DNA from: Escherichia coli | Lineage (GTDB): Bacteria > Pseudomonadota > Gammaproteobacteria > Enterobacterales > Enterobacteriaceae | Assembly: GCF_001677475.2 (NCBI RefSeq) | Contig: NZ_CP015229.1 | Direction: 5' to 3' (one strand) | Length of the DNA: 64,000 bases | In this document: piece by piece, positions 1 to 64,000 of the stretch | How the letters are laid out: every line of letters starts with the position of its first letter | How positions within the stretch are numbered: position 1 is the first letter of the stretch | Made by a program: the position numbers and the translations under genes | Notes under the pieces: generated by a model | What the model was told of the DNA's origin: nothing | Databases searched by the model: none | The model's input: the letters and a program-made list of their open reading frames with translations, nothing else

Positions 1-23
1 GCATCGTTAAAGGAACACGCCTG

Positions 24-647
24 ATGACGCCGTGGCTACTCTTTGGCGCAGGCGGAAAAGGTGTGGGTGCCAGAACGCTTGAACTGGCGCTGGCGGAACA
101 ACGTCCGGTCGTTGCTGTCATTCGTCATGCCGATGCCGCCACGAAACTGACGCAACAAGGCGTACAGGTTTTTACAGGCGACGCCTGTGATGCCAGCGTA
201 GTAGCGGCTGCTTGCCGCGCAGCTGGCCCGGATGCGCTTATCATCTCAACAATGGGAGGAGCTCAGGATTATCTGGCGCACAGAACAGTGATTGATGAGG
301 CCGAAAAGGCCGGCATCAGTCGCATGATTCTGGTGACCTCTTTGGGATGCGGCGATAGCTGGCCGTTTTTATCGGAGCGGGCAAAGGCTGCGTTTGGTCA
401 GGCGGTACGGGAAAAAACGCTGGCGGAAAGCTGGTTGCAAACCAGCCAGCTTGATTACGCCATTCTCCGCCCTGGCGGTCTGCTTGATGGGGCGGCAACG
501 GGCAAAGCACAACGGATACAAAATCAGGAGTGTCATGGTTTTGTTCACCGTGCCGATGTCGCCGCACATATCCATAAACTGGCAAATGCGCCAGCACTTA
601 ACCAGCAGGTCTACAGTCTGATTGAACCGGACCTGAAACCGGCGTGA
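24..647 (+). CDS. chuY: NAD(P)-binding reductase of the heme-utilisation cluster (ChuY-like), 207 aa
   Basis: Glycine-rich N-terminal motif (GAGGKGVG); size and position immediately upstream of a heme ABC permease/ATPase pair match the chuY-chuU-chuV arrangement. Assignment by synteny and recall, not alignment. Confidence 0.7.
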   Translation: MTPWLLFGAGGKGVGARTLELALAEQRPVVAVIRHADAATKLTQQGVQVFTGDACDASVVAAACRAAGPDALIISTMGGAQDYLAHRTVIDEAEKAGISRMILVTSLGCGDSWPFLSERAKAAFGQAVREKTLAESWLQTSQLDYAILRPGGLLDGAATGKAQRIQNQECHGFVHRADVAAHIHKLANAPALNQQVYSLIEPDLKPA

Positions 648-695
648 TCCCCCGGCGCGGCATGTCCGCGCCGTAATGTCGTAACGGAGTTTTGC

Positions 696-1688
696 GTGCT
701 CAAGGATTCACTCTCTTCCGCCAGGATCTTTATGGGGCTATCACTATTATTGCTAGCTCTGATGCTGTTCGGTGCCAGTCAGGGAGCGTTAAAGATCAGT
801 TTTGATGCCCTTTTTGATGAGGAATACCGCGATATCTGGCTCAATATTCGTCTACCACGGGTTTTGCTGGCGGTGCTGGTAGGTGCAGCGTTGGCAACCG
901 CAGGGGTAATTATGCAGGGGCTTTTTCGCAACCCAATGGCTGACCCTGGATTACTCGGCGTCAGTAGCGGTTCTGCATTAATGGTTGGCGTTGCTATTGT
1001 GCTGCCCTTCTCCTTCCCAGTGGTGCTGGTGCTCTATGAGCAAATGATGTTTGCCATTGCCGGAAGTTTAGTGGTCTGCACCATCATTTTTCTCATCACG
1101 CAGCGCCATCGCGATGGCAGCATGATGCAATTGTTACTCGCCGGTATCGCCATCAATGCCCTGTGCGGCGCAGCGATCGGCATCCTGAGCTATATCGGCG
1201 ATGAGCAGCAGCTACGACAACTCACATTGTGGATGATGGGCAATCTTGGACAGGCGCAATGGCCGACGTTATTGGTTGCCAGTTCATTCATCCTACCGGC
1301 CATTATCGCAACAACTTGTCTCGCCGGAACGCTGAATTTACTGCAGCTCGGTGATGAAGAAGCCCACTACCTCGGCGTGAACGTTAAGCGTAAACGCCAG
1401 CAATTACTGTTAGTGAGCTCACTGCTCGTTGGTGCTGCCGTATCGGTAAGCGGCATTATCGGCTTTATTGGCCTGGTGATCCCGCATCTGATTCGCATGA
1501 CTACCGGGGCAAATCACCGCTGGCTAATCCCTTGTTCCGCCCTCGCCGGAGCCTGTTTATTGCTGATGGCAGACACGCTTGCCCGCACGCTGGTACAGCC
1601 AGCAGAAATGCCCGTGGGATTATTAACCAGCCTGCTTGGTGGCCCTTATTTTATGTGGTTGATTCTGCGCAACCGGAGGATCACATGA
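696..1688 (+). CDS. chuU: Heme/iron-siderophore ABC transporter permease (FecCD family), 330 aa
   Basis: Polytopic hydrophobic protein with FecCD-type sequence; GTG start preceded by AACGGAG ribosome-binding site; stop overlaps the ATG of the next gene (ATGA). Confidence 0.85.
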
Positions 1689-2455
1689 TCAGCGCCCAGA
1701 ATCTGGTTTATAGCCTTCAGGGGCGGCGTCTGACTGACAATGTCTCGCTGACTTTTCCCGGTGGGGAAATTGTTGCCATTCTCGGCCCTAATGGTGCGGG
1801 AAAATCTACGCTGCTTCGCCAGTTAACCGGCTATCTTCAACCTGATAGCGGCGAATGTCGGTTGTTTAATAAGCCATTAAATGAATGGTCGATTACTGAA
1901 CTGGCGAAACACCGGGCCGTGATGCGTCAAAATAGCCACATGGCGTTTCCATTCAGCGTACAAGAAGTTATCCAGATGGGGCGGCATCCGCATCGTACTG
2001 GTAATCAGGATAATGAAACAGCACAAATAATGGCGTTATGTGACTGTCAGGCGTTAGCAAACCGCGACTATCGGCAATTATCCGGTGGTGAACAACAGCG
2101 CGTGCAATTAGCGCGCCTGCTGGTGCAACTCTGGGAACCTACTCCCTCACCGAAATGGTTATTTCTTGATGAACCAACTTCGGCGCTGGATATTCACCAT
2201 CAGCAGCACTTGTTCCGTTTATTACGCCAGTTAGTTCACGAACGGCAGTTCAATGTTTGCTGCGTATTGCACGATCTAAATCTTGCCGCACGTTATGCAG
2301 ACCGTATTGTATTAATGCAAAAAGGAAAGGTTATCGCAAATGGTAAACCGCAGGATGTATTGACACAGCAGGCGCTGACAATGCTCTACGGCGCGGATAT
2401 TACCGTACTTAAAGATCCTGCCAACCATTCACCACTGATCGTCCTCGATCATTAA
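1685..2455 (+). CDS. chuV: Heme ABC transporter ATP-binding protein, 256 aa
   Basis: Walker A (GPNGAGKST), ABC signature (LSGGEQQR), Walker B (LFLDEP); start trimmed from the ORF-track 1532 to the ATG at 1685 that overlaps the chuU stop. Confidence 0.85.
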
Positions 2456-2461
2456 AAGCAA

Positions 2462-2486
2462 CAGGAGTACCGCACTGGTACTCCTG
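2462..2486. terminator. GC-rich hairpin between convergent chuV and yhiD (caggagtac-cgcac-tggtactcctg)
   Basis: Perfect 9-bp inverted repeat seen directly in the sequence; flanking U-run is weak, so intrinsic-terminator function is inferred. Confidence 0.4.
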
Positions 2487-2506
2487 CGAATAAATAACTA
2501 TACAGA

Positions 2507-3154
2507 TTAGCTAATTGAAACGCCTTTCACCCCTGCCATACCTTTTAATAATCGCAACAGATCTTCTATCGACGTTGTGGCATGAAGCTGGATATCAATG
2601 GCGACCACTTCATGATCTTCATTTTCCTGCAACGAAACTAAATCAGTTTTTATTTTTTGCTGCTTAAACCAGTCGAGCATTGATACCGTATTACCGTTCA
2701 CTAATGTCAGCTGTAAATGGTAATTTTTGTTCATCAGGCGGAAGGTTAATTGATGGAAGACTTCCAGCACCAGTAAGGTCATCACTGAACCATAAATGCC
2801 CAGTTCGTACATACCGCTGCCAATAACCATACCAATGGCGGCGGTCACCCAGATATCCGCTGCCGTCGTCAGACCTACAATATTTTGGTTACGAACGAGA
2901 ATGTTACCTGCACCGATAAACCCGACGCCCGTCACCACCTGAGCAGCAATACGGCTGGGGTCCAGTCCGACGTGATCTAAAGACAGCACGTCAGCAAAAC
3001 CATATTTCGAAACAATCATAAACAGGGCGCTTCCCATGCCAATTAATACATGTGTGCGTAACCCTGCTCCTTTGCCGCGCATTTGCCTTTCCATGCCAAT
3101 AGCGCCACAGGCAATTGCCGCGAGTATAAGACGTATAATAAATTCTGCTGTCAT
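2507..3154 (-). CDS. yhiD: MgtC-family inner membrane protein YhiD, 215 aa
   Basis: Protein begins MTAEFIIRLILAAIACGAIGMERQ; start trimmed to that ATG (cat at 3152-3154 on +). Confidence 0.9.
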   Translation of the reverse strand: MTAEFIIRLILAAIACGAIGMERQMRGKGAGLRTHVLIGMGSALFMIVSKYGFADVLSLDHVGLDPSRIAAQVVTGVGFIGAGNILVRNQNIVGLTTAADIWVTAAIGMVIGSGMYELGIYGSVMTLLVLEVFHQLTFRLMNKNYHLQLTLVNGNTVSMLDWFKQQKIKTDLVSLQENEDHEVVAIDIQLHATTSIEDLLRLLKGMAGVKGVSIS

Positions 3155-3217
3155 ATAAAAATGCAAAAAGGAGCAGCAAGATGGCTCAACTTGCTACTCC
3201 TTTTTACTTGTACCTCA

Positions 3218-3544
3218 TTAATTCGGCAAGTCATTAGATGCTTGATTTTTGAAGGTATACAAATTTTTCTGCGGGTTTTTCTTGCAGTATTCGATCACTT
3301 TAGGAATTTGAGTGAGATCGGTTTCATTTAAAGTAACGGTATCGCCACCTTTATATACTGTTTCTTCATGCAGCATCCACCATGCAACCGGTGTCATTGC
3401 TTTTGGATTCAGATCAATAAATTCCTGGCAGGTCATATCTTTAGCGGATTCATTGGCTGCCAGCGCAGATTGTGCGTTCACCAGTGACAAAGCCGCTACA
3501 GCGCCCATAAAAATAAACGCTTTACGGAGAGATGAAATGTTCAT
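3218..3544 (-). CDS. hdeB: Periplasmic acid-stress chaperone HdeB, 108 aa
   Basis: Protein MNISSLRKAFIFMGAVAALSLVNAQSALA... recognised as HdeB; sits upstream-adjacent to hdeA on the same strand. Confidence 0.95.
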   Translation of the reverse strand: MNISSLRKAFIFMGAVAALSLVNAQSALAANESAKDMTCQEFIDLNPKAMTPVAWWMLHEETVYKGGDTVTLNETDLTQIPKVIEYCKKNPQKNLYTFKNQASNDLPN

Positions 3545-3659
3545 TTTGTAACCCATTCAATATAGAGATTATATACAAACAGGAGGAATAGCTGCTTTTA
3601 AAGAAGATATTCCGGCCTGTTCAATATGCAAGGAAATACAATGTAACGCATTCCCGGTA

Positions 3660-3992
3660 TTACATATCTTTCTTAATTTTGTCCCATTCGCCTTTAACTT
3701 TATCTTTAAAGCTGGCTTTTTTATCCTGAGTACAAGCCTGAACGATAGCTGGGGTTACGGTTGCAATACCCTGAACATCTAAAACCGCATCTTCTGGTTT
3801 ATCTTTGTTGTTCAGTGCTTCAGCAAAACCAACTGCAGTTGGCTGGAAGGATTCGTCCACAGCCAGGAAATCTTCACAGGTCCAGGAGTTGACCGGTTTT
3901 TTGTTATCAGCTGCTTTTTGTGCATCCGCTGCATTGCTCACTACTGGCAGAAGAAGCAGACCACCAAGAATAACGCCTAATACTTTTTTCAT
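3660..3992 (-). CDS. hdeA: Periplasmic acid-stress chaperone HdeA, 110 aa
   Basis: Protein MKKVLGVILGGLLLLPVVSNAADAQKAADNKKPVNSWTCEDFLAVDESFQP... recognised as HdeA. Confidence 0.95.
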   Translation of the reverse strand: MKKVLGVILGGLLLLPVVSNAADAQKAADNKKPVNSWTCEDFLAVDESFQPTAVGFAEALNNKDKPEDAVLDVQGIATVTPAIVQACTQDKKASFKDKVKGEWDKIKKDM

Positions 3993-4246
3993 CGTAATAT
4001 CCTCAACTATAAAGTGAAAGAGCCGTCACGAATCAATTTCGACACTGAGGTTATAACCTGGTTTTCTGTATATGTCATGTTGATGGAAAATATCAAAATC
4101 AGATATTTTTATTTCAATACAATGAGTTACAGATACATCAGATACTGTAATTAGGAAATTTTTATTAAATCGCCTGCATTCTTAGACGCGTTTTTGGCAT
4201 AGATTGATAGCAGGGGATTTTCTTCTTAATTTTATAGGGTGGTTCT

Positions 4247-4819
4247 ATGTTATATATAGATAAGGCAACAATTTTGAAGTTTGATCTGGAGATGCTGAAA
4301 AAGCATCGCAGAGCAATCCAGTTTATTGCCGTGCTACTGTTTATCGTCGGGTTGCTGTGTATCAGTTTCCCGTTCGTCTCTGGCGATATTTTAAGCACAG
4401 TAGTGGGTGCATTATTAATCTGCTCGGGCATTGCGCTTATTGTCGGGTTATTCAGCAACCGCAGTCATAATTTCTGGCCGGTATTATCCGGTTTCCTCGT
4501 CGCAGTCGCCTATTTATTGATCGGCTATTTCTTCATCCGCGCACCGGAGCTGGGCATTTTTGCCATTGCGGCATTTATTGCCGGTTTGTTCTGTGTTGCA
4601 GGGGTTATTCGCCTGATGAGTTGGTATCGTCAGCGTTCAATGAAAGGCAGCTGGCTACAGCTCGTTATTGGTGTGCTGGATATCGTCATTGCCTGGATAT
4701 TCCTTGGTGCAACGCCGATGGTGTCTGTAACTTTGGTTTCCACACTGGTGGGTATTGAACTGATATTTAGCGCCGCCAGCCTGTTCAGCTTCGCCAGTTT
4801 GTTCGTTAAGCAGCAATAA
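4247..4819 (+). CDS. hdeD: Acid-resistance inner membrane protein HdeD, 190 aa
   Basis: Hydrophobic 190-aa protein divergent from hdeAB; conserved position in the acid fitness island. Confidence 0.95.
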   Translation: MLYIDKATILKFDLEMLKKHRRAIQFIAVLLFIVGLLCISFPFVSGDILSTVVGALLICSGIALIVGLFSNRSHNFWPVLSGFLVAVAYLLIGYFFIRAPELGIFAIAAFIAGLFCVAGVIRLMSWYRQRSMKGSWLQLVIGVLDIVIAWIFLGATPMVSVTLVSTLVGIELIFSAASLFSFASLFVKQQ

Positions 4820-4837
4820 TTATCCCAGTTATCACCC

Positions 4838-4869
4838 GGATCATAGTCACTTGATGTGACTATGATCCG
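4838..4869 (+). terminator. Hairpin downstream of hdeD (cggatcatagtcac-ttga-gtgactatgatccg)
   Basis: 14-bp inverted repeat starting 19 bp after the hdeD stop; seen in sequence. Confidence 0.45.
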
Positions 4870-5235
4870 ATTAATACTCTCTCCACTACACAGCGTTGTA
4901 GATCAATTGCGCACTATCATTGAAATAATTACCTGCTGATGATTATTTCAACCTACTGAATTTCATCTGATTTTTTTCACTCCATGGCAAATTAGCCATT
5001 TCAAACATTATCATGGCTGATATTTTCCGTAGTCAGGTTTAATGTTTTAAAAGTGCTGTGGGAAAGTGAACAAAGAGTTCCGTAAGCGTTGATGCTATGG
5101 GCGGTTAAATAAGTAATCCGGGTTCATTTTTTTGCAACAGGCGTTGATTACATTGCATAAATATCCGTGTCTCCAGACGCTATATAAAAACCTGAAGACA
5201 TGAATGAGTTATTTACTCAGGTAATTTCAATGCGT

Positions 5236-5305
5236 TAAAAGAAAGCTGGCAATCCAATTGCCAGCTTAAGTCGAAACAAGGAGACTCGATATTTAAATCG
5301 GATTA
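5236..5305 (-). ncRNA. arrS: Candidate antisense sRNA in the gadE upstream region (ArrS-like); coordinates approximate
   Basis: Minus-strand intrinsic-terminator signature: perfect hairpin agctggcaat-cc-attgccagct (5244-5266) followed on the minus strand by a U-rich tract; an antisense sRNA is known in the gadE leader. The 5' end is not determined. Confidence 0.35.
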
Positions 5306-5617
5306 CATTTTAACTTTAGTAATATTCTTCAGAGATCACAAACTGGTTATTGATAACTTATTCTTGGGCAGTAATCCGCAAACGTTAACTTTTTGTTTAC
5401 TATTTACAAACTGATAACAACCAGGAATCTTACTTAGGATCAATATATGGAGTGCGTGATGGAGAAATCTGAAGTATTGATTAGTGTTAATAGACGTATT
5501 AGTTCACGAAGGGCAAAGTTCTTATAGGCGTTTACTATATTGAACAACGATTCGGACAAGGATGTAAATAATGAAAAGGATGACATGTTCGAAACGATAA
5601 CGGCTAAGGAGCAAGTT

Positions 5618-6145
5618 ATGATTTTTCTCATGACGAAAGATTCTTTTCTTTTACAGGGCTTTTGGCAGTTGAAAGATAATCACGAAATGATAAAAATCAA
5701 TTCCCTGTCAGAGATCAAAAAAGTAGGCAATAAACCCTTCAAGGTTATCATTGATACCTATCACAATCATATCCTTGATGAAGAAGCGATTAAATTTCTG
5801 GAGAAATTAGATGCCGAGAGAATTATTGTTTTGGCACCTTATCACATCAGTAAACTAAAAGCTAAAGCGCCTATTTATTTTGTCAGCCGCAAAGAAAGCA
5901 TCAAAAATCTTCTTGAGATTACTTATGGTAAACACTTGCCCCATAAGAATTCACAATTATGTTTTTCACATAATCAGTTCAAAATTATGCAACTGATTCT
6001 GAAAAATAAAAATGAAAGCAATATCACGTCGACGCTCAATATTTCGCAACAAACATTAAAGATTCAGAAATTCAACATTATGTACAAGCTGAAACTAAGA
6101 CGTATGAGCGACATCGTCACCCTGGGTATCACATCTTATTTTTAG
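5618..6145 (+). CDS. gadE: LuxR-family acid-resistance activator GadE, 175 aa
   Basis: Protein MIFLMTKDSFLLQGFWQLKDNHEM...; ATG at 5618 preceded by AAGGAG; the ORF-track start at 5540 is an upstream extension. Confidence 0.95.
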   Translation: MIFLMTKDSFLLQGFWQLKDNHEMIKINSLSEIKKVGNKPFKVIIDTYHNHILDEEAIKFLEKLDAERIIVLAPYHISKLKAKAPIYFVSRKESIKNLLEITYGKHLPHKNSQLCFSHNQFKIMQLILKNKNESNITSTLNISQQTLKIQKFNIMYKLKLRRMSDIVTLGITSYF

Positions 6146-6483
6146 TCAGGACATAAGCAACTGAAATTGATGGCTGGCATGACGAGGGATGCAGATGCTG
6201 ATTTCATTACCCCCGGTGATTACTAAAGGAGAGGTTAAAACGACTTTATTCCCCTGGTATGTGTATCCACCAGTAGAACCCTTCGTTGCCCGAATGCTGG
6301 CAGGAACTGTTGGCAGAACGGCAACATTTTTTTTGTCGTTGACCTCACCATGTCGATCACTATGCCTGTATCCCACCTTACTGGCTGACAACCCCACTAT
6401 GCCGCTGGTCTGTAAATCCCTCATATCTCTCCTCGCGCGCAATTTAAAGAACCGTTATTTCTCAAGAATTTTCAGGGACTAAA

Positions 6484-7641
6484 ATGAACAGAAGAAGAAA
6501 GCTGTTAATACCGTTGTTATTCTGCGGCGCGATGCTCACCGCCTGCGATGACAAATCGGCGGAAAACGCCGCCGCCATGACGCCTGAGGTCGGTGTCGTC
6601 ACACTCTCCCCCGGTTCGGTCAATGTATTGAGCGAATTGCCCGGTAGAACCGTTCCTTATGAAGTTGCCGAGATACGTCCCCAGGTGGGCGGTATTATCA
6701 TTAAACGCAACTTTATCGAAGGCGATAAAGTGAACCAGGGCGATTCGCTGTATCAGATTGATCCTGCACCTTTACAGGCCGAGCTGAACTCCGCCAAAGG
6801 CACGCTGGCGAAAGCGCTCTCTACCGCCAGCAATGCCCGCATCACCTTTAACCGCCAGGCATCGTTGCTGAAGACCAACTACGTTAGCCGTCAGGATTAC
6901 GACACCGCGCGCACCCAGTTGAATGAAGCAGAAGCCAATGTCACCGTCGCCAAAGCGGCTGTTGAACAGGCGACTATCAACCTGCAATACGCAAATGTCA
7001 CCTCGCCGATTACGGGCGTCAGCGGGAAATCGTCGGTGACCGTCGGCGCACTCGTTACCGCTAATCAGGCAGATTCGCTGGTTACCGTACAACGTCTGGA
7101 CCCGATTTATGTCGATCTCACGCAGTCGGTGCAGGATTTCTTGCGCATGAAAGAAGAGGTCGCCAGTGGGCAAATCAAACAGGTTCAGGGCAGTACGCCA
7201 GTACAGCTCAATCTGGAAAATGGTAAACGTTACAGCCAGACCGGCACGCTGAAATTCTCCGACCCAACGGTAGATGAAACCACGGGCTCCGTGACGTTAC
7301 GGGCGATTTTCCCCAACCCAAATGGTGACTTGCTGCCTGGCATGTATGTCACGGCATTAGTGGATGAAGGTAGCCGCCAGAATGTATTACTGGTGCCGCA
7401 GGAAGGCGTCACCCACAACGCCCAGGGTAAAGCAACGGCGCTCATTCTGGATAAAGACGATGTTGTGCAGCTACGCGAAATTGAAGCCAGCAAAGCCATC
7501 GGCGACCAGTGGGTCGTCACCTCTGGCTTGCAGGCTGGCGATCGGGTGATCGTTTCCGGTTTGCAACGCATTCGTCCGGGTATCAAAGCACGAGCAATTT
7601 CCTCCAGCCAGGAAAACGCCAGCACCGAATCGAAACAATAA
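6484..7641 (+). CDS. mdtE: RND efflux pump periplasmic adaptor (membrane fusion protein), 385 aa
   Basis: Lipoprotein signal (LTAC) followed by HlyD-like adaptor sequence; immediately upstream of the RND pump gene. Confidence 0.95.
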   Translation: MNRRRKLLIPLLFCGAMLTACDDKSAENAAAMTPEVGVVTLSPGSVNVLSELPGRTVPYEVAEIRPQVGGIIIKRNFIEGDKVNQGDSLYQIDPAPLQAELNSAKGTLAKALSTASNARITFNRQASLLKTNYVSRQDYDTARTQLNEAEANVTVAKAAVEQATINLQYANVTSPITGVSGKSSVTVGALVTANQADSLVTVQRLDPIYVDLTQSVQDFLRMKEEVASGQIKQVQGSTPVQLNLENGKRYSQTGTLKFSDPTVDETTGSVTLRAIFPNPNGDLLPGMYVTALVDEGSRQNVLLVPQEGVTHNAQGKATALILDKDDVVQLREIEASKAIGDQWVVTSGLQAGDRVIVSGLQRIRPGIKARAISSSQENASTESKQ

Positions 7642-7665
7642 CGTTGCAGGCTTAAGGGGACTTTC

Positions 7666-10600
7666 ATGGCTAACTATTTTATTGATCGCCCGGTTTTTGC
7701 CTGGGTACTTGCCATTATTATGATGCTTGCAGGCGGTCTGGCGATCATGAACTTACCGGTTGCGCAGTATCCGCAGATTGCGCCACCGACCATTACCGTC
7801 AGCGCTACCTATCCTGGTGCCGATGCGCAAACAGTAGAAGACTCGGTCACTCAGGTGATTGAGCAAAATATGAATGGGCTTGATGGCCTGATGTACATGT
7901 CTTCAACCAGTGATGCGGCGGGTAATGCCTCTATCACTCTGACCTTCGAGACTGGGACATCGCCTGATATCGCACAGGTTCAGGTGCAAAATAAACTGCA
8001 ACTCGCTATGCCTTCATTACCTGAAGCGGTGCAGCAGCAGGGGATTAGCGTCGATAAGTCGAGCAGTAATATCCTGATGGTAGCGGCGTTCATTTCTGAT
8101 AACGGCAGCCTCAACCAGTACGATATCGCCGACTATGTCGCGTCTAATATCAAAGACCCGCTAAGCCGTACCGCGGGCGTTGGTAGCGTACAACTCTTTG
8201 GTTCCGAGTATGCCATGCGTATCTGGCTGGACCCGCAAAAACTCAATAAATATAACCTGGTACCTTCCGATGTTATTTCCCAGATTAAGGTGCAAAACAA
8301 CCAGATTTCCGGTGGTCAACTGGGTGGCATGCCACAGGCGGCAGACCAGCAACTGAACGCCTCGATCATTGTGCAGACTCGTCTGCAAACGCCGGAAGAA
8401 TTTGGCAAAATCCTGTTGAAAGTTCAGCAAGATGGTTCGCAAGTGCTGCTGCGTGATGTCGCCCGCGTCGAACTTGGGGCGGAAGATTATTCCACCGTGG
8501 CGCGCTATAACGGCAAACCTGCTGCCGGGATCGCCATCAAACTGGCTGCCGGAGCGAACGCCCTGGATACCTCGCGGGCAGTCAAAGAGGAGCTGAACCG
8601 CTTATCAGCCTATTTCCCCGCAAGTCTGAAGACGGTTTATCCTTACGACACCACGCCGTTTATCGAAATTTCTATTCAGGAAGTTTTCAAAACACTGGTT
8701 GAGGCTATCATCCTCGTCTTCCTGGTCATGTATCTGTTTTTGCAGAATTTCCGTGCCACAATCATCCCGACAATTGCCGTACCGGTGGTTATTCTCGGGA
8801 CGTTTGCGATCTTGTCGGCGGTCGGTTTTACCATCAACACGTTGACTATGTTCGGGATGGTGCTGGCGATAGGGTTACTGGTGGATGACGCCATCGTGGT
8901 GGTGGAGAACGTCGAGCGTGTCATTGCGGAAGATAAGCTACCGCCGAAGGAAGCGACGCATAAATCGATGGGGCAGATCCAACGTGCGCTGGTCGGTATT
9001 GCCGTTGTTCTTTCTGCAGTGTTTATGCCGATGGCCTTTATGAGCGGTGCAACCGGGGAGATCTACCGCCAGTTTTCCATCACGCTGATCTCCTCCATGC
9101 TGCTTTCAGTATTTGTGGCAATGAGCCTGACCCCTGCCCTGTGCGCCACCATTCTGAAAGCCGCGCCGGAAGGCGGTCACAAACCTAACGCCCTGTTCGC
9201 ACGCTTCAACACGCTGTTTGAAAAATCAACTCAGCACTATACCGACAGCACCCGCTCGCTATTGCGTTGTACCGGTCGCTACATGGTGGTCTACCTCCTG
9301 ATTTGCGCCGGGATGGCGGTGCTGTTCCTGCGCACGCCGACCTCTTTCTTACCAGAAGAGGATCAGGGGGTATTTATGACCACCGCGCAGTTACCGTCCG
9401 GTGCCACCATGGTTAACACCACGAAAGTGCTGCAACAGGTGACAGATTATTATCTGACTAAAGAGAAAGATAATGTTCAGTCGGTGTTTACCGTTGGCGG
9501 CTTTGGCTTCAGCGGCCAAGGGCAAAACAACGGTCTGGCGTTTATCAGTCTCAAACCGTGGTCTGAACGTGTCGGTGAGGAAAACTCGGTTACCGCGATC
9601 ATTCAGCGGGCAATGATCGCGCTAAGCAGTATCAATAAAGCCGTCGTCTTCCCGTTCAACTTACCCGCGGTGGCTGAACTGGGTACCGCGTCAGGTTTTG
9701 ATATGGAACTGCTGGACAACGGTAACCTGGGGCACGAAAAACTAACCCAGGCGCGAAACGAGCTGTTATCACTGGCAGCGCAATCACCGAATCAGGTCAC
9801 CGGGGTACGCCCGAACGGCCTGGAAGATACGCCGATGTTCAAAGTGAACGTCAACGCCGCGAAAGCTGAGGCAATGGGTGTGGCGCTGTCTGATATCAAC
9901 CAGACAATTTCCACCGCCTTCGGCAGCAGCTACGTGAACGACTTCCTCAACCAGGGGCGGGTGAAAAAAGTGTATGTCCAGGCAGGCACGCCGTTCCGTA
10001 TGTTGCCGGATAACATCAACCAGTGGTATGTACGCAACGCCTCTGGCACGATGGCACCGCTTTCGGCCTATTCGTCTACCGAATGGACCTATGGTTCACC
10101 GCGACTGGAACGCTACAACGGCATCCCGTCAATGGAGATTTTAGGTGAAGCGGCTGCCGGGAAAAGTACCGGTGACGCCATGAAATTTATGGCAGACCTG
10201 GTCGCTAAACTTCCGGCAGGCGTCGGCTACTCATGGACCGGACTGTCGTATCAGGAAGCGTTATCCTCAAACCAGGCTCCCGCGCTGTATGCCATTTCAC
10301 TGGTCGTGGTGTTCCTCGCCCTCGCCGCACTTTATGAGAGCTGGTCAATTCCGTTCTCGGTGATGTTGGTTGTACCGTTAGGCGTCGTTGGCGCATTACT
10401 GGCCACCGATCTACGTGGCTTAAGTAATGACGTCTACTTCCAGGTTGGTTTGCTGACCACCATCGGGCTTTCCGCCAAGAACGCCATCCTGATTGTCGAA
10501 TTTGCCGTTGAGATGATGCAGAAAGAAGGGAAAACGCCGATAGAGGCGATCATCGAAGCGGCGCGAATGCGTTTACGCCCAATCCTGATGACCTCTCTGG

Positions 10601-10779
10601 CCTTTATTCTCGGCGTGCTGCCGCTGGTAATCAGTCATGGTGCCGGTTCCGGCGCGCAAAACGCGGTAGGTACCGGCGTGATGGGCGGGATGTTTGCCGC
10701 AACAGTGCTGGCCATTTACTTCGTTCCAGTCTTTTTCGTTGTAGTGGAACATCTCTTTGCCCGCTTTAAAAAAGCGTAA
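7666..10779 (+). CDS. mdtF: RND multidrug efflux transporter (AcrB family), 1037 aa
   Basis: Protein [41 protein letters not shown]... is a typical AcrB-family N-terminus; length 1037 aa. Confidence 0.95.
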
Positions 10780-10792
10780 CGTGTAAATGAGA

Positions 10793-10830
10793 GTAAGGTT
10801 GAACGTGAGGGTTCAGCCTTACTCTTTCCT
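10793..10830 (+). terminator. Intrinsic terminator of mdtF (gtaaggttgaac-gtgag-ggttcagccttac then TCTTTCC)
   Basis: Inverted repeat with one mismatch, 14 bp after the mdtF stop, followed by a T-rich run. Confidence 0.55.
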
Positions 10831-11141
10831 GCTAACCATTCACCACTCAACAACCAGCTAACCGTCAGGAATACCAGGCTTAGTACACAGCACTGAAAGT
10901 AAAAACCACTCCAGCCATTCGTCATCAATTTGAACAGCACAATACTGACCCACATTCCCGTAATCGTATGAATTGTCAGCTTAATAATCCCAAACATGCC
11001 GAGTCTTTTCCTCCTGAAAATACCTGTACCGCCTGGCAAACTGCGAAAGAGAACTAGCCGGTAGCCCGGCAGAAATCATCAGGGAAGAGTTTCACATGAA
11101 GCACGTGTGAGATCCTGACCAATATTCAAATGCGAAATATG

Positions 11142-11870
11142 TCAGGAAAAGGTACCTGGCGAATGTTGCGCAAACTGATGTGGCGTTACACCATAATATT
11201 GTCGAAATGTGTTTATAAAGTACGACGTACTGCTATATCCACATTTTTCCGCAATAGTATGCAGAGGAATTTGACGTAACTCGAGTAATCGTCTGGCCAT
11301 CGACATCCTGGAGGCGAGTAATATTTTACTGAAACAGGTATTTTCATCCTGCAACTTTTTTTTGATGAGACTCTCGCTGGTATACATTCTTTCCGCGATA
11401 TCGCGCAGATACCAACGTTTGGCGATATCAAAGCTAATAAGGCGTTCAACTTTTCCTGAAACAGTACTGATACTATTGAAAAGTAAGGGGATCAGTTCTT
11501 TCTTATGAGAAAACATCGATAAACAGGAAAGATAGAGCATTTTGCTCAGTATCGGCGAATTTACCCCGGAGTCATTGAAACTATCAAAAATCGCCGTCAC
11601 CAGAGGCATGGGGGGGGACTGGTTAATTAACAAACGGTCTTTGCTATGTAACCCTAAATTGCGTGGTAGCTGACGAATATTTTGTAAGTAATGGCAAATT
11701 GTCAGCTCATCGATATCCAGCCGTCGCGTATCCGGTGAACAAAACGCAAAATCGTCTGCCAAATTTTTATCCAGTAACAGGATACTCTCGTTGTGCAACG
11801 ATATTTTTTGCTGTTCATGATAAATATCGAATGAACGACGAACGAGGATCACCGAGCAGACATGAGTCAT
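11142..11870 (-). CDS. gadW: AraC-family acid-resistance regulator GadW, 242 aa
   Basis: Protein MTHVCSVILVRRSFDIYHEQQK... with C-terminal AraC helix-turn-helix; ATG verified at 11868-11870. Confidence 0.95.
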   Translation of the reverse strand: MTHVCSVILVRRSFDIYHEQQKISLHNESILLLDKNLADDFAFCSPDTRRLDIDELTICHYLQNIRQLPRNLGLHSKDRLLINQSPPMPLVTAIFDSFNDSGVNSPILSKMLYLSCLSMFSHKKELIPLLFNSISTVSGKVERLISFDIAKRWYLRDIAERMYTSESLIKKKLQDENTCFSKILLASRMSMARRLLELRQIPLHTIAEKCGYSSTSYFINTFRQYYGVTPHQFAQHSPGTFS

Positions 11871-12116
11871 GACTATCCCTTATATTTCATTACTGCGATT
11901 ATTTCAATTTCAGTATACTAATGAAATGATGCCAGACTGTTTCTTCGTGCAAAAACTGCCATATTTGGTAGGACCAAAATTTATCCACAAAGTAGTTTTG
12001 CATAACATTTAATTGATAATAAGTAAATGCAACACGAATATATTTTCACACGGCGTATAGCTTATGTTTATAAAAAAATGGCTGATCTTATTTCCAGTAA
12101 AAGTTATATTTAACTT

Positions 12117-12222
12117 ACTGAGAGCACAAAGTTTCCCGTGCCAACAGGGAGTGTTATAACGGTTTATTAGTCTGGAGACGGCAGACTATCCTCTTCCCGG
12201 TCCCCTATGCCGGGTTTTTTTT
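12117..12222 (+). ncRNA. gadY: GadY small RNA, antisense to the gadX 3' end
   Basis: Sequence ACTGAGAGCACAAAGTTTCCCGTGCCAACAGGGAG...CCCGGTCCCCTATGCCGGG followed by T8 on the + strand matches the GadY sequence as I recall it; terminator hairpin plus U-run seen directly. Confidence 0.7.
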
Positions 12223-12238
12223 ATCTCTGAGTAAAACT

Positions 12239-13063
12239 CTACAATCTTATTCCTTCCGCAGAACGGTCAGTGCCGTAAAAATTCCCTTGTGCAACAATAC
12301 TTGCCGCCGAGTCACGGTTCGGCAATCCCTGCGCTGATCGCTCCTGATACTCTGTGGGCGTCATCCCATAATAATTTCGAAAAACGAAAATGAAATACGA
12401 CACGCTGTGATATCCACAGGACACTGCAACTCGCTTAATTGAAAAACCATGTATAACAATAAGTTGCAAAGCACGTTGCATTCTACACTCAGTAAGCAAC
12501 TGTGAATATGATGTCTCTTCTTCGCGCAATTTTTTCTTTAACAGGCTTGGACTCATCAACAGCTCGCTGGCGATTCGGGCTAGTGTCCACTCATGTGCGA
12601 TATTATTATTGATAACCGTACAAACTCGTGTTCGCATGTTCGGTTGCAAAACGTTCAGAAGTAGCGGTATAAACTGCTCATCCTCCAGAAAAACAGATAA
12701 CAGCGCAAAGATTAATGCTCTTTTACGTAGCGTTTCTGCATAGCGAAGATTCTTATTCTGCGATAGTTGCGCAACTTCCTGAAAAACAGGAATATCTCTG
12801 GTACAGTGATGAACGAGTAATGAAGGAACTTTTTTATGTGCATGAAGTTTTAATGCCTCCTCCTTGAGCATCGGGAGAAATAATGAAAGCGTATCCCTTG
12901 AAACTAATACGAAATGTTCAACACACTTATCTACTCGAATTTGGCTTGCATCCGCAAAAACCAGATCACCGCCATTAAAATAGCGATATTCACCATTAAC
13001 CATGGTGAGAATATATTTATGTCTTGCGTACGCAATTAGACAATTCCCATGTAGTGATTGCAT
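12239..13063 (-). CDS. gadX: AraC-family acid-resistance regulator GadX, 274 aa
   Basis: Protein MQSLHGNCLIAYARHKYILTMVNGEYRYF...; TAG stop verified at 12239-12241. Confidence 0.95.
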   Translation of the reverse strand: MQSLHGNCLIAYARHKYILTMVNGEYRYFNGGDLVFADASQIRVDKCVEHFVLVSRDTLSLFLPMLKEEALKLHAHKKVPSLLVHHCTRDIPVFQEVAQLSQNKNLRYAETLRKRALIFALLSVFLEDEQFIPLLLNVLQPNMRTRVCTVINNNIAHEWTLARIASELLMSPSLLKKKLREEETSYSQLLTECRMQRALQLIVIHGFSIKRVAVSCGYHSVSYFIFVFRNYYGMTPTEYQERSAQGLPNRDSAASIVAQGNFYGTDRSAEGIRL

Positions 13064-13422
13064 AGTTGGCTTAATATTACATAAACATATTACTGTTTAT
13101 TAATGTAGCACGCCGCCCTCTTAAGTCAAATTGATTGATAAATAAATTTAAACGAAGCGGGAAAACAGGATGATAATCTACGGGCAGGATGACTGGATTT
13201 ATAATACAAAAGGCGTGCTTAAGAACGCAGTGAAATTAATAGTAAGCAAATAATCTCTTACAGTGACATTAAAAACATCCGTTACATTGAATAAACATTC
13301 ATATAACATATATCTTATCAACACGATGAATAGACAGCCAATATATTATTGCTATTAATAAGCAACCGAATGCCCAACTGTTTTTTAAAGGTTGGGCATT
13401 CGGTTTTTACAACGTTATGTTA

Positions 13423-14823
13423 TCAGGTGTGTTTAAAGCTGTTCTGCTGGGCAATACCCTGTAGTTTCGGGTGATCGCTGAGATATTTCAGGGAGGCTTT
13501 GTAGTCTTCCAGCAACAGTTCAGCAAAGTCCATTTCGAAGCCGCGACGACACATAATGCGCATCACCACGATGTCAGTGGCTTCACCGCCGAGAGTGAAG
13601 GCCGGAACCTGCCAGCCGCGCAGACGCAGACGTTCAGAGAGGTCGTAGAGGGTGTATCCCGGATCTTCACCATCTTTCAGTTTGAAGCAAACCGCCGGGA
13701 TGCCTTCATCCGGGCGACCGGTACAGATAAACTCATACGGCCCCAGTTTGGCGATTTCATCCGCCAGATAAGCGGCAACCTGGTAGGAAGCGTTCTGTAC
13801 TTTGGTATAGCCTTCACGACCAAGGCGCAGGAATTCATAGTACTGTGCAATCACCTGACCCGCCGGGCGGGAGAAGTTGATGGCGAAAGTCCCAATCTGA
13901 CCACCGAGGTAGTCAACGTTGAACACCAGTTCCTGCGGCAGCGCTTCTTCATCACGCCAGATAACCCAGCCGCAGCCCAGCGGAGCCAGACCGAATTTAT
14001 GGCCTGAAGCACTGATCGATTTCACACGCGGCAGGCGGAAGTCCCAGACGATATCCGGGGCAACGAACGGTGCCAGGAAGCCACCGCTGGCAGCGTCGAT
14101 GTGCATGTCGATGTCGATACCGGTGTCGGCCTGGAATTTATCCAGTGCATCGTGCAGCGGTTGCGGGAACTCATAGTTACCGGTGTAGGTCACGCCGAAA
14201 GTCGGCACCACGCCGATGGTGTTTTCGTCGCAGGCTTCAATCATGCGTTTCGGGTCCATAAACAACTGACCGGGGCGCATAGGGATCTCACGCAGCTCCA
14301 CATCCCAGTAGCGGGCGAATTTATGCCAGCAGATTTGTACCGGACCGCACACCAGGTTTGGTTTATCCGTTGGTTTGCCTGCAGCTTCCATACGCTTGCG
14401 CCAACGCCATTTCATCGCCATCCCGCCGAGCATACAGGCCTCGGAAGAACCAATGGTGTTGGTGCCAACGGCCTGACCATTTTTCGGCGCAGGCGCATGC
14501 CACAGATCGGCAACCATATTTACGCAACGCAGGTCGATGGCTGCGGATTGCGGATATTCTTCTTTGTCGATCCAGTTTTTATTGATCGACAAATCCATCA
14601 ATTTATGGACGTTTTCGTCGTCCCAGGTCTGGCAAAAAGTGGCCAGGTTCTGACGAGCGTTGCCATCAAGATATAATTCGTCATTGATAATCTGGAATGC
14701 GACATCATCTCGCATTTCATGCAGCGGAAATCGTTTTGACTCCGCGATAGTAGAAATGGCCTTTGCGCCAAAACGTGAATCGAGTAGCTCTGAGCGGAAA
14801 TCCGTTAACAGCTTCTGGTCCAT
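13423..14823 (-). CDS. gadA: Glutamate decarboxylase A (PLP-dependent), 466 aa
   Basis: Protein [40 protein letters not shown]...; start trimmed from ORF-track 14886 to the ATG at 14821-14823. Confidence 0.95.
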
Positions 14824-15033
14824 TTCGAACTCCTTAAATTTATTTGAAGGCAATAAAAAAGTAGGATTTATCCGCAATGGAAGCAAGGCATTACAGGCTT
14901 AATTTAAATAACAAAATCCTAAGCAGAAAAACGACTTTTTATAATATAAACATTTAACATGATAATATTAAAAACAGACTTTATTATCGCAATAAAAATC
15001 ACCCGAACATTCCTGTTCGGGCGATTAAATTAA

Positions 15034-16431
15034 TTATTGTTTATCCTGCATATACGGCGTGTAAACCCCGTTCAGACTGTGCAGGAAAGCTACGATATCA
15101 TCCACATCCTCCTGCGGCAGCTCTTTGCCTACCTGATAGCGCAACATCAGTTTCACCGCCCCGTCCAGCGTCGGCACATCACCGCGATGGAAGTACGGTG
15201 CCGTTAGTGCAACGTTACGTAAACCGGGTACTTTCTGACGCAATTTATCGCGCTCTTCTTTAGTAACATTCATACGACCAATATCCGCCGCCGTAATTTC
15301 ACCAAAGTTAAAGTCTTTTTTCAGCCCCAACGGTTCGAAGGAACGTCCGCCGAGAATAATACCACCATGACAAGTTGCACATTTATTATCTTTAAATAAT
15401 TGATAACCTTTTTTCTGTTGTGCCGTCAGCGCATTCTCATCTCCACGCAACCATTTATCAAATGGGGAATCCGGCGTAATTAATGTTTTCTCAAATTCAG
15501 CAATGGCATCAGTAATATTTTCGCCACTGAAACCTTGCGGATAGACTTCAAGGAACTGCGCTTTAAGCTGCGGATCTTTTTCCAGCTTAGCAATAATTTC
15601 GTCCCAGGATTTCGACGCCATTTCAATCGGATTCAACGGCGGTCCACCAGCCTGATCCTGCAATGTTGCCGCACGACCATCCCAGAACTGCTCAACGTTA
15701 AATACTGAGTTAAATACCGTCGGCGCGTTAATCGGCCCCACTGCGCCACCAACACCAATCGATGTTTTTCTGCCATCGACGCCCCCCGCATTCAACGCAT
15801 GGCAATGAGCGCATGAAATGGTGCTATCAGCCGATAAACGGGGATCGTGATACAGCGCAAAGCCCAACGCCACTTTTTGCGCATCGGTAGGCAGTTTTTG
15901 CGGGATGGGCTGCACCGGTTCATTGCGATGCTCCGGAGCAGTGTCATTACTGGCGTAATATTCCGCGCGCTGTTTTGCAATCCAGGCCAGTATTTCCGCC
16001 CGCTCTTCATCACTCACCTTACCCGCCCAGTGTAGCGCGGTATAACGCGTTGGTGGCATAGTTTCATACTGCATCACCCATTCAATCTTATTCAGATCGC
16101 TTTGCGAAACGGGTTTATCAGCCAACAGAGCCGCACGCACGGCCTCAAGATTAAAAGATTTATATCCGAGCTTAATGTCGTAATCCATCAACTGTTTCGC
16201 GCCAGGAATATAATAATAGGCGGGTAATTCTGCCGAAGGCGTATGGCAATAGTCGCATCCCTTTTCGCGGAGAAAGCCTAAAACCTTATTATTTTCACTG
16301 ACAGCAGATGCCTGAACATCGGCCTGTTTACTGCGTTTATTATCGTGGTACCACACATAACCAGATAACCCTAAATAGCAAATCGCGACGCCAGCCAGGC
16401 CGATCGCGGTAATACGTGAGACCATTTTCAT
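15034..16431 (-). CDS. yhjA: Di-heme cytochrome c peroxidase, 465 aa
   Basis: Two CxxCH heme-binding motifs (CDYCH, CAHCH) plus a third (CATCH); N-terminal membrane anchor. Confidence 0.9.
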   Translation of the reverse strand: MKMVSRITAIGLAGVAICYLGLSGYVWYHDNKRSKQADVQASAVSENNKVLGFLREKGCDYCHTPSAELPAYYYIPGAKQLMDYDIKLGYKSFNLEAVRAALLADKPVSQSDLNKIEWVMQYETMPPTRYTALHWAGKVSDEERAEILAWIAKQRAEYYASNDTAPEHRNEPVQPIPQKLPTDAQKVALGFALYHDPRLSADSTISCAHCHALNAGGVDGRKTSIGVGGAVGPINAPTVFNSVFNVEQFWDGRAATLQDQAGGPPLNPIEMASKSWDEIIAKLEKDPQLKAQFLEVYPQGFSGENITDAIAEFEKTLITPDSPFDKWLRGDENALTAQQKKGYQLFKDNKCATCHGGIILGGRSFEPLGLKKDFNFGEITAADIGRMNVTKEERDKLRQKVPGLRNVALTAPYFHRGDVPTLDGAVKLMLRYQVGKELPQEDVDDIVAFLHSLNGVYTPYMQDKQ

Positions 16432-16805
16432 TATTCTTCCCTCACGGTGGTGAGTTATTGTGACCCAGAAAATTTTCCAGAATGCTGCAAACGTCTCTGC
16501 GAGACAAAGCCATCATAAAAAACAGGGAGATACGCTTTTTGATAGGAATCAATCAATTACATGAATATAAACTATCAATAAGATAGCCTGTGCCTATTAC
16601 CCAGATCAGGAATGGCATATCATGATTGCGGCGAGAGCAGGATTGAATGTTCTGAAAATGAAAAACAACACGAAATCTGTATTTTTATAAATTCCATTGA
16701 TATTAGTGCGTTATATTTTTTGATAAGTTAATAAACGTGATCCACCGCACGCTTTGTCGCCCACCAGGCGGAGCGAATGACTACCCTTAAAGAAAAGCCC
16801 GATAA

Positions 16806-18485
<1,680 letters not shown>

Positions 18486-18535
18486 TATTTTTACAGCCAG
18501 CCGCTAACTTCCTGCTGGCTGTAAAATTATCCTCT

Positions 18536-19138
18536 TCAGGAGGAGATATTTAACATCATTGCCGCCTGGGTGCGATTTTTCACTTCCAGACGGCGATACA
18601 GTGATTCCAGATGCGCTTTTACCGTTCCGGTACTGATATTCAGCGCCCTGCCGATCTCTTTATTTGATTCGCCCGCCGCTAACATGGTTAAAATCTCCCG
18701 CTGGCGGGCGCTTAACGATTTGAGATCTTTAATGTCCTTTTCCGGCGTCGTTCGCCAGTCTCCAGGCAGAAACATCATCCCCATCGCCGCACTATTTACC
18801 GCCAACGCAAATGTCTCAACGGTAGAATCACGAGGCACAATGGCCAGCACATTAAAATGGATAACTTCCTGTAACCACCGTTTATTGCAATCCGTCGCCG
18901 TGATTAACACCTTAACCTCAGGAAACTGCACCACGGTTTTTTGCAGCAACCAGTAGCAAAACTCACCATCCTGATCGCCATCGAGCATAACTAAGGCTTC
19001 AGGGTAACTTTCCAGCTTTTGCCATAACTCATCTGCCTGACTGGCCCCCTGAATACTCACTCCTGGAATACGTTGCTGTAAACTGATTTTCATTCCATGA
19101 ATAAATATTGACTGCCTGTCAAACATGACTATTTGCAT
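18536..19138 (-). CDS. yhjB: LuxR/FixJ-type response-regulator-like transcription factor, 200 aa
   Basis: C-terminal LuxR helix-turn-helix (LSARQREILTMLAAGESNKEIGRALNISTGTVKAH). Confidence 0.9.
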   Translation of the reverse strand: MQIVMFDRQSIFIHGMKISLQQRIPGVSIQGASQADELWQKLESYPEALVMLDGDQDGEFCYWLLQKTVVQFPEVKVLITATDCNKRWLQEVIHFNVLAIVPRDSTVETFALAVNSAAMGMMFLPGDWRTTPEKDIKDLKSLSARQREILTMLAAGESNKEIGRALNISTGTVKAHLESLYRRLEVKNRTQAAMMLNISS

Positions 19139-19658
19139 AACTGAATCTCCACCTGAATACGTTAAAAAGACTTAAGTAGTGGAAGGGTATTACCCGCGAG
19201 AAAAAATAAGAATTCGCCATTTGGCGGTGGCCATTCTACAGAGATGACGCGTAGAAAATAGTTACCGATATAAATAGTTACAGCTAAACGCCTGAAATTA
19301 CATGTCGAGGGCACTATTTAAAACAATTTTGAGGATTTCCTTATATTGGTGGTTAGTACGCATGCAATTAAAAAATGAAATTCCGCGACCACAAGCCAAA
19401 ATAACAAACGGCAATGAGACAAAAATAAGCACAAATAACCAATACGTCCTCTGTTCACTTTAAAGGGAATCGCTGAAAAATACGCTCTGTTTAGGGAAAT
19501 TCAGCTTTCTCATAAAGCTATTCCTCCCTTTTCCTGCTGAGAAATCGCCACATTCGTCACGACTACATTGTGAAACCCGGCATTAGATGTTAGAAAAAAT
19601 AATAAACAATGCGATATACGCGTTACTGTTTCGTTGTGAACAACAATCGGTCAAAGAA

Positions 19659-20558
19659 ATGGATAAAATTCACGCAATGCAGTTGTTCATCAAAGTCGCG
19701 GAGCTGGAAAGTTTTTCCCGCGCGGCGGATTTCTTTGCTTTGCCAAAGGGAAGTGTTTCGCGCCAGATACAGGCACTGGAACATCAACTTGGCACCCAGC
19801 TTCTCCAGCGCACCACGCGACGGGTCAAACTCACGCCAGAAGGCATGACCTATTATCAACGGGCAAAAGATGTGTTGAGTAATCTCAGCGAACTGGACGG
19901 TCTGTTTCAACAGGATGCCACCAGTATCAGTGGTAAATTACGCATCGACATCCCGCCAGGAATCGCGAAAAACCTGTTACTGCCGCGTCTGTCGGAATTT
20001 CTCTATCTGCATCCGGGAATTGAGCTGGAACTGAGTAGCCATGACCGTCCGGTAGATATTCTTCATGATGGTTTTGATTGCGTGATACGCACTGGCGCGT
20101 TACCGGAAGATGGCGTTATCGCCCGTCCCCTCGGCAAACTGACCATGGTCAACTGTGCCAGTCCGCACTATCTGACGCGCTTTGGTTATCCGCAAAGCCC
20201 CGATGATCTGACTTCACACGCAATAGTGCGTTATACACCGCACCTGGGTGTACATCCGTTAGGTTTTGAGGTTGCCAGCGTTAATGGCGTCCAGTGGTTT
20301 AAGTCTGGCGGCATGTTGACGGTAAACAGTAGCGAAAACTATCTCGCCGCCGGTCTTGCCGGTCTGGGGATTATTCAGATCCCGCGCATTGCCGTGCGCG
20401 AAGCCCTGCGTGCCGGGCGGCTTATTGAAGTATTACCTGGCTACCGTGCCGAGCCGCTCTCCCTTTCGCTGGTTTATCCGCAGCGTCGGGAGCTTTCCCG
20501 GCGTGTAAACCTGTTTATGCAGTGGCTGGCTGGCGTAATGAAAGAGCACCTGGACTGA
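19659..20558 (+). CDS. yhjC: LysR-family transcriptional regulator, 299 aa
   Basis: N-terminal LysR helix-turn-helix (MDKIHAMQLFIKVAELESFSRAADFFALPKGSVSRQIQALE); start trimmed to that ATG from ORF-track 19587. Confidence 0.85.
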   Translation: MDKIHAMQLFIKVAELESFSRAADFFALPKGSVSRQIQALEHQLGTQLLQRTTRRVKLTPEGMTYYQRAKDVLSNLSELDGLFQQDATSISGKLRIDIPPGIAKNLLLPRLSEFLYLHPGIELELSSHDRPVDILHDGFDCVIRTGALPEDGVIARPLGKLTMVNCASPHYLTRFGYPQSPDDLTSHAIVRYTPHLGVHPLGFEVASVNGVQWFKSGGMLTVNSSENYLAAGLAGLGIIQIPRIAVREALRAGRLIEVLPGYRAEPLSLSLVYPQRRELSRRVNLFMQWLAGVMKEHLD

Positions 20559-20606
20559 CCGACTATACTTTTTAAGAATGACCACGACAGAAGGACAAAA
20601 GAGCGG

Positions 20607-21620
20607 ATGACGCAGGAAAACGAGATCAAACGTCCCACCCAGGATCTGGAGCACGAGCCGATTAAGCAGTTGGATAATAGCGAGAAAGGCGGCAAAGTTA
20701 GCCAGGCGCTGGAAACCGTCACCACCACTGCCGAAAAAGTCCAACGCCAACCGGTTATTGCGCACCTGATTCGCGCGACAGAACGCTTTAACGATCGGCT
20801 GGGTAACCAGTTTGGTGCGGCTATCACCTATTTCTCATTTTTGTCGATGATACCAATTTTGATGGTGTCGTTTGCCGCAGGGGGCTTTGTGCTGGCCTCC
20901 CATCCGATGTTGCTACAGGATATCTTCGACAAAATTCTACAAAACATCAGCGATCCGACGCTAGCCGCCACGTTGAAAAACACCATCAACACCGCCGTTC
21001 AGCAGCGTACGACTGTAGGGCTTGTCGGCCTGGCGGTGGCACTTTATTCCGGCATCAACTGGATGGGTAACCTGCGTGAAGCGATTCGTGCCCAGTCGCG
21101 CGATGTCTGGGAACGCTCGCCGCAAGATCAGGAGAAGTTCTGGGTAAAATATCTGCGTGATTTTATTTCGCTCATTGGTTTGTTGATTGCGCTGATTGTG
21201 ACGCTTTCGATCACCTCGGTTGCCGGTTCGGCGCAGCAAATGATTATTAGCGCCCTGCACCTGAACAGCATTGAGTGGCTGAAACCGACGTGGCGATTGA
21301 TTGGCCTGGCGATTTCCATCTTCGCCAACTATCTGCTTTTCTTCTGGATTTTCTGGCGGTTACCGCGCCACCGTCCGCGCAAAAAAGCCCTGATTCGCGG
21401 AACATTTCTGGCTGCTATTGGTTTTGAAGTGATTAAAATCGTGATGACCTACACCCTGCCATCGTTGATGAAATCCCCCTCTGGCGCAGCATTTGGTTCC
21501 GTGCTGGGGCTGATGGCATTTTTCTACTTCTTCGCCCGTTTGACGCTGTTTTGCGCGGCGTGGATTGCCACCGCCGAATATAAAGACGACCCGCGAATGC
21601 CGGGGAAAACGCAGCCTTAA
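20607..21620 (+). CDS. yhjD: Inner membrane protein of the YihY/virulence-factor BrkB family, 337 aa
   Basis: Polytopic membrane protein; conserved position downstream of yhjC. Confidence 0.9.
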   Translation: MTQENEIKRPTQDLEHEPIKQLDNSEKGGKVSQALETVTTTAEKVQRQPVIAHLIRATERFNDRLGNQFGAAITYFSFLSMIPILMVSFAAGGFVLASHPMLLQDIFDKILQNISDPTLAATLKNTINTAVQQRTTVGLVGLAVALYSGINWMGNLREAIRAQSRDVWERSPQDQEKFWVKYLRDFISLIGLLIALIVTLSITSVAGSAQQMIISALHLNSIEWLKPTWRLIGLAISIFANYLLFFWIFWRLPRHRPRKKALIRGTFLAAIGFEVIKIVMTYTLPSLMKSPSGAAFGSVLGLMAFFYFFARLTLFCAAWIATAEYKDDPRMPGKTQP

Positions 21621-21730
21621 AATAGGCCGGATGCGGCGTAAACGCCTTATCCGGCATACGTTTTTATTCGGCCTGGCTCCCCGTAGGCCGGATAAGATGC
21701 GCCAGCATCGCATCCGGCTATAATGCGCAC
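21621..21730. repeat. REP/BIME extragenic palindromes
   Basis: GCCGGATGCGGCGTAAACGCCTTATCCGGC and TAGGCCGGATAAGATGCGCCAGCATCGCATCCGGC units seen directly. Confidence 0.8.
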
Positions 21731-22030
21731 ATAACCTCTTGAAACTCTTCCCCAGAGCCTCTTCAGCCATCTATTTGGGAGCAAACAATTTCATACCAAC
21801 TCATAACCCCAGCATATAAATCCAGTTGGTAACTTTTATTTAACCTGAAACCAGTTTTATCCACTATTTATAAAATTATGTGAAGCATTTCATAGAAGAA
21901 AAATCACTGGCCTAAACATTATCCCCTTTTTGCCTGGTTTTTGACCATTTTCGCGATTTGTTACACATTGAAATATCACTTTTGCTGTGCGTAATATGGC
22001 TATTCGTTAGCCAAAAAATAAGAAAAGATT

Positions 22031-23353
22031 ATGCAAGCAACAGCCACAACACTCGACCACGAGCAAGAATACACGCCGATCAACTCGCGTAATAAAGTCC
22101 TTGTCGCCTCTCTCATTGGCACGGCCATTGAGTTCTTCGACTTTTACATTTACGCCACTGCGGCCGTTATTGTGTTTCCGCATATCTTCTTCCCGCAGGG
22201 CGATCCTACGGCAGCAACGCTACAGTCGCTCGCCACCTTCGCCATCGCCTTCGTCGCGCGCCCCATTGGCTCTGCCGTATTTGGTCATTTTGGCGATCGC
22301 GTTGGGCGTAAAGCGACGCTGGTCGCCTCGTTGCTAACGATGGGGATTTCGACCGTGGTGATTGGTCTGCTGCCGGGCTATGCCACGATTGGTATTTTCG
22401 CCCCGCTGCTGCTGGCACTGGCTCGATTTGGTCAGGGTCTGGGCTTAGGCGGTGAATGGGGCGGCGCGGCGCTGCTGGCGACTGAAAACGCCCCACCGCG
22501 CAAACGTGCACTGTATGGCTCCTTCCCACAGCTGGGCGCACCGATTGGCTTCTTCTTTGCCAACGGCACTTTCTTGCTGCTTTCCTGGCTACTGACCGAC
22601 GAGCAGTTTATGAGCTGGGGCTGGCGTGTGCCATTTATCTTCTCGGCGGTGCTGGTCATTATCGGCCTGTATGTTCGCGTGTCGCTGCATGAGTCGCCGG
22701 TGTTTGAGAAAGTCGCTAAAGCGAAAAAACAGGTGAAGATCCCGCTGGGTACGCTGCTGACCAAACATGTTCGCGTAACCGTACTGGGTACGTTCATTAT
22801 GCTGGCAACCTATACGCTGTTTTACATCATGACGGTCTACTCTATGACCTTTAGTACCGCCGCCGCGCCAGTTGGGCTTGGCCTGCCGCGTAACGAAGTG
22901 TTGTGGATGCTGATGATGGCAGTTATTGGTTTTGGCGTGATGGTGCCAGTCGCCGGATTACTGGCTGATGCCTTTGGTCGCCGTAAAAGCATGGTAATCA
23001 TCACCACGCTGATCATCCTGTTCGCGCTGTTCGCCTTTAACCCGCTGCTCGGTTCTGGCAACCCGATTCTGGTTTTTGCCTTCCTGCTGTTGGGGTTAAG
23101 TCTGATGGGGCTGACCTTCGGGCCAATGGGTGCGCTGTTACCGGAGCTGTTCCCGACAGAAGTGCGTTACACCGGAGCATCGTTCTCTTACAACGTATCG
23201 TCGATTCTCGGGGCTTCCGTTGCGCCGTATATCGCAGCCTGGTTGCAGACTAACTACGGGTTAGGTGCGGTGGGGTTATATCTGGCGGCGATGGCTGGCT
23301 TGACGTTAATCGCCCTGCTGCTGACCCATGAGACGCGACATCAGTCGTTGTAA
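22031..23353 (+). CDS. yhjE: Major facilitator superfamily transporter (metabolite:H+ symporter-like), 440 aa
   Basis: 12-TM MFS-type sequence; conserved position. Confidence 0.9.
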   Translation: MQATATTLDHEQEYTPINSRNKVLVASLIGTAIEFFDFYIYATAAVIVFPHIFFPQGDPTAATLQSLATFAIAFVARPIGSAVFGHFGDRVGRKATLVASLLTMGISTVVIGLLPGYATIGIFAPLLLALARFGQGLGLGGEWGGAALLATENAPPRKRALYGSFPQLGAPIGFFFANGTFLLLSWLLTDEQFMSWGWRVPFIFSAVLVIIGLYVRVSLHESPVFEKVAKAKKQVKIPLGTLLTKHVRVTVLGTFIMLATYTLFYIMTVYSMTFSTAAAPVGLGLPRNEVLWMLMMAVIGFGVMVPVAGLLADAFGRRKSMVIITTLIILFALFAFNPLLGSGNPILVFAFLLLGLSLMGLTFGPMGALLPELFPTEVRYTGASFSYNVSSILGASVAPYIAAWLQTNYGLGAVGLYLAAMAGLTLIALLLTHETRHQSL

Positions 23354-23365
23354 TAAGAGTGAAAA

Positions 23366-23528
23366 GCCTGATGCGCTACGCTTATCAGGCCTGAATTTCC
23401 ATACAATATATTGAATTCGCAAGGATTTGTAGGCCGGATAAGGCGTTCACGCCGCATCCGGCATGAACAAAGCACACTTTGCCAACAATCTAAATCTGTT
23501 TAATTGCCGGATGTCAGACATCCGGCAA
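23366..23528. repeat. REP elements and hairpin between convergent yhjE and yhjG
   Basis: GCCTGATGCGCTACGCTTATCAGGCC, TAGGCCGGATAAGGCGTTCACGCCGCATCCGGCA and the hairpin TTGCCGGATGTCAGACATCCGGCAA seen directly. Confidence 0.8.
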
Positions 23529-23534
23529 TTATCA

Positions 23535-25595
23535 TCACTTCTTCATCTGCGACAAAATCGTCCGACACTGATTAGCCTCCCCTTCGGAAGGTGAGATCAG
23601 CGCCAGTAACGCCGCCGCCGGTGTTACCAGCGTTGCCAGTGCCGCCGCAACGGCTCCGCGAGCAATCAGCGGTCCGGCTTTCACCCCAGCCTGCGGATTT
23701 TTAAACGTCCCACGCACATACAGCGGTGAACGCAGCGTGATAATGCGAATCCCTTTACTCTCCGGATCAATAGTCAAATCCAACTGTTCCGAAGCAAAAC
23801 TTGCCGTGCCGGTAACGTTAATCAACGCGTTCTCAGTATCGAAAGCAAAAATCTGCGGGCGTGCCACGCCGTTGGCAATATTCAGATTCGCCGCCGCGCA
23901 GTTCACCCGCACCTCATCGTCACCAAATATCGCACCGACAATGTAGTTGCCGACATTCAGCCCAACAATCTCCATCAGGTTGCGGCTCACCAGCCCGTCA
24001 TTCATCAACAGTTTCAGGTTGCCGTTACTGTTGCCTAAAAGCGCCGCCACCGAGTTACCGCTACCGCGTAGTTCCGCGTCACCGTTCATTTCCCCCAGCG
24101 TCTTCTGCATCAGTTCCACATCGGGCATCAGTTCTTTCAGTTTCAGTCGACGAGCCTGAATATCTGCCCGCCCCTGCATCGGCTTTTTATCGCCTTCCAG
24201 ATGAATATTCGCCGCAATGCTGCCGCCCGCCATGCCAAATTTCAGCGGTTGCAGGCGCAGGTCAGCATTTTTGAGGATAATATGAGTAGAAAGATCGCTA
24301 ATCGGCAGGCTACTGCCATGCTCGATACGTCGGCCTTTGAAGCGAACATCGGCATCCATAACGTCCCATTTATCGGTTTCGAAGCGGTCATAAGGCAGCA
24401 CTTTGCCCGCAGGCTGAACGCTTTTTTCGCCCTTCTTCTGTTCAGACCGTTTCGACTTTTCTGCCCCTTTCCCGGAATCAACGCCAATCAACGGTCCCAG
24501 GTCCGCCAGCCGCAATTGCCGCGACTCGACATCACCTTCCAGTTTTGGTCGTGGCTTGCCGGTGGTGTAGACCAGAGAACCGTGGATATCGCTATCGCCA
24601 ATTCGCCCATTAAAACCGCGATAATCAAAGGCCGACGATTTTTCAGTGTCGATTTTCGCTACCAGCCGACCATCTGTTTCAAACGGCGGCGTATCGGGCA
24701 GCAGAACGCCCGTCAGTTCATAGAGATCACCCAGCGAATCGCCAGAAAATTTAAGCCGTAAATCGACACCGCCCATCTTCATTGGGTCATTCACGACGCC
24801 ATCAAAAGCAACACGGGTATTACCTGAACGGAAATCAGCCTGTACCGGAAACGGCGTCCCTTCGCCACGCAGCGCCAGCATACCGCCTATTCTTCCCGTA
24901 CCAGTGAGCGGTTCACCGTTATAACGTCCCTGCGCCTTCAGGCCAAAAACGTAATCGCCCACCTTTTCTTTATCCGCTTTACCTTTCGATCCAGTAACTT
25001 CGCTGAACGGCAGCGGCTTGCCTAAGGGATCAACAAAAATCTCCAGATCCGCTTTGCTTACTTTGTCATCAATGGCGATCCGCCCTTGATCGAAAAGAAT
25101 ATTATCCAGCCGAAACGACCATGCCGACGGCTTTGCATTCGCGTCTTTGTTGTCATCGTTGGCAAGATTAAACGTCCAGTTATTGTTCTTTTCAGAGAGG
25201 CGAATCAGGCGCGCGTCGGGCTTTTCGAGCTTGATCCACGGCAGCCAGACCGTTTTGGTCAGCAGCGCCAGCGGGGCCAGCGTTGCCTCTACGCGTGGCA
25301 AATGCACCATCGTGACTTCGGGAATATCCGGTGGATTGCCAAGAATGATGTCTTCCGCGTGTACATGTGGCCACGGCACCCAGCTGCGCCAGCCAGTTTC
25401 TTGTTTTTGCCGCTCCCACACCACGCCCAGATCGCCACGGATAGCGAACGGACGATTCAACTCCGCAGAGACTTTCTGGTTGATGGTCGGTTTGAGTCGA
25501 TTCCAGTCAAAAGTTGCAATCAAAATGATCGCCACGACAATCAACAACAAGAAAGCCCCTGAAATCGCAGCGGTTATTTTGCCTGCCTTGCTCAT
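23535..25595 (-). CDS. yhjG: AsmA-family outer-membrane biogenesis protein, 686 aa
   Basis: N-terminal anchor MSKAGKITAAISGAFLLLIVVAIILIATF then a large periplasmic domain; start trimmed to the ATG at 25593-25595. Confidence 0.9.
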   Translation of the reverse strand: MSKAGKITAAISGAFLLLIVVAIILIATFDWNRLKPTINQKVSAELNRPFAIRGDLGVVWERQKQETGWRSWVPWPHVHAEDIILGNPPDIPEVTMVHLPRVEATLAPLALLTKTVWLPWIKLEKPDARLIRLSEKNNNWTFNLANDDNKDANAKPSAWSFRLDNILFDQGRIAIDDKVSKADLEIFVDPLGKPLPFSEVTGSKGKADKEKVGDYVFGLKAQGRYNGEPLTGTGRIGGMLALRGEGTPFPVQADFRSGNTRVAFDGVVNDPMKMGGVDLRLKFSGDSLGDLYELTGVLLPDTPPFETDGRLVAKIDTEKSSAFDYRGFNGRIGDSDIHGSLVYTTGKPRPKLEGDVESRQLRLADLGPLIGVDSGKGAEKSKRSEQKKGEKSVQPAGKVLPYDRFETDKWDVMDADVRFKGRRIEHGSSLPISDLSTHIILKNADLRLQPLKFGMAGGSIAANIHLEGDKKPMQGRADIQARRLKLKELMPDVELMQKTLGEMNGDAELRGSGNSVAALLGNSNGNLKLLMNDGLVSRNLMEIVGLNVGNYIVGAIFGDDEVRVNCAAANLNIANGVARPQIFAFDTENALINVTGTASFASEQLDLTIDPESKGIRIITLRSPLYVRGTFKNPQAGVKAGPLIARGAVAAALATLVTPAAALLALISPSEGEANQCRTILSQMKK

Positions 25596-25664
25596 CGTTC
25601 GCTTCCTCATATTCTTCCTGTGCCAGTCCTAAAGATAGTCCAGCCAGGCGGAAAATGAGGCAGC

Positions 25665-26432
25665 TTATAGCGCCAGAACCGCCGTATTCAGCGTTTCTAT
25701 CGGTGCCGGGCGTGAAAGAAACCAGCCTTGTGCGGCGAATGCGGGCGAGTTCTGAACATCACGCCACTCTTCCGGCGTTTCTACGCCCTCGACGATCACC
25801 CCGCGACAATAGCGATTCATTAGATGTAAAAGCTGAGAAAAGAGTGTGCGGCCTTCCGGCGACTGACGCAGCATCACAAACAGTTCTCGCGCGATTTTGA
25901 TGTAATCATAACGCACTTCACTTAGTGCAGAGAAATTTGCCATCCCGGTACCAAAATCATCCAGCCACAGCGGGCCAAATTCACACATCGAGGCAAAGGT
26001 TGAATCTTTCGGCAGACGGATATGCTCCACCAGTTCGAAACGCAGCCAGGGAAGACGCTCGATTTGGCGCAGGATTTTTGGTTGCTGGCGCAGGGCGATG
26101 AGCGTAGGGCCATCAATATTGACCGATGCCAGCAGGCCGTGCTCTATAAAGAAGTCGGCTTTTTGCGCCAGTAAATCAATCTGCTCTTTCACAACCTCCA
26201 TCCGATGGCTGACGGTGATTTCAGTAAAATAACGATCCGGCGGCAGGCGTTGCGAAGGGTTCAAGGGATGCGTGACCACCGTTAATAGCTCCACGGCCAT
26301 TAACCGCCCGCATGTTTGATAGATCGGCTGCCAGGTGTAAGCACGCTCACACTGCAACCAAAAACGCCGTTCCTGCAAGCTCTCGATGCTTGCTTCAGGG
26401 TTGCTTATTCGCTGGATAACCTGCCTTATCAT
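25665..26432 (-). CDS. pdeH: c-di-GMP phosphodiesterase (EAL domain only), 255 aa
   Basis: Protein MIRQVIQRISNPEASIESLQERRFWLQCERAYTWQPIYQ... with EAL-domain motifs; start trimmed to the ATG at 26430-26432. Confidence 0.9.
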   Translation of the reverse strand: MIRQVIQRISNPEASIESLQERRFWLQCERAYTWQPIYQTCGRLMAVELLTVVTHPLNPSQRLPPDRYFTEITVSHRMEVVKEQIDLLAQKADFFIEHGLLASVNIDGPTLIALRQQPKILRQIERLPWLRFELVEHIRLPKDSTFASMCEFGPLWLDDFGTGMANFSALSEVRYDYIKIARELFVMLRQSPEGRTLFSQLLHLMNRYCRGVIVEGVETPEEWRDVQNSPAFAAQGWFLSRPAPIETLNTAVLAL

Positions 26433-26576
26433 CAAAGATGTCCTGTGTTTAAAAGTGATGCTGCCCGGACTCGACAAAGATTATCGGCGCGCAAGGGCAG
26501 AACTTTACCGCCTGGCCGGGGTAAATTTCCCCACTCCACAACGGAATCTTTCAGGAATACGTTCTGGCTCAAAAAA

Positions 26577-26600
26577 ATAATGGAACACTGTTTTAATATG
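26577..26600. promoter_or_regulatory. Imperfect inverted repeat upstream of kdgK (AATAATGGAACACTGTTTTAATAT), possible KdgR operator
   Basis: GAACA-n-TGTTT half-sites seen about 65 bp upstream of the kdgK ATG; assignment to KdgR is from recalled consensus, not tested. Confidence 0.3.
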
Positions 26601-26663
26601 GTTGACCAGCAAACCACCACAGCGCAAACTAACGCTAATTTTTTACAGATCAGGTTCACGACT

Positions 26664-27593
26664 ATGTCCAAAAAGATTGCCGTGATTGGCGAATGCATGA
26701 TTGAGCTTTCCGAGAAAGGCGCGGACGTTAAGCGCGGTTTCGGCGGCGATACCCTGAACACTTCCGTCTATATCGCCCGTCAGGTCGATCCTGCGGCATT
26801 AACCGTTCATTACGTAACGGCGCTGGGAACGGACAGTTTTAGCCAGCAGATGCTGGACGCCTGGCACGGCGAGAACGTTGATACTTCCCTAACCCAACGG
26901 ATGGAAAACCGTCTGCCGGGCCTTTACTACATTGAAACCGACAGCACCGGTGAACGTACGTTCTACTACTGGCGTAACGAAGCCGCCGCCAAATTCTGGC
27001 TGGAGAGTGAGCAATCCGCGGCGATTTGCGAAGAGCTGGCGAATTTCGATTATCTCTACCTGAGCGGGATTAGCCTGGCGATCTTAAGCCCGACCAGCCG
27101 CGAGAAACTGCTTTCCCTGCTGCGCGAATGCCGCGCCAACGGCGGAAAAGTGATTTTCGACAATAACTATCGTCCGCGCCTGTGGGCCAGCAAAGAAGAG
27201 ACACAGCAGGTGTACCAGCAAATGCTGGAATGCACGGATATCGCCTTCCTGACGCTGGACGATGAAGACGCGCTGTGGGGTCAACAGCCGGTGGAAGACG
27301 TCATTGCGCGCACCCATAACGCGGGCGTGAAAGAAGTGGTGGTGAAACGCGGGGCGGATTCTTGCCTGGTGTCTATTGCTGGCGAAGGGTTAGTGGATGT
27401 TCCGGCGGTGAAACTGCCGAAAGAAAAAGTGATCGATACCACCGCAGCTGGCGACTCTTTCAGTGCCGGTTATCTGGCGGTACGTTTGACGGGCGGCAGT
27501 GCGGAAGACGCGGCGAAACGCGGGCACCTGACCGCAAGTACCGTTATTCAGTATCGCGGCGCGATTATCCCGCGTGAGGCGATGCCAGCGTAA
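26664..27593 (+). CDS. kdgK: 2-dehydro-3-deoxygluconokinase, 309 aa
   Basis: Protein MSKKIAVIGECMIELSEKGADVKRGFGGDTLNT... (PfkB sugar-kinase family); ATG verified at 26664; the ORF-track start at 26316 is a spurious extension. Confidence 0.95.
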   Translation: MSKKIAVIGECMIELSEKGADVKRGFGGDTLNTSVYIARQVDPAALTVHYVTALGTDSFSQQMLDAWHGENVDTSLTQRMENRLPGLYYIETDSTGERTFYYWRNEAAAKFWLESEQSAAICEELANFDYLYLSGISLAILSPTSREKLLSLLRECRANGGKVIFDNNYRPRLWASKEETQQVYQQMLECTDIAFLTLDDEDALWGQQPVEDVIARTHNAGVKEVVVKRGADSCLVSIAGEGLVDVPAVKLPKEKVIDTTAAGDSFSAGYLAVRLTGGSAEDAAKRGHLTASTVIQYRGAIIPREAMPA

Positions 27594-27688
27594 AAGCAGC
27601 ATATGCAAAAGGCTGGATAAAGTGTTACCCCTCTATCCAGCTCATCCATAAATACCTGATGGTTGTGCTAACTCATCACCATCAGGCA

Positions 27689-29185
27689 TTACTGTGCAGG
27701 TGGAATATCCGTCACTTCAGGATGTACGTCATCCGTGGCGACAGAGGTGGTCGCAGCGGCGGTAGATGGGGCCATGATTTGATCCCAGGCCGCCTGCAAC
27801 GCTTTCATGTTAAATTCCGGCTCGCCTTTCGGCTGCAGCAGTATTAACGCCATATCATTCGACAACTGCTGACGCAGATCCTGATTTAACATCTCCACCG
27901 TCAGGCTGTTAAGGAAATCCTGCCGCAGTTTCTGATACTGCTCCGGCGCGATATCGACAACCTGATTTTGCAACGAACGCATCCGCTGGCCCATCAGAAT
28001 ATCGGTATCAGCCCGCGCATAGGCGGCAAACAGTTTCTGCAGCTCCAGTTTCTTTTGCGCCACTAACGCATTGAACTCTTCTTCCGGCAGACCTTTATCG
28101 CGAACCTTCGCCAGTTCACGCGCCACCAGATTAAGGTTGCTGTTCAGCTTGTCGTTTGGTGATTCGATGTTAATGGCACACTGCGCACGCAGATACAGCA
28201 CACGGCAGTCAAATCCAAGACCGATGTCTTTGCTGTTACTGGCGCTTAACGCTTGCTGAACATGCCAGAACAGCGCCTCACGGGCCAGGTCCGCACGCCA
28301 GTAGCGCAGCAGTGCGGCTGATTCACGAATCGGCTGCCACGGCGTATCCCACATGATAGATAACCGGTCCTGACGCACCGCGTCAGTCATAATACTCACC
28401 GCTTCCGCACGCAGCGGAGAAAGCGTCGGCACCGGAGCTGGCGTTTCACGTTTGCCTTTCAGTTCGCCAAACGTTTTGTTGATTTGGTCGACAACCGAGC
28501 GCGCATCCACGTTTCCCACCACCAGCAGCGTCATTGCATCCGGGGTGTACCATTTCTGATAGAAATCTTTAATCTTTTCCGCTTCAACGGGTTGTTTCAG
28601 CGGATCGGCAGGATCGTGACCTAACAAGGTTGATCCTTTCAAGCGATAGCGCCACCAGCCCTCTTTAGTATCGGCAGGCCAGGTTGCCACCATGTCCTGA
28701 CTTTGCAGCGCGTGGTTGATGGTTTCTGGTGTGATGGTCAGTTTGCCAGTGGCATTTGCCAGATAAGAGAGCGCTTCTTTCAGCAAGTCGTTACGGTTAT
28801 TGGGCAAACTCAGATTAAACAGCGTGGTGTCATAAGAGACAATTACCGGCGGCATCGGGCGTTTAGGGTCGATCCCCTGCTGCCACAATGAACGCGCCTG
28901 TGCTGCGTCAAGGCCACCGCTTTGCGTTAGCGCAATACGAGGGATGGCGTGACTGTAACCGCTCTGTTGTGTACTTTCGGCGAGCGAACCGGTATTAACC
29001 AGCAGGCGAATTTCAACACGATCGCTGGGACGCTGGGGCGTGGTCAGCACTTGCCACTGTAAACCGTTGGAAAGCGTCCCCTGTTGCCATGCTGGATCAG
29101 GCTGGAGCGCATCTGCCTGCACATAGCCAGCAGTGGCCATCATCAGCAAACCGCCCGCTAAAAGTCGAATTTTTGTGCCCTGCAT
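27689..29185 (-). CDS. yhjJ: Periplasmic M16-family zinc peptidase-like protein, 498 aa
   Basis: Signal peptide followed by M16-like sequence; conserved position between kdgK and dctA. Confidence 0.9.
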   Translation of the reverse strand: MQGTKIRLLAGGLLMMATAGYVQADALQPDPAWQQGTLSNGLQWQVLTTPQRPSDRVEIRLLVNTGSLAESTQQSGYSHAIPRIALTQSGGLDAAQARSLWQQGIDPKRPMPPVIVSYDTTLFNLSLPNNRNDLLKEALSYLANATGKLTITPETINHALQSQDMVATWPADTKEGWWRYRLKGSTLLGHDPADPLKQPVEAEKIKDFYQKWYTPDAMTLLVVGNVDARSVVDQINKTFGELKGKRETPAPVPTLSPLRAEAVSIMTDAVRQDRLSIMWDTPWQPIRESAALLRYWRADLAREALFWHVQQALSASNSKDIGLGFDCRVLYLRAQCAINIESPNDKLNSNLNLVARELAKVRDKGLPEEEFNALVAQKKLELQKLFAAYARADTDILMGQRMRSLQNQVVDIAPEQYQKLRQDFLNSLTVEMLNQDLRQQLSNDMALILLQPKGEPEFNMKALQAAWDQIMAPSTAAATTSVATDDVHPEVTDIPPAQ

Positions 29186-29404
29186 GTGAACCCCTGATCA
29201 ACTATCCTGGTAATAAAAAACTGCCCGTTGTCGGTCAGTCTAAATGACGTTAAAAACACTTCGTGTTAGACCGCAAGAACATGAAAATGTCACGGAAGAA
29301 GTGAAATAAACCTGAACTCACCCAGGTGGTAAGTTCAGGCACAGGGGTCAATTATGCGCAAACACCCGCACTCGGGGAAGGGAGTGCGGGCATAAGTGGT
29401 GAGA

Positions 29405-30727
<1,323 letters not shown>

Positions 30728-30873
30728 TTATGGGGTACCTGCGGCCTTAAAATAACACCCAGACAACATCACAGAAATGTACCTGGATCATAATTGAAAC
30801 AAAAAGGTTAAAAAGTTTGAGCTGGCTCGCACAAACCAGCACTTTTTAAAGTTTTGTAATCAGTTTGGGGTAG

Positions 30874-32862
30874 CTACTTTTCTTCCAGGTAACTCTCTTC
30901 GAAGATTTCAATAGGGAGTGGGCGAGCAAAAAGGAAGCCCTGGGCAATACCAACGCCCGCTTTTGCCAGCCAGTCGCGTTGTGCTTCAGTCTCCACGCCT
31001 TCGGCAATCATTTGTAAGTTTAGGCTCTGCGCCAGCATGATAATTGCAGCAATCATGCTGCTATCTTCCGGCAAGCCTTCAACAAACATTTTGTCGATTT
31101 TTAGCACGTCGATTGGCAACGATTTCATATGCTGCAGCTGACGCAGCCCTGCGTAGCCCATGCCGAAATCATCCAGCGCCACCCGAACTCCGGCATTACG
31201 CAACGGACGGAGGATTGCCACCGCAGCATGAGGGTCGTCAATACGTCGGCTTTCTGTCACTTCCAGAATCAGTGTTCCCGGCTGAATGCGATAGCGGGTT
31301 AACAGTTCCAGCATATCCGCCACCATATTCGGGTGCATCAGTTGCAGCGCTGAGAGGTTTACCGACAAGGGCAGCATAATGCCGCGCTCTTGCCAGGCAG
31401 CCAGCAGTCGACAGGACTCTTCCAGCACCCAGTGACCAACGGTAACCATCAGCCCACAGCATTCAATGCGATCAATTAAGCCATCCGGCAGGTCCCAACT
31501 GCCATCCGGTTGCTGGATACGCAGTAACACTTCCGCACTGACCAGTTTACCGCTGGTCATCTCGACCTGTGGCTGTAACCAAATCGCAAACTGATGATTT
31601 TCCAGCGCATTAAGGATATCGCTCTCTTCCGTCAACCGCTTCTGGGCAGCTTCCATCTGCTGCGGATCAAAGAACTGAATCTGATTCTTGCCTTTATGGC
31701 GAGCGGTAAATGCCGCAGAAATAGCGCGACTGTAAAGCTGTTCGGCGGTGAGATCGCCGTAGAACATCGCCACGCCAATGCTACAGTGCGGACGGAGTTG
31801 AATACGTTCAATCGGCAGGCGCTCGCTCATGATGGTGAGCACTTGCTGACCCAAAGTGATTGCGTGCCACGGTTCCTGTACACCGTTGGCAATGACAGCA
31901 AAGTCATAACCGCTAATCTGCGCGAGGATCATACGTGGCGACAGTACCGATTTGAGTTTTTCCACCAGCGTCAGCAGCAGAATTTCTCGTTGCGCCTCTT
32001 TCAGCACGCCCGCAGTATCACGCAGGGTTTCACAGGTGATGATCATCAGCGCGGTGGTTTGTTTACGCGCGACAACCTGCTCCAGCATCTCCATCAGCAA
32101 GGCTTTGTTCGGCAAATCCGACACCGGGAAGCGCATCGCGTTTTCGTTCTGTTCTTCATAATGGCGCTGCAGCAATTGCTGGTTGAGGTTGTAACTGCGC
32201 ACCAGCATACCGATTTCATCGTCCTGATGCAGACGTGGTAATGCCAGTTGGTGACCAACAAGCTCCTGGGCAGGGATGGCGTTAAGTTCGCGAGCAATAT
32301 TGCGTAACGGATGCAAAATCAGGCGGTTAATGCACCAGCTAATCGCCACCGTCAATATTAACGACAAAAGTAAGTAAATGGTCACTAACGTTGAGAGGGT
32401 GCTCATCACGAACTTATACATGCGGAAGGAATCCGCCTGTAGCACCAGATAGGCAATTGGCTGCGGATTTGCCGGACGTTCCAGCGAGTAAACGCCCAGC
32501 GAGATTTGAACCGGTAGCTCAAACAGGCGAGTAACCATTACCGGCACCGGACGCTCTGGAATAAAACTTTTACGCAGCGCCTGGAACTGGTTAGGCAGCA
32601 CTACATCGGCACGGCTGACCACGCCTGCCGGTTTAATGCTGGCAAGAATAGCTTCCGCTTCGGGAATATCGCCTTTCAAAATAGCTGAAGATAAGGGTTC
32701 GCGGACAGAGCGAGCAATGCTTTCCAGTTGCGTAGCCGTGTTATAGCGATTCTGCTGGACCAGATGGAACAGCAAAACGGTGCAAAAAATAAAAACGAAC
32801 ACCAGGACAACGGCTGCCACCATTGCCATCTGCTTGATTGTTAACGAGCGACTTACGCGCAA
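30874..32862 (-). CDS. pdeK: Membrane-anchored c-di-GMP phosphodiesterase with HAMP, degenerate GGDEF and EAL domains, 662 aa
   Basis: N-terminal TM segments, then GGDEF-like and EAL regions ([11 protein letters not shown]..., [10 protein letters not shown]). Confidence 0.9.
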
Positions 32863-32943
32863 ATTGTCTCCCCCCGGAAATCCCAGATTGCCGCCCGAGT
32901 ATACCCGATCGCAGCGGCATTAAGAGAGGCGCTATCTGAAAAC

Positions 32944-35900
32944 TTACCAGTCGGCGTAAGGTATCAGCGGCTGCGGCGGTAAATCCATGTCACCCTGCCA
33001 TCCGGCGGCGGAATAACGTACGTAGAGCAGGAAATGGCTGGGTGCGTAATCTTTCGCCTGCTGGATATCAATTGCCGTGCCGACAAACCAGTTGGAAGTA
33101 ACACGCCGTTCAAGTAATGCCCGCGCCGTGTAGCCGAAGCCCTGACTGCTGCCGCCATCGTTGGATTGCCGCGCAGCTTCTTCCTGCCAGTCGGTCGGGA
33201 TCAGATTCATCAGCGGATAACGCGGCATGGTTTTGGTGCGTGAATGCGACCACGAGCCAGACGCCCCCAGCTCCCACGACCAGTTTTCCGTGCGCTCCCG
33301 CCACATCACCGGTATGGCAAACGACAGGTATTCCTGCGGACTGTAGTAACCGCCCTGACCGAGTGAGTAGCCACTCAGATCTTTGTCGTAATGCCAGATC
33401 ATGTTGTTCAGGCCGATTGTGACGCGGCGATTGTTCTGGTTAATGACCTTATAGTAATAGCCCGTCATCCAGCGCACGCGCCAGTTATCTTCGACATTTT
33501 TACCGGTTAACTGGTCACCGCTAAGCGATGCCCAGACGCCGTTTGCTTCACCTTTATCGTAGCTCAGGCTTAGCCCCACGCCGTCGGCACGCACGCCACC
33601 CCATTTTTTCCCGGTATTGCTCGGGGAGTCTTTTTGCCCACCAAAGGCCAGCAAAGAACTGGAGATGGGCCGACGGTGGGCGTTAACGGTGTAACCCAGC
33701 GGCCCGATATCATCGCTGTAACTGATGCCGCCGACCACATCCACCACGTTGAAGCCCATCGGCGTGGTGCCGATATCCCAGCTCCAGACGTCATTTCGCC
33801 AGCCGACCGCCACGCTGGCACCGGAGTCCGACTGGCTGCGGTTGCCACTACAGTCCTGTAATGTACAGGTGCCCCAGTTGTCATCCCATTTGCCATCGGC
33901 ATTAGTGGAGAAACTGCCGACGTTCATATTGACGAAATCACTGCGAAAGAACATCCTCCCGTCAGAATACGGAGCATCCACCTGCAACATGGTAGTGTGC
34001 GCTTTCAGATCGGAGTAACCACCGGTGCCGCTCGAACCCCAGTAATCGTGCTCGAGGGTGACGTTAAGATCCTGCTGGCGATAGAGGTCCGCCGCATCGC
34101 TGCGCACGCCGCGTTTCAGCCAGTCATCTTTCTCGTCGTTACGGGTCAGTCGGGTAAAGGTGTCGTTATCCTGCGGACGCGTCGTAGTCACACCGGATGC
34201 GACCATGGCGTCTTTGTAGGTTTCCAGCGCCTGCTTTGGATCGCCCGCCTGCGCTTCAAACTTCGCACCGTCGCGCAGCACCATCGCGCTTTCCATCGAC
34301 GGTGGCTGAGATTTTGCCTGCGGGATCAACTTATTAAACGTCTGCTGCGCCGCTGCGGTATCGCCAAGCTGCGCCTGTGCCAGCGCCACGCGCCGCTGAG
34401 TGTTCAGCGACGCGTTATCGGTGGCAGGCAGTTTCGCCAGCTGGCTACGTGCTGCCGCTTTGTCACCGGCAGCAATATCCACTTCCGTCAGACCAAGAAT
34501 GGCATCGGCGTTAGTTGGCTCCCGCATCAGGACATTCTGATATGCAGCGCGAGCGGCGGTATAATCACGTCGTTGTTGCGCCCAGTCAGCCAGCGTGAGA
34601 TCAATACGCGTGGAAGGTGGTTGCTGGCGCAGCATCGCTTCCGCTTCAGCTTCTTTGCCGCTTTCTCGCAGGCGATTAGCGGTTTCCAGCACCTGATCGC
34701 TTTGCAGTCGATTAACCAGCTCCTGAATATTGCTGTTCCACTGCGCGCGCGGCAGGCTGTTGATATGCGCCAGAGCCGCTCTGTCCTGGTCATGACCAGA
34801 GAGGTACAGCCCGTAAGCGTAAACCTGCTCCGGGTCGTTCGGCTTCTGCTGCGCCAGATGGCGCATTAACGTATCGGCCTGGCTGCGTTGTCCGGCCTGC
34901 CAGAGATCCTGCGAAAGTCGGTAAGTAATCCATACACTGCCGGGGTCCAGCGCCAGTCGCTGGCGCTGAAGTGCTGCCGCCTGCGCCCATTTCCCCTGGT
35001 TTTCCAGTGCCTCTGCCTGCTGTGCCAGACGGTCGTTTTGCAGGCTGCGTTCGATATCATCAATGCTGCGCCGCTGGCTGGCAGAGAGCGAGGCGATAAA
35101 CGCTTCAGCTTTTTCTGGCGATTGCTGGCGGTATATATTCGCCAGCCCGCGCACGGCGTTAGTGTTGCCGCTGTCCATACGCAAGGTCTGCTGATAATAA
35201 CGTTCGGCGGCGGGATAATCTTTTCGTGCCATCGCCACATCGCCCAGCCCCAGCACTGCATAACTGTCGGTGTTATCGACATTACGTGCCTGCTGGAACA
35301 GGCGTTCTGCCCGGTCAGGATTATTGGCTTTCAGCGCAGCATCGCCCTGCTGGATCGCCAGCCAGTAGCGGTTTACTTTCAGGAGACTGTTCCATTTGTC
35401 GTTGTTGCTGCTGTGCGGGTCCAGTGCGAGGGCTTTTTCCAGATTCGCCACCGCATTAGCGCGATCGCCATTCTGGGAATACGCCTGCCCCAGCGCCCCC
35501 AGAGCCTCACTGTCTTTCGGGTTCGCCCGCACCGCCTGTTGTAGTTCGGGAATGGCTTTACCCACCATACCAGAGTCCACCGCCGCTAAACCTTGCGCAC
35601 GAGCGCGGAAAGCAGGGTCGGCCAGCTGTTTTTGCTGTTCTGCCAGTTGCGATTGTGCAGCCGCCACGCTATCGCCATCGCTAAAGATCGAAAGATATTT
35701 TTTCAGCGCCGACACACTGGCATCGCTGACGGGCATGTCTTTAATCTGCCCGTACCAGATTTTAGAGGCCCCCTCGCGCCCGGCGTTCGATTTCGCCATT
35801 TGTTCCAGGACGGCAAAGCCTTCGTCACGGCGATCGCTACTAAACAGCAATAGCGCCAGATTGTTTTGCAGGCCCGTGTTGCCCGGTGCATCCGCATTGA

Positions 35901-36417
35901 TGCGTTTTAACTGATTAATCGCTTCGCCACGGCGAGCCGGAATTTTCGCCACCGTACTCCAGTACTCGACAGCAATGTCACCTTCCGGCGGCGCACCGTT
36001 GAACAGTTTGTTGTAACTCGCCACTGCTTCTTCCGCATGACCGGTCGTCGCCTGCAATCTTGCCTGTTGCAGTGCCTGACGACCATCCGGCGTGGAAAGC
36101 AGCATCGTAGTCCGCGACGATTTATACGCATTTGAACTCGGCGCTAACTGCGACAGCCGATCGAGCTGTTTTTGCGCGCCATCAATATCGCCCTGACGTA
36201 ACAGAGAACGGAAACGGGCGGCAACGACGTCCGGGTTATTCGGATCAATAAGTTCCAGCCGATATAACGACTGTTGCACCAGATCTTCACGATGGGTCGC
36301 TTCGCCTAACCGAACTTGCTCCAGCAACTGTTGCTGAGCGGTTGGTGCTGCCTCGACCATCGGCATGACGGCCAGACCGAGGGAAAGCGTGAATATGTTT
36401 AGTGTGAATTTGCGCAT
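32944..36417 (-). CDS. bcsC: Cellulose synthase outer-membrane subunit BcsC (TPR repeats plus C-terminal beta-barrel), 1157 aa
   Basis: Long TPR-rich periplasmic region and C-terminal barrel; last gene of the bcsABZC operon. Confidence 0.95.
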
Positions 36418-37505
36418 TCCTGGCCCCAGTCAGGTAATAACTCACCTTTTGTCGAGAAGCGGAAACGGTGTTGATCCCAGCCTTGTCCAAACAGGGTCAG
36501 CACATAGTTGTAATAGGCATCGCTGCCGGGAAAGTTATCGGCCACGCGCTGGCGCTGAACGGCCTGCGCATCGCGGTTTTGTAAAAAGGGCAGCATGGCG
36601 GCAGAAAAACCGACCGGTCCTTTACCCTGCGCTTTCCCCGTAGCCACATCCACTTTTTCCGGCGGATAACCGTTTTTCTCGGTGAATGTCGCCATCGGTT
36701 TAAACCGGTTGAGCATCCGCGCTTTTTGCGGATCGCTGTCAGGCATCATGCCTACCCACATGTAAACGCGGATCGCGTCGTAGCTGCTGATCAATGTTTT
36801 TTCGGCTTTTAGCTGCCAGCCTTTGTCTTTCTCATAGCGCACCCAGTCTGGCGAAAAGCCTTTCGGGGCGGTTTCCAGCAATAAACGTTGATTGGTTTCG
36901 CGCAGCGTGGTCCACGGCGCGCCAAAGCGGGTGAAATACTGCGCCAGCGTCGGCGGCAGGTAGCTGGGGTTAAAACGCCAGCTGTTATCCTCTGCAAAAC
37001 CCACTTTGCCCGGTAACAACATGGAACCCAGCCCAGGCACCGTCACCACTTCCTCCCGCGCAATCCGTTTTAGCAACGCGCTGCCGATGTCGGTATAACG
37101 CTGCTCTTTCCACAAACGCCCCGCCTCCAGCAACGACCAGGCCATCCAGACATCACCATCGGAGGCCGAATTGCTGTCCAGCACTTCCCACTTACTGTTC
37201 TCTTTCTTGCCCCACAGCCAGGCGGGCAAACGTTCTTTTAAAGAACCCTGAGCGAGATTGTTCTGCGTCCAGTCGAGAATATTATCGAAAGCTGCACGGT
37301 CGTTAGCCGCCAGGGCAAAGAACATACCGTAACTTTGCCCTTCGGAGGTGGTGATTTTGCGCGCGTCGCTGGGGTCGATGACGCGCCCTTCCTGACTGAT
37401 GTAATCCTTTTTAAACTGCTCCCAGGCAGGCCAACTGCAGGCTGCCTGAACACTAAAGGCAGCCAACAGCAGCATCGTCACGAGTCCACTACGCAACACA
37501 TTCAT
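36399..37505 (-). CDS. bcsZ: Endo-1,4-beta-glucanase (glycoside hydrolase family 8), 368 aa
   Basis: Protein [23 protein letters not shown]...; ATG verified at 37503-37505; stop overlaps the bcsC start by 19 bp. Confidence 0.95.
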
Positions 37506-37511
37506 CTTCAA

Positions 37512-39851
37512 TTACTCGTTATCCGGGTTAAGACGACGACGACTAATAATTCGCAGCAGACGCCACAGTACCCAGGCCAGCAGCACGACGCTGATTGCCG
37601 CCAGCACCGCCAGCAGAATCGGATGGTTTGCCAGCGCATACCACAAGCGCTCGAACCACGGCAGATGACCTACGTAATAAACGTCGCCAACACGTAGGCT
37701 GTTGATACCGGACTCGCGGATCACCGCGACCGAACCGAACATGGTGGCGCGTTTGCCGCTATCGTTCACCGCATCGTTAAGCATTTCATAACCGCGCGGG
37801 CTATCTGCCAGCAGCGCAATCACGCTGCGCTGGTCGTTATACGGCGACTGGAAGCCAATCACCGCTGCCATCGCACCTGAAGAGGTCAGCGTTGACTGAG
37901 TTTCTGCCGCGCGATCGCTCTCGTCCGGTACAATGCCGGGGAACGGGGTCTGGCGCATCGGCGTTTTCACCCAGCTTTCGGTCGCCTGCACCAACAGGTC
38001 GATCTGCTTGTCGTCTTTCAGTTTGTCCGGGATACCACCGACGATCATGATGTCGGCATCTTTCCCCTGAATAGTGCTGCCATCATCGGTCACCGTCAGG
38101 TTAATCGCCGGGAAGCCCGTCTGTGCGCCGATAAAACCAACAGTATTCAGCAACGTTTCCATCTGTGCTTCGTTAGGCGTTTTCGGCATCACGGTGATGG
38201 TTTGCGACAGATCCGCCATCCGGCTGAACGGGAAGCCCGCGTTAGCAAAGGCGCGTAGATCCGGCATCGGGATGAAGTGGTAATACTTCGAGAAGTCGAT
38301 GGTGGAATCGTCACCAATCACCACATGATTCTGCACCGGCTGGAAGGTAATACAGTTATCCACCGAACCGCCCGGCATCGGGTTCATATACTCAAAGTCG
38401 AAGCGCAGCTGGTTGGTCGCGCCCAGTTTCAGCGCCGGAATAGAGACATCCGTTTTGCCATCCAGCAAACCTTGTAATACCGGAATCCGCAGCAGCAGGC
38501 GGTTCGCCTCCTGTTTGCTGCTCAGGTTGAAAGATTGCAGGAACTGGTTATTCAGGCTGATATCCATCCGCGAACTGTCTTTCACCGGCGGCATGGTGTA
38601 GCGGTAATTAATATCCATATCAATGCCGGTACTGCGCATCAGGTAGAGATCCGGCGGCAGGTTTAGCGAAACGTTAATCGCTGCTGGCTCAAGACCGCTG
38701 GATTGTAACTGTTCTTCATAGGTTTTCAGTTCACCAAAGGTGACCGGACGATCGGTACGTACCCAGTTCGGCGCATCGTAAGGCTTACGCGGTAGCAGCG
38801 GTTTCACTTCATTCACTACCACGCTTTCACCACGGAACAGAATGTTACCCTGAGCGATACCTTTCGCTGCCTGCAACAGGTCTTTGTCGTCACGACCAAA
38901 CACCACCAGCAGTTTGACGTAAGGATTCTGCGGATGGTTGATCATCTCAATCACCGGGGCTTTTACCGCCGGATGATCGCGCAGGAAGTCCGGCCGTTTG
39001 TCGTTGGTTGCAAAGACAATGGCATTGCGATCCGGCAGTTGGTTATAGAGCACCGGGAAGTTCTGCCCACGCCAGCCAGAACGCGAACCAAACCACGAGG
39101 CGACAATGGCAGAGGCTTGTTGCAGCCCAACATCCGGCGCACCCGCAAAGACCATCGGCAAGGTGTTAGTACGGTTATCGCGCGGGTCAAAGAATGGCAC
39201 CGGGAAGTGTGACAGGTCATTCTTTACATTCAGGGTCTGATAGGTCAGATCCAGTCCACTGCTCCGCCCAACATCCAGCCAAAGCGTGGTGCTGGCCGGG
39301 TTTTCGCACACGTCCTGATAATGGCCGACAAACTCCAGCCGCACACGGTTGAAGTCGGTAATAAACAGTGGGTTAATGGGCATTTGCGCCAGTGTTTTTT
39401 TACCCAACTGTTCTTTGGTCACTGGCAGCACGCCCATCAGTTCATCATTGAGATAAACCTTTAACTGCGACTGGACAGGCAGTAACGATGGCGATGGCGT
39501 GTATTCGAGGTTGAGCATCGCCTTCGTCACCACTTCATCGCTGCGCATACCAAACTCAATGCTGCCGTTCGGGTTAATGCCACGTAGCACCATGCTGCCC
39601 GGCGGCGGCGCAATTTGCGCAAAGGTCAGCTTCACATCACGCGAAGGACCGTTCTGCGCCACGACTGGCGCATCAGCGCCCTGCACGCCCGGCATCACTT
39701 GCCCCACCTGCGGATTTTGTTCCGTCTGGGCGGCTACAGCTGGCTCAGCATTGATCAGTGGTTGCGTTGCTGGCGTCGCCTGCGTCATGAAAGAGGGGAA
39801 CGCACTCATCCCCATAGCCACTGCACAAATCCAGAATAGTTTTCTTTTCAT
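37512..39851 (-). CDS. bcsB: Cellulose synthase periplasmic regulatory subunit BcsB, 779 aa
   Basis: Protein MKRKLFWICAVAMGMSAFPSFMTQA...; ATG verified at 39849-39851; C-terminal TM anchor. Confidence 0.95.
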   Translation of the reverse strand: MKRKLFWICAVAMGMSAFPSFMTQATPATQPLINAEPAVAAQTEQNPQVGQVMPGVQGADAPVVAQNGPSRDVKLTFAQIAPPPGSMVLRGINPNGSIEFGMRSDEVVTKAMLNLEYTPSPSLLPVQSQLKVYLNDELMGVLPVTKEQLGKKTLAQMPINPLFITDFNRVRLEFVGHYQDVCENPASTTLWLDVGRSSGLDLTYQTLNVKNDLSHFPVPFFDPRDNRTNTLPMVFAGAPDVGLQQASAIVASWFGSRSGWRGQNFPVLYNQLPDRNAIVFATNDKRPDFLRDHPAVKAPVIEMINHPQNPYVKLLVVFGRDDKDLLQAAKGIAQGNILFRGESVVVNEVKPLLPRKPYDAPNWVRTDRPVTFGELKTYEEQLQSSGLEPAAINVSLNLPPDLYLMRSTGIDMDINYRYTMPPVKDSSRMDISLNNQFLQSFNLSSKQEANRLLLRIPVLQGLLDGKTDVSIPALKLGATNQLRFDFEYMNPMPGGSVDNCITFQPVQNHVVIGDDSTIDFSKYYHFIPMPDLRAFANAGFPFSRMADLSQTITVMPKTPNEAQMETLLNTVGFIGAQTGFPAINLTVTDDGSTIQGKDADIMIVGGIPDKLKDDKQIDLLVQATESWVKTPMRQTPFPGIVPDESDRAAETQSTLTSSGAMAAVIGFQSPYNDQRSVIALLADSPRGYEMLNDAVNDSGKRATMFGSVAVIRESGINSLRVGDVYYVGHLPWFERLWYALANHPILLAVLAAISVVLLAWVLWRLLRIISRRRLNPDNE

Positions 39852-39861
39852 CGCGTTATCA

Positions 39862-42480
39862 TCATTGTTGAGCCAGAGCCTGATCCGATGGTTGTGCCGT
39901 TTCGCTCCGCTCCGGGCGGCGCGGAATAAACGATACAACCCAGGAAACCAGAGAAGTCAGCACACGGAATATGCCCTTCACCGAAGAAGGCGCAAACTCC
40001 GCCAGATGGCGGTAGCCACGGAAGCCGAGCTTCAGAATATCCAGCAGACTTTCCAGCGGCTTATCTTCCGGGTAGCTGTCCTGCCAGAGCGCCCATGTAT
40101 CCGCACGGGCAAACGTACACTGCACAAAATCGATATGTTGCTGAGTGGTGAGCGGCATTAATTTCAGCCCAACTTCATTACCCATCACGCGCGCCACCTG
40201 GGTCGGGAAGACATATTCCTGCTGACCGCGTTTAAGCAACAGATTCACTTTCTGCCCTTCCAGAATCTGTGCCTGACCGTTGATCTTGATCCCCAAACCA
40301 CCGTCGGAGAAATCCTGAACGGTACACGAGAAGAGATGACCATCTTCGCGGGCAATTGCCGCGGGCATCGTCATCTCCACGCGGTGCGAACGACGTACCT
40401 GTTTGCTTTCTACCGATACCGCAACTGCGCCGCCAAGAACAATCAGGTTGTAGAATACCCACACCATACTGACGACCACGGTGAGCATCTCGGTTGGCGG
40501 ACCATAGAAGTAGCGCCAGATGCCTACCGCAACGCCCACCAGGTTGAGCAGAACAAGGAAGATGTAGGGCCGCGAGATCACCCAGTCGACGTACTCTTCT
40601 TCCACCAGTCCACCTTTGGCGGTGACGTTAAATTTGCCTTTGTGCGGGTTAATCAGCGCCACCAGCGTCGGTGGTGCGATATACCACGCCAGCACCGTTT
40701 CGTAGATTTCACTCCAGAAAGAGTGGCGATATTTGCCCTGGATCTTGGAGTTGGTCAGGCTAGCATGGATCATATGCGGCAGCACGAACAGGGCAATCAT
40801 CAACGCTGGCGCATAGATGATGTAGGCATGAAGCAGCAGGAACGCCAGCGGCGCAGTCAGGAAGATCAGTCGTGGAATGCCCGACAAGAAGTGGAACATG
40901 GCGTTGACGTAACATAGCCGCTGAGCAAACTTCAGCCCTTTACCGGTGAGCGGGTTATCGAGACGAAAGATTTGCACCATCCCGCGCGCCCAGCGAATAC
41001 GCTGACCAATATGCGCCGACAGACTTTCGGTCGCCAGCCCCGCCGCCTGCGGAATACGCATATATGCAGAGGTGTAGCCACGACGGTGCAGGCGCAAAGA
41101 GGTATGCGCATCTTCAGTCACAGTTTCGACAGCAATACCGCCAATTTCATCCAGCGGCTTACGGCGAATCACCGCACAGGAACCGCAGAAGAAAGTGGCG
41201 TCCCACATATCGTTGCCATCCTGCACCAGACCATAGAACAGCGTGCCTTCGTTCGGTGTTTTACGAAAACGCCCCAGGTTGCGTTCAAACGGGTCCGGTG
41301 AGAAGAAGTGGTGCGGCGTCTGCATCATCGCCAGCTGTTTTTCTTTCAGGAACCAGCCCATGGTCATTTGCAGGAACGATCGCGTTGGTACGTGGTCGCA
41401 GTCGAAAATCGACACGAACTCGCCTTTGGCATATTTCAGCGCATTGTTGATGTTGCCCGCTTTCGCATGTTCATGAGTGGTGCGGGCGATATATTTCACC
41501 CCCACGTTTTGCGCAAACTGGCGAAACTCTTCCCTGCCGCCGTCATCAAGGATCCAGATGTTCAGCTTGTCTTTCGGCCAGTCGATACCCAGCGAAGCGT
41601 AAATGGTATTTTTCACCACGTTGAGATCTTCGTTGTAAGTCGGGACAAAGATATCCACCGACGGCCACAGCGACATATCTTTCGGCAATGGCACCGGCTG
41701 ACGATTCAGCGGCCATACGACCTGGAAGTAGCCGAGCACCAGCACAATCCACGCGTACGTTTCAGCGAAGAGCAGAATAAGCCCGCACACCAGGCTGACC
41801 GGATCGTCCCAGTTCAACGTAGAGGTGTAGCGCCACCAGATATAACGGCAAGAAACGGTCAGCGACAGCACAATCAGCATCAACGCCGAGAAGCGCCCCG
41901 GCATCCGCCGTACGATCAGCGCTACACCCCACAGCAGCATCAGGAAGATAAACTGCGCCAGCGGGTTAAATGGCTGGGTGACGCAGATTAATGCCAGAAT
42001 CAGCGAGAAGGTGACGATGATACCGAGGATCAACCGCCGCGCCCCGGCACTCAAATGACCGAGTTCTTTTTTCTCATCAAGATGCTGTGTTTTATGGCTA
42101 ACGCGCTCAGGCAGCTCGTTCATCCATTGATGGTAACGTCCACGAATATTTTGCAGACCTGAAAATGCCCGCCTGCGCGGTTTCGGCGTTTCTTTGCGCG
42201 ATGCACCGATCAGTAACCAGCATGTTTGAATGAGATAACGGACCGGGTCCAGCGGACGCGGACGCGAGGCGTTGATATGCGGATACAGGTTTTTATGTTC
42301 TGCGCGAATACGCTGCCAGCGCGGGTGCTCCAGCGGAATAAAAATCCAGGCCAGGATCATCCAGAAACAGCCGAGCGTCGCGCTGAAAGCCGACGCACCG
42401 TGGCGACGATAATCGCGATAACGCCCGATAAGCCGCGCGTTGACCGGCGGGATAAGCAACCACCGGGTCAGGATACTCAT
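39862..42480 (-). CDS. bcsA: Cellulose synthase catalytic subunit BcsA (GT-2, PilZ domain), 872 aa
   Basis: Protein MSILTRWLLIPPVNARLIGRYRDY...; glycosyltransferase and QRIRW motifs; ATG verified at 42478-42480, overlapping the bcsQ stop. Confidence 0.95.
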   Translation of the reverse strand: MSILTRWLLIPPVNARLIGRYRDYRRHGASAFSATLGCFWMILAWIFIPLEHPRWQRIRAEHKNLYPHINASRPRPLDPVRYLIQTCWLLIGASRKETPKPRRRAFSGLQNIRGRYHQWMNELPERVSHKTQHLDEKKELGHLSAGARRLILGIIVTFSLILALICVTQPFNPLAQFIFLMLLWGVALIVRRMPGRFSALMLIVLSLTVSCRYIWWRYTSTLNWDDPVSLVCGLILLFAETYAWIVLVLGYFQVVWPLNRQPVPLPKDMSLWPSVDIFVPTYNEDLNVVKNTIYASLGIDWPKDKLNIWILDDGGREEFRQFAQNVGVKYIARTTHEHAKAGNINNALKYAKGEFVSIFDCDHVPTRSFLQMTMGWFLKEKQLAMMQTPHHFFSPDPFERNLGRFRKTPNEGTLFYGLVQDGNDMWDATFFCGSCAVIRRKPLDEIGGIAVETVTEDAHTSLRLHRRGYTSAYMRIPQAAGLATESLSAHIGQRIRWARGMVQIFRLDNPLTGKGLKFAQRLCYVNAMFHFLSGIPRLIFLTAPLAFLLLHAYIIYAPALMIALFVLPHMIHASLTNSKIQGKYRHSFWSEIYETVLAWYIAPPTLVALINPHKGKFNVTAKGGLVEEEYVDWVISRPYIFLVLLNLVGVAVGIWRYFYGPPTEMLTVVVSMVWVFYNLIVLGGAVAVSVESKQVRRSHRVEMTMPAAIAREDGHLFSCTVQDFSDGGLGIKINGQAQILEGQKVNLLLKRGQQEYVFPTQVARVMGNEVGLKLMPLTTQQHIDFVQCTFARADTWALWQDSYPEDKPLESLLDILKLGFRGYRHLAEFAPSSVKGIFRVLTSLVSWVVSFIPRRPERSETAQPSDQALAQQ

Positions 42481-43229
42481 GATGCACTCCCGACTGGCGT
42501 TTTCAGCCCGGAATAGTTCAACAGGCACCAGTTAGCCAGCGTCAGTATCTCTTCCGCCGCCAGCGCATCACTGCGATATTCACCGACTGGTTGCTTAGCC
42601 GCCAGGCATTCAGCCATCGCTTCATCACGATGAATGAGCATCGGCAGTAATCGGCGCTGGCTTTGCAACCAAAGCTGGTAAATATCGTCCTGAACCTGAC
42701 TGCCGATACGGAAGTCATTAATCAAAATATGCGCGCCATCCGGCAGCGCCTGCTGATGCAGCCGGATATGGCAGTTGGCATCCACATTGACGATTGCCAG
42801 CGAGTGATCGCACAAACTCAGCAGCTGGTGGGTTATCTGCGAGGCATCACGCGGTAAGTCGATTAAAATCCACTGGTAACGCCCGCTGGCTTTTAGTTGC
42901 TGTAAGCCGGAGCAAATATCGCTCAGCCGGGTTTGCCAGTGCTGTGGATTTTCTTGTTCTTCAATGGATAACTGACCAAAAGGCAGCAAATCGAGCTGCG
43001 AGGTATAGCGCAACCCAGCGTCACGCCAGTCCTGGCCATCCAGCATAGCTCTGGCCCAGCCCTGACGGTGGGTAAAATCAACGTTAAATGACAGGCGCAA
43101 CAAGTTGTCCGGGCAGGCATCGACCACCAGGACATTTTCTCCCAACATTTGTAATGACCAGGCTAATGCGGCGGTGATGGTTGTTGTCCCCACGCCTCCC
43201 CGCACCCCCTGCAATCCCAGTACGGCCAT
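42477..43229 (-). CDS. bcsQ: Cellulose biosynthesis ParA/MinD-family ATPase BcsQ, 250 aa, intact
   Basis: Protein MAVLGLQGVRGGVGTTTITAALAWSLQMLG...; codon 6 is TTG (Leu), so the reading frame is open from the ATG. Confidence 0.9.
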   Translation of the reverse strand: MAVLGLQGVRGGVGTTTITAALAWSLQMLGENVLVVDACPDNLLRLSFNVDFTHRQGWARAMLDGQDWRDAGLRYTSQLDLLPFGQLSIEEQENPQHWQTRLSDICSGLQQLKASGRYQWILIDLPRDASQITHQLLSLCDHSLAIVNVDANCHIRLHQQALPDGAHILINDFRIGSQVQDDIYQLWLQSQRRLLPMLIHRDEAMAECLAAKQPVGEYRSDALAAEEILTLANWCLLNYSGLKTPVGSAS

Positions 43230-43240
43230 TCACCAATCCC

Positions 43241-43429
43241 CTACTTTTGTTGCGCAAACTCTGCCAGCAACGGCCAGCGTTTTAATGCCGCGGCCAACTG
43301 TTCGCGTTGGGAAATATCGGCATAATCAATATCAGGCAGTGAAAATGCCTGCTTTAACGCCAAAATATCATTCTGGAAGATATAGCCTATCGCGGGATCA
43401 GGCAGAGTATCTGGTTCATTGTTATTCAT
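43241..43429 (-). CDS. bcsR: Small cellulose biosynthesis protein BcsR, 62 aa
   Basis: Protein MNNNEPDTLPDPAIGYIFQNDILALKQAFSLPDIDYADISQREQLAAALKRWPLLAEFAQQK; ATG verified at 43427-43429. Confidence 0.85.
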   Translation of the reverse strand: MNNNEPDTLPDPAIGYIFQNDILALKQAFSLPDIDYADISQREQLAAALKRWPLLAEFAQQK

Positions 43430-43700
43430 TTGCTTGATCCCTATGAAATAACCGTACCGTTCATGAGACAATTCTAACCGTGAGCATTTCGCCGGTTTAT
43501 TGTTTACGGCGAGACGGGAATTTGCTCACTTTTTGACTTTCCGTTACGCAACAAAAAAAGTTAAAAACGAAAAGACTAAAATCACACGTCTTGTGACCTG
43601 CTAAATTGATTCACATGCTAAATCTGATAAGTTTTAATTTCAATGGTAGGTTTATTTCTTAGCTTTCGCTAGTAAACTGATAATCAGACAAAATGATGAC

Positions 43701-45272
43701 ATGAGGGACATTGTGGACCCTGTATTCTCTATCGGTATCTCATCATTATGGGATGAGCTGCGACATATGCCAGCAGGCGGCGTCTGGTGGTTTAACGTCG
43801 ATCGCCATGAAGATGCTATCAGTCTGGCGAATCAAACAATTGCATCCCAGGCTGAAACCGCACACGTCGCGGTCATTAGCATGGACAGCGATCCGGCGAA
43901 AATCTTTCAATTAGATGATTCTCAAGGGCCGGAAAAAATAAAATTATTTTCAATGCTAAATCATGAAAAAGGTCTATACTATTTGGCCCGTGATTTGCAG
44001 TGTTCTATTGAACCCCATAATTACCTTTTTATTCTTGTTTGCGCAAATAACGCATGGCAAAACATTCCTGCCGAGCGGCTTCGCTCATGGTTGGATAAAA
44101 TGAATAAATGGAGCAGGTTAAACCATTGTTCGCTTTTGGTAATTAATCCCGGAAATAATAACGATAAACAATTTTCATTGTTGCTTGAGGAATACCGTTC
44201 ACTTTTTGGTCTTGCCAGTTTGCGTTTTCAGGGTGACCAACATTTGCTGGATATTGCCTTCTGGTGCAACGAAAAAGGGGTTAGCGCCCGTCAGCAGCTT
44301 AGCGTTCAGCAACAAAATGGTATCTGGACATTAGTTCAAAGCGAAGAGGCGGAGATCCAACCACGCAGCGACGAAAAACGCATTCTGAGTAATGTTGCTG
44401 TACTGGAAGGTGCGCCGCCGCTATCGGAACACTGGCAACTGTTCAACAATAACGAAGTTCTGTTCAATGAAGCCCGTACCGCTCAGGCGGCGACGGTGGT
44501 CTTTTCTTTACAGCAAAATGCGCAAATCGAGCCACTGGCCCGCAGCATTCATACTCTGCGTCGCCAGCGCGGTAGTGCGATGAAAATCCTCGTACGGGAA
44601 AATACCGCAAGCCTGCGCGCCACCGATGAACGTTTGTTATTGGCCTGCGGTGCAAATATGGTTATCCCGTGGAATGCGCCACTCTCCCGTTGTCTGACGA
44701 TGATCGAAAGCGTGCAAGGGCAGAAGTTTAGTCGCTATGTGCCGGAAGATATCACTACCTTGCTGTCAATGACCCAGCCGCTCAAACTGCGTGGTTTCCA
44801 GAAGTGGGATGTGTTCTGTAATGCCGTCAACAACATGATGAATAACCCTCTATTACCTGCCCACGGTAAAGGCGTTCTGGTTGCCCTACGTCCGGTACCG
44901 GGTATCCGCGTTGAACAAGCCCTGACGCTGTGTCGCCCTAACCGTACCGGCGATATCATGACCATTGGCGGTAATCGGCTGGTGCTGTTTCTCTCATTCT
45001 GTCGGATTAACGATCTGGATACCGCGTTGAATCATATTTTCCCATTGCCTACTGGCGACATTTTCTCAAACCGTATGGTCTGGTTTGAAGATGATCAAAT
45101 CAGTGCCGAGCTGGTGCAGATGCGCCTGCTTGCCCCAGAACAATGGGGCATGCCGCTGCCTTTAACGCAAAATTCTAAACCGGTCATTAATGCCGAGCAC
45201 GATGGTCGCCACTGGCGACGAATACCAGAACCCATGCGACTGTTAGATGATGCTGTGGAGCGCTCATCATGA
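43701..45272 (+). CDS. bcsE: c-di-GMP-binding cellulose biosynthesis protein BcsE, 523 aa
   Basis: 523-aa protein divergent from bcsR; first gene of bcsEFG. Confidence 0.95.
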
Positions 45273-45460
45273 TGACCATCAGCGATATCATTGAAATTAT
45301 TGTCGTTTGCGCACTGATATTTTTCCCGCTGGGCTATCTGGCGCGGCACTCTTTGCGACGCATTCGCGACACCTTACGTTTGTTCTTTGCTAAACCTCGT
45401 TATGTTAAACCGGCCGGGACGTTACGCCGCACGGAAAAAGCCAGGGCAACCAAAAAATGA
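45269..45460 (+). CDS. bcsF: Small membrane protein BcsF, 63 aa
   Basis: Single-TM 63-aa protein; start overlaps the bcsE stop and stop overlaps the bcsG start. Confidence 0.9.
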
Positions 45461-47136
45461 CTCAATTTACGCAAAATACCGCCATGCCTTCTTCCCTCTG
45501 GCAATACTGGCGCGGCCTTTCCGGCTGGAACTTCTATTTTCTGGTTAAGTTCGGCCTGTTGTGGGCAGGATATCTTAACTTCCATCCGCTCCTCAATCTG
45601 GTGTTTGCCGCGTTTCTGCTGATGCCCATTCCGCGCTACAGCCTGCATCGCTTACGCCACTGGATTGCCCTGCCGATCGGCTTTGCTTTGTTCTGGCATG
45701 ACACCTGGTTGCCTGGCCCGGAAAGCATAATGAGCCAGGGTTCGCAGGTGGCGGGGTTCAGTACCGATTATTTAATCGACCTTGTCACACGCTTTATTAA
45801 CTGGCAGATGATTGGGGCCATTTTTGTTTTATTAGTGGCCTGGTTATTCCTGTCACAATGGATTCGCATTACCGTTTTTGTGGTTGCCATTCTGCTATGG
45901 CTGAACGTACTTACCCTGGCGGGACCAAGTTTCTCCTTGTGGCCAGCCGGTCAACCGACGACCACTGTAACAACGACGGGTGGTAACGCAGCGGCAACCG
46001 TTGCGGCGACGGGTGGCGCACCGGTAGTGGGTGATATGCCCGCACAAACTGCACCGCCAACAACGGCGAACCTTAACGCCTGGCTGAATAATTTCTATAA
46101 CGCGGAGGCGAAACGTAAATCGACCTTCCCGTCTTCGCTGCCCGCTGATGCTCAGCCATTTGAACTACTGGTGATTAATATCTGTTCGCTTTCCTGGTCG
46201 GATATTGAAGCCGCCGGGTTGATGTCGCATCCGCTGTGGTCACATTTCGATATTGAGTTCAAGAACTTTAACTCCGCCACCTCCTACAGTGGCCCGGCGG
46301 CGATCCGTTTACTGCGCGCCAGCTGCGGGCAGACTTCGCATACTAATCTGTATCAACCGGCAAATAATGACTGCTATCTGTTTGATAACCTGTCGAAACT
46401 GGGCTTTACCCAGCACCTGATGATGGGACATAACGGCCAGTTCGGCGGTTTTTTGAAAGAAGTTCGCGAAAATGGCGGCATGCAGAGCGAATTGATGGAT
46501 CAAACAAATCTGCCGGTTATTTTGCTGGGCTTTGATGGTTCGCCGGTTTATGACGATACCGCCGTGCTTAACCGCTGGCTGGACGTTACCGAAAAAGATA
46601 AAAACAGCCGTAGTGCCACGTTCTATAACACGCTTCCACTGCATGACGGCAACCATTATCCGGGCGTCAGCAAAACAGCGGATTACAAAGCGCGGGCGCA
46701 GAAATTCTTTGATGAACTGGACGCCTTCTTTACTGAACTGGAGAAATCGGGTCGTAAAGTGATGGTGGTCGTGGTGCCGGAACACGGTGGCGCGCTGAAG
46801 GGCGACAGAATGCAGGTATCTGGCCTACGTGATATCCCTAGCCCGTCTATCACAGACGTCCCCGTTGGGGTGAAATTCTTCGGCATGAAGGCACCACATC
46901 AGGGGGCACCGATTGTCATCGACCAACCGAGCAGCTTCCTGGCTATCTCCGATCTAGTGGTTCGCGTTCTTGATGGCAAGATTTTCTCCGAAGACAATGT
47001 TGACTGGAAAAAACTCACCAGTGGGTTACCACAAACAGCACCGGTCTCCGAGAACTCAAATGCAGTAGTTATTCAATACCAGGATAAACCGTACGTTCGC
47101 CTGAACGGCGGCGACTGGGTGCCTTACCCGCAATAA
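45457..47136 (+). CDS. bcsG: Cellulose phosphoethanolamine transferase BcsG, 559 aa
   Basis: N-terminal TM segments and C-terminal alkaline-phosphatase-like domain; last gene of bcsEFG. Confidence 0.95.
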
Positions 47137-47141
47137 GAACG

Positions 47142-47172
47142 AAAAAGGCCGCAGAGTTTCACCCCTGCGGCC
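47142..47172 (-). terminator. Intrinsic terminator of ldr copy 1 (hairpin ggccgcag/ctgcggcc plus U-run on the minus strand)
   Basis: 8-bp perfect stem with A5 on the + strand (U5 on the minus strand); identical hairpin repeated at about 47625-47655 for copy 2. Confidence 0.6.
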
Positions 47173-47222
47173 TGGTCCGGGCGCAAATTGCCATTACGGC
47201 AGCCTGACGCCCGCATGACACG

Positions 47223-47330
47223 TTACTTCCGCTTGTTCAGCCAGTTCACGATCATACTGGCAAGAATGCCAGCAATGACCGGAGCCGCTAAATCATGCCA
47301 GAAGGCCATGCCCAGCTCTGCGAGCGTCAT
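47223..47330 (-). CDS. ldrD: Ldr-family type I toxin peptide, 35 aa (copy 1)
   Basis: Translates to MTLAELGMAFWHDLAAPVIAGILASMIVNWLNKRK, a hydrophobic 35-aa Ldr toxin; too short for the ORF track. Confidence 0.85.
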   Translation of the reverse strand: MTLAELGMAFWHDLAAPVIAGILASMIVNWLNKRK

Positions 47331-47379
47331 ATAGCCGCCTGTGTTGTAATGACAACGTTTCGCGGCTATTCTTGAGTGG

Positions 47380-47445
47380 TCTAGGTTCAAGATTAGCCCC
47401 CGTTATGTTGTCAGGTGCATACCTGCAACGTGCGGGGGTTTTCTC
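47380..47445 (+). ncRNA. rdlD: Rdl-type antisense RNA (antitoxin) of ldr copy 1; 5' end approximate
   Basis: + strand hairpin CCCCCG...TGCGGGGG followed by TTTTCT (47396-47444); sigma70-like TTGTAA-17bp-TATTCT upstream; lies antisense to the ldr leader. Confidence 0.55.
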
Positions 47446-47705
47446 TCTCCAGCAACCAATGCCACCAGGGATAAAGCCCCCGCAACATTGCGCCTCACCG
47501 GAACCCTTCCGGCTTGCCGCTGATTCTACGACTGTTTTTCTGTTCCGGAATCCGTCACGTCTTCACTCTGTGCTGCGCATTCCGCAGAATATTATCCGCG
47601 TGCAATCGTTGCATTTTTCTTACGAAAAAGGCCGCAGAGTTTCACCCCTGCGGCCTGGTCCGGGCGCAAATTGCCATTACGGCAGCCTGACGCCCGCATG
47701 ACACG

Positions 47706-47813
47706 TTACTTCCGCTTGTTCAGCCAGTTCACGATCATACTGGCAAGAATGCCAGCAATGACCGGAGCCGCTAAATCATGCCAGAAGGCCATGCCCAGTT
47801 CTGCGAGCGTCAT
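47706..47813 (-). CDS. Ldr-family type I toxin peptide, 35 aa (copy 2)
   Basis: Same 35-aa peptide as copy 1, with one synonymous difference (GAA vs GAG at codon 5); it is the C-terminal part of ORF-track entry 47706..47981. Confidence 0.85.
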   Translation of the reverse strand: MTLAELGMAFWHDLAAPVIAGILASMIVNWLNKRK

Positions 47814-47861
47814 ATAGCCGCCTGTGTTGTAATGACAACGTTTCGCGGCTATTCTTGAGTT

Positions 47862-47927
47862 GTTCAGGTTCAAGAATGGCCCCCGTGATGTTGTCAGGTG
47901 CATACCTGCAACGTGCGGGGGTTTTCT
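47862..47927 (+). ncRNA. Rdl-type antisense RNA (antitoxin) of ldr copy 2; 5' end approximate
   Basis: Second copy of the hairpin-plus-U-run terminator (47879-47927) in the same relative position to ldr copy 2. Confidence 0.55.
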
Positions 47928-48288
47928 CTCTCCAGCAACCAATGCCACCAGGGATAAAGCCCCCGCAACATTGCGCCTCACCGGAACCCTTCCGGCTTGC
48001 CGCTGATTTTACGATTGCTTTTTACTGTCAGCACCCGGCAATCTTCCTCATTGCGTGATGCCTTCCAGCTTAATTTCTTAATTTGCAATAGTTGCAGTTC
48101 ATATCCGGGCTGACTCCAGACTGGTAGTGAAATGCGCAATTTTGTAGAATTGCGCCTCCTCGCGACCTCCCCAGTGAATCTGTTGCCTCATTTTTTACAT
48201 ACTGCGTATTCGACTTCTCCACCTGTTGCGCAAGAGAAACTGGGTTTATTCATTTTTGCGAGGCCGACTTCTTTCTGGACAGGACTTT

Positions 48289-49560
48289 ATGCAGCACAAC
48301 ACACTACCGAAACACGATCAGAAAATGCCGTTTACACGCTACGACTTCGGCTGGGTTTTATTATGTATAGGCATGGCGATTGGTGCCGGAACCGTGCTGA
48401 TGCCAGTACAAATTGGCTTGAAGGGAATTTGGGTATTTATTACCGCAGCGATCATTGCTTATCCTGCCACCTGGGTAGTGCAGGACATTTATTTAAAAAC
48501 CCTTTCTGAAAGCGATTCCTGTAATGACTACACCGATATTATCAGTCATTACCTGGGGAAGAACTGGGGAATTTTCCTCGGGGTTATCTACTTTTTGATG
48601 ATTATCCACGGGATTTTTATCTACTCTCTCTCCGTGGTTTTCGACAGCGCCTCGTACCTGAAAACCTTCGGTTTAACCGATGCCGATCTTTCACAATCTC
48701 TACTTTATAAAGTCGCTATTTTCGCCGTACTGGTGGCGATTGCGTCTGGTGGTGAACGATTACTGTTTAAGATTTCCGGGCCAATGGTGGTGGTCAAAGT
48801 AGGGATTATTGTCGTGTTCGGTTTTGCGATGATCCCGCACTGGAATTTCGCCAATATAACCGCCTTCCCGCAAGCCTCCGTCTTTTTCCGCGATGTCCTG
48901 CTTACCATTCCATTTTGCTTCTTTTCTGCAGTATTTATTCAGGTACTTAACCCAATGAATATTGCCTATCGTAAACGGGAAGCGGATAAAGTACTGGCAA
49001 CCCGGCTCGCGCTGCGTACCCACCGAATTAGTTATATCACGCTCATCGCGGTGATCCTGTTTTTTGCCTTTTCGTTTACCTTCTCAATTAGCCACGAAGA
49101 AGCCGTTTCTGCCTTTGAACAAAATATCTCGGCACTGGCACTGGCCGCGCAGGTGATCCCTGGGCATATCATTCATATCACCTCTACGGTGCTGAATATC
49201 TTTGCCGTACTGACCGCATTCTTTGGCATTTATCTCGGTTTCCACGAGGCTATTAAAGGCATTATTCTCAATCTGTTAAGCCGAATTATTGATACCAAGA
49301 AAATTAACTCACGCATGCTGACTCTGGCGATCTGCGCTTTTATCGTCATTACGTTGACGATTTGGGTTTCGTTTCGTGTATCGGTGCTGGTGTTCTTTCA
49401 GTTGGGAAGCCCGTTATATGGCATTGTGTCGTGCCTCATTCCATTTTTCCTGATCTATAAAGTCGCACAACTGGAAAAACTTCGCGGGTTTAAAGCCTGG
49501 CTGATTCTGCTGTACGGCATTTTGTTATGCTTGTCGCCACTGTTGAAGCTGATTGAGTAA
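48289..49560 (+). CDS. yhjV: Amino-acid permease-family inner membrane transporter, 423 aa
   Basis: Protein [39 protein letters not shown]...; ATG at 48289 is in frame with the ORF-track entry that starts at 48226. Confidence 0.9.
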
Positions 49561-49589
49561 ACCGGAGCGCATGGCCCCGGTTTTGTGAG

Positions 49590-50594
49590 TTAACGCTGCG
49601 GATTTTCATCCTGATCAACAGCAAAACAAGCTACCAGTTGACCGCCGTAGTCTTTTAGCTGCGGCTGCAACTGGGTGCAGGGGCCGAAGCGCCGACGACA
49701 GCGGGCGTTAAACGCGCAGCCCGGCGGTGGATTGAGCGGGCTTGGCAGTTCACCGGTGAGCTTGATGCGCTCGCGGCGATCGTCCGGGTTCAGGCGCGGC
49801 GTCGCGGAGAGTAGCGCCTGAGTGTACGGATGACGCGGGTTATTGAAGATTTGGTCCTTCGTTCCCTTCTCCACGCAGCGGCCCAAGTACATCACCATCA
49901 CTTCATCGGCAATGTGCTCAACCACTGACAGGTCGTGCGAGATAAAGACATAAGACAGCCCCAACTCCTGCTGCAAATCCATCATCAGATTCAGCACCTG
50001 CGCACGCACTGAAACGTCCAGCGCGGAAACCGGTTCATCGGCAATCACCACATCCGGGTCGAGCATCAGACCTCGGGCAATGGCGATACGCTGACGCTGA
50101 CCGCCGGAGAACATATGCGGATAGCGGTCGTAATGCTCGGTTTTCAGGCCGACTTTCGCCATCATCGACAGGGCTTTTTCCCGACGCTGTTCTTTGCTTA
50201 AGCTGGTGTTGATCAGCAGCGGCTCTTCGAGAATTTGCCCAACTTTTTTACGCGGATTCAGCGAACCGTAAGGGTTCTGGAAGACAATCTGGATTTTCTG
50301 CCGACGCAGCTTCTGCGCCTGCGGATCGTGCTTAAGCAGATCCTGCCCCTGGTAATACAGCTCGCCGCCGGTGGGCGTTTCAATCATCGTCAGCAACCGA
50401 CCGAGGGTCGATTTACCGCAGCCAGATTCGCCCACTACTGCCAGCGTTTTGCCACGTTCAAGGTTAAACGAAACACCATCCAGCGCCTTCACCAGACGTT
50501 CCGGTGCGAACATACCTTTCTTCACCGGATAATGTTTTTTCAGGTCGATAGCCTGCAACAGCGGTTGTTGCGAGGTGGCCTCTTGCGTACTCAT
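49590..50594 (-). CDS. dppF: Dipeptide ABC transporter ATP-binding protein DppF, 334 aa
   Basis: Walker A (GESGCGKST), ABC signature (FSGGQRQR); last gene of the dpp operon. Confidence 0.95.
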
Positions 50595-51574
50595 AGTGTG
50601 GGCCTCCCGGCATCATCAAGTGGGTAATGGCATTTGGACTGACGCCCGTCAGCGAGCATATTCAGCGCCGGTTCTTCAGCACGGCATTTGTCAGTGGCGT
50701 AGGGGCAGCGCGGGTTAAGCAGGCAGCCGTTCGGGCGGTCATACTTGCCAGGAACAACACCTGGCAACGACGCCAGACGTTCTTTGTCCTGAGCAAATTC
50801 CGGCAGCGCACGCAGCAATGCCTGAGTATACGGGTGACGCGGCGCATGGAAGATGGCGTGCGCATCGCCCGTTTCCACCACCTGACCTGCATACATCACG
50901 ATGATTTTATGTGCCGCTTCCGCCACCAGCGCCAGGTCATGAGTGATCAACACCAGCGCCATGTTCTCTTTCTGCTGTAGCTCCAGCAGCAGTTCGATAA
51001 TTTGCGCCTGAATGGTCACGTCCAGCGCAGTGGTTGGTTCATCGGCAATCAGCAGCTTTGGCCGACAGGCAATCGCCATGGCGATCATCACGCGCTGGCT
51101 CATGCCGCCGGAAAGCTGATGCGGGTAAACATCCAAACGCGAAGCCGGATCGGGAATACCGACCAGATTCAGCAGGTCAATCGCTCGCTGACGGCGGGTA
51201 CTTTTGTTGCCGCCCTGATGCACCTTAATCGCTTCCATGATCTGGAAACCCACGGTGTAGCACGGGTTAAGGCTGGTCATCGGGTCCTGGAAGATCATCG
51301 CCACTTCGGCACCCACCAGGTTGCGGCGCTCTTTTTCTGAGATACGCTGTAAATCCTGACCGTTAAACTCCAGCTTTTCCGCCATTACGCGGCCCGGATA
51401 ATCAATCAGCCCCATAATCGCCAGCGAACTGACCGATTTACCAGAGCCGGACTCACCCACAATCCCGACCACTTCGCCCTGTTTTACGCTGTAGCTGATG
51501 CGGTCTACGGCGCGGAACGGTGCGCTTTCGTCACCGAAATGCACCGATAATTTATCTACATTTAATAACGCCAT
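50591..51574 (-). CDS. dppD: Dipeptide ABC transporter ATP-binding protein DppD, 327 aa
   Basis: Walker A (GESGSGKS), ABC signature (LSGGMSQR); stop overlaps the dppF start by 4 bp. Confidence 0.95.
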
Positions 51575-51584
51575 CTCGAACCTC

Positions 51585-52487
51585 TTACTGCTTCAGTTTG
51601 GGATCGAGCGCGTCACGCAGACCGTCACCCATCAGGTTAAATGCCAGCACCGTCAGCAGGATCGCCAGACCCGGGAAGGTCACGACCCACCAGGCGCTTT
51701 GCGCGAACTGCAACACATCGGAGAGCATGGTGCCCCACTCCGGCGTTGGCGGCTGCGCTCCCATGCCGAGGAAGCCAAGGGCGGCCATATCGAGAATGGC
51801 GTTAGAGAAACCGAGCGACGCCTGAACAATCAGCGGCGCAAGGCAGTTCGGGAAGATGTTTATAAACATCTGGCGCATCGCCCCGGCACCCGCCACGCGA
51901 GACGCGGTAACGTAATCGCGATTCACCTCCACCAGCACGGCGGCGCGGGTTAAGCGCACATAGTGCGGCAAGGCAACGAAGGTTAGCGCCAGCGCGGCGT
52001 TACCAATCGACGGGCCGAAAATCGCCACCAGCACCAGTGCCAACAGCAGACTTGGCAGCGCCAGCATGATATCGACCACGCGCATGATGATGTTATCGAC
52101 CAGACCGCCAAAGTAACCGGCGATCAGGCCGAGAATAACGCCCATAATCAGCGATAACACAACTACCAGACAGCCAACCAGCAGCGACAAGCGCGCGCCG
52201 TACATCAGCCGCGACAGCACATCACGGCCTACGTCATCGGTGCCCAGCAAGTGCGCCATGCTGCCGCCTTCCTGCCAGGCTGGCGGGGCGAGCAGTGCAT
52301 CGCGGAACTGTTCCGCCGGGTTATAGGGTGCAATCCAGTTGGCAAAGATCGCGATAAACAGCACGATGACGACGTAAACCAGCCCGACAACCGCGCCTTT
52401 GTTGCGTTTAAAATAGTGCCAGAACTCCTGTAACGGGGTCATCGGCACCGGTGCGCTAATCACTTTATTTTCAGTAACCTGTGACAT
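51585..52487 (-). CDS. dppC: Dipeptide ABC transporter permease DppC, 300 aa
   Basis: Binding-protein-dependent transport permease sequence, 300 aa. Confidence 0.95.
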
Positions 52488-52496
52488 GATGTCCCC

Positions 52497-53516
52497 TTAC
52501 TTCTTATGACGAATACGCGGGTTCACCACGCCGTACAGCAGATCGACCAGCAGATTGACGAGGATAATCATCGTCGCCACCAGCAATACGCCACCCTGCA
52601 CTACCGGATAATCGCGGCGTTGCAGTGCGTCAATCAACCAGCGCCCCAGACCAGGCCACGAGAAGATGGTTTCGGTCAGAATCGCCCCCGCCAGCAATGT
52701 TCCCACCTGAAGGCCGATAACGGTCACTACCGGCAGCATCGCGTTACGCAGCGCGTGGACGATAATCACCCTAAGGCGGGTCAACCCTTTGGCGCGCGCG
52801 GTGCGGATATAATCTTCACCCAGCACTTCAAGCATCGAGGAGCGCGTCATACGCACAATCACCGCCAGCGGTATCGTACCCAGCACAATGGCGGGCAGGA
52901 TCATATGCGCGACGGCATCGATAAAGTTACCGTCTTCACCCCAGATGGCGGTGTCGATTAGCATAAAACCGGTTAACGGATTGGAATCATCGAGGAACAC
53001 CATGTCGCTCACGCGACCGGAGACGGGCGTCAGGTTCCAGTGCACCGAAACCAGCATGATCAGCATCATGCCCCACCAGAAGATCGGCATCGAGTAGCCG
53101 GTCAGCGCCAGACCAACCGCCGTGTGATCGAAAATGGAACCGCGTTTAACCGCAGCCAGCACACCGACCGGAATACCGACCGCAGTCGCAAAAATCATCG
53201 CGCAGACACCAAGCTCCAGCGTGGCCTGAAAGCGCGGCACGAACTCTTCCCAAACCGGGATGCGGCTTTTCATCGAAATGCCTAAATCGCCGTGCATTAC
53301 GCTCCAAATGTAATTGAGATACTGCTGCCACATCGGTTTATCTAAGCCGAGTTCAGCCAGCAGCTGCGCGTGACGCTCTGGGGAGATCCCACGTTCGCCC
53401 GCCATGATCATCACCGGATCGCCGGGGATCATGTGGACAAAGGCAAAGGTGAGAAGGGTAATACCGATAAACGTGGGGATGACGAGTCCCAAACGTCGGA
53501 GAATAAACTGCAACAT
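52497..53516 (-). CDS. dppB: Dipeptide ABC transporter permease DppB, 339 aa
   Basis: Protein MLQFILRRLGLVIPTFIGITLLTFAFVHMIPGDP...; start trimmed to the ATG at 53514-53516. Confidence 0.9.
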   Translation of the reverse strand: MLQFILRRLGLVIPTFIGITLLTFAFVHMIPGDPVMIMAGERGISPERHAQLLAELGLDKPMWQQYLNYIWSVMHGDLGISMKSRIPVWEEFVPRFQATLELGVCAMIFATAVGIPVGVLAAVKRGSIFDHTAVGLALTGYSMPIFWWGMMLIMLVSVHWNLTPVSGRVSDMVFLDDSNPLTGFMLIDTAIWGEDGNFIDAVAHMILPAIVLGTIPLAVIVRMTRSSMLEVLGEDYIRTARAKGLTRLRVIIVHALRNAMLPVVTVIGLQVGTLLAGAILTETIFSWPGLGRWLIDALQRRDYPVVQGGVLLVATMIILVNLLVDLLYGVVNPRIRHKK

Positions 53517-53666
53517 AACCCGGATTCTCTGTAGTGACCCGCAGCCTGGAACTGCGTGTCTGTATTGCTCACAAATCAATTCCCGCCCGTGCCGGACAGG
53601 GAATGAAGTATTGCTGCCGGATGGCGCTGCACGCAGAGATGCAGCGCCACCGGGTATGGCTTTTAA

Positions 53667-55274
53667 TTATTCGATAGAGACGTTTTCGAAGTGATGTTTG
53701 CCTAATGGATCAACCACATAGCCTTTAACTTCTTTGCGTACCGGTTCAAACACGGTGGAGTGAGCGATGATCAGTGCCGGAGCCTGATCGTGCATCACCA
53801 CCTGCGCTTGCTTGTACAGTTCAACGCGTTTGTTGTGGTCGTCGGTAGCACGCGCCGGTTGAATCAGATCTTCAAACGGTTTGTAGCACCATTTTGAGTA
53901 GTTAGAACCTTGTTCAGAGGCGGCGCAGCTGAACAGGGTGGCGAAGAAGTTATCCGGATCCCCATTATCGCCAGTCCAGCCCATCATTACCGTCTGATGC
54001 TCGCCATCTTTCGCACGCTTGAGATACTCACCCCATTCGTAGGTGACGATTTTGGCCTGCACGCCCACTTTCGCCCAGTCTGCCTGAATCATCTCTGCCA
54101 TGCGGCGAGCATTCGGGTTATACGGACGTTGTACCGGCATCGCCCACAGGTCGATGGAGAAACCTTTTTCCAGACCGGCTTCTTTCAGCAAGGCTTTCGC
54201 TTTTTCAGGATCGTAGGTGTAGTCCTGAACGTCGTCGTTATAGCCCCACATGGTTGGCGGGATCAGGTTTTTCGCTGATACACCCGCGCCCTGATAAACC
54301 GCTTTGATGATCGCGTCTTTGTTCACCGCGTAGGTCAGAGCCTGGCGAACTTTCACGTCATCGAGTGGTTTTTTCTGCACGTTATATGAAAGATAGCCGA
54401 CGTTCAGCCCCGGCATTTCCATCAGGTTGATGGATTTATCCTGCTTCATGCGAGCGATATCTGCCGGGTTCGGGTACGGCATCACCTGGCATTCATTCTT
54501 CTGCAATTTCGCGTAACGCACGGAAGCGTCAGGAGTAATAGAGAAGACCAGCGTATCGATCTGCGGTTTGGTGCCCCAGTAGCCATCAAACGCTTTGTAG
54601 CGAATACGGGAATCTTTTTGATACTGCTGTAACTGGAACGGACCGGTACCGATTGGGTTGAGGTCCAGTTTTTCCGGTGTACCAGCTTTCATCATCGCAT
54701 CAGCATATTCTTTTGACAGAATAGAGGCGAAGTCCATTGCCAGATCAGCGAGGAACGGCGCTTCCGGTCGAGTCAGCACAAACTGAACGGTGTTATCGTC
54801 CACCTTTTTCACTTCGCTGATCAGCTCCGGCAAGCCCATGCCTTCGAAGTATTCGTAGCTGCCGCCAGATACTTTATGGTACGGGTTTTGCGCGTTTTTC
54901 TGACGATCAAACGAGAACACCACGTCATCGGCATTCAGTTCGCGCGTCGGTTTGAATTCTTTATTGTCGTGCCACTTCACACCTTTACGCAGATGGAAGG
55001 TATAGGTTTTACCGTCTTCGCTGACTTCCCACTTTTCAGCAAGGCCCGGGATTACTTCGGTGGTGCCGATTTTAAATTCAACCAGGCGGTTATAAAGCGG
55101 CACGGAAGAGGCGTCATAGGTGGTACCGGAGGTAAACAGCTGCGGGTTAAACCCTTCCGGAGATCCTTCTGAGCAATAAACCAGAGTTTTAGCCTGAACA
55201 CTTGCTGCGACGGTCATAGCCACCAGGCTGAGACCAAGCTTCAGCATCCCTGACTTTTTCAAGGAAATACGCAT
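53667..55274 (-). CDS. dppA: Periplasmic dipeptide-binding protein DppA, 535 aa
   Basis: Protein MRISLKKSGMLKLGLSLVAMTVAASVQAKTLVYCSEGSPEGFNPQLF... (family 5 solute-binding protein). Confidence 0.95.
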   Translation of the reverse strand: MRISLKKSGMLKLGLSLVAMTVAASVQAKTLVYCSEGSPEGFNPQLFTSGTTYDASSVPLYNRLVEFKIGTTEVIPGLAEKWEVSEDGKTYTFHLRKGVKWHDNKEFKPTRELNADDVVFSFDRQKNAQNPYHKVSGGSYEYFEGMGLPELISEVKKVDDNTVQFVLTRPEAPFLADLAMDFASILSKEYADAMMKAGTPEKLDLNPIGTGPFQLQQYQKDSRIRYKAFDGYWGTKPQIDTLVFSITPDASVRYAKLQKNECQVMPYPNPADIARMKQDKSINLMEMPGLNVGYLSYNVQKKPLDDVKVRQALTYAVNKDAIIKAVYQGAGVSAKNLIPPTMWGYNDDVQDYTYDPEKAKALLKEAGLEKGFSIDLWAMPVQRPYNPNARRMAEMIQADWAKVGVQAKIVTYEWGEYLKRAKDGEHQTVMMGWTGDNGDPDNFFATLFSCAASEQGSNYSKWCYKPFEDLIQPARATDDHNKRVELYKQAQVVMHDQAPALIIAHSTVFEPVRKEVKGYVVDPLGKHHFENVSIE

Positions 55275-55854
55275 TATTCTGCTCCAATTGTGATGTTTGT
55301 TGTTTTAACCCTTTGCAGTGGGTTGTCGCTGCCTGACCTTTTTTGTTTTTTACCCGGTCGGGTCAACGTTATGAGGTGGGGATGCCGTACTAATTAACAT
55401 CAGTGTAACAGTGCGGATCCTCCATAAAATGCCCCTCGTGACCTACAATCTGTCAACAGAATGTGAAAACGTCAATACAGCCAACCGGGATTTACACCAA
55501 CGGTGAGAATCCACAAACAAAGATTAAAAAAACTTCAAACAGCTATTTGCAGCAGAGAAATTTGTGCTACTCCAACATGACCAGAACAATCAGCTTAATA
55601 TTTAGCAACATTTGGTGATTAAGTTTTATGCATTTAGTGAAAAAAATCTGAGGAAAAGGTGGATATCTGAGCGATTAATACCATGAACGCTAAAACGCAC
55701 AGCGGAAAATGCCAGCGCCAGCCATAAGTAACGCAATAATAGATTTAAGCAAATATAAAAAAAGACAATGGTTTCTGTCACAAATCCGTTAATGGATAGT
55801 GAGATATGGGGCGCAAATTTGGCAGGGAAATGTGTGATGTGTAGGTCGAATAAG

Positions 55855-55929
55855 GTGTTCACGCCGCATCCGACAATGGGCCGGCACATTTGCCTGATGC
55901 GACGCTGGCGCGTCTTATCAGGCCTAGGT
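55855..55929. repeat. REP extragenic palindromes
   Basis: GTGTTCACGCCGCATCCGACA and GCCTGATGCGACGCTGGCGCGTCTTATCAGGCC units seen directly. Confidence 0.75.
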
Positions 55930-56262
<333 letters not shown>

Positions 56263-56353
56263 AATGCGGGGCGCATCTTACTGCGCAGATACGCCCTCGT
56301 CAATCCCTTAATAGCAAAATGCCTTTTGATCGGCGAGAAAGTCAGCAGGCCTC

Positions 56354-58045
56354 TTAGTTAGCCGCTGCCTCTTTTGTCTGCGGGATGTGACACCAGTTGT
56401 TGTTTTCGTTAATTCCACCATCCGGTGAAGTATAGCCAAGACAACCCATGATGGTGTCGTACAGCTCTACGTGACGGCGTGGCACTTTCATGTCGGCTTC
56501 TTTTTTCAGCTGCGCAAACGCCTGCGCATTGACAGGATTTTCCAGATATTTATCTGACATCCAGACCATCATCGGTACGCGGAACTGCTCCGGCGGTGCC
56601 AGTTCACGCGGCGTGCCGTGCAGGTGCTCGCGTTCATTAATTGACTCACCGTGGTCAGCTGCGTAGAACACAATCGCTTTCTTATCGCGAACCTGATCAA
56701 TCACGCTGGAGATAAAGTGATCCACATAGGTCACCGAGTTGTCATAGGAGTTGATCATCTGCGCTTTGGTACAACCGCTATCAACACCAATACATTCCGG
56801 CTTCCACTGCGCGAAGCTACGCGGATAACGCTGGGTGTAGTTAAAGTGCGAACCTTTGGTATGCAGAATGATCAGATGCTTACCATCCGGGTTGCGCCCC
56901 AGCGATTGCTGCATTTCGTCTACCAGCAACATATCCTCTACCGGCTTGCCACGATTACGTGGCTCCGCACCAATCTGCTCACGATAAGCAATGTTGTCTG
57001 CCATCGTGTTGCTGTAGAACCACATTTCGCTTTGCATAGCGTAGAGATCAGAACTGAATCCTAACTGCTTCAATACCGCGAAAATGTTCTGTTCTTTTAA
57101 TGTGCGCTGCGGGTTATCTTCCGCCCCACCCTGTCGTACAAACATGCAACGCAGAGAAAGTTTGGTCGCCGTGTCACAAGAATAGCCACGGAACGCCGCC
57201 AGATTTTTCTCCTGGGCCAGCTTCGGCGTGGTATTACGCTCATAGCCGAAAATGCCCATATGGTCCCAACGCGTGGTTTCACCGATGATAAACACGACAT
57301 AAGTGTCATCAACGTTTTGCGGTGCCTGATAAGTGAATTTCTTCGCCGGATTAAGCAATGAATTATTATCGGAAGACTCATCGACCCGCGCCCAGGCATA
57401 TAGCCCCAACGCAGAAAGCCAGTTTGATGGCAGATAAGAGTTCGCTACGACACCGCCATAACTCGGCAAATCAACGCCGGTCGCCCTCTCCACTTTCTTC
57501 TGCTGGATATCCAGCAAACGAATCGGTGCCCAAACCATAATACCCGCCAGTACGACGACCGCCAGGCTGCGAATACGCTGTCCTGGGGTTCGCAGTTGTC
57601 GGAGCAAGGTGTAGCGACAGCGGTTATTCCAGATAAGGATAAGAGGCAATGCGCTAACGGCGATTAACCAGAGAATAAAATTCAGACCAACAACTTCTTT
57701 TGACAGGTCGATATCGGTGGTCATGACGGAAGCGATGATGCCATAACCAATGACCACATTAAGGAAGGTCATGTAATAGCTGGCACCTGCGGAAAAGAGC
57801 ACAACAAGCGATGCCAGAATACGCCAGCTGCGGCGGCCAAACAGCGAAAGAAGACGTAGTAAAAAGAAGGTCACCAGTACGGTGGCGGCCAGTTCAACAA
57901 CAGCAGAAATGCCTTTCCAGACGGTAAAATCGTGCGCATAGCTGCCGAAGCGGCGGTAAAAAACCGCGCCATTCATAAAAAGGCCAATATAGATTGCAAG
58001 CAAAAAGCTCAGCTTCTGCTGTGTAATCGATTTGATGTATCTCAT
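56354..58045 (-). CDS. eptB: Kdo2-lipid A phosphoethanolamine transferase, 563 aa
   Basis: Protein [40 protein letters not shown]...; N-terminal TM segments plus sulfatase-like domain; ATG verified at 58043-58045. Confidence 0.9.
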
Positions 58046-58333
58046 GCAAACAAACCCTGGACAAACAGGTGATAACACCCTGCTTAGCGGCTTTTCAGGC
58101 CCAGCAGGGGAAAAGTGCGGAGGTAGTCAGATAAGTAAAATCTACACGCGCGAATAAGTAGACCACAGCAAAGGGAAAAAGTGTGGGGAAAGAGTGTGCA
58201 TGAAGCACAAATTTACAAAAATGCAAGTTTGAAAAGAGACTTTCATTAATTGAACGCTTAAAAGGGCCAGTTAAACGAACCCTTCAGAGAAAAAAGGTTC
58301 AGATTACCTACATCAGGCCTGAACTAATACGGA

Positions 58334-58864
58334 TCATTCATACTCGACAGAAAAGTTGACCAATGCATTTGCAGTGCCGGATGTTGCATTGGCATTCACC
58401 ACCACATAACTTGCGACGTAATGAAGTTGAGATGTTACACCAGTCACCGGCCACTCGATTGCCCCCCCACCACTTACTTTCGGAATTTGTTGTGTGCCCT
58501 TGCTATCCACAATTTTAAGGGCAACACCTATTGCTCCTCCCGAATCCAGGGAAAAAAGCGAGGAATCATTCGTATCAGGAATACCGTCCATTGTGACTTT
58601 TGCCTTAATAGTGCCATCACAATCTTTCAAGTCGATCACAAAACCCTGTTCGTTTAAGACCCTTCCAACCGAAACCGGTTTCATCAGCGTCATTTTCCCC
58701 ATATCAACTTCCAGATCAGATGACTCAAACTCACATCCTTTTGCCACAACAGCAAGAGAGAATGTCAGCTTTCCTACCTCACCCAGGCTGGTTTTGGCTT
58801 CTACATTGATACAGCTTGTCAGGGCTAAAAGCGGAAATAAAATGAGCAATATATTCCTTCGCAT
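58334..58864 (-). CDS. lpfE: Fimbrial minor subunit, 176 aa
   Basis: Signal peptide (MRRNILLILFPLLALTSCINVEA) and fimbrial-subunit-like C-terminus ending ...ALVNFSVEYE; last gene of the operon. Confidence 0.75.
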   Translation of the reverse strand: MRRNILLILFPLLALTSCINVEAKTSLGEVGKLTFSLAVVAKGCEFESSDLEVDMGKMTLMKPVSVGRVLNEQGFVIDLKDCDGTIKAKVTMDGIPDTNDSSLFSLDSGGAIGVALKIVDSKGTQQIPKVSGGGAIEWPVTGVTSQLHYVASYVVVNANATSGTANALVNFSVEYE

Positions 58865-58869
58865 TGCTA

Positions 58870-59925
58870 TTACTCCATATCCAGAAAAATCGTCGCAACA
58901 CCACTGTATTGTCCGGTCGCAGGAGCATTTCCTGTCGTGCTAATGGGTTCCGCTTTTAACTTAACTGTCGCGGCGCGATGCTGTTGGGAATCATTCTGAC
59001 CCAGAGTTAAGTTTGTGCTACTATTTGCATCATTAGGCTTCAGAATATTACCGTTTGTATCCTTCACCAATACACCAATATCCGGGTTCCCCATATCGAT
59101 AGCCCGAGAATCAGCCTGGTTTGATGTGCCTTCAATCCTTAGAGAAACCTGAATTCCATTAGCAATATTCTCACAATCAAACTGGAGAGCAATTTCTTTC
59201 TCCGTTCCACCGTCTGGCATAGCACCTCGTTTATTTTTAAATGCGGAAGGTGAAAATTCACCAAAAGGGACATCCAGCACAGTTCCCGCATTAATTTCAC
59301 AACCTTGTGAGAAACGTAATTTACCTGCAATACTGACGGTAGAAAGTGGGTCTCTATAGGTATTTTTTTTCTTTGAAGCATATAATGTTGCAATTTGTGT
59401 ATAGGGTATTTCAGCTTCACCCTGAATAGGTTTTGCAATATAAAAAGACAGATAACCATCGCTACCAAACTGGCCTAAATTTTTTCCCACACAATCTTGA
59501 GATGCGTTATTTAAATTAGGAACCGGTGCATTATTCGCTGGCACAGCGATATACATACTTGGCCCTTGAATCATTGTCATCACTTCCAGTTCTTCGGTTA
59601 ACCGGTAGTATTGCTCACTGTTTATTTTTCGCGTTGCCGTAGATAAGTTACTCACGGTTTTAATTAGTGTCTCCTTTTCCGTTTTATAAGTATCAGGGCA
59701 CTCACAAATAAAGCTAAAAGGCTGCCCAACACCAGCCCATGAGTAAAGTAATCTTAATAAAGTACCCGCTTTATTTTTGCTGGCATCCATAATATCAATA
59801 TCAAATTTGACTGGGTAATCATGAACCCCTGAAGTCGATGTACATGGTCCCCAATCAGCAGCTATCGCATTATTAGCTGAAAACATTATAATTGCTGAAA
59901 AGAATAGCTTTAATATTGTCATCAT
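58870..59925 (-). CDS. lpfD: Fimbrial tip adhesin-like subunit, 351 aa
   Basis: Signal peptide, two-domain size typical of tip adhesins, C-terminal pilin-like strand (...GVATIFLDME). Confidence 0.75.
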   Translation of the reverse strand: MMTILKLFFSAIIMFSANNAIAADWGPCTSTSGVHDYPVKFDIDIMDASKNKAGTLLRLLYSWAGVGQPFSFICECPDTYKTEKETLIKTVSNLSTATRKINSEQYYRLTEELEVMTMIQGPSMYIAVPANNAPVPNLNNASQDCVGKNLGQFGSDGYLSFYIAKPIQGEAEIPYTQIATLYASKKKNTYRDPLSTVSIAGKLRFSQGCEINAGTVLDVPFGEFSPSAFKNKRGAMPDGGTEKEIALQFDCENIANGIQVSLRIEGTSNQADSRAIDMGNPDIGVLVKDTNGNILKPNDANSSTNLTLGQNDSQQHRAATVKLKAEPISTTGNAPATGQYSGVATIFLDME

Positions 59926-59940
59926 CTTATCCCTCCCTGG

Positions 59941-64000: not shown

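Follow-up and report, generated by a model that had tools for sequence, protein, structure and literature searches.

The genes that lie beside yhiD differ among strains of Escherichia coli. K-12 carries slp, dctR and, on the opposite strand, yhiD, with the convergent stop codons of dctR and yhiD 41 bp apart. The DNA analysed here, a stretch of 64,000 nucleotides from the E. coli contig NZ_CP015229.1 (the window), begins with three other genes, the last of which converges with yhiD. A preliminary description of the window, made from its letters, took these genes for the distal end of the chuTWXYUV heme-utilisation operon, and named slp and dctR as the genes directly upstream of yhiD in K-12, an order that the comparison with K-12 has borne out. 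The locus thus raises the questions of what the three genes encode, where exactly the sequence departs from that of K-12, and which of the two arrangements is the older one. We find that positions 1-2506 are almost certainly the distal part of the locus for heme utilisation known as chu/shu (O-island 140), which lies at its standard site inside the acid fitness island, between dctR (yhiF) and yhiD, and nothing in the analysis contradicts the chu identification.

Identity and predicted function of the genes

Positions 1-3600 were read using a listing of the open reading frames together with direct inspection of the sequence, and the features recognised are collected in Table 1. The genes follow the order chuX-chuY-chuU-chuV, in reading frames that either overlap or adjoin one another: direct reading of the sequence shows that the chuX stop overlaps the chuY ATG by 1 nt, and the chuV ATG (1685-1687) lies over the chuU TGA (1686-1688) in a 4-bp ATGA overlap. 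The ChuY-like reductase, the FecCD-type permease and the overlapping ABC ATPase of the preliminary description are therefore all present. In a collinear comparison with the best relative, CFSAN061771, the end of hutX at 12024 is equivalent to window position 24. The convergent gene yhiD, whose product covers the NCBIfam model NF007431 over residues 1-215 of 215 (401.7 bits, cutoff 214), is a gene of the acid fitness island that flanks the chu block and lies outside it.

Table 1. Features of the window that bear on the chu locus and on the type of host
Feature	Position	Strand	Basis
chuX/hutX 3' end (cytosolic heme carrier)	1..24	+	stop TGA 22-24; cut by window edge
chuY, NAD(P)H-dependent anaerobilin reductase, 207 aa	24..647	+	PDB, Pfam, RefSeq matches
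chuU/shuU, heme ABC importer permease, 330 aa, GTG start	696..1688	+	HmuU match, Pfam, RefSeq
chuV/hmuV, heme ABC importer ATPase, 256 aa	1685..2455	+	NCBIfam NF010068, HmuV match
G+C-rich hairpin, 10-11 bp stem, 5-nt loop	2462..2486	-	terminator scan, folding
Right breakpoint of chu block vs K-12-type genomes	2501..2502	.	chu-negative alignments, junction comparison
yhiD, MgtC/SapB-family inner-membrane protein, 215 aa	2507..3154	-	NCBIfam NF007431, RefSeq
bcsQ, intact, 250 codons	42477-43229	-	NF007460, 540 bits
lpfABCDE, adjoins eptB	58334-63830	-	LpfA NF011756, LpfC NF011754

The product of chuY has the Rossmann motif GAGGKGVG at its N-terminus and matches the Pfam NAD(P)H-binding Rossmann domain NAD_binding_10 at 6e-37. 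In a PDB sequence search its residues 1-207, i.e. the full length, matched entries 5guy and 5ffq with E of about 1e-133; the former is the crystallised ChuY of E. coli CFT073, which is essentially identical to the window protein, and the latter is ShuY-like. The permease belongs to the FecCD/BtuC-type class of type II importers (Pfam FecCD, 1.5e-95), and its PDB match to HmuU of Yersinia pestis (4g1u_A) scores 431 bits, followed by 236 bits for a Burkholderia heme permease. The ATPase contains the Walker motifs, with LFLDEP as Walker B, and the signature LSGGE in its translation; it passes the NCBIfam equivalog for heme ABC ATPases, NF010068, with 395.5 bits (cutoff 261), and scores 322 bits against HmuV (4g1u_C). 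In RefSeq, the matching DNA of other genomes is named 'anaerobilin reductase' at chuY, ShuU/ChuU at the permease gene and heme ABC ATPase at chuV, followed by yhiD.

It could be supposed that we are dealing with a different ABC system for iron or a cofactor, namely a paralogue of the Fec, Fhu, Fep or Btu type with no more than a resemblance to chu, since the permease is a generic FecCD-family protein that reaches no NCBIfam equivalog cutoff and scores best with the BtuC model (283 bits, cutoff 334). Its assignment to heme is thus based on the match to HmuU, on its name in RefSeq and on the context of the operon. We give this alternative practically no chance. The 431 bits of the permease against HmuU compare with 185-189 bits against FhuB and BtuC, and the 322 bits of the ATPase against HmuV compare with 165 bits against FhuC. 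Furthermore, the ATPase exceeds the cutoff of the heme equivalog but stays below those of FecE (192 bits, cutoff 375), FhuC (182, cutoff 433) and BtuD (174, cutoff 281), while FecC (217, cutoff 396), FecD (215, cutoff 406) and the FhuB models (216 bits or less, cutoffs 554 and above) are likewise not reached. The gene next to those of the transporter is ChuY itself, and the RefSeq annotation and the synteny of the full locus both agree with chu and argue against a paralogue. Thus the NCBIfam cutoffs and PDB sequence searches rule out a Fec, Fhu or Btu identity, and the alignment to ChuY, ChuU and ChuV/HmuV, which had been posed beforehand as the deciding test, favours chu. By their sequences, ChuU and ChuV are classed as subunits of an HmuUV-type heme importer, and they stand nearer to that type than to the Fec, Fhu or Btu systems.

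The window begins 24 nt before chuY, and chuA, chuS, chuT, chuW, the promoters and the left junction were read from relatives only. In CFSAN061771 the complete order is slp, dctR, chuS(-), chuA(-), chuT, chuW, chuX, chuY, chuU, chuV and yhiD(-), with hdeB(-), hdeA(-), hdeD, gadE, mdtEF, gadW, gadX and gadA beyond yhiD. The proteins encoded by such a locus would form a complete route for heme. ChuA, a TonB-dependent receptor, would bring heme across the outer membrane, and in the periplasm ChuT would bind and carry it. Uptake into the cytoplasm would be driven by ATP hydrolysis through ChuU2V2, which is a type II ABC importer like HmuUV and BtuCD, and ChuS and ChuX would bind and handle the heme there. 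ChuW, a radical-SAM methyltransferase, would open the ring anaerobically to yield iron and anaerobilin, and ChuY would reduce the anaerobilin with NADPH. The biochemistry of ChuW and ChuY, and the enzymology of ChuY, are given in PMC10404700 and references therein. For the window, we infer heme transport and anaerobilin reduction from the near-identity of the encoded proteins to the characterised ones.

No Fur-box-like site of at least 13/19 was detected in window 1-2600, and no sigma-70-like site on the plus strand in window 1-4300, so that an internal Fur box or promoter for chuU was rejected. In the chuA-chuT intergenic region of CFSAN061771, on the other hand, two Fur-box-like sites match the consensus at 17/19 and 16/19 positions (a consensus match only), where 0.66 sites of at least 13/19 are expected in shuffled sequences. 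Taken together, these observations make co-transcription from the chuT promoter likely, and chuY, chuU and chuV are most likely transcribed from a presumably Fur-controlled chuT promoter upstream of the window. A candidate hairpin between chuY and chuU (653-673) is not claimed as a real element, given that the 56-nt stretch 645-700 folds no better than shuffled sequences (z = -0.9). All reading frames are intact, and the differences between the window and its relatives are mostly synonymous; in chuV, synonymous and non-synonymous differences number 5 and 0 against CFSAN061771, and 47 and 9 against a more divergent Escherichia genome (L004, see below). This pattern fits functional genes that are maintained by purifying selection.

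The junction with yhiD

The exact K-12 breakpoint, which the preliminary description had proposed to locate by alignment, falls between window positions 2501 and 2502: the sequence common to K-12-type genomes begins at 2502 (ACAGATTAGC...), 5 nt beyond the yhiD stop. Base-level comparison of K-12 with CFSAN061771, whose junction sequence is identical to that of the window, places the left breakpoint directly after the TGA stop of dctR. Between the two breakpoints, chu-positive genomes carry 9,059 bp, comprising chuS-chuA and chuTWXYUV, whereas K-12 carries 36 bp (ATTTCAGGCTTACGGTGAGTCTGGCTACGCTGCCAC) unrelated to the block. When this filler was aligned locally with the 9,059-bp block, on either strand, the top score was 12; shuffled sequences averaged 11.8 and reached up to 17. 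A derivation of the filler from the chu block, with a score at chance and no detectable relation, was accordingly discarded.

The spacer between the chuV and yhiD stops measures 51 bp and holds the 25-bp hairpin that had been noticed as joining the ATPase gene to yhiD. The hairpin has a perfect 10-bp stem, spans 25 nt in total, and begins 6 nt after the chuV stop, in DNA specific to the chu block and outside the sequence shared with K-12. On the plus strand it folds with -17.9 kcal/mol (z = -5.6), and 0/200 shuffled sequences fold as well; the second folding value is -19.4 kcal/mol (z = -4.6). It is retained with a single loop change in two divergent Escherichia loci (L004 and L027), and the K-12 filler contains no comparably stable structure (z = -0.9 and 0.05).

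The consensus terminator scan reported the hairpin on the minus strand only, with the tail UGCUUUUAAU; its plus-strand tail, CGAAUAAAUAAC, is A-rich and has no U-run. As the form of an intrinsic terminator is found on the minus strand only, the hairpin, although it is borne by the island, more plausibly terminates the hdeAB-yhiD transcript than that of chu. That it serves chiefly as a plus-strand terminator of the chu operon, or is truly bidirectional, is a reading we regard as possible, if the less probable of the two: the hairpin stands only 6 nt behind chuV and is equally stable on the plus strand, and convergent genes often have one hairpin in common, but both the tail without a U-run and the strand chosen by the consensus scan speak against it.

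If the hairpin does terminate hdeAB-yhiD, chu-positive strains would have placed the terminator of this acid-response transcript within chu DNA, head-on with the iron-regulated chuV, and convergent transcription could couple the iron and acid responses. We regard such a coupling as highly speculative and quite improbable. Were it true, the two alleles would differ in the 3'-end formation of hdeAB-yhiD or in antisense read-through, besides heme uptake, and K-12-type strains would have exchanged a terminator element for an unrelated 36-bp filler without a terminator-like hairpin.

Distribution of the two alleles and their order of descent

Window 1-4000 was compared by megablast with 5,426 complete E. 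coli genomes. The occupied form, i.e. an end-to-end match at 98-99% identity, was found in 2,235 of the 5,426 (41%), in which chuY, shuU/chuU, the heme ABC ATPase gene, yhiD, hdeB and hdeA are annotated, and essentially all other genomes align from query base 2502 onward only. The K-12 junction, used as a query, is contiguous in 3,179/5,426 genomes, and the two alleles together account for 5,414/5,426. Chance is no issue for the arrangement, as the 4-kb end-to-end alignment recurs in 2,235 genomes. The closest complete genome has 99.1% identity over window 1-4000 and differs at 25 of the 2,501 bases of the chu part; in four window segments searched by megablast, no complete E. coli genome exceeded 99.1% identity.

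The gene chuA is a marker in Clermont PCR phylotyping, being present in phylogroups B2, D, E and F and absent from A and B1, and the 41% frequency of chu fits this phylogroup pattern. From the chu tail together with lpf and an intact bcsQ, the preliminary description had deduced a non-K-12 host with pathogen-associated accessory content. Both lpfABCDE and an undamaged bcsQ are indeed present (Table 1), and the host is not of the K-12 type; 'pathogen-associated', however, overstates the case because the block occurs in 41% of complete E. coli genomes.

To place the two alleles in order, one genome per species (GTDB) was scanned with ChuY, and the proteins of the neighbouring genes were then used in tblastn. 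Two representatives of divergent Escherichia species, L004 and L027, both deposited as 'E. coli' and having 93% and 89% nucleotide identity to the window, respectively, carry slp-dctR-chuSA-chuTWXYUV-yhiD-hdeBA at the same site. E. albertii has the same site and order but no yhiD, and its chuV is directly followed by the hdeB terminator. Because other Escherichia species carry the block at the same site, retention by the host and loss by K-12 are most likely. On parsimony only, and with three outgroup genomes, the most parsimonious account has the block already present in the ancestor of E. coli and E. albertii, with the 36-bp junction of the K-12 type arising by secondary loss or replacement. 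It should be mentioned that such a distribution could likewise result from horizontal transfer combined with gene conversion (PMC5799925).

The opposite order, in which the chu block was recently inserted by horizontal transfer into a K-12-like dctR-yhiD spacer in pathogenic lineages and the empty site is ancestral, is suggested by the contrast between 50.3% G+C in the block and 38.6% in the flanking DNA of the acid fitness island, and by the presence of the block in only 41% of E. coli genomes. In addition, donors exist, as chuTWXYUV operons occupy other sites in Citrobacter, Kluyvera, Klebsiella and Raoultella, and the block has been termed an 'insertion' (PMC10540162). We nevertheless consider a recent insertion unlikely. 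The E. coli genome average is about 50.8% G+C, close to that of the block, so that the compositional outlier is the acid fitness island and not chu. The same block, site and conserved junction hairpin are found in lineages as divergent as L004 and L027, and the block and site also in E. albertii. Moreover, the K-12 allele is more than a plain empty site, as its junction holds 36 bp absent from occupied genomes, and the identical filler in all 3,179 empty genomes fits one event. No direct repeats were found at either end of the block, and the annotation of CFSAN061771 shows neither an integrase nor an IS element nor a tRNA within or next to it, which together with the location of the low G+C in the flanks led us to reject a classical mobile genomic island as well. 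Ancestral presence of the block, followed by loss or replacement in K-12-type strains, is therefore the reading that we prefer.

Relation to known heme-uptake loci

The chu/shu locus, its position between dctR and yhiD and its patchy distribution have been known since 1998 (PMC5799925, PMC10540162, PMC9144400), and the arrangement in the window is an ordinary strain difference from K-12. The shu locus was first described in Shigella dysenteriae, according to the citation of Wyckoff et al. 1998 in PMC5799925; the same paper reports the co-location of chu with the acid fitness island in O157:H7 and E. albertii. As O-island 140, the chu cluster has been described as 'inserted between yhiF and yhiD' in O157:H7, EAEC 042 and other strains (PMC10540162); for the acid fitness island, lengths of about 22.7 kb (EDL933) and 13.6 kb (MG1655) have been given (PMC9144400). 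The chu tail does abut yhiD and does extend the acid fitness island, as had been proposed, but from within, between dctR and yhiD, and not at one edge: the block enlarges the island from the inside, so that its length of about 13.6 kb becomes about 22.7 kb (PMC9144400).

To this picture the present analysis makes small additions, namely base-exact breakpoints, a census of the two alleles (2,235 versus 3,179 genomes), the minus-strand terminator form of the hairpin, and the occurrence of the chu-yhiD junction in divergent species of Escherichia, which speaks for loss in K-12-type strains. For annotation purposes, the host can be assigned to an E. coli lineage that is chu-positive and not of the K-12 type, and that has a predicted heme-iron route including the anaerobic ChuW/ChuY branch.

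Operons of the chuTWXYUV type in Citrobacter, Kluyvera, Klebsiella and Raoultella have the same six genes in the same order, with 74-90% protein identity. In their flanks, up to 10 kb on each side where the contig permitted, neither a close homologue of ChuA or ChuS nor any of the genes slp, dctR, yhiD and hde was detected; these operons are therefore taken to sit at other chromosomal sites. HmuTUV of Yersinia pestis (4g1u) has the same type II ABC importer architecture as ChuUV; it is the orthologue from another genus, and its hmu locus has a different genomic context in Yersinia, where it is not embedded in an acid-resistance island. The chu locus of O157:H7 and CFT073 (O-island 140), by contrast, which is the shu locus of Shigella dysenteriae, has the same genes, order, overlaps and dctR/yhiF-yhiD position as the locus studied here, and the DNA of CFT073 is 98.6% identical to window 1-4000, which amounts to allelic divergence only, with no difference in kind.

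Conservation of chuTWXYUV, and the junction of the chu block

The chuTWXYUV operon is kept in several genera of the Enterobacteriaceae, with 74-90% protein identity in the Citrobacter, Kluyvera, Klebsiella and Raoultella loci (L006-L034), and no close homologue of ChuA or ChuS was found near the operon in any of these loci, in flanks of up to 10 kb per side as far as the contigs reached. Furthermore, the receptor encoded upstream in two Kluyvera loci is only 24% identical. Since the operon is thus retained without a close ChuA or ChuS nearby, and the Kluyvera receptors are so distant, the transport/degradation module seems to have had a history separate from that of the receptor module.

At the yhiD side, the E. 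albertii locus (L005, positions 12430-12500) contains neither yhiD nor the hairpin found on the chuV side in the window; instead, chuV is directly followed by a hairpin similar to the window's hdeB-yhiD hairpin (about 3166-3200). The absence of yhiD from E. albertii has been reported (PMC5799925), and L005 agrees with it. As for the genomes that lack the chu block, all 3,179 share an identical 36-bp filler in the dctR-yhiD spacer (positions 5965-6000 of the K-12 locus, L002), for which no source was detectable within the chu block.

Hairpin, repeat and ORF features of the window

The hairpin in the chuY-chuU gap is not followed by a T-run, and the 56-nt stretch that holds it (645-700) folds no better than its shuffles (z = -0.9). 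It could be an element of mRNA processing or stability, or nothing. The 225-aa ORF, which overlaps the tRNA-Pro(CGG) gene, is probably spurious. In the megablast search, window 20000-44000 had 30 matching places in the median genome, and therefore contains a short dispersed repeat, which is probably of the REP/BIME type.

Coordinates of window features, and identity of window segments to 5,426 complete E. coli genomes (megablast)
Feature	Window position	Description
Hairpin CGGCGCGG-CATGT-CCGCGCCG	653-673	8-bp stem, all G/C; in 48-bp chuY-chuU gap
225-aa ORF	55626-56303	minus strand
tRNA-Pro(CGG) gene	56186-56262	
Segment	1-4000	best identity 99.1%
Segment	4000-20000	best identity 98.7%
Segment	20000-44000	best identity 98.5%
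Segment	44000-64000	only ~92.6%, mean over joined pieces including the lpf operon

Lineage of the host

No close match to the whole window was found among the 5,426 complete E. coli genomes searched segment by segment. The host seems to belong to a poorly represented chu+ lpf+ lineage, and its lpf allele looks divergent. A relative, DCE7, differs from the window in carrying a hipA-like insertion between yhjV and dppF.

Follow-up and report, generated by a model that had tools for sequence, protein, structure and literature searches.

The window (the whole 64-kb stretch of DNA analysed here) carries an acid fitness island of the E. coli type at positions 3000-8000, in which hdeD, arrS, gadE, gadF and mdtE follow one another in the order found in E. 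coli K-12. The hdeD-gadE intergenic region is 798 bp long, as in K-12, and shares 99.2% identity with the best-matching one of 5,426 complete E. coli genomes. Because this region is ~98% identical to that of K-12, and because 12 kb from another part of the window share 98.8% identity with the best-matching complete E. coli genome, the host is, judging from these identities, an E. coli or Shigella lineage other than K-12. The genes, open reading frames (ORFs) and gadE transcript features of the island are as follows.

3218-3556, minus strand: hdeB.
3660-3992, minus strand: hdeA.
4247-4819, plus strand: hdeD.
5052-5617, plus strand: 5' UTR of the longest gadE transcript (T3, starting at -566; PMC3708157), the cis target of the small RNA ArrS, with its segment 5237-5306 perfectly complementary to ArrS.
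5294-5301, plus strand: 5' ends of gadE transcript T2 (-324/-317; PMC3708157), within the ArrS-complementary segment and 6-13 nt from the ArrS 5' end.
5440-5631, minus strand: ORF of 63 aa with no Pfam match above threshold, unannotated in K-12.
5618-6145, plus strand: gadE coding sequence (ATG at 5618, stop at 6145), the cis-regulated gene, identified from its ORF and translation and annotated as gadE in matched genomes.
6146-6442, minus strand: ORF of 98 aa with no Pfam match above threshold, unannotated in K-12, with a PGAP 'hypothetical protein' at this position in some strains.
6263-6334, plus strand: GadF small RNA (gadF, b4718 in K-12) in the gadE-mdtE spacer, a full-length match to Rfam ES205 (105 bits, E = 1.6e-18).
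From 6484, plus strand: mdtE.
From 7666, plus strand: mdtF.

The minus-strand ORF at 6146-6442 is antisense to GadF. The ES205 match is the only real Rfam match nearby, and mir-761 matches at 3164-3206 were set aside as chance matches to a palindrome. Downstream of hdeD, 21 nt past its stop codon, lies a perfect 11-bp palindrome (ATCATAGTCAC-TTGAT-GTGACTATGAT, 4840-4866) that has no T-run on either strand and is poorly conserved across Escherichia genomes; it may be a stabilising hairpin at the hdeD 3' end or a protein-binding site.

Outside the island, a direct duplication of ~107 nt is found at 55930-56036 and 56098-56205. It carries a perfect palindrome (AAAAGCCTGCTCGCTGAGCAGGCTTTT, at 55985-56011 and 56153-56179) and the 3' end of tRNA-Pro(CGG), of which an intact copy lies at 56186-56262 on the minus strand, the first duplication copy keeping the 3' tRNA fragment only. 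The layout of the duplication suggests an att-type scar left by an element that integrated at proK. The segment 20000-32000 has a median of 36 matching places per E. coli genome, from which we conclude that a short dispersed repeat, of REP/BIME or IS-like type, lies within it.

Within the hdeD-gadE intergenic region, positions 5243-5267 form a perfect palindrome with an 11-bp stem, including a flanking A/T pair, and a 3-nt loop. The stem arms are AGCTGGCAAT at 5244-5253 and ATTGCCAGCT at 5257-5266, and the loop is CCA (5254-5256); the original prediction, which was made from the letters of this DNA, correctly described the hairpin as perfect but gave its loop as CC. The folding energy (-15.0 kcal/mol) is equal on both strands. 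Past the stem, the minus strand continues with TCTTTTAACG (T-run TCTTTTAA) and the plus strand with AAGTCGAAAC, which makes the T-run exclusive to the minus strand. The hairpin thus combines a G+C-containing stem-loop with a direct U-run on the transcribed strand, as an intrinsic terminator does. A terminator scan of 4700-5800 returned two sites (versus 0.7 +/- 0.9 in shuffled sequences) and the hairpin was the sole strong match, with 11 pairs, 5 of them G-C, and 5 T among the 8 nt after the stem on the minus strand. The 64-kb window has 8 distinct sites (16 nested counts) with perfect stems of at least 10 bp and loops of 3-8 nt, whereas ~0.5 would be expected from dinucleotide shuffles. Both the sequence and the scan therefore confirm the earlier claim of an intergenic hairpin with a U-tract on the minus strand only.

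Comparison of the minus strand at 5237-5306 with arrS (b4704) of E. coli K-12 MG1655 showed that 70 of 70 nucleotides are identical. In K-12, arrS is annotated as an ncRNA on the minus strand between hdeD and gadE (NC_000913.3, 3657985..3658054). The original prediction had proposed a short antisense RNA ending at the terminator, perhaps ArrS, and had named alignment to the published ArrS beforehand as the test. Annotated arrS maps exactly to 5237-5306 on the predicted strand, and not elsewhere in the leader, which supports the proposal; the range first given, 5236-5305, picked out the right gene with coordinates one base off. We are highly confident that the minus strand at 5237-5306 is arrS and that the hairpin at 5243-5267, together with its U-tail, is the Rho-independent terminator of ArrS. 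The RNA and the elements that we assign to it, all read on the minus strand, are listed here.

5237-5306, minus strand: arrS, encoding the 70-nt ArrS small RNA GTAATCCGATTTAAATATCGAGTCTCCTTGTTTCGACTTAAGCTGGCAATTGGATTGCCAGCTTTCTTTT (100% identity to b4704).
5237-5242, minus strand: 3' U-rich tail UCUUUU (CUUUCUUUU with the last stem bases), read from the sequence, with the annotated 3' end at 5237.
5243-5267, minus strand: Rho-independent terminator stem-loop of ArrS, with an 11-bp stem (AAGCUGGCAAU / AUUGCCAGCUU) and the loop UGG (5254-5256), from the terminator scan and the fold.
5297-5306, minus strand: single-stranded 5' seed GUAAUCCGAU, unpaired or marginally paired in the fold.
5313-5319, minus strand: putative -10 element cTAAAGT (-13 to -7), placed by its position relative to the annotated +1.
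5336-5341, minus strand: putative -35 element TTGTGA, followed by a 17-nt spacer and identical in 9 of 9 aligned sequences.
5349-5365, minus strand: invariant upstream block AAGAATAAGTTATCAAT (-59 to -43), identical in 9 of 9 Escherichia sequences and flanked by variable sequence.

ArrS in this genome is thus an already known sRNA, and its identification is correct but not new. It shares with its K-12 counterpart the 70-nt sequence, position, strand, terminator, promoter region and cfa-pairing seed, and the RNA itself shows no difference, whereas the surrounding intergenic region is ~98% identical. ArrS was reportedly described in 2011 and has been studied since then both as a cis regulator of gadE and as a trans regulator of cfa and fepA. 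A search of 5237-5306 against Rfam 15 gave no family match at E <= 1; this null result is not evidence against the identity of the RNA because it is consistent with Rfam 15 having no ArrS model. PGAP leaves the arrS locus without annotation in the other genomes listed.

The transcript ends used here come from the RefSeq annotation and from secondary citations that give a length of 68-70 nt. The position of the 5' end at G 5306 is supported, because the annotation, the conserved spacing of the -35 and -10 elements and the published numbering of a base pair between ArrS C7 and cfa G-101 (see below) all agree. The U-rich tail at 5237-5242 forms the 3' end of the transcript and is expected to serve as its Hfq-binding tail.

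Upstream of the 5' end, TTGTGA-N17-cTAAAGT may constitute a promoter of the σS type for ArrS. The nucleotides C-13, T-12, A-11 and T-7 of the -10 element are unchanged in 9 Escherichia sequences, and a C at -13 is a hallmark of σS promoters. The -35/-10 pair matches the consensus at 8 of 12 positions, against a promoter-scan cut-off of 9 of 12. The invariant block at 5349-5365 is a candidate site for the activator GadE and resembles a GAD box only loosely, with 11 of 20 consensus positions matched by hand count. A scan of the hdeD-gadE intergenic region with the 20-mer GAD-box consensus (TTAGGATTTTGTTATTTAAA) gave best scores of 12-13 of 20 and detected no strong box near arrS. The same consensus is matched perfectly (20 of 20) at 14903-14922 on the minus strand, presumably at the gadA promoter box, and this match served as the scan's positive control.

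Relative to the gadE ATG, ArrS spans -381 to -312. The published gadE start sites, at -566 (T3), -324/-317 (T2), -124 (T1) and -21 (PMC3708157), correspond in the window to 5052, 5294/5301, 5494 and 5597, respectively (ATG at 5618). From these mapped positions it follows that T3 contains the full complement of ArrS and that the T2 5' ends fall inside it.

We examined the conservation of the locus at two depths. Among complete E. coli genomes, arrS is present in 5411 of 5426, with at least 99% identity in 4095 and 95-99% identity in the rest. Species-representative genomes were scanned with the stem pattern, leaving the loop free, which returned 47 loci. Six of these are Escherichia loci, from E. 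albertii, E. whittamii, two unnamed Escherichia species and two divergent 'E. coli'. Forty of the 47 have no similarity to the intergenic region, look like unrelated palindromes from other phyla and were discarded. A further locus, on an 8.6-kb contig assigned to 'Flavobacterium paronense' CECT 8460 (NZ_JAUFQN010000010.1), matches the E. coli hdeD-gadE intergenic region along the whole of its length at 97% identity, and from this identity the contig is almost certainly an E. coli contaminant in the Flavobacterium assembly.

Across these six divergent genomes of Escherichia, identity to the window averages 0.974 for ArrS and 0.893 for the 61-nt promoter, but falls to 0.331 over the 70 nt past the 3' end. 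This comparison set was chosen by exact stem match, so that invariance of the stem is partly a matter of construction and species with diverged stems are missed. The loop is UGG in 10 of 10 sequences although the search pattern left it free, and the first 8 nt of ArrS are unchanged in 10 of 10 Escherichia sequences. The T3 leader at 5100-5236 is the least conserved stretch of the intergenic region, with 31-56% identity and indels. A second conserved island at 4995-5064, with near-complete identity across genomes, surrounds the T3 start (-566 = 5052).

In the genome of E. coli AH21H052 (NZ_CP196264.1, locus ~966-1570), identity to other strains stops within the ArrS U-tail, after CTTTCTT, and the annotation places a gene for an IS200C-family transposase ~140 nt beyond that point (locus 1112-1570). 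From this arrangement it looks like an IS insertion has shortened the ArrS tail and displaced the remainder of the gadE leader. The strain would offer a natural setting in which to examine how ArrS terminates and binds Hfq.

The terminator is the dominant element in the minimum-energy fold of ArrS (z-score -2.4), and the 5' segment before it forms a single weak hairpin of 4 bp. In E. albertii, a 3-nt deletion removes pairs from the first small hairpin (nt 7-20). The second (nt 21-38), seen in the single-sequence fold, is lost in the consensus fold, and natural substitutions break or weaken its pairs. Substitutions at predicted paired positions occur in only two columns, 19 (in the small 5' hairpin) and 41 (at the terminator stem base). 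Both change an A-U or G-C pair into G-U in ArrS, whereas on the sense strand they would yield A-C mismatches. Double-sided covariation was not detected in the alignment of 10 ArrS sequences.

We used the published trans target cfa to examine the 5' seed. Nucleotides 1-10 of ArrS form 10 bp with positions -105 to -94 of K-12 cfa at -12.8 kcal/mol, placing C7 opposite G-101; the K-12 sequence was used because the window does not include the cfa of this strain. The changes C7G in ArrS and G101C in cfa are compensatory mutations (PMC6755755), and because the seed reproduces this published C7/G-101 register, the annotated 5' end of ArrS is further supported. A whole-length RNAduplex run of ArrS against the cfa leader was uninformative, since shuffled ArrS scored equally, whereas the seed-only run gave the published pairing.

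Several published observations bear on how ArrS acts in K-12. ArrS is antisense to the longest gadE transcript, is induced via σS and GadE, and activates cfa by pairing at the site used by RydC (PMC6755755). In the conditions used, deletion of arrS gave no phenotype for acid survival or for cfa (PMC6755755). Overproduction of ArrS converts T3 into the more stable T2 form (PMC6872547), and direct ArrS-guided cleavage of T3 by RNase III is a proposed step in this processing. In RIL-seq, ArrS behaves as a trans-acting sRNA that depends on Hfq, and acid-response genes are enriched among its partners (PMC5145812). Repression of fepA by ArrS requires Hfq, RNase E and the terminator loop, mutation of which abolishes repression (PMC11979758).

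Might the hairpin mark something other than the end of a discrete sRNA? A terminator halts any polymerase that reaches it, and a same-strand ORF that is annotated in some RefSeq genomes lies ~840 nt upstream, so the hairpin could mainly terminate longer antisense transcripts arising within or beyond gadE, for instance from the ORF at 6146-6442. The original prediction had stated that no minus-strand gene lies upstream; this holds for the K-12 annotation and for Pfam, but not for those strains in which PGAP places a 'hypothetical protein' at the second ORF. However, this ORF has no Pfam match, is antisense to GadF and is absent from the curated K-12 annotation. Moreover, the annotated 5' end of ArrS coincides exactly with the position of a conserved -35/-10 pair, the limits of conservation coincide with promoter and terminator, and a short ArrS RNA has been detected by Northern blot and RIL-seq (PMC11979758, PMC5145812). 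We therefore regard a main role of the hairpin in ending longer transcripts as highly unlikely. Even less credible is that the palindrome is a structure of the sense T3 leader, such as a stabilising hairpin or nuclease site, and resembles a minus-strand terminator only incidentally. The hairpin would fold equally well in the sense RNA (-15.0 kcal/mol), and its position is inside the T3 5' UTR, shortly before the T2 5' ends. Nevertheless, the plus strand has no U-tract, the natural substitutions at paired positions keep pairing, as G-U, in the minus-strand RNA only, and the ArrS transcript is documented in the literature. In addition, conservation within the region is lowest in the leader directly upstream on the sense strand (5100-5236), where a sense structure would predict otherwise.

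At the DNA level, the palindrome resembles on both strands a σ54-like -24/-12 core, TGGCAA-N5-TTGCC (GG-N10-GC); the σ54 promoter context is TGGCAC-N5-TTGCW, with GG at -24 and GC at -12. In the 64-kb window, TGGCA-N6-TTGC is matched only twice, once on each strand of this palindrome, and rpoN is known to influence GAD acid resistance, reportedly by an indirect route. Yet two matches compare with 1.33 expected, 38 of 100 shuffles did as well or better, palindromes of the TGGCAA..TTGCCA type match both strands automatically, and 3 of the 12 consensus positions in the core are mismatched. The main text of a σ54 ChIP-seq study (PMC4591121) and that of an RpoN genomic-SELEX study (PMC8743547) mention none of gadE, hdeD and arrS. 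With a motif count not above chance and the locus absent from the main text of both studies, we dropped a σ54 site as unsupported and give it almost no chance of being what the palindrome represents. A second, DNA-level role for the ArrS palindrome alongside its role in the RNA, with σ54 holoenzyme or another dimeric protein binding both strands in the 'sensory integration' region of gadE, is likewise exceedingly doubtful; were it true, the absolute invariance of the palindrome, UGG loop included, among the Escherichia sequences recovered would go beyond the requirements of the RNA. A different question is whether ArrS acts on gadE mainly by transcriptional interference, through convergent collision or occlusion of P2, instead of RNA-RNA pairing. 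The predicted ArrS promoter (5313-5341) would fire head-on into T3 transcription, and the body of ArrS overlaps the stretch leading up to the T2 5' ends. However, plasmid-borne ArrS supplied in trans raises acid resistance (PMC6755755) and shifts T3 to T2 (PMC6755755, PMC6872547), and an RNase III-dependent cleavage site has been mapped in ArrS itself (PMC6212723). Because ArrS works when supplied in trans and carries this site, a mechanism at the RNA level is favoured; interference as the main mode of action is very unlikely, although it is possible as a side effect.

On the reading favoured here, ArrS transcription would begin at G 5306 from the putative σS-type promoter TTGTGA-N17-cTAAAGT, which would be turned on in acid and in stationary phase via σS and GadE, as published for K-12. 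ArrS would then pair with positions -381 to -312 of T3, the longest gadE mRNA, to form a 70-bp duplex, and RNase III-dependent processing of this duplex would yield a shorter, more stable, T2-like gadE mRNA. The level of GadE would rise and, as GadE activates arrS, a positive loop would result. In trans and together with Hfq, the 5' seed GUAAUCCG is predicted to pair with the cfa leader around -101 and to mask an RNase E site, by which cfa would be activated, and the UGG terminator loop would be needed for the Hfq- and RNase E-dependent repression of fepA. Of these elements, the identity, position and terminator of ArrS, its promoter-like elements, its seed complementarity and its conservation have their basis in the present analysis, and the regulation, the involvement of RNase III and Hfq and the effects on cfa and fepA are taken from the K-12 literature.

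ArrS resembles several other small RNAs in parts of this behaviour. GadY, encoded at gadX-gadW in the same acid fitness island, is likewise a short cis-antisense RNA belonging to the GAD regulon, and it too associates with Hfq and acts in trans (PMC5145812), but it differs in sequence and locus and overlaps the gadX 3' UTR, not a 5' leader. RydC shares with ArrS its binding site in the long cfa 5' UTR, where it likewise activates cfa by masking an RNase E site, but it is unrelated in sequence and locus and acts purely in trans; deletion of rydC has an acid phenotype whereas deletion of arrS has none (PMC6755755). The 3' terminator modules of SdsR and RseX share with ArrS the need for the terminator loop in Hfq- and RNase E-dependent repression of fepA (PMC11979758), although their loop sequences and genes are different, and for none of them was base pairing with fepA demonstrable. 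GadF (ES205) shares the operon neighbourhood of ArrS and is Hfq-dependent with acid-response targets that include cfa (PMC5145812), but it is a sense-strand RNA processed from the gadE mRNA 3' UTR and not an antisense primary transcript.

The recovery of ArrS from raw sequence shows that a real sRNA could be found to within one base. It also has value for annotation, as arrS was missed by the NCBI pipeline in the genomes listed and Rfam 15 gave no match here. At this locus the conserved unit is bounded sharply by the promoter and terminator of ArrS, and the adjacent gadE leader is free to vary. Such bounded conservation would be expected from selection on ArrS itself.

Follow-up and report, generated by a model that had tools for sequence, protein, structure and literature searches.

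The stretch of DNA analysed here (the window) covers 64,000 nucleotides of Escherichia coli contig NZ_CP015229.1. It contained gadW (11142-11870, minus strand), the gene for the small RNA (sRNA) GadY (12117-12222, plus strand) and gadX (12239-13063, minus strand), in the same order as in K-12 and in strain EC42405. The open reading frames (ORFs) flanking GadY were closely related to their K-12 counterparts. GadX was 96% identical over all 274 amino acids, with 10 of 274 residues differing, and GadW was 98% identical. The features of the locus are listed below, each with the evidence for it in brackets.

12078..12085, plus strand: ATGGCTGA, a predicted match to the AppY-associated motif ATGSCWGM (sequence reading; motif from PMC10057817)
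12082..12087, plus strand: putative −35 element CTGATC, 3/6 positions agreeing with TTGACA, 17 bp upstream of the −10 element (read by eye; invariant in 7 lineages)
12105..12110, plus strand: putative −10 element TATATT, 6 nt 5′ of the curated GadY start (read by eye; invariant in 7 lineages)
12117..12222, plus strand: GadY sRNA gene, 106 nt (Rfam RF00122; identity to K-12 b4452; conservation)
12134..12150, plus strand: GadY 5′ hairpin UCCCGU...ACAGGGA, lying innermost in the Rfam 5′ domain at 12117-12163 (Rfam consensus structure; centroid fold)
12168..12188, plus strand: GadY central hairpin, 7-bp stem UAGUCUG / CAGACUA with a 7-nt loop (Rfam structure; MFE and centroid folds)
12196..12222, plus strand: GadY intrinsic terminator, CCCGGT-loop-GCCGGG (12196-12214) followed by T8 (12215-12222) (terminator scan; sequence; Rfam structure)
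12223..12238, no strand: poorly conserved 16-nt spacer from the GadY T-run to the gadX stop (13/16 columns vary among 7 lineages)
12239..13063, minus strand: gadX coding sequence of 274 aa with its TAG stop at 12239-12241 (ORF list; 96% identity to K-12 GadX; RefSeq orthologue annotation)
12117..12222, minus strand: target of GadY, the gadX 3′ UTR or gadX-gadW intercistronic RNA, perfectly complementary to GadY (same DNA, opposite strand)
11142..11870, minus strand: gadW coding sequence of 242 aa, the downstream member of the gadX-gadW transcript (ORF list; 98% identity to K-12 GadW; RefSeq annotation)

A scan of the whole window with Rfam 15 placed the GadY family (RF00122) at 12114-12227 on the plus strand with 147.1 bits (E = 4.3e-31). 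The match spanned model positions 1-114 of 114, and its sole mismatch to the family consensus lay 3′ of the T-run. Since it was full-length and the gathering score of the family is only 45 bits, the match was far past chance. In K-12 MG1655 the curated gadY ncRNA (b4452) occupies NC_000913.3 3664864-3664969 (106 nt), between gadW (b3515) and gadX (b3516) and on the strand opposite to them; the gadX coding region ends at 3664986. Alignment of the intergenic regions mapped this gene onto 12117-12222 of the window with 106 of 106 positions identical. A first-pass annotation, made from the sequence alone, had recognised GadY at this position. Its identification was borne out by the full-length Rfam match, the 100% identity to the curated gene and the conserved position between gadW and gadX, both of which lie on the other strand. 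The start it gave (12117) coincided with the curated K-12 start after transfer through the alignment. It had named alignment to the Rfam GadY family as a check and poor alignment as a reason for doubt, and the alignment obtained was anything but poor.

The terminator and its distance from gadX were read directly from 12114-12241. CCCGG lay at 12196-12200 and CCGGG at 12210-12214 on the plus strand, as had been claimed, followed by exactly eight T at 12215-12222, with the last T at 12222. A terminator scan reported this structure for the plus strand alone. It gave a 6-bp stem, five of its pairs G-C, that closes a 7-nt loop and runs into TTTTTTTTAT; the sixth pair, added to CCCGG/CCGGG, was T-G. 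The trinucleotide CTA at 12239-12241 on the plus strand is the reverse complement of TAG and terminates the 274-aa minus-strand ORF, which places the gadX stop codon where the first-pass annotation had it. The offset of 17 was likewise exact (12239 − 12222 = 17, with the 16 nt 12223-12238 in between), and the K-12 offset is also 17. The claim that GadY is antisense to the gadX 3′ UTR follows from this geometry, with the GadY template located 17-122 nt downstream of the gadX stop on the other strand.

The window and K-12 thus shared the 106-nt sequence, its position between gadW and gadX, its orientation, the terminator, the 17-nt offset from gadX and the upstream promoter block. There was no difference within the RNA. 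The nearest difference lay at 12225, 3 nt beyond the T-run, where the window has C instead of G; several more were found upstream in the intergenic region, in addition to the 10 residues in the neighbouring GadX.

Conservation was assessed within E. coli and across the genus. Of 5426 complete E. coli genomes, 5412 carried the 106-nt GadY stretch with an identity of 99% or more, and its location was always chromosomal. The 368-nt intergenic region and the 10-kb surrounding segment had a best identity of 98.4-98.5% to any of the 5426 genomes. As a separate observation on the window, neither 7000-17000 nor 44000-52000 exceeded 98.5% identity to the closest of these genomes, with GadY still 100% identical to K-12. 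When one genome from each GTDB species was scanned with a pattern for the GadY core, five Escherichia representatives matched, each with a full-length Rfam match of 123-150 bits; the 32-nt degenerate pattern demanded an exact match at 23 specified bases, and the scan says nothing on absence from other species such as E. albertii, E. fergusonii and E. marmotae. The five representatives, the window and K-12 were aligned as seven lineages. Within GadY only 4 of 108 columns varied; for the sequence flanking it on either side the figure was 51 of 116 (Fisher p = 1.7e-13; p = 1.1e-9 once the 32 pattern-forced columns were removed). Across the lineages aligned, 104-106 of the 106 GadY positions were kept while the flanks were 69-97% identical. 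The identity was 106/106 in the E. coli-like lineages and 104/106 in E. whittamii and E1V33, in which the immediate flanks were approximately 70% identical. GadY kept its position opposite the gadX 3′ UTR in every lineage examined.

Variability jumped at both ends of GadY: 13 of the 16 spacer columns 3′ of the T-run varied, and on the 5′ side the jump fell in the 3-4 bases directly before the +1 A. Because variability climbed so abruptly on both sides of the transcript, the ends set by comparison were the ends of the curated annotation. With these sharp edges, GadY offers a clean example of an sRNA gene delimited by comparative alignment.

Upstream of the RNA, we read TATATT (12105-12110) as the putative −10 element of gadY and CTGATC (12082-12087) as a candidate weak −35 element. 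The gadY promoter was absent from the list of a sigma-70 consensus scan, its match being too weak. The TATATT hexamer, CTGATC and the +1 A were all invariant across the seven Escherichia lineages aligned. The motif ATGSCWGM overlaps the gadY −35 element and contributes to activation by AppY (PMC10057817). Its plus-strand match at 12078-12085, ATGGCTGA, was intact in the window and K-12; of the five other Escherichia lineages, four had changes in it.

The Rfam structure and the centroid and MFE folds all contained the same three GadY hairpins (12134-12150, 12168-12188 and 12196-12214). As a whole, GadY folded with an energy no better than that of shuffled sequence (z = −0.62). No compensatory changes were found in the GadY stems across the seven lineages, the RNA being too invariant for covariation to show: there were only two stem substitutions, at 12147 and 12163, both of them uncompensated. 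The former, in the 5′ hairpin, was a change from G to T in E. whittamii and E1V33. The central hairpin was invariant in all lineages, partly as the scan pattern demanded it. Since the stem substitutions were uncompensated and the RNA was so invariant, the assignment to the GadY family rests on sequence identity and genomic position rather than on covariation.

On the minus strand, a simple pattern scan between the gadX stop and the gadW start (12238 to 11871) found no terminator-like site, which is consistent with read-through, so gadX transcripts should read through the region. A gadX transcript continuing towards gadW would be perfectly complementary to the whole of GadY, because GadY is templated by the same DNA. 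In the literature, gadX and gadW are transcribed together, and GadY, by pairing, directs the cutting of this gadX-gadW mRNA with a positive effect on both genes (PMC3937726); an effect on gadX is also given in PMC10057817. RNase III participates in the GadY-directed cleavage, which persists without RNase III (PMC3937726, PMC3919570). The nuclease is named inconsistently in PMC10783499, as RNase E in the text and as RNase III in a figure legend. GadY binds Hfq in K-12 (PMC11300174, PMC3937726). The first-pass annotation had described stabilisation of gadX mRNA through pairing with its 3′ UTR, which agrees with the literature; the later refinement, directed cleavage between gadX and gadW, was absent from it. 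Besides the RNA of approximately 105 nt, shorter processed forms of GadY reportedly exist, an observation ascribed to the 2004 work of Opdyke.

Taken together, 12117-12222 on the plus strand is very probably the gadY gene, cis-antisense to the gadX-gadW intercistronic RNA and acting by pairing-directed cleavage that raises both messages. GadY would be transcribed from a promoter with TATATT as its −10 element, and the CCCGG/CCGGG-T8 intrinsic terminator would end it 17 nt before the gadX stop is reached. Transcripts of gadX would run through the GadY region towards gadW, which would make GadY perfectly complementary to the gadX 3′ UTR, that is, to the gadX-gadW intercistronic RNA. Pairing would then produce a long RNA duplex and lead to cleavage in which RNase III would take part and for which another nuclease could substitute. 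This cleavage would separate the gadX and gadW messages and raise their levels, and higher GadX and GadW would in turn mean more expression of the glutamate decarboxylase acid-resistance genes that depend on them. The sequence identity, anatomy, position and conservation pattern of GadY were observed directly in the window and the alignments. Its transcription, Hfq binding, cleavage and positive effect on gadX are taken from the K-12 literature, and by analogy the same events would be expected in the strain of the window.

The proposed mechanism resembles that of lambda OOP acting on cII-O and of the type I antitoxins Sok, IstR and OrzO. These are also short antisense RNAs that pair with an mRNA into a long perfect duplex; RNase III takes part in its cleavage, which without RNase III persists at shifted sites (PMC3919570). 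However, OOP, Sok, IstR and OrzO repress their targets, whereas GadY-directed cleavage falls between two coding regions and is positive for gadX and gadW (PMC3937726). Additionally, OrzO needs no Hfq (PMC3919570), whereas GadY binds it (PMC11300174). The layout is shared by SraG, whose gene, as PMC5029454 describes it, lies in the rpsO-pnp intercistronic region and is transcribed against the flanking genes. SraG has an unrelated sequence and belongs to another operon, and its likeness to GadY is one of layout only.

Both strands of a cis-antisense pair share the same DNA, and conservation alone cannot tell which of them is selected. The conserved block could in principle be held mainly by the minus strand, as a cis element of the gadX 3′ UTR or the gadW leader (a stability element, the gadW promoter or regulator-binding DNA), with the plus-strand RNA being incidental. 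The region does sit upstream of gadW, and the title of a 2008 paper by Tramonti, cited in PMC10783499 and PMC11300174, mentions gadY-gadW divergent promoters and GadX/GadW binding sites. However, the sequence matches an RNA family built on an experimentally detected sRNA, the K-12 curators place an ncRNA at exactly these coordinates, and effects of GadY on gadX are described in the literature (PMC3937726, PMC10057817). The edges of the block also fall at plus-strand signals: at one end the plus-strand start after the invariant −10 hexamer, and at the other a plus-strand terminator with a T-run that is functional on that strand only. Because the block is bounded by the start and terminator signals of the plus strand, we consider a role confined to the minus strand highly unlikely. 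Plasmid-borne GadY supplied in trans is said to have restored gadX-gadW processing in a K-12 chromosomal gadY promoter mutant, again in the 2004 work of Opdyke.

The invariance of GadY also bears on a second alternative, in which GadY would be chiefly a trans-acting, Hfq-dependent RNA directed at unlinked mRNAs such as sdiA, and its antisense relation to gadX would be secondary. The near-perfect invariance exceeds what a cis-antisense RNA needs. A U-rich terminator tail and AU-rich single-stranded sequence are typical of Hfq-binding sRNAs; the U8 tail of the GadY terminator and an AU-rich stretch at approximately 12151-12167, single-stranded in the predicted fold, resemble these features. GadY binds Hfq and base-pairs with sdiA mRNA (PMC11300174), and it affects biofilm formation (PMC10057817). 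Nevertheless, a cis role is compatible alongside a trans role, the location opposite the gadX 3′ UTR did not change among the lineages, and it is the cis effect that several sources document (PMC3919570, PMC3937726, PMC10057817). A predominantly trans-acting GadY would fit the data, but that the gadX relation is secondary to a trans function is very improbable.

The GadY sequence itself would nevertheless be under selection, since cis-antisense complementarity survives any mutation and cannot explain the near-total invariance. One possible, if doubtful, reading of the sequence pattern is that the main selected role of GadY lies outside its antisense relationship with gadX. Such a role might involve pairing with unlinked trans targets or recognition, whether by Hfq or by the second nuclease that cuts double strands; the minus-strand RNA might also have a function of its own.

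The remaining alternative, that the region codes for a 31-aa small protein (ORF 12064-12159, plus strand) instead of an ncRNA, was rejected as extremely improbable. The ATG-started ORF of 31 codons overlaps both the promoter and GadY, of which it covers the first 43 nt, and is intact in K-12. However, its start lies 53 nt upstream of the point where the curated transcript begins, conservation peaks downstream of it and not inside, and it is broken in three lineages, by a stop codon in MOD1-EC7003, by a frameshift in E69 and by loss of the start codon in E. whittamii.

The reading of the locus as gadY with a cis-antisense action on gadX-gadW adds an ordinary, already known feature to the window and nothing new. 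The label 'known feature' in the first-pass annotation was appropriate, as gadY has already been described and is gene b4452 of K-12. Among sRNAs encoded in cis, GadY is a textbook case of one that activates its target, and it belongs to the acid-resistance circuit with which E. coli survives stomach acid. Its confirmation here matters little beyond correct annotation. In the RefSeq/PGAP records of E. coli other than K-12, gadX and gadW were named and no feature under gadY appeared in any match listed; only the curated K-12 record carries gadY. Automatic annotation of the window would probably miss it.

Further small RNA features were observed in the window. An ES205 sRNA (RF02754) was found at 6263-6334 on the plus strand as a full-length Rfam match (105 bits, threshold 86) that has a hairpin and a U-run of its own. 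Flanked by a gadE-like ORF (5540-6145) and by mdtE (6484-7641), it is located in the 3′ region of gadE, within the acid fitness island to which GadY also belongs, and the match was also present in the loci of E69 and E. whittamii. At 56186-56262 the minus strand carries tRNA-Pro(CGG), followed by an RtT-family element at 56018-56151 (minus strand); a repeat-derived match to naRNA4 (CssrE) is located nearby at 55844-55924 on the plus strand.

Directly downstream of bcsG, a 300-nt direct repeat was present at 47139-47438 and 47622-47921, its copies 98% identical and spaced with a period of 483 bp. Each copy contained an Rfam match to the rdlD antitoxin (47379-47444 and 47862-47927, plus strand) opposite a 35-aa Ldr-type toxin ORF (MTLAELGMAFWHDLAAPVIAGILASMIVNWLNKRK). 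At 47139-47921, then, a type I toxin-antitoxin module has been duplicated in tandem. K-12 presumably has a single ldrD-rdlD copy at this site. The copy number looks polymorphic, because the 8-kb region with the repeat was covered in one place by only 2602 of the 5426 E. coli genomes.

Follow-up and report, generated by a model that had tools for sequence, protein, structure and literature searches.

A predicted KdgR operator of kdgK in the divergent pdeH–kdgK region of Escherichia coli, adjacent to and separate from the FliA promoter of pdeH

An imperfect inverted repeat upstream of kdgK in Escherichia coli raises two questions: whether it is an operator of KdgR, a repressor of the IclR family, and whether the control of kdgK is shared with that of the flagellar gene pdeH (yhjH), which is transcribed divergently from the same short region. 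We address them in a 64-kb stretch of E. coli DNA (64,000 nucleotides, the window). The flanking genes are identified as pdeH and kdgK by the list of open reading frames and by the RefSeq annotation of identical E. coli DNA. The pdeH gene, coding for a c-di-GMP phosphodiesterase, occupies positions 25665-26432 on the minus strand with its ATG at 26432-26430; kdgK, coding for 2-dehydro-3-deoxygluconokinase, occupies 26664-27593 on the plus strand and is preceded by a Shine-Dalgarno-like AGG at 26652-26654. The divergent region of 231 bp between them, claimed in an earlier reading made from the sequence alone, is exact and spans 26433-26663, from the pdeH ATG at 26432 (minus) to the kdgK ATG at 26664 (plus).

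The region is found almost throughout the species. With 26333-26763 as the query, a match of 95-100% identity is found in 5421 of the 5426 complete E. coli genomes, and at least 80% of the query is covered in 5416 of them. In K-12 MG1655, where pdeH is b3525 (minus strand) and kdgK is b3526 (plus strand), the corresponding 231 bp occupy 3679188-3679418. Only two differences, at 26492 and 26531, distinguish the spacer of the window from that of K-12, and hence the window is not K-12; the first of them, C in the window and T in K-12, lies inside the spacer of the FliA promoter described below. The sequence NZ_CP033635.1, from a chicken isolate, is 100% identical to the window over 26333-26763.

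The repeat had been quoted as the 24-mer AATAATGGAACACTGTTTTAATAT at 26577-26600, about 65 bp upstream of the kdgK ATG. The 24-mer is present and its 3′ end is indeed 64 nt before the ATG; its position, however, is 26576-26599, one base away from the coordinates given. As a bare palindrome it is unremarkable. An odd palindrome, it has its centre on C26588 and complementary bases in 8 of 11 pairs, and an equal or better one appears in 23% of the shuffles of the 231-bp region. Palindromes this good occur at 113 positions of the whole window, which amounts to 0.41 per 231 bp. Run with a seed of 6, a repeat search of the window missed the palindrome at C26588, the perfect core of which consists only of AACA/TGTT. 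Symmetry alone is not beyond chance, and the inverted repeat as such is weak evidence; it is the specific motif match, not the palindrome, that exceeds chance.

For the motif we used two descriptions. The one is the consensus AATRAAAYRNYRTTTYATT, which we take, after the Dickeya literature, to be that of the KdgR box (a literature search for the string gave no match). The 19-mer AATGGAACACTGTTTTAAT at 26579-26597 agrees with it at 16 of the 18 specified positions and is the sole match with at most two mismatches on both strands of the 64 kb, where 0.12 are expected; with three mismatches allowed one extra match appears in the 64 kb, against 1.35 expected. The other description is a position weight matrix that does not depend on AATRAAAYRNYRTTTYATT. 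It was built from the 22 unique 23-mers found as boxes upstream of kdgK in 25 Enterobacterales other than Escherichia and was symmetrised, which gives a 24-bit matrix with the consensus ATATTAAAACGACGTTTTAATAT. Its top score in the window falls on the 23-mer ATAATGGAACACTGTTTTAATAT at 26577-26599, whose dyad centre is C26588 and whose core is the 19-mer, and reaches 28.3 bits, a value that is partly circular in that the matrix was trained on orthologues of the tested site. The runner-up in the window scores 9.8 bits, so that the matrix scan proposed earlier as a check of the operator places the site far above background. In 200 random 64-kb sequences from a first-order Markov model the maxima have a mean of 11.8 bits and the largest is 23.4 bits; none of the 200 reaches 28.3 bits.

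The independent part of the matrix test comes from other genes of the regulon, kdgT, kduI and eda, since their promoters are not homologous to that of kdgK. In K-12 the matrix gives 22.9 bits at kdgT, two boxes of 28.6 and 18.7 bits at kduI, and 19.4 bits at edd-eda, in each case the top of the 6-8 kb region scanned. A scan of K-12 with the consensus AATRAAAYRNYRTTTYATT finds 17/18 at kdgT, and 18/18 and 16/18 at kduI, and agrees with the matrix on the eda site as well. The box associated with eda, ATTTTGAAACACCGGTCCAATAA, lies at 3095-3117 of the K-12 edd-eda sequence, within the 3′ part of the edd coding sequence and about 340 bp upstream of the eda ATG, and its place within edd would fit an internal KdgR-controlled promoter of eda. 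Two further matches were seen at 3830-3852 and 4129-4151 of the K-12 kdgR region, of which the one inside the kdgR coding sequence scores 17.3 bits and the one in the kdgR-yebQ spacer, immediately before kdgR, scores 13.2 bits. They may hint at autoregulation of kdgR. The kdgR mRNA is reported to be altered in a plaR mutant (Shimada et al. 2019, PMC6958661).

The kdgK box shares the half-sites (T/A)(G/A)AAAC-N3-GTTT(C/T)(A) with the KdgR boxes of Dickeya (Erwinia chrysanthemi), Pectobacterium and E. coli. Its target gene belongs to the same class, that of the 2-keto-3-deoxygluconate (KDG) and pectinolysis regulon, and nothing essential is different. Compared with these boxes it is slightly degenerate, having GGAAC for GAAAC on the left and TTTTA for TTTCA on the right; the left half-site specific to Escherichia, Citrobacter and Enterobacter is itself conserved. 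A CRP site (TGTGA-N6-TCACA) was considered for the same sequence and rejected, as the GGAAC/GTTTT half-sites of the box are 3 nt apart and there is no TGTGA/TCACA pair.

Conservation was followed in kdgK loci gathered with a degenerate DNA pattern for the N-terminus of KdgK (IGECMIEL), one genome per species. The 120 loci obtained were oriented on the kinase gene, and boxes were sought within 300 bp upstream of it. The window, E. albertii and 25 Enterobacterales outside Escherichia all carry the box, with its start between -79 and -123 from the kdgK ATG (-85 in the window). The genera that carry it include Citrobacter, Enterobacter, Kluyvera, Leclercia, Pluralibacter, Siccibacter, Yersinia, Serratia, Pectobacterium, Acerihabitans, Budvicia, Edwardsiella, Pantoea and Erwinia. 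At 81 loci of other taxa (Pseudomonas, alphaproteobacteria and others) the best upstream match to the consensus is at most 14/18 and mostly 11-12; for the kdgK-like genes of Pseudomonas and the alphaproteobacteria it is 14/18 or less. No box was found within 300 bp of the kdgK-like genes at ten loci of Vibrio, Psychromonas, Gilliamella and Orbaceae (best match 11-14/18), nor upstream of those of Proteus, Xenorhabdus and Endozoicomonas (best match 12-13/18). The kdgK-like genes of these groups, of Pseudomonas and of the alphaproteobacteria we treat as a background set and not as evidence; those of Vibrio, Psychromonas, Gilliamella and Orbaceae may be internal to operons, be paralogues or be under a different motif. 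In this sample the box is limited to Enterobacterales, and some members of the order are without it.

An alignment of the spacer from 16 Enterobacteriaceae, scored for each column as the identity to the E. coli base, resolves the 231 bp into discrete conserved blocks amid drifting DNA. The left half of the KdgR box (26579-26586) has a column identity of 0.86 and the right half (26590-26597) one of 0.96, while the central 3 nt (26587-26589) fall to 0.33. Such a pattern, with conserved arms on both sides of a free centre, is characteristic of a site bound by a dimeric helix-turn-helix protein.

Two further features were noted in these spacers. The moderately conserved block 26555-26570 (GAATACGTTCTGGCTC), which directly precedes the A-tract and the KdgR box, has a column identity of 0.68. 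It reads GAACACGCGCTGGCTC in the closer Enterobacteriaceae, and Siccibacter, Enterobacter sp. Ag1 and Klebsiella sp. BIGb0407 have lost it; it could be the site of another factor or reflect mere shared ancestry. Enterobacter sp. Ag1 is also the only one to carry a second box-like sequence, CGAAAAACAGCGTTTTTGT, which matches at 13/18 about -41 from the kdgK ATG, downstream of the predicted kdgK promoter, and may be an auxiliary operator.

The neighbourhood of the box indicates to which of the two genes it belongs. In tblastn searches with PdeH the divergent pdeH-kdgK pair is found in 15 Enterobacteriaceae with a spacer of 220-248 bp, and with longer gaps in Edwardsiella ictaluri and Yersinia artesiana. 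The same searches detected no PdeH homologue beside kdgK in the fetched DNA of Serratia oryzae, Pectobacterium, Acerihabitans, Erwinia, Pantoea stewartii, Pantoea sp. IMH and Yersinia aldovae, where the fetched DNA of some loci extends only a few hundred bases beyond the start of kdgK and the absence of pdeH is unproven there. The KdgR box is nonetheless present at these loci, and it belongs to kdgK rather than to pdeH.

A simple sigma-70 promoter scan called nothing in the region. The scan missed TTGACC-N17-CAAACT because of its weak -10, which matches at 3 of 6 positions, and it is the fixed layout across the order that leads us to take this sequence as the sigma-70 promoter of kdgK. The putative -35 hexamer TTGACC is located on the plus strand at 26602-26607, 4 bp past the 19-mer box, and has a column identity of 0.94; after a spacer of 17 nt it is followed by the putative -10 hexamer CAAACT at 26625-26630, with a column identity of 0.78. 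In Yersinia, Serratia, Pectobacterium, Budvicia, Edwardsiella, Pantoea and Erwinia a TTGAC(T/C/G) stands 3-5 nt past the box. The -10 columns elsewhere read CACACT, GAGAAT, GACAAT, GAGACT or AAAACT, always 17 nt after TTGACy. Across the order the layout is thus box-N3-5-TTGACy-N17-nAnACT (or GAGAAT/GACAAT). From these elements we infer a kdgK start site near 26637, and the centre of the box would then be at about -49, with its proximal edge touching the putative -35 hexamer. This geometry of operator and promoter is deduced from conservation; kdgK and yhjH are both absent from the supplements of PMC3415461, which were searched for start sites.

The other side of the region holds the control elements of pdeH. 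On the minus strand, 26481-26507 reads TAAAGTTC-TGCCCTTGCGC-GCCGATAA, a near-perfect sigma-28 (FliA) promoter about 48 nt upstream of the pdeH ATG. Its -35 element TAAAGTTC (26500-26507) has a column identity of 0.97 and its -10 element GCCGATAA (26481-26488) one of 1.0 among the 16 Enterobacteriaceae, and the 11-nt spacer between them (26489-26499) has 0.44. Compared with the class 3 promoters of sigma-28 (fliC, tar, motA, ycgR, yhjH), described by TAAAGTTT-N11-GCCGATAA, that of pdeH agrees at 15 of 16 positions and has the same 11-nt spacer, in which the difference from K-12 at 26492 should be without effect. Expression of yhjH that depends on FliA is published, and the motif found for yhjH by FliA ChIP-seq is TAAAGTTCTGCCCTTACGCGCCGATAAT, beside which the expression columns give 511 and 2 (Fitzgerald et al. 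2014, PMC4183435). The promoter in the window is identical to it save for the spacer base 26492, which bears out the expectation that the 231 bp also hold the class 3 promoter of pdeH. With the usual spacing of sigma-28 promoters the pdeH start site would lie near 26473-26474.

An inverted repeat GAACTTTACC/GGTAAATTTC was also observed at 26500-26529, with 90% complementarity and a gap of 10 nt, whose first arm is the FliA -35 element of pdeH. A second, divergent FliA -35 at this place was considered and rejected: the plus strand has no GCCGATAA-like -10 after it, and other genera do not keep the second arm. The repeat is probably due to chance.

The two control elements do not overlap. Between the FliA -35 element and the 23-mer KdgR box there is a gap of 69 bp (26508-26576), and the predicted start sites of kdgK and pdeH are about 163 bp apart and face away from each other. 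The stretch between the promoters (26508-26554) has a column identity of 0.37. The sequence-only reading had two unrelated regulons share one short control region. They are adjacent within the 231 bp as it stated; shared control does not follow, as about 70 bp of poorly conserved DNA separate the elements and nothing suggests an interaction. We conclude that the KdgR and FliA controls are adjacent, physically separate and independent, and that nothing supports cross-talk between them.

Other readings of the box have to be weighed against its assignment to KdgR. PlaR (YiaJ) is the other IclR-family repressor of plant-sugar catabolism in E. coli and recognizes a palindrome of the TGAAAC-N3-GTTTCA type, so one may ask whether the box is mainly or also a PlaR operator, with kdgK co-repressed by two paralogous repressors via one site. 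The gene kdgK is among the PlaR targets of genomic SELEX, and the target probes were shifted in gels; in both assays PlaR bound DNA upstream of kdgK. The PlaR box ATnTGAAACnnnGTTCAnTT resembles the KdgR box, and it was proposed that PlaR and KdgR jointly regulate kdgK, kdgT, kduI and eda (Shimada et al. 2019, PMC6958661). As an IclR-family palindrome the PlaR box has half-sites and spacing similar to those of the kdgK box. However, the gel shifts used 1-5 µM protein (PMC6958661), and in vivo ChIP-exo describes YiaJ peaks at yiaJ/yiaK and never mentions kdgK (PMC6237786). The strongest PlaR operator goes unrecognized by the matrix built from the kdgK boxes, which gives 28.3 bits at kdgK and at best -0.7 bits within the plaR-yiaK spacer, and the kdgK box is hence of the KdgR type and not of the type of the primary PlaR operator. 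Moreover, the box is conserved in Pectobacterium and Yersinia, where KdgR is the established repressor of pectinolysis. That PlaR also acts on kdgK via this site is thus a minority prospect, to which we give limited weight, and cross-binding by PlaR, itself rather unlikely, would be an additional and not an alternative role of the box. That the repeat is a chance AT-rich palindrome, or an A/T tract of the kdgK promoter similar to an UP element, with no repressor involved, we regard as scarcely credible. The symmetry is low enough for it, with only 8 of 11 pairs and 23% of the shuffles as good, and the repeat stands exactly at the place of an UP element with an A-tract (26571-26578) before it. 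Against this, the half-sites GAAC and GTTT are kept and the 3-nt centre is free across genera, as in the site of a dimeric protein, other promoters of the regulon, not homologous to this one, carry the motif as well, and kdgK is genetically under kdgR (PMC6958661, PMC6892915). We therefore reject the UP element as the only role of the repeat, as it is contradicted by the pattern of conservation.

The box might also be bidirectional, so that its occupancy by KdgR or PlaR modulates pdeH as well and couples the sensing of sugar acids to c-di-GMP turnover and motility. The sole support for this is the proximity of the two genes and their divergent order, which is kept from Escherichia to Yersinia artesiana and Edwardsiella. 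The centre of the box is, however, about 114 bp upstream of the predicted pdeH start, with unconserved DNA in between (0.37), the genes reported to be derepressed on deletion of kdgR do not include pdeH (PMC6892915), and the box persists where no pdeH homologue is detected beside kdgK in the fetched DNA. In the literature searched no paper mentions KdgR together with yhjH or pdeH. We consider such a bidirectional function very improbable. The same low expectation applies to a combined form of it, in which one box docks both KdgR and PlaR and in which its rigid position by the weak -10 (nAnACT), together with the pdeH-kdgK synteny, lets its occupancy tune the FliA-driven transcription of pdeH; if true, it would tie c-di-GMP breakdown and motility to the perception of plant sugar acids.

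Returning to KdgR, the published genetics point the same way. In a kdgR deletion the transcripts of eda, kdgT, kdgK and kduD are increased on Northern blots (Shimada et al. 2019, PMC6958661), and these genes are termed there known KdgR targets with a KdgR box, with reference to Rodionov 2000 and 2004; KdgR boxes in the hexuronate genes of E. coli are cited in the same paper as predictions of comparative genomics from these two years. In an i-modulon study, a strain with a deletion that takes in kdgR over-expresses kdgK, kdgT, kduD and kduI (PMC6892915). The gene kdgK, derepressed without KdgR (PMC6958661, PMC6892915), counts among the classical members of the kdg regulon of E. coli. The motif score, the boxes of other regulon genes, the conservation across genera, the fixed promoter layout and the kdgR genetics all agree with the operator that the sequence-only reading had suspected, and the element 26577-26599 is very probably the KdgR operator of kdgK.

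Hence, we suggest the following mechanism. Without the inducer, a KdgR dimer, or a dimer of dimers, would be bound to the half-sites (A)ATGGAAC and GTTTTAAT(AT) around C26588. The box would span about -59 to -38, where an UP element and the C-terminal domain of the alpha subunit (alpha-CTD) would make contact, and bound KdgR would block the access of sigma-70 region 4 and of the alpha-CTD to the -35 and upstream region. With its weak -10 the kdgK promoter would depend on those upstream contacts. Since a box near -49 also suits activators, it is from the genetics only that we infer repression by occlusion. With the breakdown of hexuronates and pectin KDG would accumulate and release KdgR from the box, and kdgK would be transcribed. 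For E. coli KdgR, KDG is the presumable inducer by analogy with the KdgR of Dickeya, for which it is given as cited in PMC7843439. Transcription of pdeH would proceed separately, by the FliA-containing RNA polymerase from the promoter 70-115 bp away. Taken as a whole, the mechanism, namely the occlusion of kdgK by KdgR, the release by KDG and the independent FliA-driven transcription of pdeH, has our strong confidence.

Last, the regulation of kdgK by KdgR is textbook knowledge and already known in substance, and the FliA control of yhjH/pdeH has already been mapped genome-wide. What is added here is a clean quantitative footprint of the KdgR box, a geometry of operator and promoter, box-N4-TTGACC-N17-CAAACT, that is conserved across Enterobacterales, and the physical separation of the two control elements of the 231-bp region. 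The value of these results is not that of a discovery and lies in annotation and perhaps in the design of promoters for KDG/galacturonate biosensors.

Follow-up and report, generated by a model that had tools for sequence, protein, structure and literature searches.

Does the bcsQ gene in the 64-kb stretch of Escherichia coli DNA analysed here (hereafter the window) escape the lesion known from laboratory strains, and what would an open frame say about the capacity of its host to make cellulose? In K-12, the bcsQ change 17T>A converts TTG to TAG and makes the strain cellulose-negative, and reverting TAG to TTG yielded the cellulose-proficient AR3110 (PMC5944007, PMC7397504, PMC5014196). A preliminary description of the window had reported TTG at codon 6, an uninterrupted bcsQ frame of 250 codons that overlaps bcsA by 4 bp (ATGA) and full-length copies of all nine bcs genes (bcsR, Q, A, B, Z, C, E, F, G), and had taken the locus to be competent for phosphoethanolamine (pEtN)-cellulose production.

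The bcsQ reading frame and codon 6

Direct reading of the sequence confirmed TTG (Leu) as codon 6, the plus strand having CAA at 43212..43214, and the ORF list with its translation returned a single, uninterrupted 250-codon frame from ATG to TGA, encoding 250 aa with the N-terminus MAVLGLQGVRGGVGTTT. By our own arithmetic, 250 open codons would arise by chance with a probability of ~(61/64)^250 = 6e-6. The gene ends in GCA TCA TGA and the bcsA ATG occupies 42480..42478; the described 4-bp overlap is likewise present, with ATGA at 42477..42480 common to the bcsQ stop and the bcsA start, at the same coordinates as in K-12.

Over its full length, bcsQ shares 98.4% nucleotide identity with K-12 bcsQ. 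Alignment of the 5′ end to MG1655 (NC_000913.3) sets TTG against TAG: gene position 17 (window position 43213) is T here and A in MG1655, where bcsQ is annotated as a pseudogene. Together with the three papers cited above, this bears out the TAG that the preliminary description had ascribed to cellulose-negative K-12. The remaining 11 nucleotide differences from MG1655 are all synonymous, and at the protein level the two BcsQ sequences differ by *6L alone.

Such a protein is also the product expected from TAG-to-TTG repair of K-12, and the sequence might in principle come from a K-12 strain that had been repaired or engineered, instead of representing a natural allele. Indeed, AR3110, a repaired derivative of K-12 W3110 that produces pEtN-cellulose, has BcsQ, BcsA and BcsF proteins identical to those of the window. 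This origin is refuted, to the point of being practically impossible, by the 11 further synonymous bcsQ differences, by a 45-kb collinear block with only 98.36% identity to MG1655, and by flanks with heme-uptake genes and lpfABCDE, both missing from K-12 at these sites; in addition, no complete genome exceeds 98.2% identity over the 25 kb compared.

Codon 6 of bcsQ was tallied with allele-specific 55-mers across 5,426 complete E. coli genomes: 4,898 carry TTG and 349 carry TAG. The TAG genomes were viewed through two listings (best matches and a spread), giving ~115 distinct records of the 349; all of those listed are of K-12 size and are either labelled as laboratory derivatives or consistent with being such, and none places the codon-6 TAG outside the K-12 lineage. 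A BcsQ nonsense mutation has been mentioned for ST167/617/744 (PMC10881479), which presumably affects a different codon. The open bcsQ frame is thus the species norm and the K-12 TAG a laboratory-lineage oddity. Where the preliminary description had presented the frame as open unlike the K-12 allele, the difference itself stands, but the framing is inverted, since the open frame (4,898 of 5,426 complete genomes) is the wild type. A 250-aa BcsQ whose sixth codon is TTG (Leu), the window's order of operon genes and its bcsQ/bcsA ATGA overlap are also found in natural isolates (e.g. strain 1094) and AR3110. The K-12 pseudogene (b3534; MG1655, W3110 and derivatives) matches the window gene in length and position, but carries TAG at codon 6 where the window has TTG, and its hosts are cellulose-negative (PMC5944007).

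Family membership of BcsQ

The window protein matches NF007460, the NCBIfam BcsQ equivalog, from residue 1 to 250 over positions 1–250 of the 250-position model, and scores 297.7 bits against TIGR03371 (cut-off 157.85) and 383.2 bits against Pfam PF06564. It is identical at 248 of 250 residues to the crystallised E. coli protein in PDB entry 6ybu, chain A ('Bacterial cellulose secretion regulator BcsQ'); the window has D172 and A249 where this 1094-type BcsQ has N and K. The deviant Walker A motif (G8VRGGVGTTT) and residues T15, C39, N152, R156 and N171, which contact ATP or have been functionally tested (PMC8892547), are all in place. The gene context is that expected of bcsQ, with bcsR upstream and bcsA immediately downstream in the same minus-strand operon. 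Given this identity to the characterised protein, BcsQ would be expected to bind or hydrolyse ATP and to be needed for cellulose secretion in vivo.

A complete type II bcs locus

Table 1. Features of the bcs region, with an NCBIfam equivalog match (score in bits, cut-off in brackets) and protein differences from K-12.
Feature	Position	Strand	Length	Description	NCBIfam match	Differences from K-12
pdeK (hmsP)	30874..32862	-	662 aa	c-di-GMP phosphodiesterase adjoining bcsC; intact		2 substitutions
bcsC	32944..36417	-	1157 aa	outer-membrane TPR/porin subunit	NF008520, 2199.8 (858)	8 substitutions
bcsZ	36399..37505	-	368 aa	periplasmic GH8 endoglucanase	NF008305, 595.9 (299)	
bcsB	37512..39851	-	779 aa	periplasmic subunit	NF008325, 1386 (922)	8 substitutions, mostly common to other E. 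coli alleles
bcsA	39862..42480	-	872 aa	catalytic cellulose synthase with PilZ domain	NF008558, 1794 (992)	none
bcsQ	42477..43229	-	250 aa	SIMIBI-class ATPase of the cellulose secretion complex (ORF, NF007460, PF06564, 6ybu)	NF007460, 542.9 (399)	*6L
bcsR (yhjR)	43241..43429	-	62 aa	first gene of the bcsRQABZC operon	NF040717, 75.8 (46)	V23L
bcsR–bcsE intergenic region	43430..43700	.	271 bp	divergent (promoter) region		
bcsE	43701..45272	+	523 aa	c-di-GMP-binding regulator	NF011619, 1188.8 (929)	T96A, D104E, S491N
bcsF	45269..45460	+	63 aa	membrane anchor	TIGR03493, 116.4 (56)	none
bcsG	45457..47136	+	559 aa	phosphoethanolamine transferase	TIGR03368, 818.6 (410)	L58I, E489D, T511S

All nine bcs genes align to their K-12 counterparts end to end and without gaps, with equal lengths, unchanged start and stop codons and frames free of internal stops, and all nine pass the NCBIfam equivalog cut-offs over their full length (Table 1), as they do the Pfam cut-offs; the claim of nine full-length genes therefore holds. 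Neither indels nor altered starts or stops nor IS insertions were found in these genes or in the 29 other window genes with K-12 homologs. bcsA differs from its K-12 counterpart by 49 synonymous and no non-synonymous changes, and bcsF is identical at the nucleotide level. Over the nine genes, dN/dS relative to K-12 amounts to 0.039 (0.036 for bcsC), revealing strong purifying selection.

Residues expected of working subunits were recovered as well. BcsZ retains E55 and D243, and its F63 is the common allele, the S of K-12 being the unusual one. In BcsG, all eight active-site residues are present, namely the zinc ligands C243, S278, E442 and H443, the cysteines of the C290–C306 disulfide, and Y277 and R458 (PMC8892547). 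BcsA contains the D360xD, T455ED, Q493RIRW, R696xxxR and D723xSxxG motifs. The latter two, in the PilZ domain, read R696RSHR (RxxxR) and D723FSDGG (D/NxSxxG) and are c-di-GMP receptor motifs, and BcsE carries the RxxD I-site motifs R306ATD and R415TGD. We take these BcsA and BcsE motifs to be functional c-di-GMP sites, on the strength of a review (PMC8892547) and of the residue numbering.

All nine exact protein sequences already occur in public databases, at very different frequencies: that of BcsR is found on at least 1,000 public contigs and that of BcsC on only five, among them a draft E. coli contig. Several variants, moreover, were absent from the other alleles sampled (BcsC A285V, K316N, N520H and T631M; BcsE D104E and S491N; BcsG T511S), and one of these rarer missense changes might inactivate a subunit, leaving the locus non-functional though all frames are open. 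We regard this as highly improbable: most of the substitutions are conservative, none of them hits a position on the published list of functionally required residues (PMC8892547), the scores of all nine proteins lie well clear of the equivalog cut-offs, and bcsC evolves under the low dN/dS given above. Since the frames are open, the nine genes full length and the checked catalytic and ligand-binding residues kept, the locus is, as judged from its sequence, genetically intact, and cellulose production itself can at most be predicted.

This arrangement corresponds to the type II (E. coli-like) Bcs system, which is defined by the BcsE and BcsG subunits (PMC8892547) and makes pEtN-cellulose (Thongsomboon et al. 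2018, as cited in PMC8892547). The window shares with it bcsRQABZC divergent from bcsEFG, the presence of bcsE and bcsG, a full-length bcsA/B/Z/C core, and the intact BcsG active site and BcsA PilZ motifs; at the level of the genes, no difference was detected in the window. In E. coli the bcs locus is often inactivated, examples being a BcsA frameshift at residue 186 and BcsQ Q178* in ST95, a +C insertion in bcsE of O104:H4 and a bcsE nonsense mutation in ATCC 8739 (PMC10881479, PMC4287979, PMC5944007). The window, in contrast, has none of these lesions, and all nine frames are open.

Regulation and the prospects for cellulose production

The intergenic region between bcsR and bcsE is identical to that of the natural isolate WP4-S18-ESBL-07 and is separated from the K-12 sequence by three SNPs and a single 1-bp indel. 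A promoter-region change in the window was consequently rejected, as these differences are specific to K-12 among the three sequences compared.

An intact locus might nevertheless be phenotypically silent, with no or only conditional cellulose, owing to factors outside the window (rpoS, the csgD promoter, mlrA, dgcC or high PDE activity), in which case an open bcsQ frame would not predict the phenotype. DgcC under RpoS/MlrA/CsgD control is specifically required for cellulose production (PMC7397504), and CsgD, DgcC, MlrA and RpoS are all encoded outside the 64 kb. BL21 and H10407, which have no bcs nonsense mutation, give no detectable calcofluor signal (PMC5944007). Within the window, the PDE genes pdeK and pdeH are both intact, the product of pdeK draining c-di-GMP locally at the cellulose synthase (PMC7397504). 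On the other hand, no sign of such a defect was seen anywhere in the window, and purifying selection this strong across the nine genes implies a system in use in this lineage. Overall, we consider a silent locus somewhat unlikely. Of the earlier statement that the locus should be competent for pEtN-cellulose, the genetic integrity is upheld; production also requires regulators encoded outside the window.

A working model

The window very probably carries an ordinary wild-type bcsQ in a complete type II locus (bcsRQABZC divergent from bcsEFG), the K-12 TAG being a derived laboratory-lineage lesion that is missing here. Published studies of the E. coli system describe BcsQ as a SIMIBI ATPase that assembles into BcsR2Q2; this complex binds BcsE and packs against the BcsA PilZ domain. 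According to the same literature, cellulose secretion depends strictly on BcsQ, and BcsG then places phosphoethanolamine on the glucan. The ATGA shared by the bcsQ stop and the bcsA start might let ribosomes that finish bcsQ couple into bcsA. With such coupling, a stop at codon 6 would not only abolish BcsQ but also lower expression of the downstream genes, and the cited work on the K-12 defect allows for either BcsQ loss itself or a polar effect. The coupling and polarity step is our inference. With TTG at codon 6, neither effect would arise, and the locus could make pEtN-cellulose whenever DgcC, under CsgD/RpoS control, supplies c-di-GMP.

Source lineage and significance

Whether bcsC, the dpp genes or a 25-kb block is compared, none of the 5,426 complete RefSeq genomes exceeds ~98.2% identity, and this lack of a close relative may simply mirror the make-up of the comparison collection. 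In a 60-mer scan of the GTDB species representatives, the only hit was an Escherichia contig of 92.9% identity, too distant to be the source. The flanks of the window hold heme-uptake genes and an undivided lpfABCDE operon. We think it quite improbable, if conceivable, that the source strain represents an under-sampled E. coli lineage that keeps an intact biofilm and colonisation set (nine bcs genes, lpfABCDE and heme uptake), in which the rare variants of BcsC, BcsE and BcsG could tune how much cellulose is made; no observation here calls for this reading.

The findings of an open bcsQ and a complete bcs locus are correct but ordinary. Their value is that of strain annotation only and does not extend the biology. 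K-12 is a poor reference for a 'normal' bcsQ, the reference itself being the mutant. Loss of bcs function is frequent and has been associated with increased invasiveness of ExPEC, Shigella and Salmonella (PMC10881479), so that recording an intact locus is useful for typing. For the isolate itself, an intact nine-gene bcs locus suggests that it could form a cellulose-plus-curli (rdar) matrix.

The bcsQ reading frame

On the minus strand, bcsQ forms a single ORF of 250 codons from ATG to TGA (ORF list and translation); by our own arithmetic, the chance of such a frame remaining open is ~6e-6. Its 5′ end reads ATG GCC GTA CTG GGA TTG CAG (MAVLGLQ), with TTG as codon 6 (CAA on the plus strand at 43212–43214). 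At the 3′ end (GCA TCA TGA), the bcsA ATG begins one base ahead of the TGA, and the ATGA at 42477–42480 is common to both coding sequences. These direct reads bear out the preliminary description of a TTG at codon 6, a frame uninterrupted over 250 codons and a 4-bp overlap with bcsA.

The ORF aligns to K-12 bcsQ without gaps at 98.4% identity. In MG1655, the gene (b3534) carries a pseudogene annotation, and codon-by-codon comparison of the codon 6 region (ATGGCCGTACTGGGATAGCAG in K-12, ATGGCCGTACTGGGATTGCAG in the window) located the SNP to gene position 17 (window 43213). At the amino-acid level this is the sole difference, the 11 further nucleotide differences all being synonymous. The same SNP, given as "TTG/TAG (17 T > A)", renders K-12 derivatives cellulose-negative, and restoring codon 6 of W3110 to TTG yielded the cellulose-proficient strain AR3110 (PMC5944007, PMC7397504, PMC5014196). 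Both the premature K-12 stop and its phenotype had thus been described correctly. Compared to the crystallised E. coli BcsQ (PDB entry 6ybu), 248 of 250 residues are identical.

Codon 6 alleles across E. coli

To quantify both alleles, we searched 5,426 complete E. coli genomes with allele-specific 55-mers carrying the SNP at position 28, such that any 28-base megablast seed must cross it. The TTG query matched 4,898 genomes and the TAG query 349, together 5,247, the same as the number of genomes in which 80% or more of bcsQ is present. The TAG set was viewed through two listings, one of the best-ranked records and one spread evenly over the set, which together covered ~115 distinct records of the 349. 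All of these genomes measured 4.46–4.79 Mb and most were named K-12 derivatives (MG1655, W3110-type, DH5alpha, DH1, BW25113, J53, as well as HB101, C600, XL1-Blue, MC4100 and TG1); the remainder were transconjugants, evolved laboratory lines or bore names without lineage information. Given these counts and the K-12 or laboratory type of the listed TAG records, the usual state in E. coli is the open frame, with the stop codon confined to the laboratory lineage. The result is therefore a known reference-strain quirk found again, not a peculiarity of this genome.

Integrity of the nine bcs genes

All nine bcs genes match K-12 end to end, without gaps, at equal lengths and with unchanged start and stop codons, and alignment to K-12 revealed no internal stop in any of them, in agreement with their earlier description as full length.

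Features of the window (substitutions relative to K-12)
Feature	Position	Strand	Remarks
bcsC	32944–36417	-	1157 aa; 8 substitutions
bcsZ	36399–37505	-	368 aa; 3 substitutions
bcsB	37512–39851	-	779 aa; 8 substitutions
bcsA	39862–42480	-	872 aa; 0 substitutions, 49 synonymous nt differences
bcsQ	42477–43229	-	250 aa; *6L only
bcsR	43241–43429	-	62 aa; 1 substitution
bcsE	43701–45272	+	523 aa; 3 substitutions
bcsF	45269–45460	+	63 aa; nucleotide-identical
bcsG	45457–47136	+	559 aa; 3 substitutions
Ldr/RdlD modules	47223–47330, 47379–47444, 47706–47813, 47862–47927	-, +, -, +	compared with MG1655 and WP4-S18-ESBL-07
lpfABCDE	58334–63830	-	complete long polar fimbriae operon; usher LpfC undivided, 861 aa
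Heme-uptake genes	24–2455	+	adjoin yhiD, left end of acid-fitness island
tRNA-Pro (proK) and adjoining RtT element	56018–56262	-	Rfam; between dppA and eptB
naRNA4 (REP-derived) match	55844–55924	+	Rfam; between dppA and eptB
GadY	12114–12227		Rfam; acid-fitness island
ES205	6263–6334		Rfam; acid-fitness island

Several apparent substitutions are K-12 peculiarities: all other sampled alleles share the window residue at position 63 of BcsZ and at positions 165, 184 and 224 of BcsB. A few of the window's substitutions, in contrast, are rare among the alleles sampled. Across the nine genes, dN/dS relative to K-12 was 0.039 (Nei–Gojobori), which indicates strong purifying selection. All nine proteins passed the NCBIfam equivalog cut-offs over their full length as well as the Pfam cut-offs, and the exact sequence of each is already public, on anything from 5 contigs (BcsC; one of 5,498,453 bp, ANO91480.1) to at least 1,000.

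Residues listed as functional in a review (PMC8892547) were present throughout: in BcsQ, the deviant Walker A motif G8VRGGVGTTT with T15, C39, N152, R156 and N171; in BcsG, the Zn ligands C243, S278, E442 and H443, the disulfide pair C290/C306, Y277 and R458; in BcsE, R306ATD and R415TGD; in BcsA, D360xD, T455ED, Q493RIRW and the PilZ motifs R696xxxR and D723xSxxG; and in BcsZ, E55 and D243.

The 271-bp divergent promoter region between bcsR and bcsE is identical in a natural isolate. At 43430, directly 5′ of the bcsR ATG (43429), the window and the natural isolate WP4-S18-ESBL-07 read AAA where K-12 reads AAAA, and three K-12 SNPs in this intergenic region are absent from both.

Genomic surroundings and relatedness

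Between yhiD and eptB, the window and MG1655 run collinearly for 45 kb at 98.36% identity, and 29 of 29 other K-12 genes checked were intact. On the left flank, heme-uptake genes, including a BtuC/FecCD-type permease, a heme ABC ATPase (NF010068, 395 bits) and a 207-aa ORF without an NCBIfam match, occupy the position of slp-dctR in K-12. On the right flank, lpfABCDE lies just past eptB, where collinearity ends and K-12 has yhjX instead; LpfA, B, C and E pass their NCBIfam cut-offs, whereas LpfD scores 310 against 412. Between bcsG and yhjV, two tandem Ldr toxin/RdlD antisense-RNA type I toxin–antitoxin modules are found, as in WP4-S18-ESBL-07, compared to one (ldrD/rdlD) in MG1655. The proK, RtT, naRNA4, GadY and ES205 matches are all as expected for E. 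coli.

The dppF–dppB segment (49590–53516) shares 95.1–97.2% nucleotide identity with K-12 vs. ~98–99% in the remaining collinear block, with 0–3 residue differences in the Dpp proteins. Between dppB and dppA (53654–53657), ~153 bp of K-12 sequence, probably a REP/BIME-type repeat, are missing; an 86%-identical copy of this element lies between yhjE and yhjG (23362–23491).

Over 25 kb (30001–55000), the closest of 5,426 complete RefSeq E. coli genomes was at most ~98.2% identical, and single loci fared similarly (best bcsC, 98.2%; dppBCDF, 98.0%). The complete-genome collection therefore lacks the source lineage or represents it poorly.

Of 138 PLSDB records in all, ~129 plasmid records, nearly all from E. 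coli (with examples of 94–185 kb), have a full-length bcsC ~97.6% identical to the window's; one 4.8-Mb 'plasmid' in PLSDB is evidently a chromosome. In the plasmid inspected (L007, NZ_CP142679.1, 37752–59215; IncHI1B), bcsC sits in an IS1-flanked chromosomal segment with bcsB and a 5′-truncated bcsA, and bcsQ and bcsR are not annotated.

Proposed competence for cellulose production

BcsQ is a SIMIBI ATPase that forms BcsR2Q2 heterotetramers, partners BcsE (itself membrane-tethered by BcsF) and buttresses the BcsA PilZ domain; BcsR and BcsQ are each essential for secretion, and BcsG adds phosphoethanolamine to the nascent glucan (PMC8892547). The window shows no break in this chain. The ATGA overlap may couple translation of bcsA to that of bcsQ, in which case a stop at codon 6 would both abolish BcsQ and leave ~740 nt of mRNA untranslated upstream of bcsA. 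BcsQ loss and polarity are both possible causes of the K-12 phenotype (PMC5944007).

Cellulose synthesis further depends on c-di-GMP made by DgcC under the RpoS/MlrA/CsgD cascade (PMC7397504). None of these four genes lies within the window, which does contain intact phosphodiesterase genes pdeK and pdeH. Moreover, BL21 and H10407 carry bcs genes without nonsense mutation, yet their calcofluor signal is undetectable (PMC5944007). The proposed competence for phosphoethanolamine-cellulose is thus supported by the nine intact frames at the level of genotype, with production depending further on regulators encoded outside the window.

The open frame confirmed here for bcsQ, a well-studied gene, is its wild-type state, as was already known. 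Loss-of-function mutations in bcs are present in some strains of 74 of 76 common STs and, for 14 STs, in >80% of strains (PMC10881479). Because such mutations are widespread, an intact bcs locus deserves recording for a strain, though it is still the common state.

What the first reader, a model, noticed from the sequence alone, without database searches (positions are those of the whole stretch)
47139..48027. Two tandem ldr/rdl type I toxin-antitoxin modules downstream of bcsG
Two direct repeats of about 405 bp (period 483 bp) each encode the same 35-aa hydrophobic Ldr toxin on the minus strand (47223-47330 and 47706-47813). Each also carries a plus-strand hairpin plus U-run, which is what an Rdl antisense RNA terminator would look like, and a minus-strand terminator hairpin. 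I recall E. coli K-12 as having a single ldrD/rdlD unit at this locus and tandem copies only at the ldrABC locus, so this looks like a local copy-number expansion. The copies differ by a synonymous change in the toxin codon 5 and by several differences in the leader/rdl region, so they are not a trivial assembly duplicate and the two antitoxins may not fully cross-protect.
Basis: partly seen in the sequence, partly recalled or inferred. Interest (0 to 1): 0.45.

Follow-up and report, generated by a model that had tools for sequence, protein, structure and literature searches.

The report
Two ldrD/rdlD toxin-antitoxin units, common variant
The window carries two tandem copies of the well-known LdrD toxin / RdlD antisense-RNA module between bcsG and yhjV, and this is ordinary because about 61% of complete E. 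coli genomes carry two to five or six copies at this spot.

Summary
Window 47139-47543 and 47622-48026 are direct repeats with a 483-bp period and 13 differences in 405 bp. Each encodes the same 35-aa Ldr peptide on the minus strand. The peptide matches Pfam Ldr_toxin at 93 bits and is 34/35 identical to LdrD of PDB 5LBJ. Each repeat also has a plus-strand Rfam rdlD match (91 and 84 bits, gathering score 50) and a minus-strand terminator.

K-12 MG1655 does have one unit here. Of 5,426 complete E. coli genomes, 3,303 (61%) carry the same inter-unit junction. I estimate one unit in about 39%, two in 6-10%, three in about 41%, four in about 12% and five or more in about 1%. The mean is 2.29 units. 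BL21(DE3) has three.

Each window unit is closer to units in other strains than to its neighbour. The 78-bp inter-unit spacer is also found in divergent Escherichia lineages. Tandem Ldr arrays sit next to bcsG in Kluyvera and the Klebsiella oxytoca complex too. The array is therefore old and polymorphic.

The idea that the two antitoxins may not fully cross-protect remains untested. Their five differences are typical of co-resident units. This is an already known system of low interest.

The parts
45457..47136 (+). bcsG (cellulose phosphoethanolamine transferase), the left flank of the array
   Evidence: 559-aa ORF. Annotated as bcsG in the matching E. coli loci.
47139..47621 (-). LDR-D-type unit 1 (bcsG-proximal). 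It consists of a 405-bp core (47139-47543) and a 78-bp inter-unit spacer (47544-47621).
   Evidence: The spacer is found at 90-100% identity in 3,303 of 5,426 complete E. coli genomes.
47146..47173 (-). Intrinsic terminator hairpin of ldr mRNA 1 (11-bp stem followed by a T-run)
47223..47330 (-). ldr toxin gene copy 1, encoding the 35-aa peptide MTLAELGMAFWHDLAAPVIAGILASMIVNWLNKRK
   Evidence: Pfam PF13940 at 93.2 bits against a cutoff of 27. 34/35 identical to LdrD of PDB 5LBJ. Same protein as WP_001295224.1 in other strains.
47344..47372 (+). Candidate rdl promoter 1, TTGTAA-17 nt-TATTCT, ending 7 nt before the Rdl 5' end. Read by eye and inferred only.
   Evidence: Sequence. The stretch is identical in K-12 rdlD and in both window copies. 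It scores below the threshold of the consensus scanner.
47379..47444 (+). rdl antisense RNA copy 1 (66 nt), complementary to ldr mRNA positions -49 to -114 relative to the start codon
   Evidence: Rfam RF01813 at 91.2 bits. Folds as a 5' tail plus terminator hairpin, z = -5.15.
47523..47528 (-). Candidate -10 element (TAGAAT) of ldr promoter 1. The predicted transcription start is near 47517, giving an mRNA of about 375 nt. Inferred only.
   Evidence: The GTAGAAT / GTAGTAT / GTAATAT motif is conserved at this position in LDR units of six genera and at both loci.
47622..48104 (-). LDR-D-type unit 2 (yhjV-proximal). It consists of a 405-bp core (47622-48026) and a K-12-like upstream region (48027-48104).
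   Evidence: Its upstream region differs by only 2 of 78 nt from that of the single MG1655 unit.
47629..47656 (-). Intrinsic terminator hairpin of ldr mRNA 2
47706..47813 (-). ldr toxin gene copy 2, encoding the same 35-aa peptide with codon 5 GAA instead of GAG
47862..47927 (+). rdl antisense RNA copy 2 (66 nt). It differs from copy 1 at nt 3, 4, 15, 17 and 26.
   Evidence: Rfam RF01813 at 83.7 bits. Fold z = -4.18. Differences listed. The RNA is identical to units S1_2of2 and CT02_2of4.
48006..48011 (-). Candidate -10 element (TAAAAT) of ldr promoter 2. Inferred only.
48289..49560 (+). yhjV (putative transporter), the right flank of the array
   Evidence: for the ORF. The 1,272-nt annotated length places the ATG at 48289.

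Best explanation
The region holds two intact LDR-D-type type I toxin-antitoxin units in tandem between bcsG and yhjV.

Each unit is expected to make a stable minus-strand mRNA of about 375 nt. That mRNA has a long 5' UTR and encodes the 35-aa inner-membrane toxin LdrD (here the F3L variant WP_001295224.1). It ends at its own intrinsic terminator.

From the opposite strand, each unit is expected to make a 66-nt unstable antisense RNA, Rdl. Rdl overlaps the ldr 5' UTR 49-114 nt upstream of the start codon. By base pairing it keeps the toxin untranslated. It probably acts indirectly, through a leader ORF or the mRNA structure, because it does not cover the ldr ribosome-binding site.

The two-unit state is one allele of an old copy-number polymorphism at this locus, with one to five or six units across E. 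coli. Unequal crossing-over and gene conversion between the 483-bp units maintain and reshuffle it. It is not a new expansion.

Shown here: the sequence anatomy, family membership, population frequency and age of the array. Taken from published work on K-12 ldrD/rdlD: toxicity, antisense repression and RNA stabilities. Not tested here: expression of both units in this strain.
For: Anatomy. Toxin membership: Pfam Ldr_toxin at 93.2 bits and 34/35 identity to the solved LdrD structure 5LBJ. Antitoxin membership: Rfam rdlD above the gathering score twice.

Same locus as K-12 ldrD/rdlD.

Copy-number polymorphism. Verified loci carry 1 unit (MG1655, O157), 2 units (S1, RM8352, M16807, 1190, P19_598, PKF11, E166), 3 units (BL21(DE3), DSM 103246, 746, FDAARGOS_144), 4 units (CT02) and 5 units (EC42405). 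The junction query matches 3,303 of 5,426 genomes at 6,994 places. The independent unit count of 12,397 places agrees with 5,426 + 6,994 = 12,420.

Age. Window unit 1 differs from BL21 and S1 unit 1 at 7 sites and unit 2 from S1 unit 2 at 3 sites, against 13 between the two window units. The spacer is 88-91% conserved in two-unit arrays of Escherichia sp. E1V33 and strain SCPM-O-B-8794. Tandem Ldr arrays lie beside bcsG in Kluyvera and the Klebsiella oxytoca complex.

Mechanism from the literature: PMC4147584, PMC8309996 and PMC8167048. Lineage-specific Ldr duplications and 2-10 Ldr genes per genome: PMC2887945.
Against: There are no expression data for this strain. No sigma-70 consensus promoter passed the scanner, so both promoters are inferred from conservation.

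Unit 1 carries a TAA six codons after an in-frame upstream ATG (-90) that is open for 65 aa in K-12 and most D-type units. If the unconfirmed leader-ORF (ldrX) coupling model applies to that frame, unit 1 may be translated differently.

The 1/2/3/4/5 split of the copy-number distribution comes from systematic samples of 40 and 60 records, not a full census.
Confidence: 0.93

Rival explanations
1. A recent, strain-specific tandem duplication of the single K-12-like ldrD/rdlD unit.
For: K-12 MG1655 and about 39% of complete E. coli genomes have one unit. Two-unit arrays are a minority state, about 6-10%.
Against: The two cores differ at 13 of 405 sites. Each is closer to units in other strains (3-7 differences) than to its neighbour. 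Unit 1's upstream spacer differs at 39 of 78 positions from unit 2's upstream region, so it is not a fresh copy of it. That spacer is shared at 90-100% identity by 3,303 genomes and at 88-91% by divergent Escherichia lineages.
Confidence: 0.03
2. An assembly artefact, meaning a collapsed or mis-expanded repeat, so that the true copy number in the source strain is not two.
For: 483-bp tandem repeats are error-prone in short-read assemblies. No read data are available for the window.
Against: The copies are distinguishable, with 13 core differences and different flanks. The same two-unit architecture occurs in many independently finished genomes. An under-count, with the true number at three or more, cannot be excluded from sequence alone.
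Confidence: 0.04
3. One unit, most likely unit 1, is a silenced or decaying copy, so that only one functional toxin-antitoxin pair remains.
For: Unit 1 has a TAA at codon 6 of the in-frame -90 ATG leader frame (47405-47403), which is open in K-12 and most units. Its upstream context is the inter-unit spacer rather than the K-12-type promoter region.
Against: The toxin ORF, its terminator, the Rdl RNA (91 bits, the better of the two), the rdl promoter stretch and the conserved -10-like TAGAAT are all intact in unit 1. The same rdl/leader allele occurs at 100% identity in at least 12 other genomes and with at most one mismatch in 651. LdrA/B/C-type units lack that upstream ATG altogether, so the frame is not a conserved family requirement. 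The ldrX model is unconfirmed (PMC4147584).
Confidence: 0.12

Closest known systems
ldrD/rdlD (LDR-D) of E. coli K-12 MG1655, b4453/b4454, between bcsG and yhjV
   Same: Same locus and orientation, and the same unit anatomy: terminator, 35-aa ORF, 5' UTR, and the antisense 66-nt Rdl with its promoter stretch. The peptide is 34/35 identical. The upstream region of unit 2 differs from K-12's at 2 of 78 nt.
   Different: K-12 has one unit and the window has two. The peptide has Leu3 instead of Phe3, which is the commoner allele WP_001295224.1 in other strains. The Rdl RNAs differ from K-12 RdlD at 4 nt (unit 1) and 7 nt (unit 2) of 66.
Multi-unit ldrD-type arrays at bcsG-yhjV in other E. coli, for example O121 RM8352 and strain S1 (2 units), BL21(DE3) (3), CT02 (4) and EC42405 (5)
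   Same: Same 483-bp period, the same inter-unit spacer (0-8 differences in 78 nt) and the same peptide. Unit 2's Rdl is identical to those of units S1_2of2 and CT02_2of4, and the 27-nt 5' part of unit 1's Rdl is identical to that of RM8352_2of2 and CT02_4of4.
   Different: The particular combination and order of unit alleles is not found at 99% or more over the 1.3-kb region (best 98.8%). This is in line with the whole window being 97.5-98.8% identical to the nearest complete genome.
ldrABC/rdlABC tandem array of K-12, between kdsA and chaA
   Same: Tandem organisation of homologous LDR units with the same internal anatomy. The -10-like motif and the Rdl hairpin are conserved.
   Different: Different locus, 535-bp period instead of 483 bp, about 80% nucleotide identity, and a peptide of the LdrA/B/C type (MTLAQFAM..., 57% identical to LdrD according to PMC8309996).
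ibs/sib and zor/orz tandem type I toxin-antitoxin loci of E. coli
   Same: Small hydrophobic toxin plus RNA antitoxin, tandemly repeated in one intergenic region, with copy number varying between strains (PMC2887945, PMC11264685). For Sib/Ibs, repression is restricted to cognate pairs with one exception, ibsA (PMC2943612 abstract).
   Different: These are unrelated toxin families. Discrimination between co-resident Rdl/ldr pairs has not been shown.

Membership tests
Ldr toxin family (Pfam PF13940; LdrD group) | A hydrophobic peptide of about 35 aa that matches the family profile above the curated cutoff | tested here: met
   93.2 bits against a cutoff of 27, covering profile positions 1-35 of 35
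Ldr toxin family (Pfam PF13940; LdrD group) | Close identity to the experimentally characterised LdrD | tested here: met
   34/35 identity to PDB 5LBJ 'Small toxic polypeptide LdrD'
Ldr toxin family (Pfam PF13940; LdrD group) | Overexpression is toxic, causing growth arrest and nucleoid condensation | not testable with these tools
   Known for K-12 LdrD (PMC4147584, PMC8309996). Not assayed for the F3L variant in this work.
Rdl antitoxin RNA (Rfam RF01813) | Sequence and structure match above the gathering score | tested here: met
   91.2 and 83.7 bits against a gathering score of 50, full-length match to model positions 1-66
Rdl antitoxin RNA (Rfam RF01813) | Encoded in cis, antisense to the 5' UTR of the ldr mRNA and not over the start codon | tested here: met
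   rdl lies at 47379-47444 against the ldr ATG at 47330, and at 47862-47927 against the ATG at 47813
Rdl antitoxin RNA (Rfam RF01813) | Single-stranded 5' tail followed by a stable terminator hairpin and U-run | tested here: met
   Minimum free energy -31.7 and -32.3 kcal/mol, z = -5.15 and -4.18. Terminator-like sites found. The nt 17 change keeps the pair (A-U to G-U), and nt 26 lies in a bulge.
Rdl antitoxin RNA (Rfam RF01813) | The RNA is expressed, unstable and represses Ldr synthesis | not testable with these tools
   Needs Northern blots, RNA-seq and co-expression assays
LDR (long direct repeat) unit, D type | Location between bcsG and yhjV with the K-12 orientation | tested here: met
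LDR (long direct repeat) unit, D type | Own intrinsic terminator downstream of ldr | tested here: met
   11-bp GC-rich stem followed by a T-run in both units
LDR (long direct repeat) unit, D type | Own ldr promoter | tested here: inconclusive
   No consensus sigma-70 site was found by the scanner. A GTAGAAT -10-like motif is conserved across genera at the expected place. No clear -35 element was found.

The most novel reading that the evidence does not exclude
Units in these arrays may be functionally insulated from each other. The 5' tail of Rdl, with its complement in the ldr leader, is the most variable part of the unit. Nucleotide diversity is 0.19 over Rdl nt 1-17, against 0.044 at third codon positions and 0.052 in the inter-unit spacers. 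There are 14 tail alleles among 39 units. This could reflect diversifying selection for non-cross-reacting Rdl/ldr pairs, which recombination then shuffles between array positions. On that reading each extra unit would add an independently controlled toxin. Unit 1's leader-frame stop codon might also change how it is controlled.
Probability: 0.2. Interest if true: 0.4.

Novelty: already known. Interest (0 to 1): 0.1.

Why it matters
It matters little as a discovery. The ldr/rdl system, its tandem organisation and its lineage-specific copy-number variation were described in 2002-2010, and RefSeq annotation already labels these multi-copy arrays.

The useful outcome is a correction of perspective. 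K-12's single ldrD unit is not the species norm, since the median in complete E. coli genomes is three units.

The only open biological question I saw is whether co-resident Rdl RNAs discriminate between their cognate and neighbouring ldr mRNAs. That bears on why type I toxin-antitoxin loci persist as arrays.

Tried and rejected
1. Recent duplication. Rejected by unit-to-unit comparison and by the conservation of the spacer across genomes and lineages.

2. Selection for within-genome orthogonality of Rdl tails. Co-resident tails are no more different than random pairs from different genomes (mean 4.08 versus 3.92 differences). The permutation P is 0.35 for the mean and 0.49 for the number of identical pairs. 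There is no support from this sample.

3. Uniqueness of unit 1's leader-frame TAA. Rejected. The same TAA occurs in units RM8352_2of2 and CT02_4of4. The exact 111-nt allele occurs in at least 12 other genomes.

4. The in-frame -90 ATG ORF as a conserved leader (ldrX). It is not conserved in LdrA/B/C-type units or in three D-type units. I could not obtain the original definition of ldrX, because Kawano 2002 and the DNA Research 2002 paper are not held.

5. Identifying the source genome. The best complete E. coli genome is only 97.5-98.8% identical. No species-representative genome has the window's two pattern matches 483 bp apart. The source stays unidentified.

6. A consensus sigma-70 promoter scan found nothing.

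7. NCBIfam has no model that matches the peptide.

8. The paper on BLASTn-based type I toxin-antitoxin copy number (PMC11264685) covers tisB, shoB and zor but not ldr.

Full report
**1. What is in the sequence**

Between the stop codon of bcsG (45457-47136, plus strand) and the start of yhjV (48289-49560, plus strand) lie two head-to-tail units with a 483-bp period. The repeat finder reports 47139-47438 and 47622-47921 at 98% identity. Alignment shows the homologous core runs about 405 bp, 47139-47543 and 47622-48026, with 13 differences. Past the core, the 78 bp after unit 1 (47544-47621) and the 78 bp after unit 2 (48027-48104) differ at 39 of 78 positions.

Each unit contains the following on the minus strand:
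- A strong intrinsic terminator, at 47173-47146 and 47656-47629.
- A 35-aa ORF, at 47330-47223 and 47813-47706, encoding the identical peptide MTLAELGMAFWHDLAAPVIAGILASMIVNWLNKRK.

On the plus strand each unit has a 66-nt element ending in a hairpin and U-run, at 47379-47444 and 47862-47927.

**2. What it is**

The peptide matches Pfam Ldr_toxin PF13940 at 93.2 bits against a cutoff of 27. It is 34/35 identical to the LdrD chain of PDB 5LBJ, differing by F3L.

Both plus-strand elements are full-length matches to Rfam rdlD RF01813, at 91.2 and 83.7 bits against a gathering score of 50. Both fold into a single-stranded 5' tail followed by a long terminator hairpin, with z-scores of -5.15 and -4.18.

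The locus is that of ldrD/rdlD in K-12 MG1655, which indeed has a single unit there. K-12 has three tandem units of a different subtype, with a 535-bp period, between kdsA and chaA.

Rdl is complementary to positions -49 to -114 of the ldr leader. [quoted passage not shown]

According to the literature:
- LdrD overproduction is toxic and RdlD co-expression relieves it.
- RdlD inhibits translation by a mechanism still described as unknown.
- A hok/mok-like coupling to a leader ORF, ldrX, has been proposed but not confirmed (PMC4147584, PMC8309996, PMC8167048).

**3. Is the two-copy state unusual? No.**

A 1.3-kb query across the array hit 5,425 of 5,426 complete E. coli genomes. In an evenly spaced sample of 40 records it fell into three classes:
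- Exactly two units: 4 rows.
- One unit, as in K-12: 15 rows.
- Three or more units: 20 rows.

A 118-nt query centred on the inter-unit spacer cannot match single-unit genomes. It matched 3,303 of 5,426 genomes (61%) at 6,994 places. In a sample of 60 of those genomes the numbers of junctions per genome were:

| Junctions per genome | Rows |
|---|---|
| 1 | 7 |
| 2 | 40 |
| 3 | 12 |
| 4 | 1 |

The sample mean of 2.12 equals the population mean of 6,994 / 3,303.

Direct inspection confirmed that copy number equals junctions plus one:

| Units | Strains inspected |
|---|---|
| 1 | MG1655, O157 180-PT54 |
| 2 | S1, O121 RM8352, M16807, 1190, P19_598, PKF11, E166 |
| 3 | BL21(DE3), DSM 103246, 746, FDAARGOS_144 |
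| 4 | CT02 |
| 5 | EC42405 |

An independent 111-nt rdl query counted 12,397 D-type units in 5,405 genomes, with a median of 3 and a maximum of 6. This agrees with 5,426 + 6,994 = 12,420.

My estimate of the distribution is therefore:

| Units at bcsG-yhjV | Share of complete E. coli genomes |
|---|---|
| 1 | about 39% |
| 2 | 6-10% |
| 3 | about 41% |
| 4 | about 12% |
| 5 or more | about 1% |

RefSeq annotation already labels these as Ldr family toxins. Fozo et al. 2010 reported 2-10 Ldr/Fst-family genes per Escherichia, Shigella or Salmonella genome and inferred lineage-specific duplications (PMC2887945).

**4. Age of the array**

The two window units differ from each other at 13 core sites. 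Unit 1 differs at only 7 sites from the first units of BL21(DE3) and S1. Unit 2 differs at only 3 sites from the second unit of S1.

The spacer upstream of unit 1 is identical to that of O121 RM8352. It is 0-8 differences from every other inter-unit spacer examined. The region upstream of unit 2 matches the yhjV-proximal region of all strains, including single-unit K-12, at 1-2 differences.

Unit alleles also appear at different array positions in different strains. The first 27 nt of the window's unit 1 Rdl equal those of the yhjV-proximal units of RM8352 and CT02. This points to reshuffling by unequal crossing-over or gene conversion.

One scan of species-representative genomes found the conserved leader motif next to bcsG and/or yhjV in several groups:
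- Citrobacter, Salmonella enterica subsp. arizonae and diarizonae, Kluyvera, the Klebsiella oxytoca complex and several Escherichia lineages.
- Two- or three-unit arrays with intact 35-aa ORFs occur in Kluyvera sichuanensis, K. oxytoca, K. michiganensis and K. spallanzanii.
- Two-unit arrays occur in Escherichia sp. E1V33 and strain SCPM-O-B-8794. Their spacer is 88-91% identical to the window's.

The tandem arrangement therefore predates the diversification of E. coli. K-12's single unit is simply one state of a long-standing polymorphism.

**5. The cross-protection idea**

The two Rdl RNAs differ at nt 3, 4, 15, 17 and 26. None of these changes disturbs the Rdl fold: nt 17 goes from an A-U pair to a G-U pair, and nt 26 lies in a bulge. 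Because rdl is cis-encoded, each ldr leader carries the complementary changes.

Predicted duplex energies are as follows:

| Pairing | Full duplex (kcal/mol) | 16-nt tail (kcal/mol) |
|---|---|---|
| Cognate | -138 and -143 | about -25 |
| Non-cognate | -120 and -123 | about -17 |

Thermodynamics alone does not predict insulation. Any discrimination would have to be kinetic, and only an experiment can tell.

Across 39 D-type units from 16 genomes, nucleotide diversity is concentrated in two places:

| Region | Nucleotide diversity |
|---|---|
| Rdl nt 1-17 | 0.19 |
| Rdl nt 1-27 | 0.145 |
| Promoter-proximal end of the core | 0.17 |
| Third codon positions of ldr | 0.044 |
| Inter-unit spacers | 0.052 |
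| Rest of Rdl (nt 28-66) | 0.013 |

This pattern is suggestive, but the sample is small and the units are phylogenetically non-independent. Co-resident tails are not more different than random pairs from different genomes (permutation P = 0.35). Five differences is the modal value for co-resident units.

**6. A detail in unit 1**

K-12 ldrD and most D-type units have an ATG 90 nt upstream of the ldr start codon and in frame with it. This ATG lies inside the Rdl-complementary stretch and opens a 65-aa frame. In window unit 1 that frame stops at codon 6, with TAA at 47405-47403.

The same TAA occurs in the yhjV-proximal units of RM8352 and CT02, where the ATG is also lost. The exact 111-nt allele of the window is present in at least 12 other genomes, and with at most one mismatch in 651. 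LdrA/B/C-type units have no such ATG.

I could not obtain the original definition of ldrX. I therefore record this as a possible regulatory difference only. I give 0.12 to the rival explanation that unit 1 is silenced.

**7. Promoters**

The consensus scanner found no sigma-70 promoter.

By eye, rdl is preceded by TTGTAA-17 nt-TATTCT at 47344-47372. That stretch is identical in K-12 and in both window units.

For ldr, a GTAGAAT / GTAGTAT / GTAATAT motif is conserved at the same unit position across six genera and both loci. In the window it lies at 47528-47523 and 48011-48006. It would give an mRNA of about 375 nt.

These assignments are inferences.

**8. Verdict**

Identification as two ldr/rdl modules is correct. 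This is an already known system in a common polymorphic state, and its interest is low.

Noticed in passing
window 38000-46000, 47000-48300, 49600-57600: The window is colinear with the E. coli gad-bcs-ldrD-yhjV-dpp-proK-eptB region. It is only 98.8%, 98.8% and 97.6% identical to the best of 5,426 complete E. coli genomes over these three stretches. No species-representative genome has its two-match pattern. The source is probably a divergent Escherichia or Shigella lineage absent from the collections and remains unidentified.
   Followed up: partly
window 47403-47420 (unit 1) versus 47886-47903 (unit 2), minus strand: An ATG 90 nt upstream of ldr and in frame with it lies inside the Rdl-complementary stretch. 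It opens a 65-aa frame in unit 2, in K-12 ldrD and in most D-type units. In unit 1 the frame stops at codon 6, with TAA at 47405-47403. The allele is shared with other genomes.
   Followed up: partly
window 47379-47405 and 47862-47888; 39 units from loci L001-L008 and L045-L052: The Rdl 5' tail and its leader complement are the most variable part of the unit. Nucleotide diversity is 0.19 over nt 1-17, against 0.044 at third codon positions. There are 14 alleles among 39 units, in a combinatorial pattern. Co-resident units are no more different than random pairs.
   Followed up: partly
window 47328-47481 and 47811-47964, minus strand: There are sub-threshold matches of the Rfam 'sok' model RF01794 over the ldr 5' leaders, at 27.8 and 32.4 bits against a gathering score of 59. 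Each match ends at the ldr ATG. This may reflect the hok-like leader architecture proposed in the literature.
   Followed up: no
window 47587-47569 and 48070-48052, minus strand; loci L010-L041: A block of the form (T/C)GGAA-N-GC...CGCA lies about 45-60 nt upstream of the predicted ldr transcription start. It is conserved across genera although the surrounding upstream sequence is not. Its spacing loosely resembles a sigma-54 -24/-12 element. Its function is unknown.
   Followed up: no
L029 (NZ_JABWSY010000055.1), L039 (CACSKA010000016.1): A 503-bp contig with coverage 0.66 in a 'Bacillus sp.' assembly carries an E. coli-type ldrD unit and spacer at 97% identity. A 'Chryseobacterium sp.' assembly contig carries an LDR leader that a Citrobacter contig from the same project also has. 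Both are likely contamination in public assemblies.
   Followed up: no
L020, L026, L033, L034, L041, L042: Two- or three-unit Ldr arrays (periods about 475-530 bp) lie next to bcsG in the Klebsiella oxytoca complex and in Kluyvera. The Klebsiella peptides have WDDL or WEDL in place of WHDL.
   Followed up: partly
window 6263-6334, 12114-12227, 55844-55924, 56018-56151, 56186-56262: Other RNA features at their expected K-12-like places are ES205, GadY, naRNA4, RtT and tRNA-Pro(CGG). All are ordinary.
   Followed up: no
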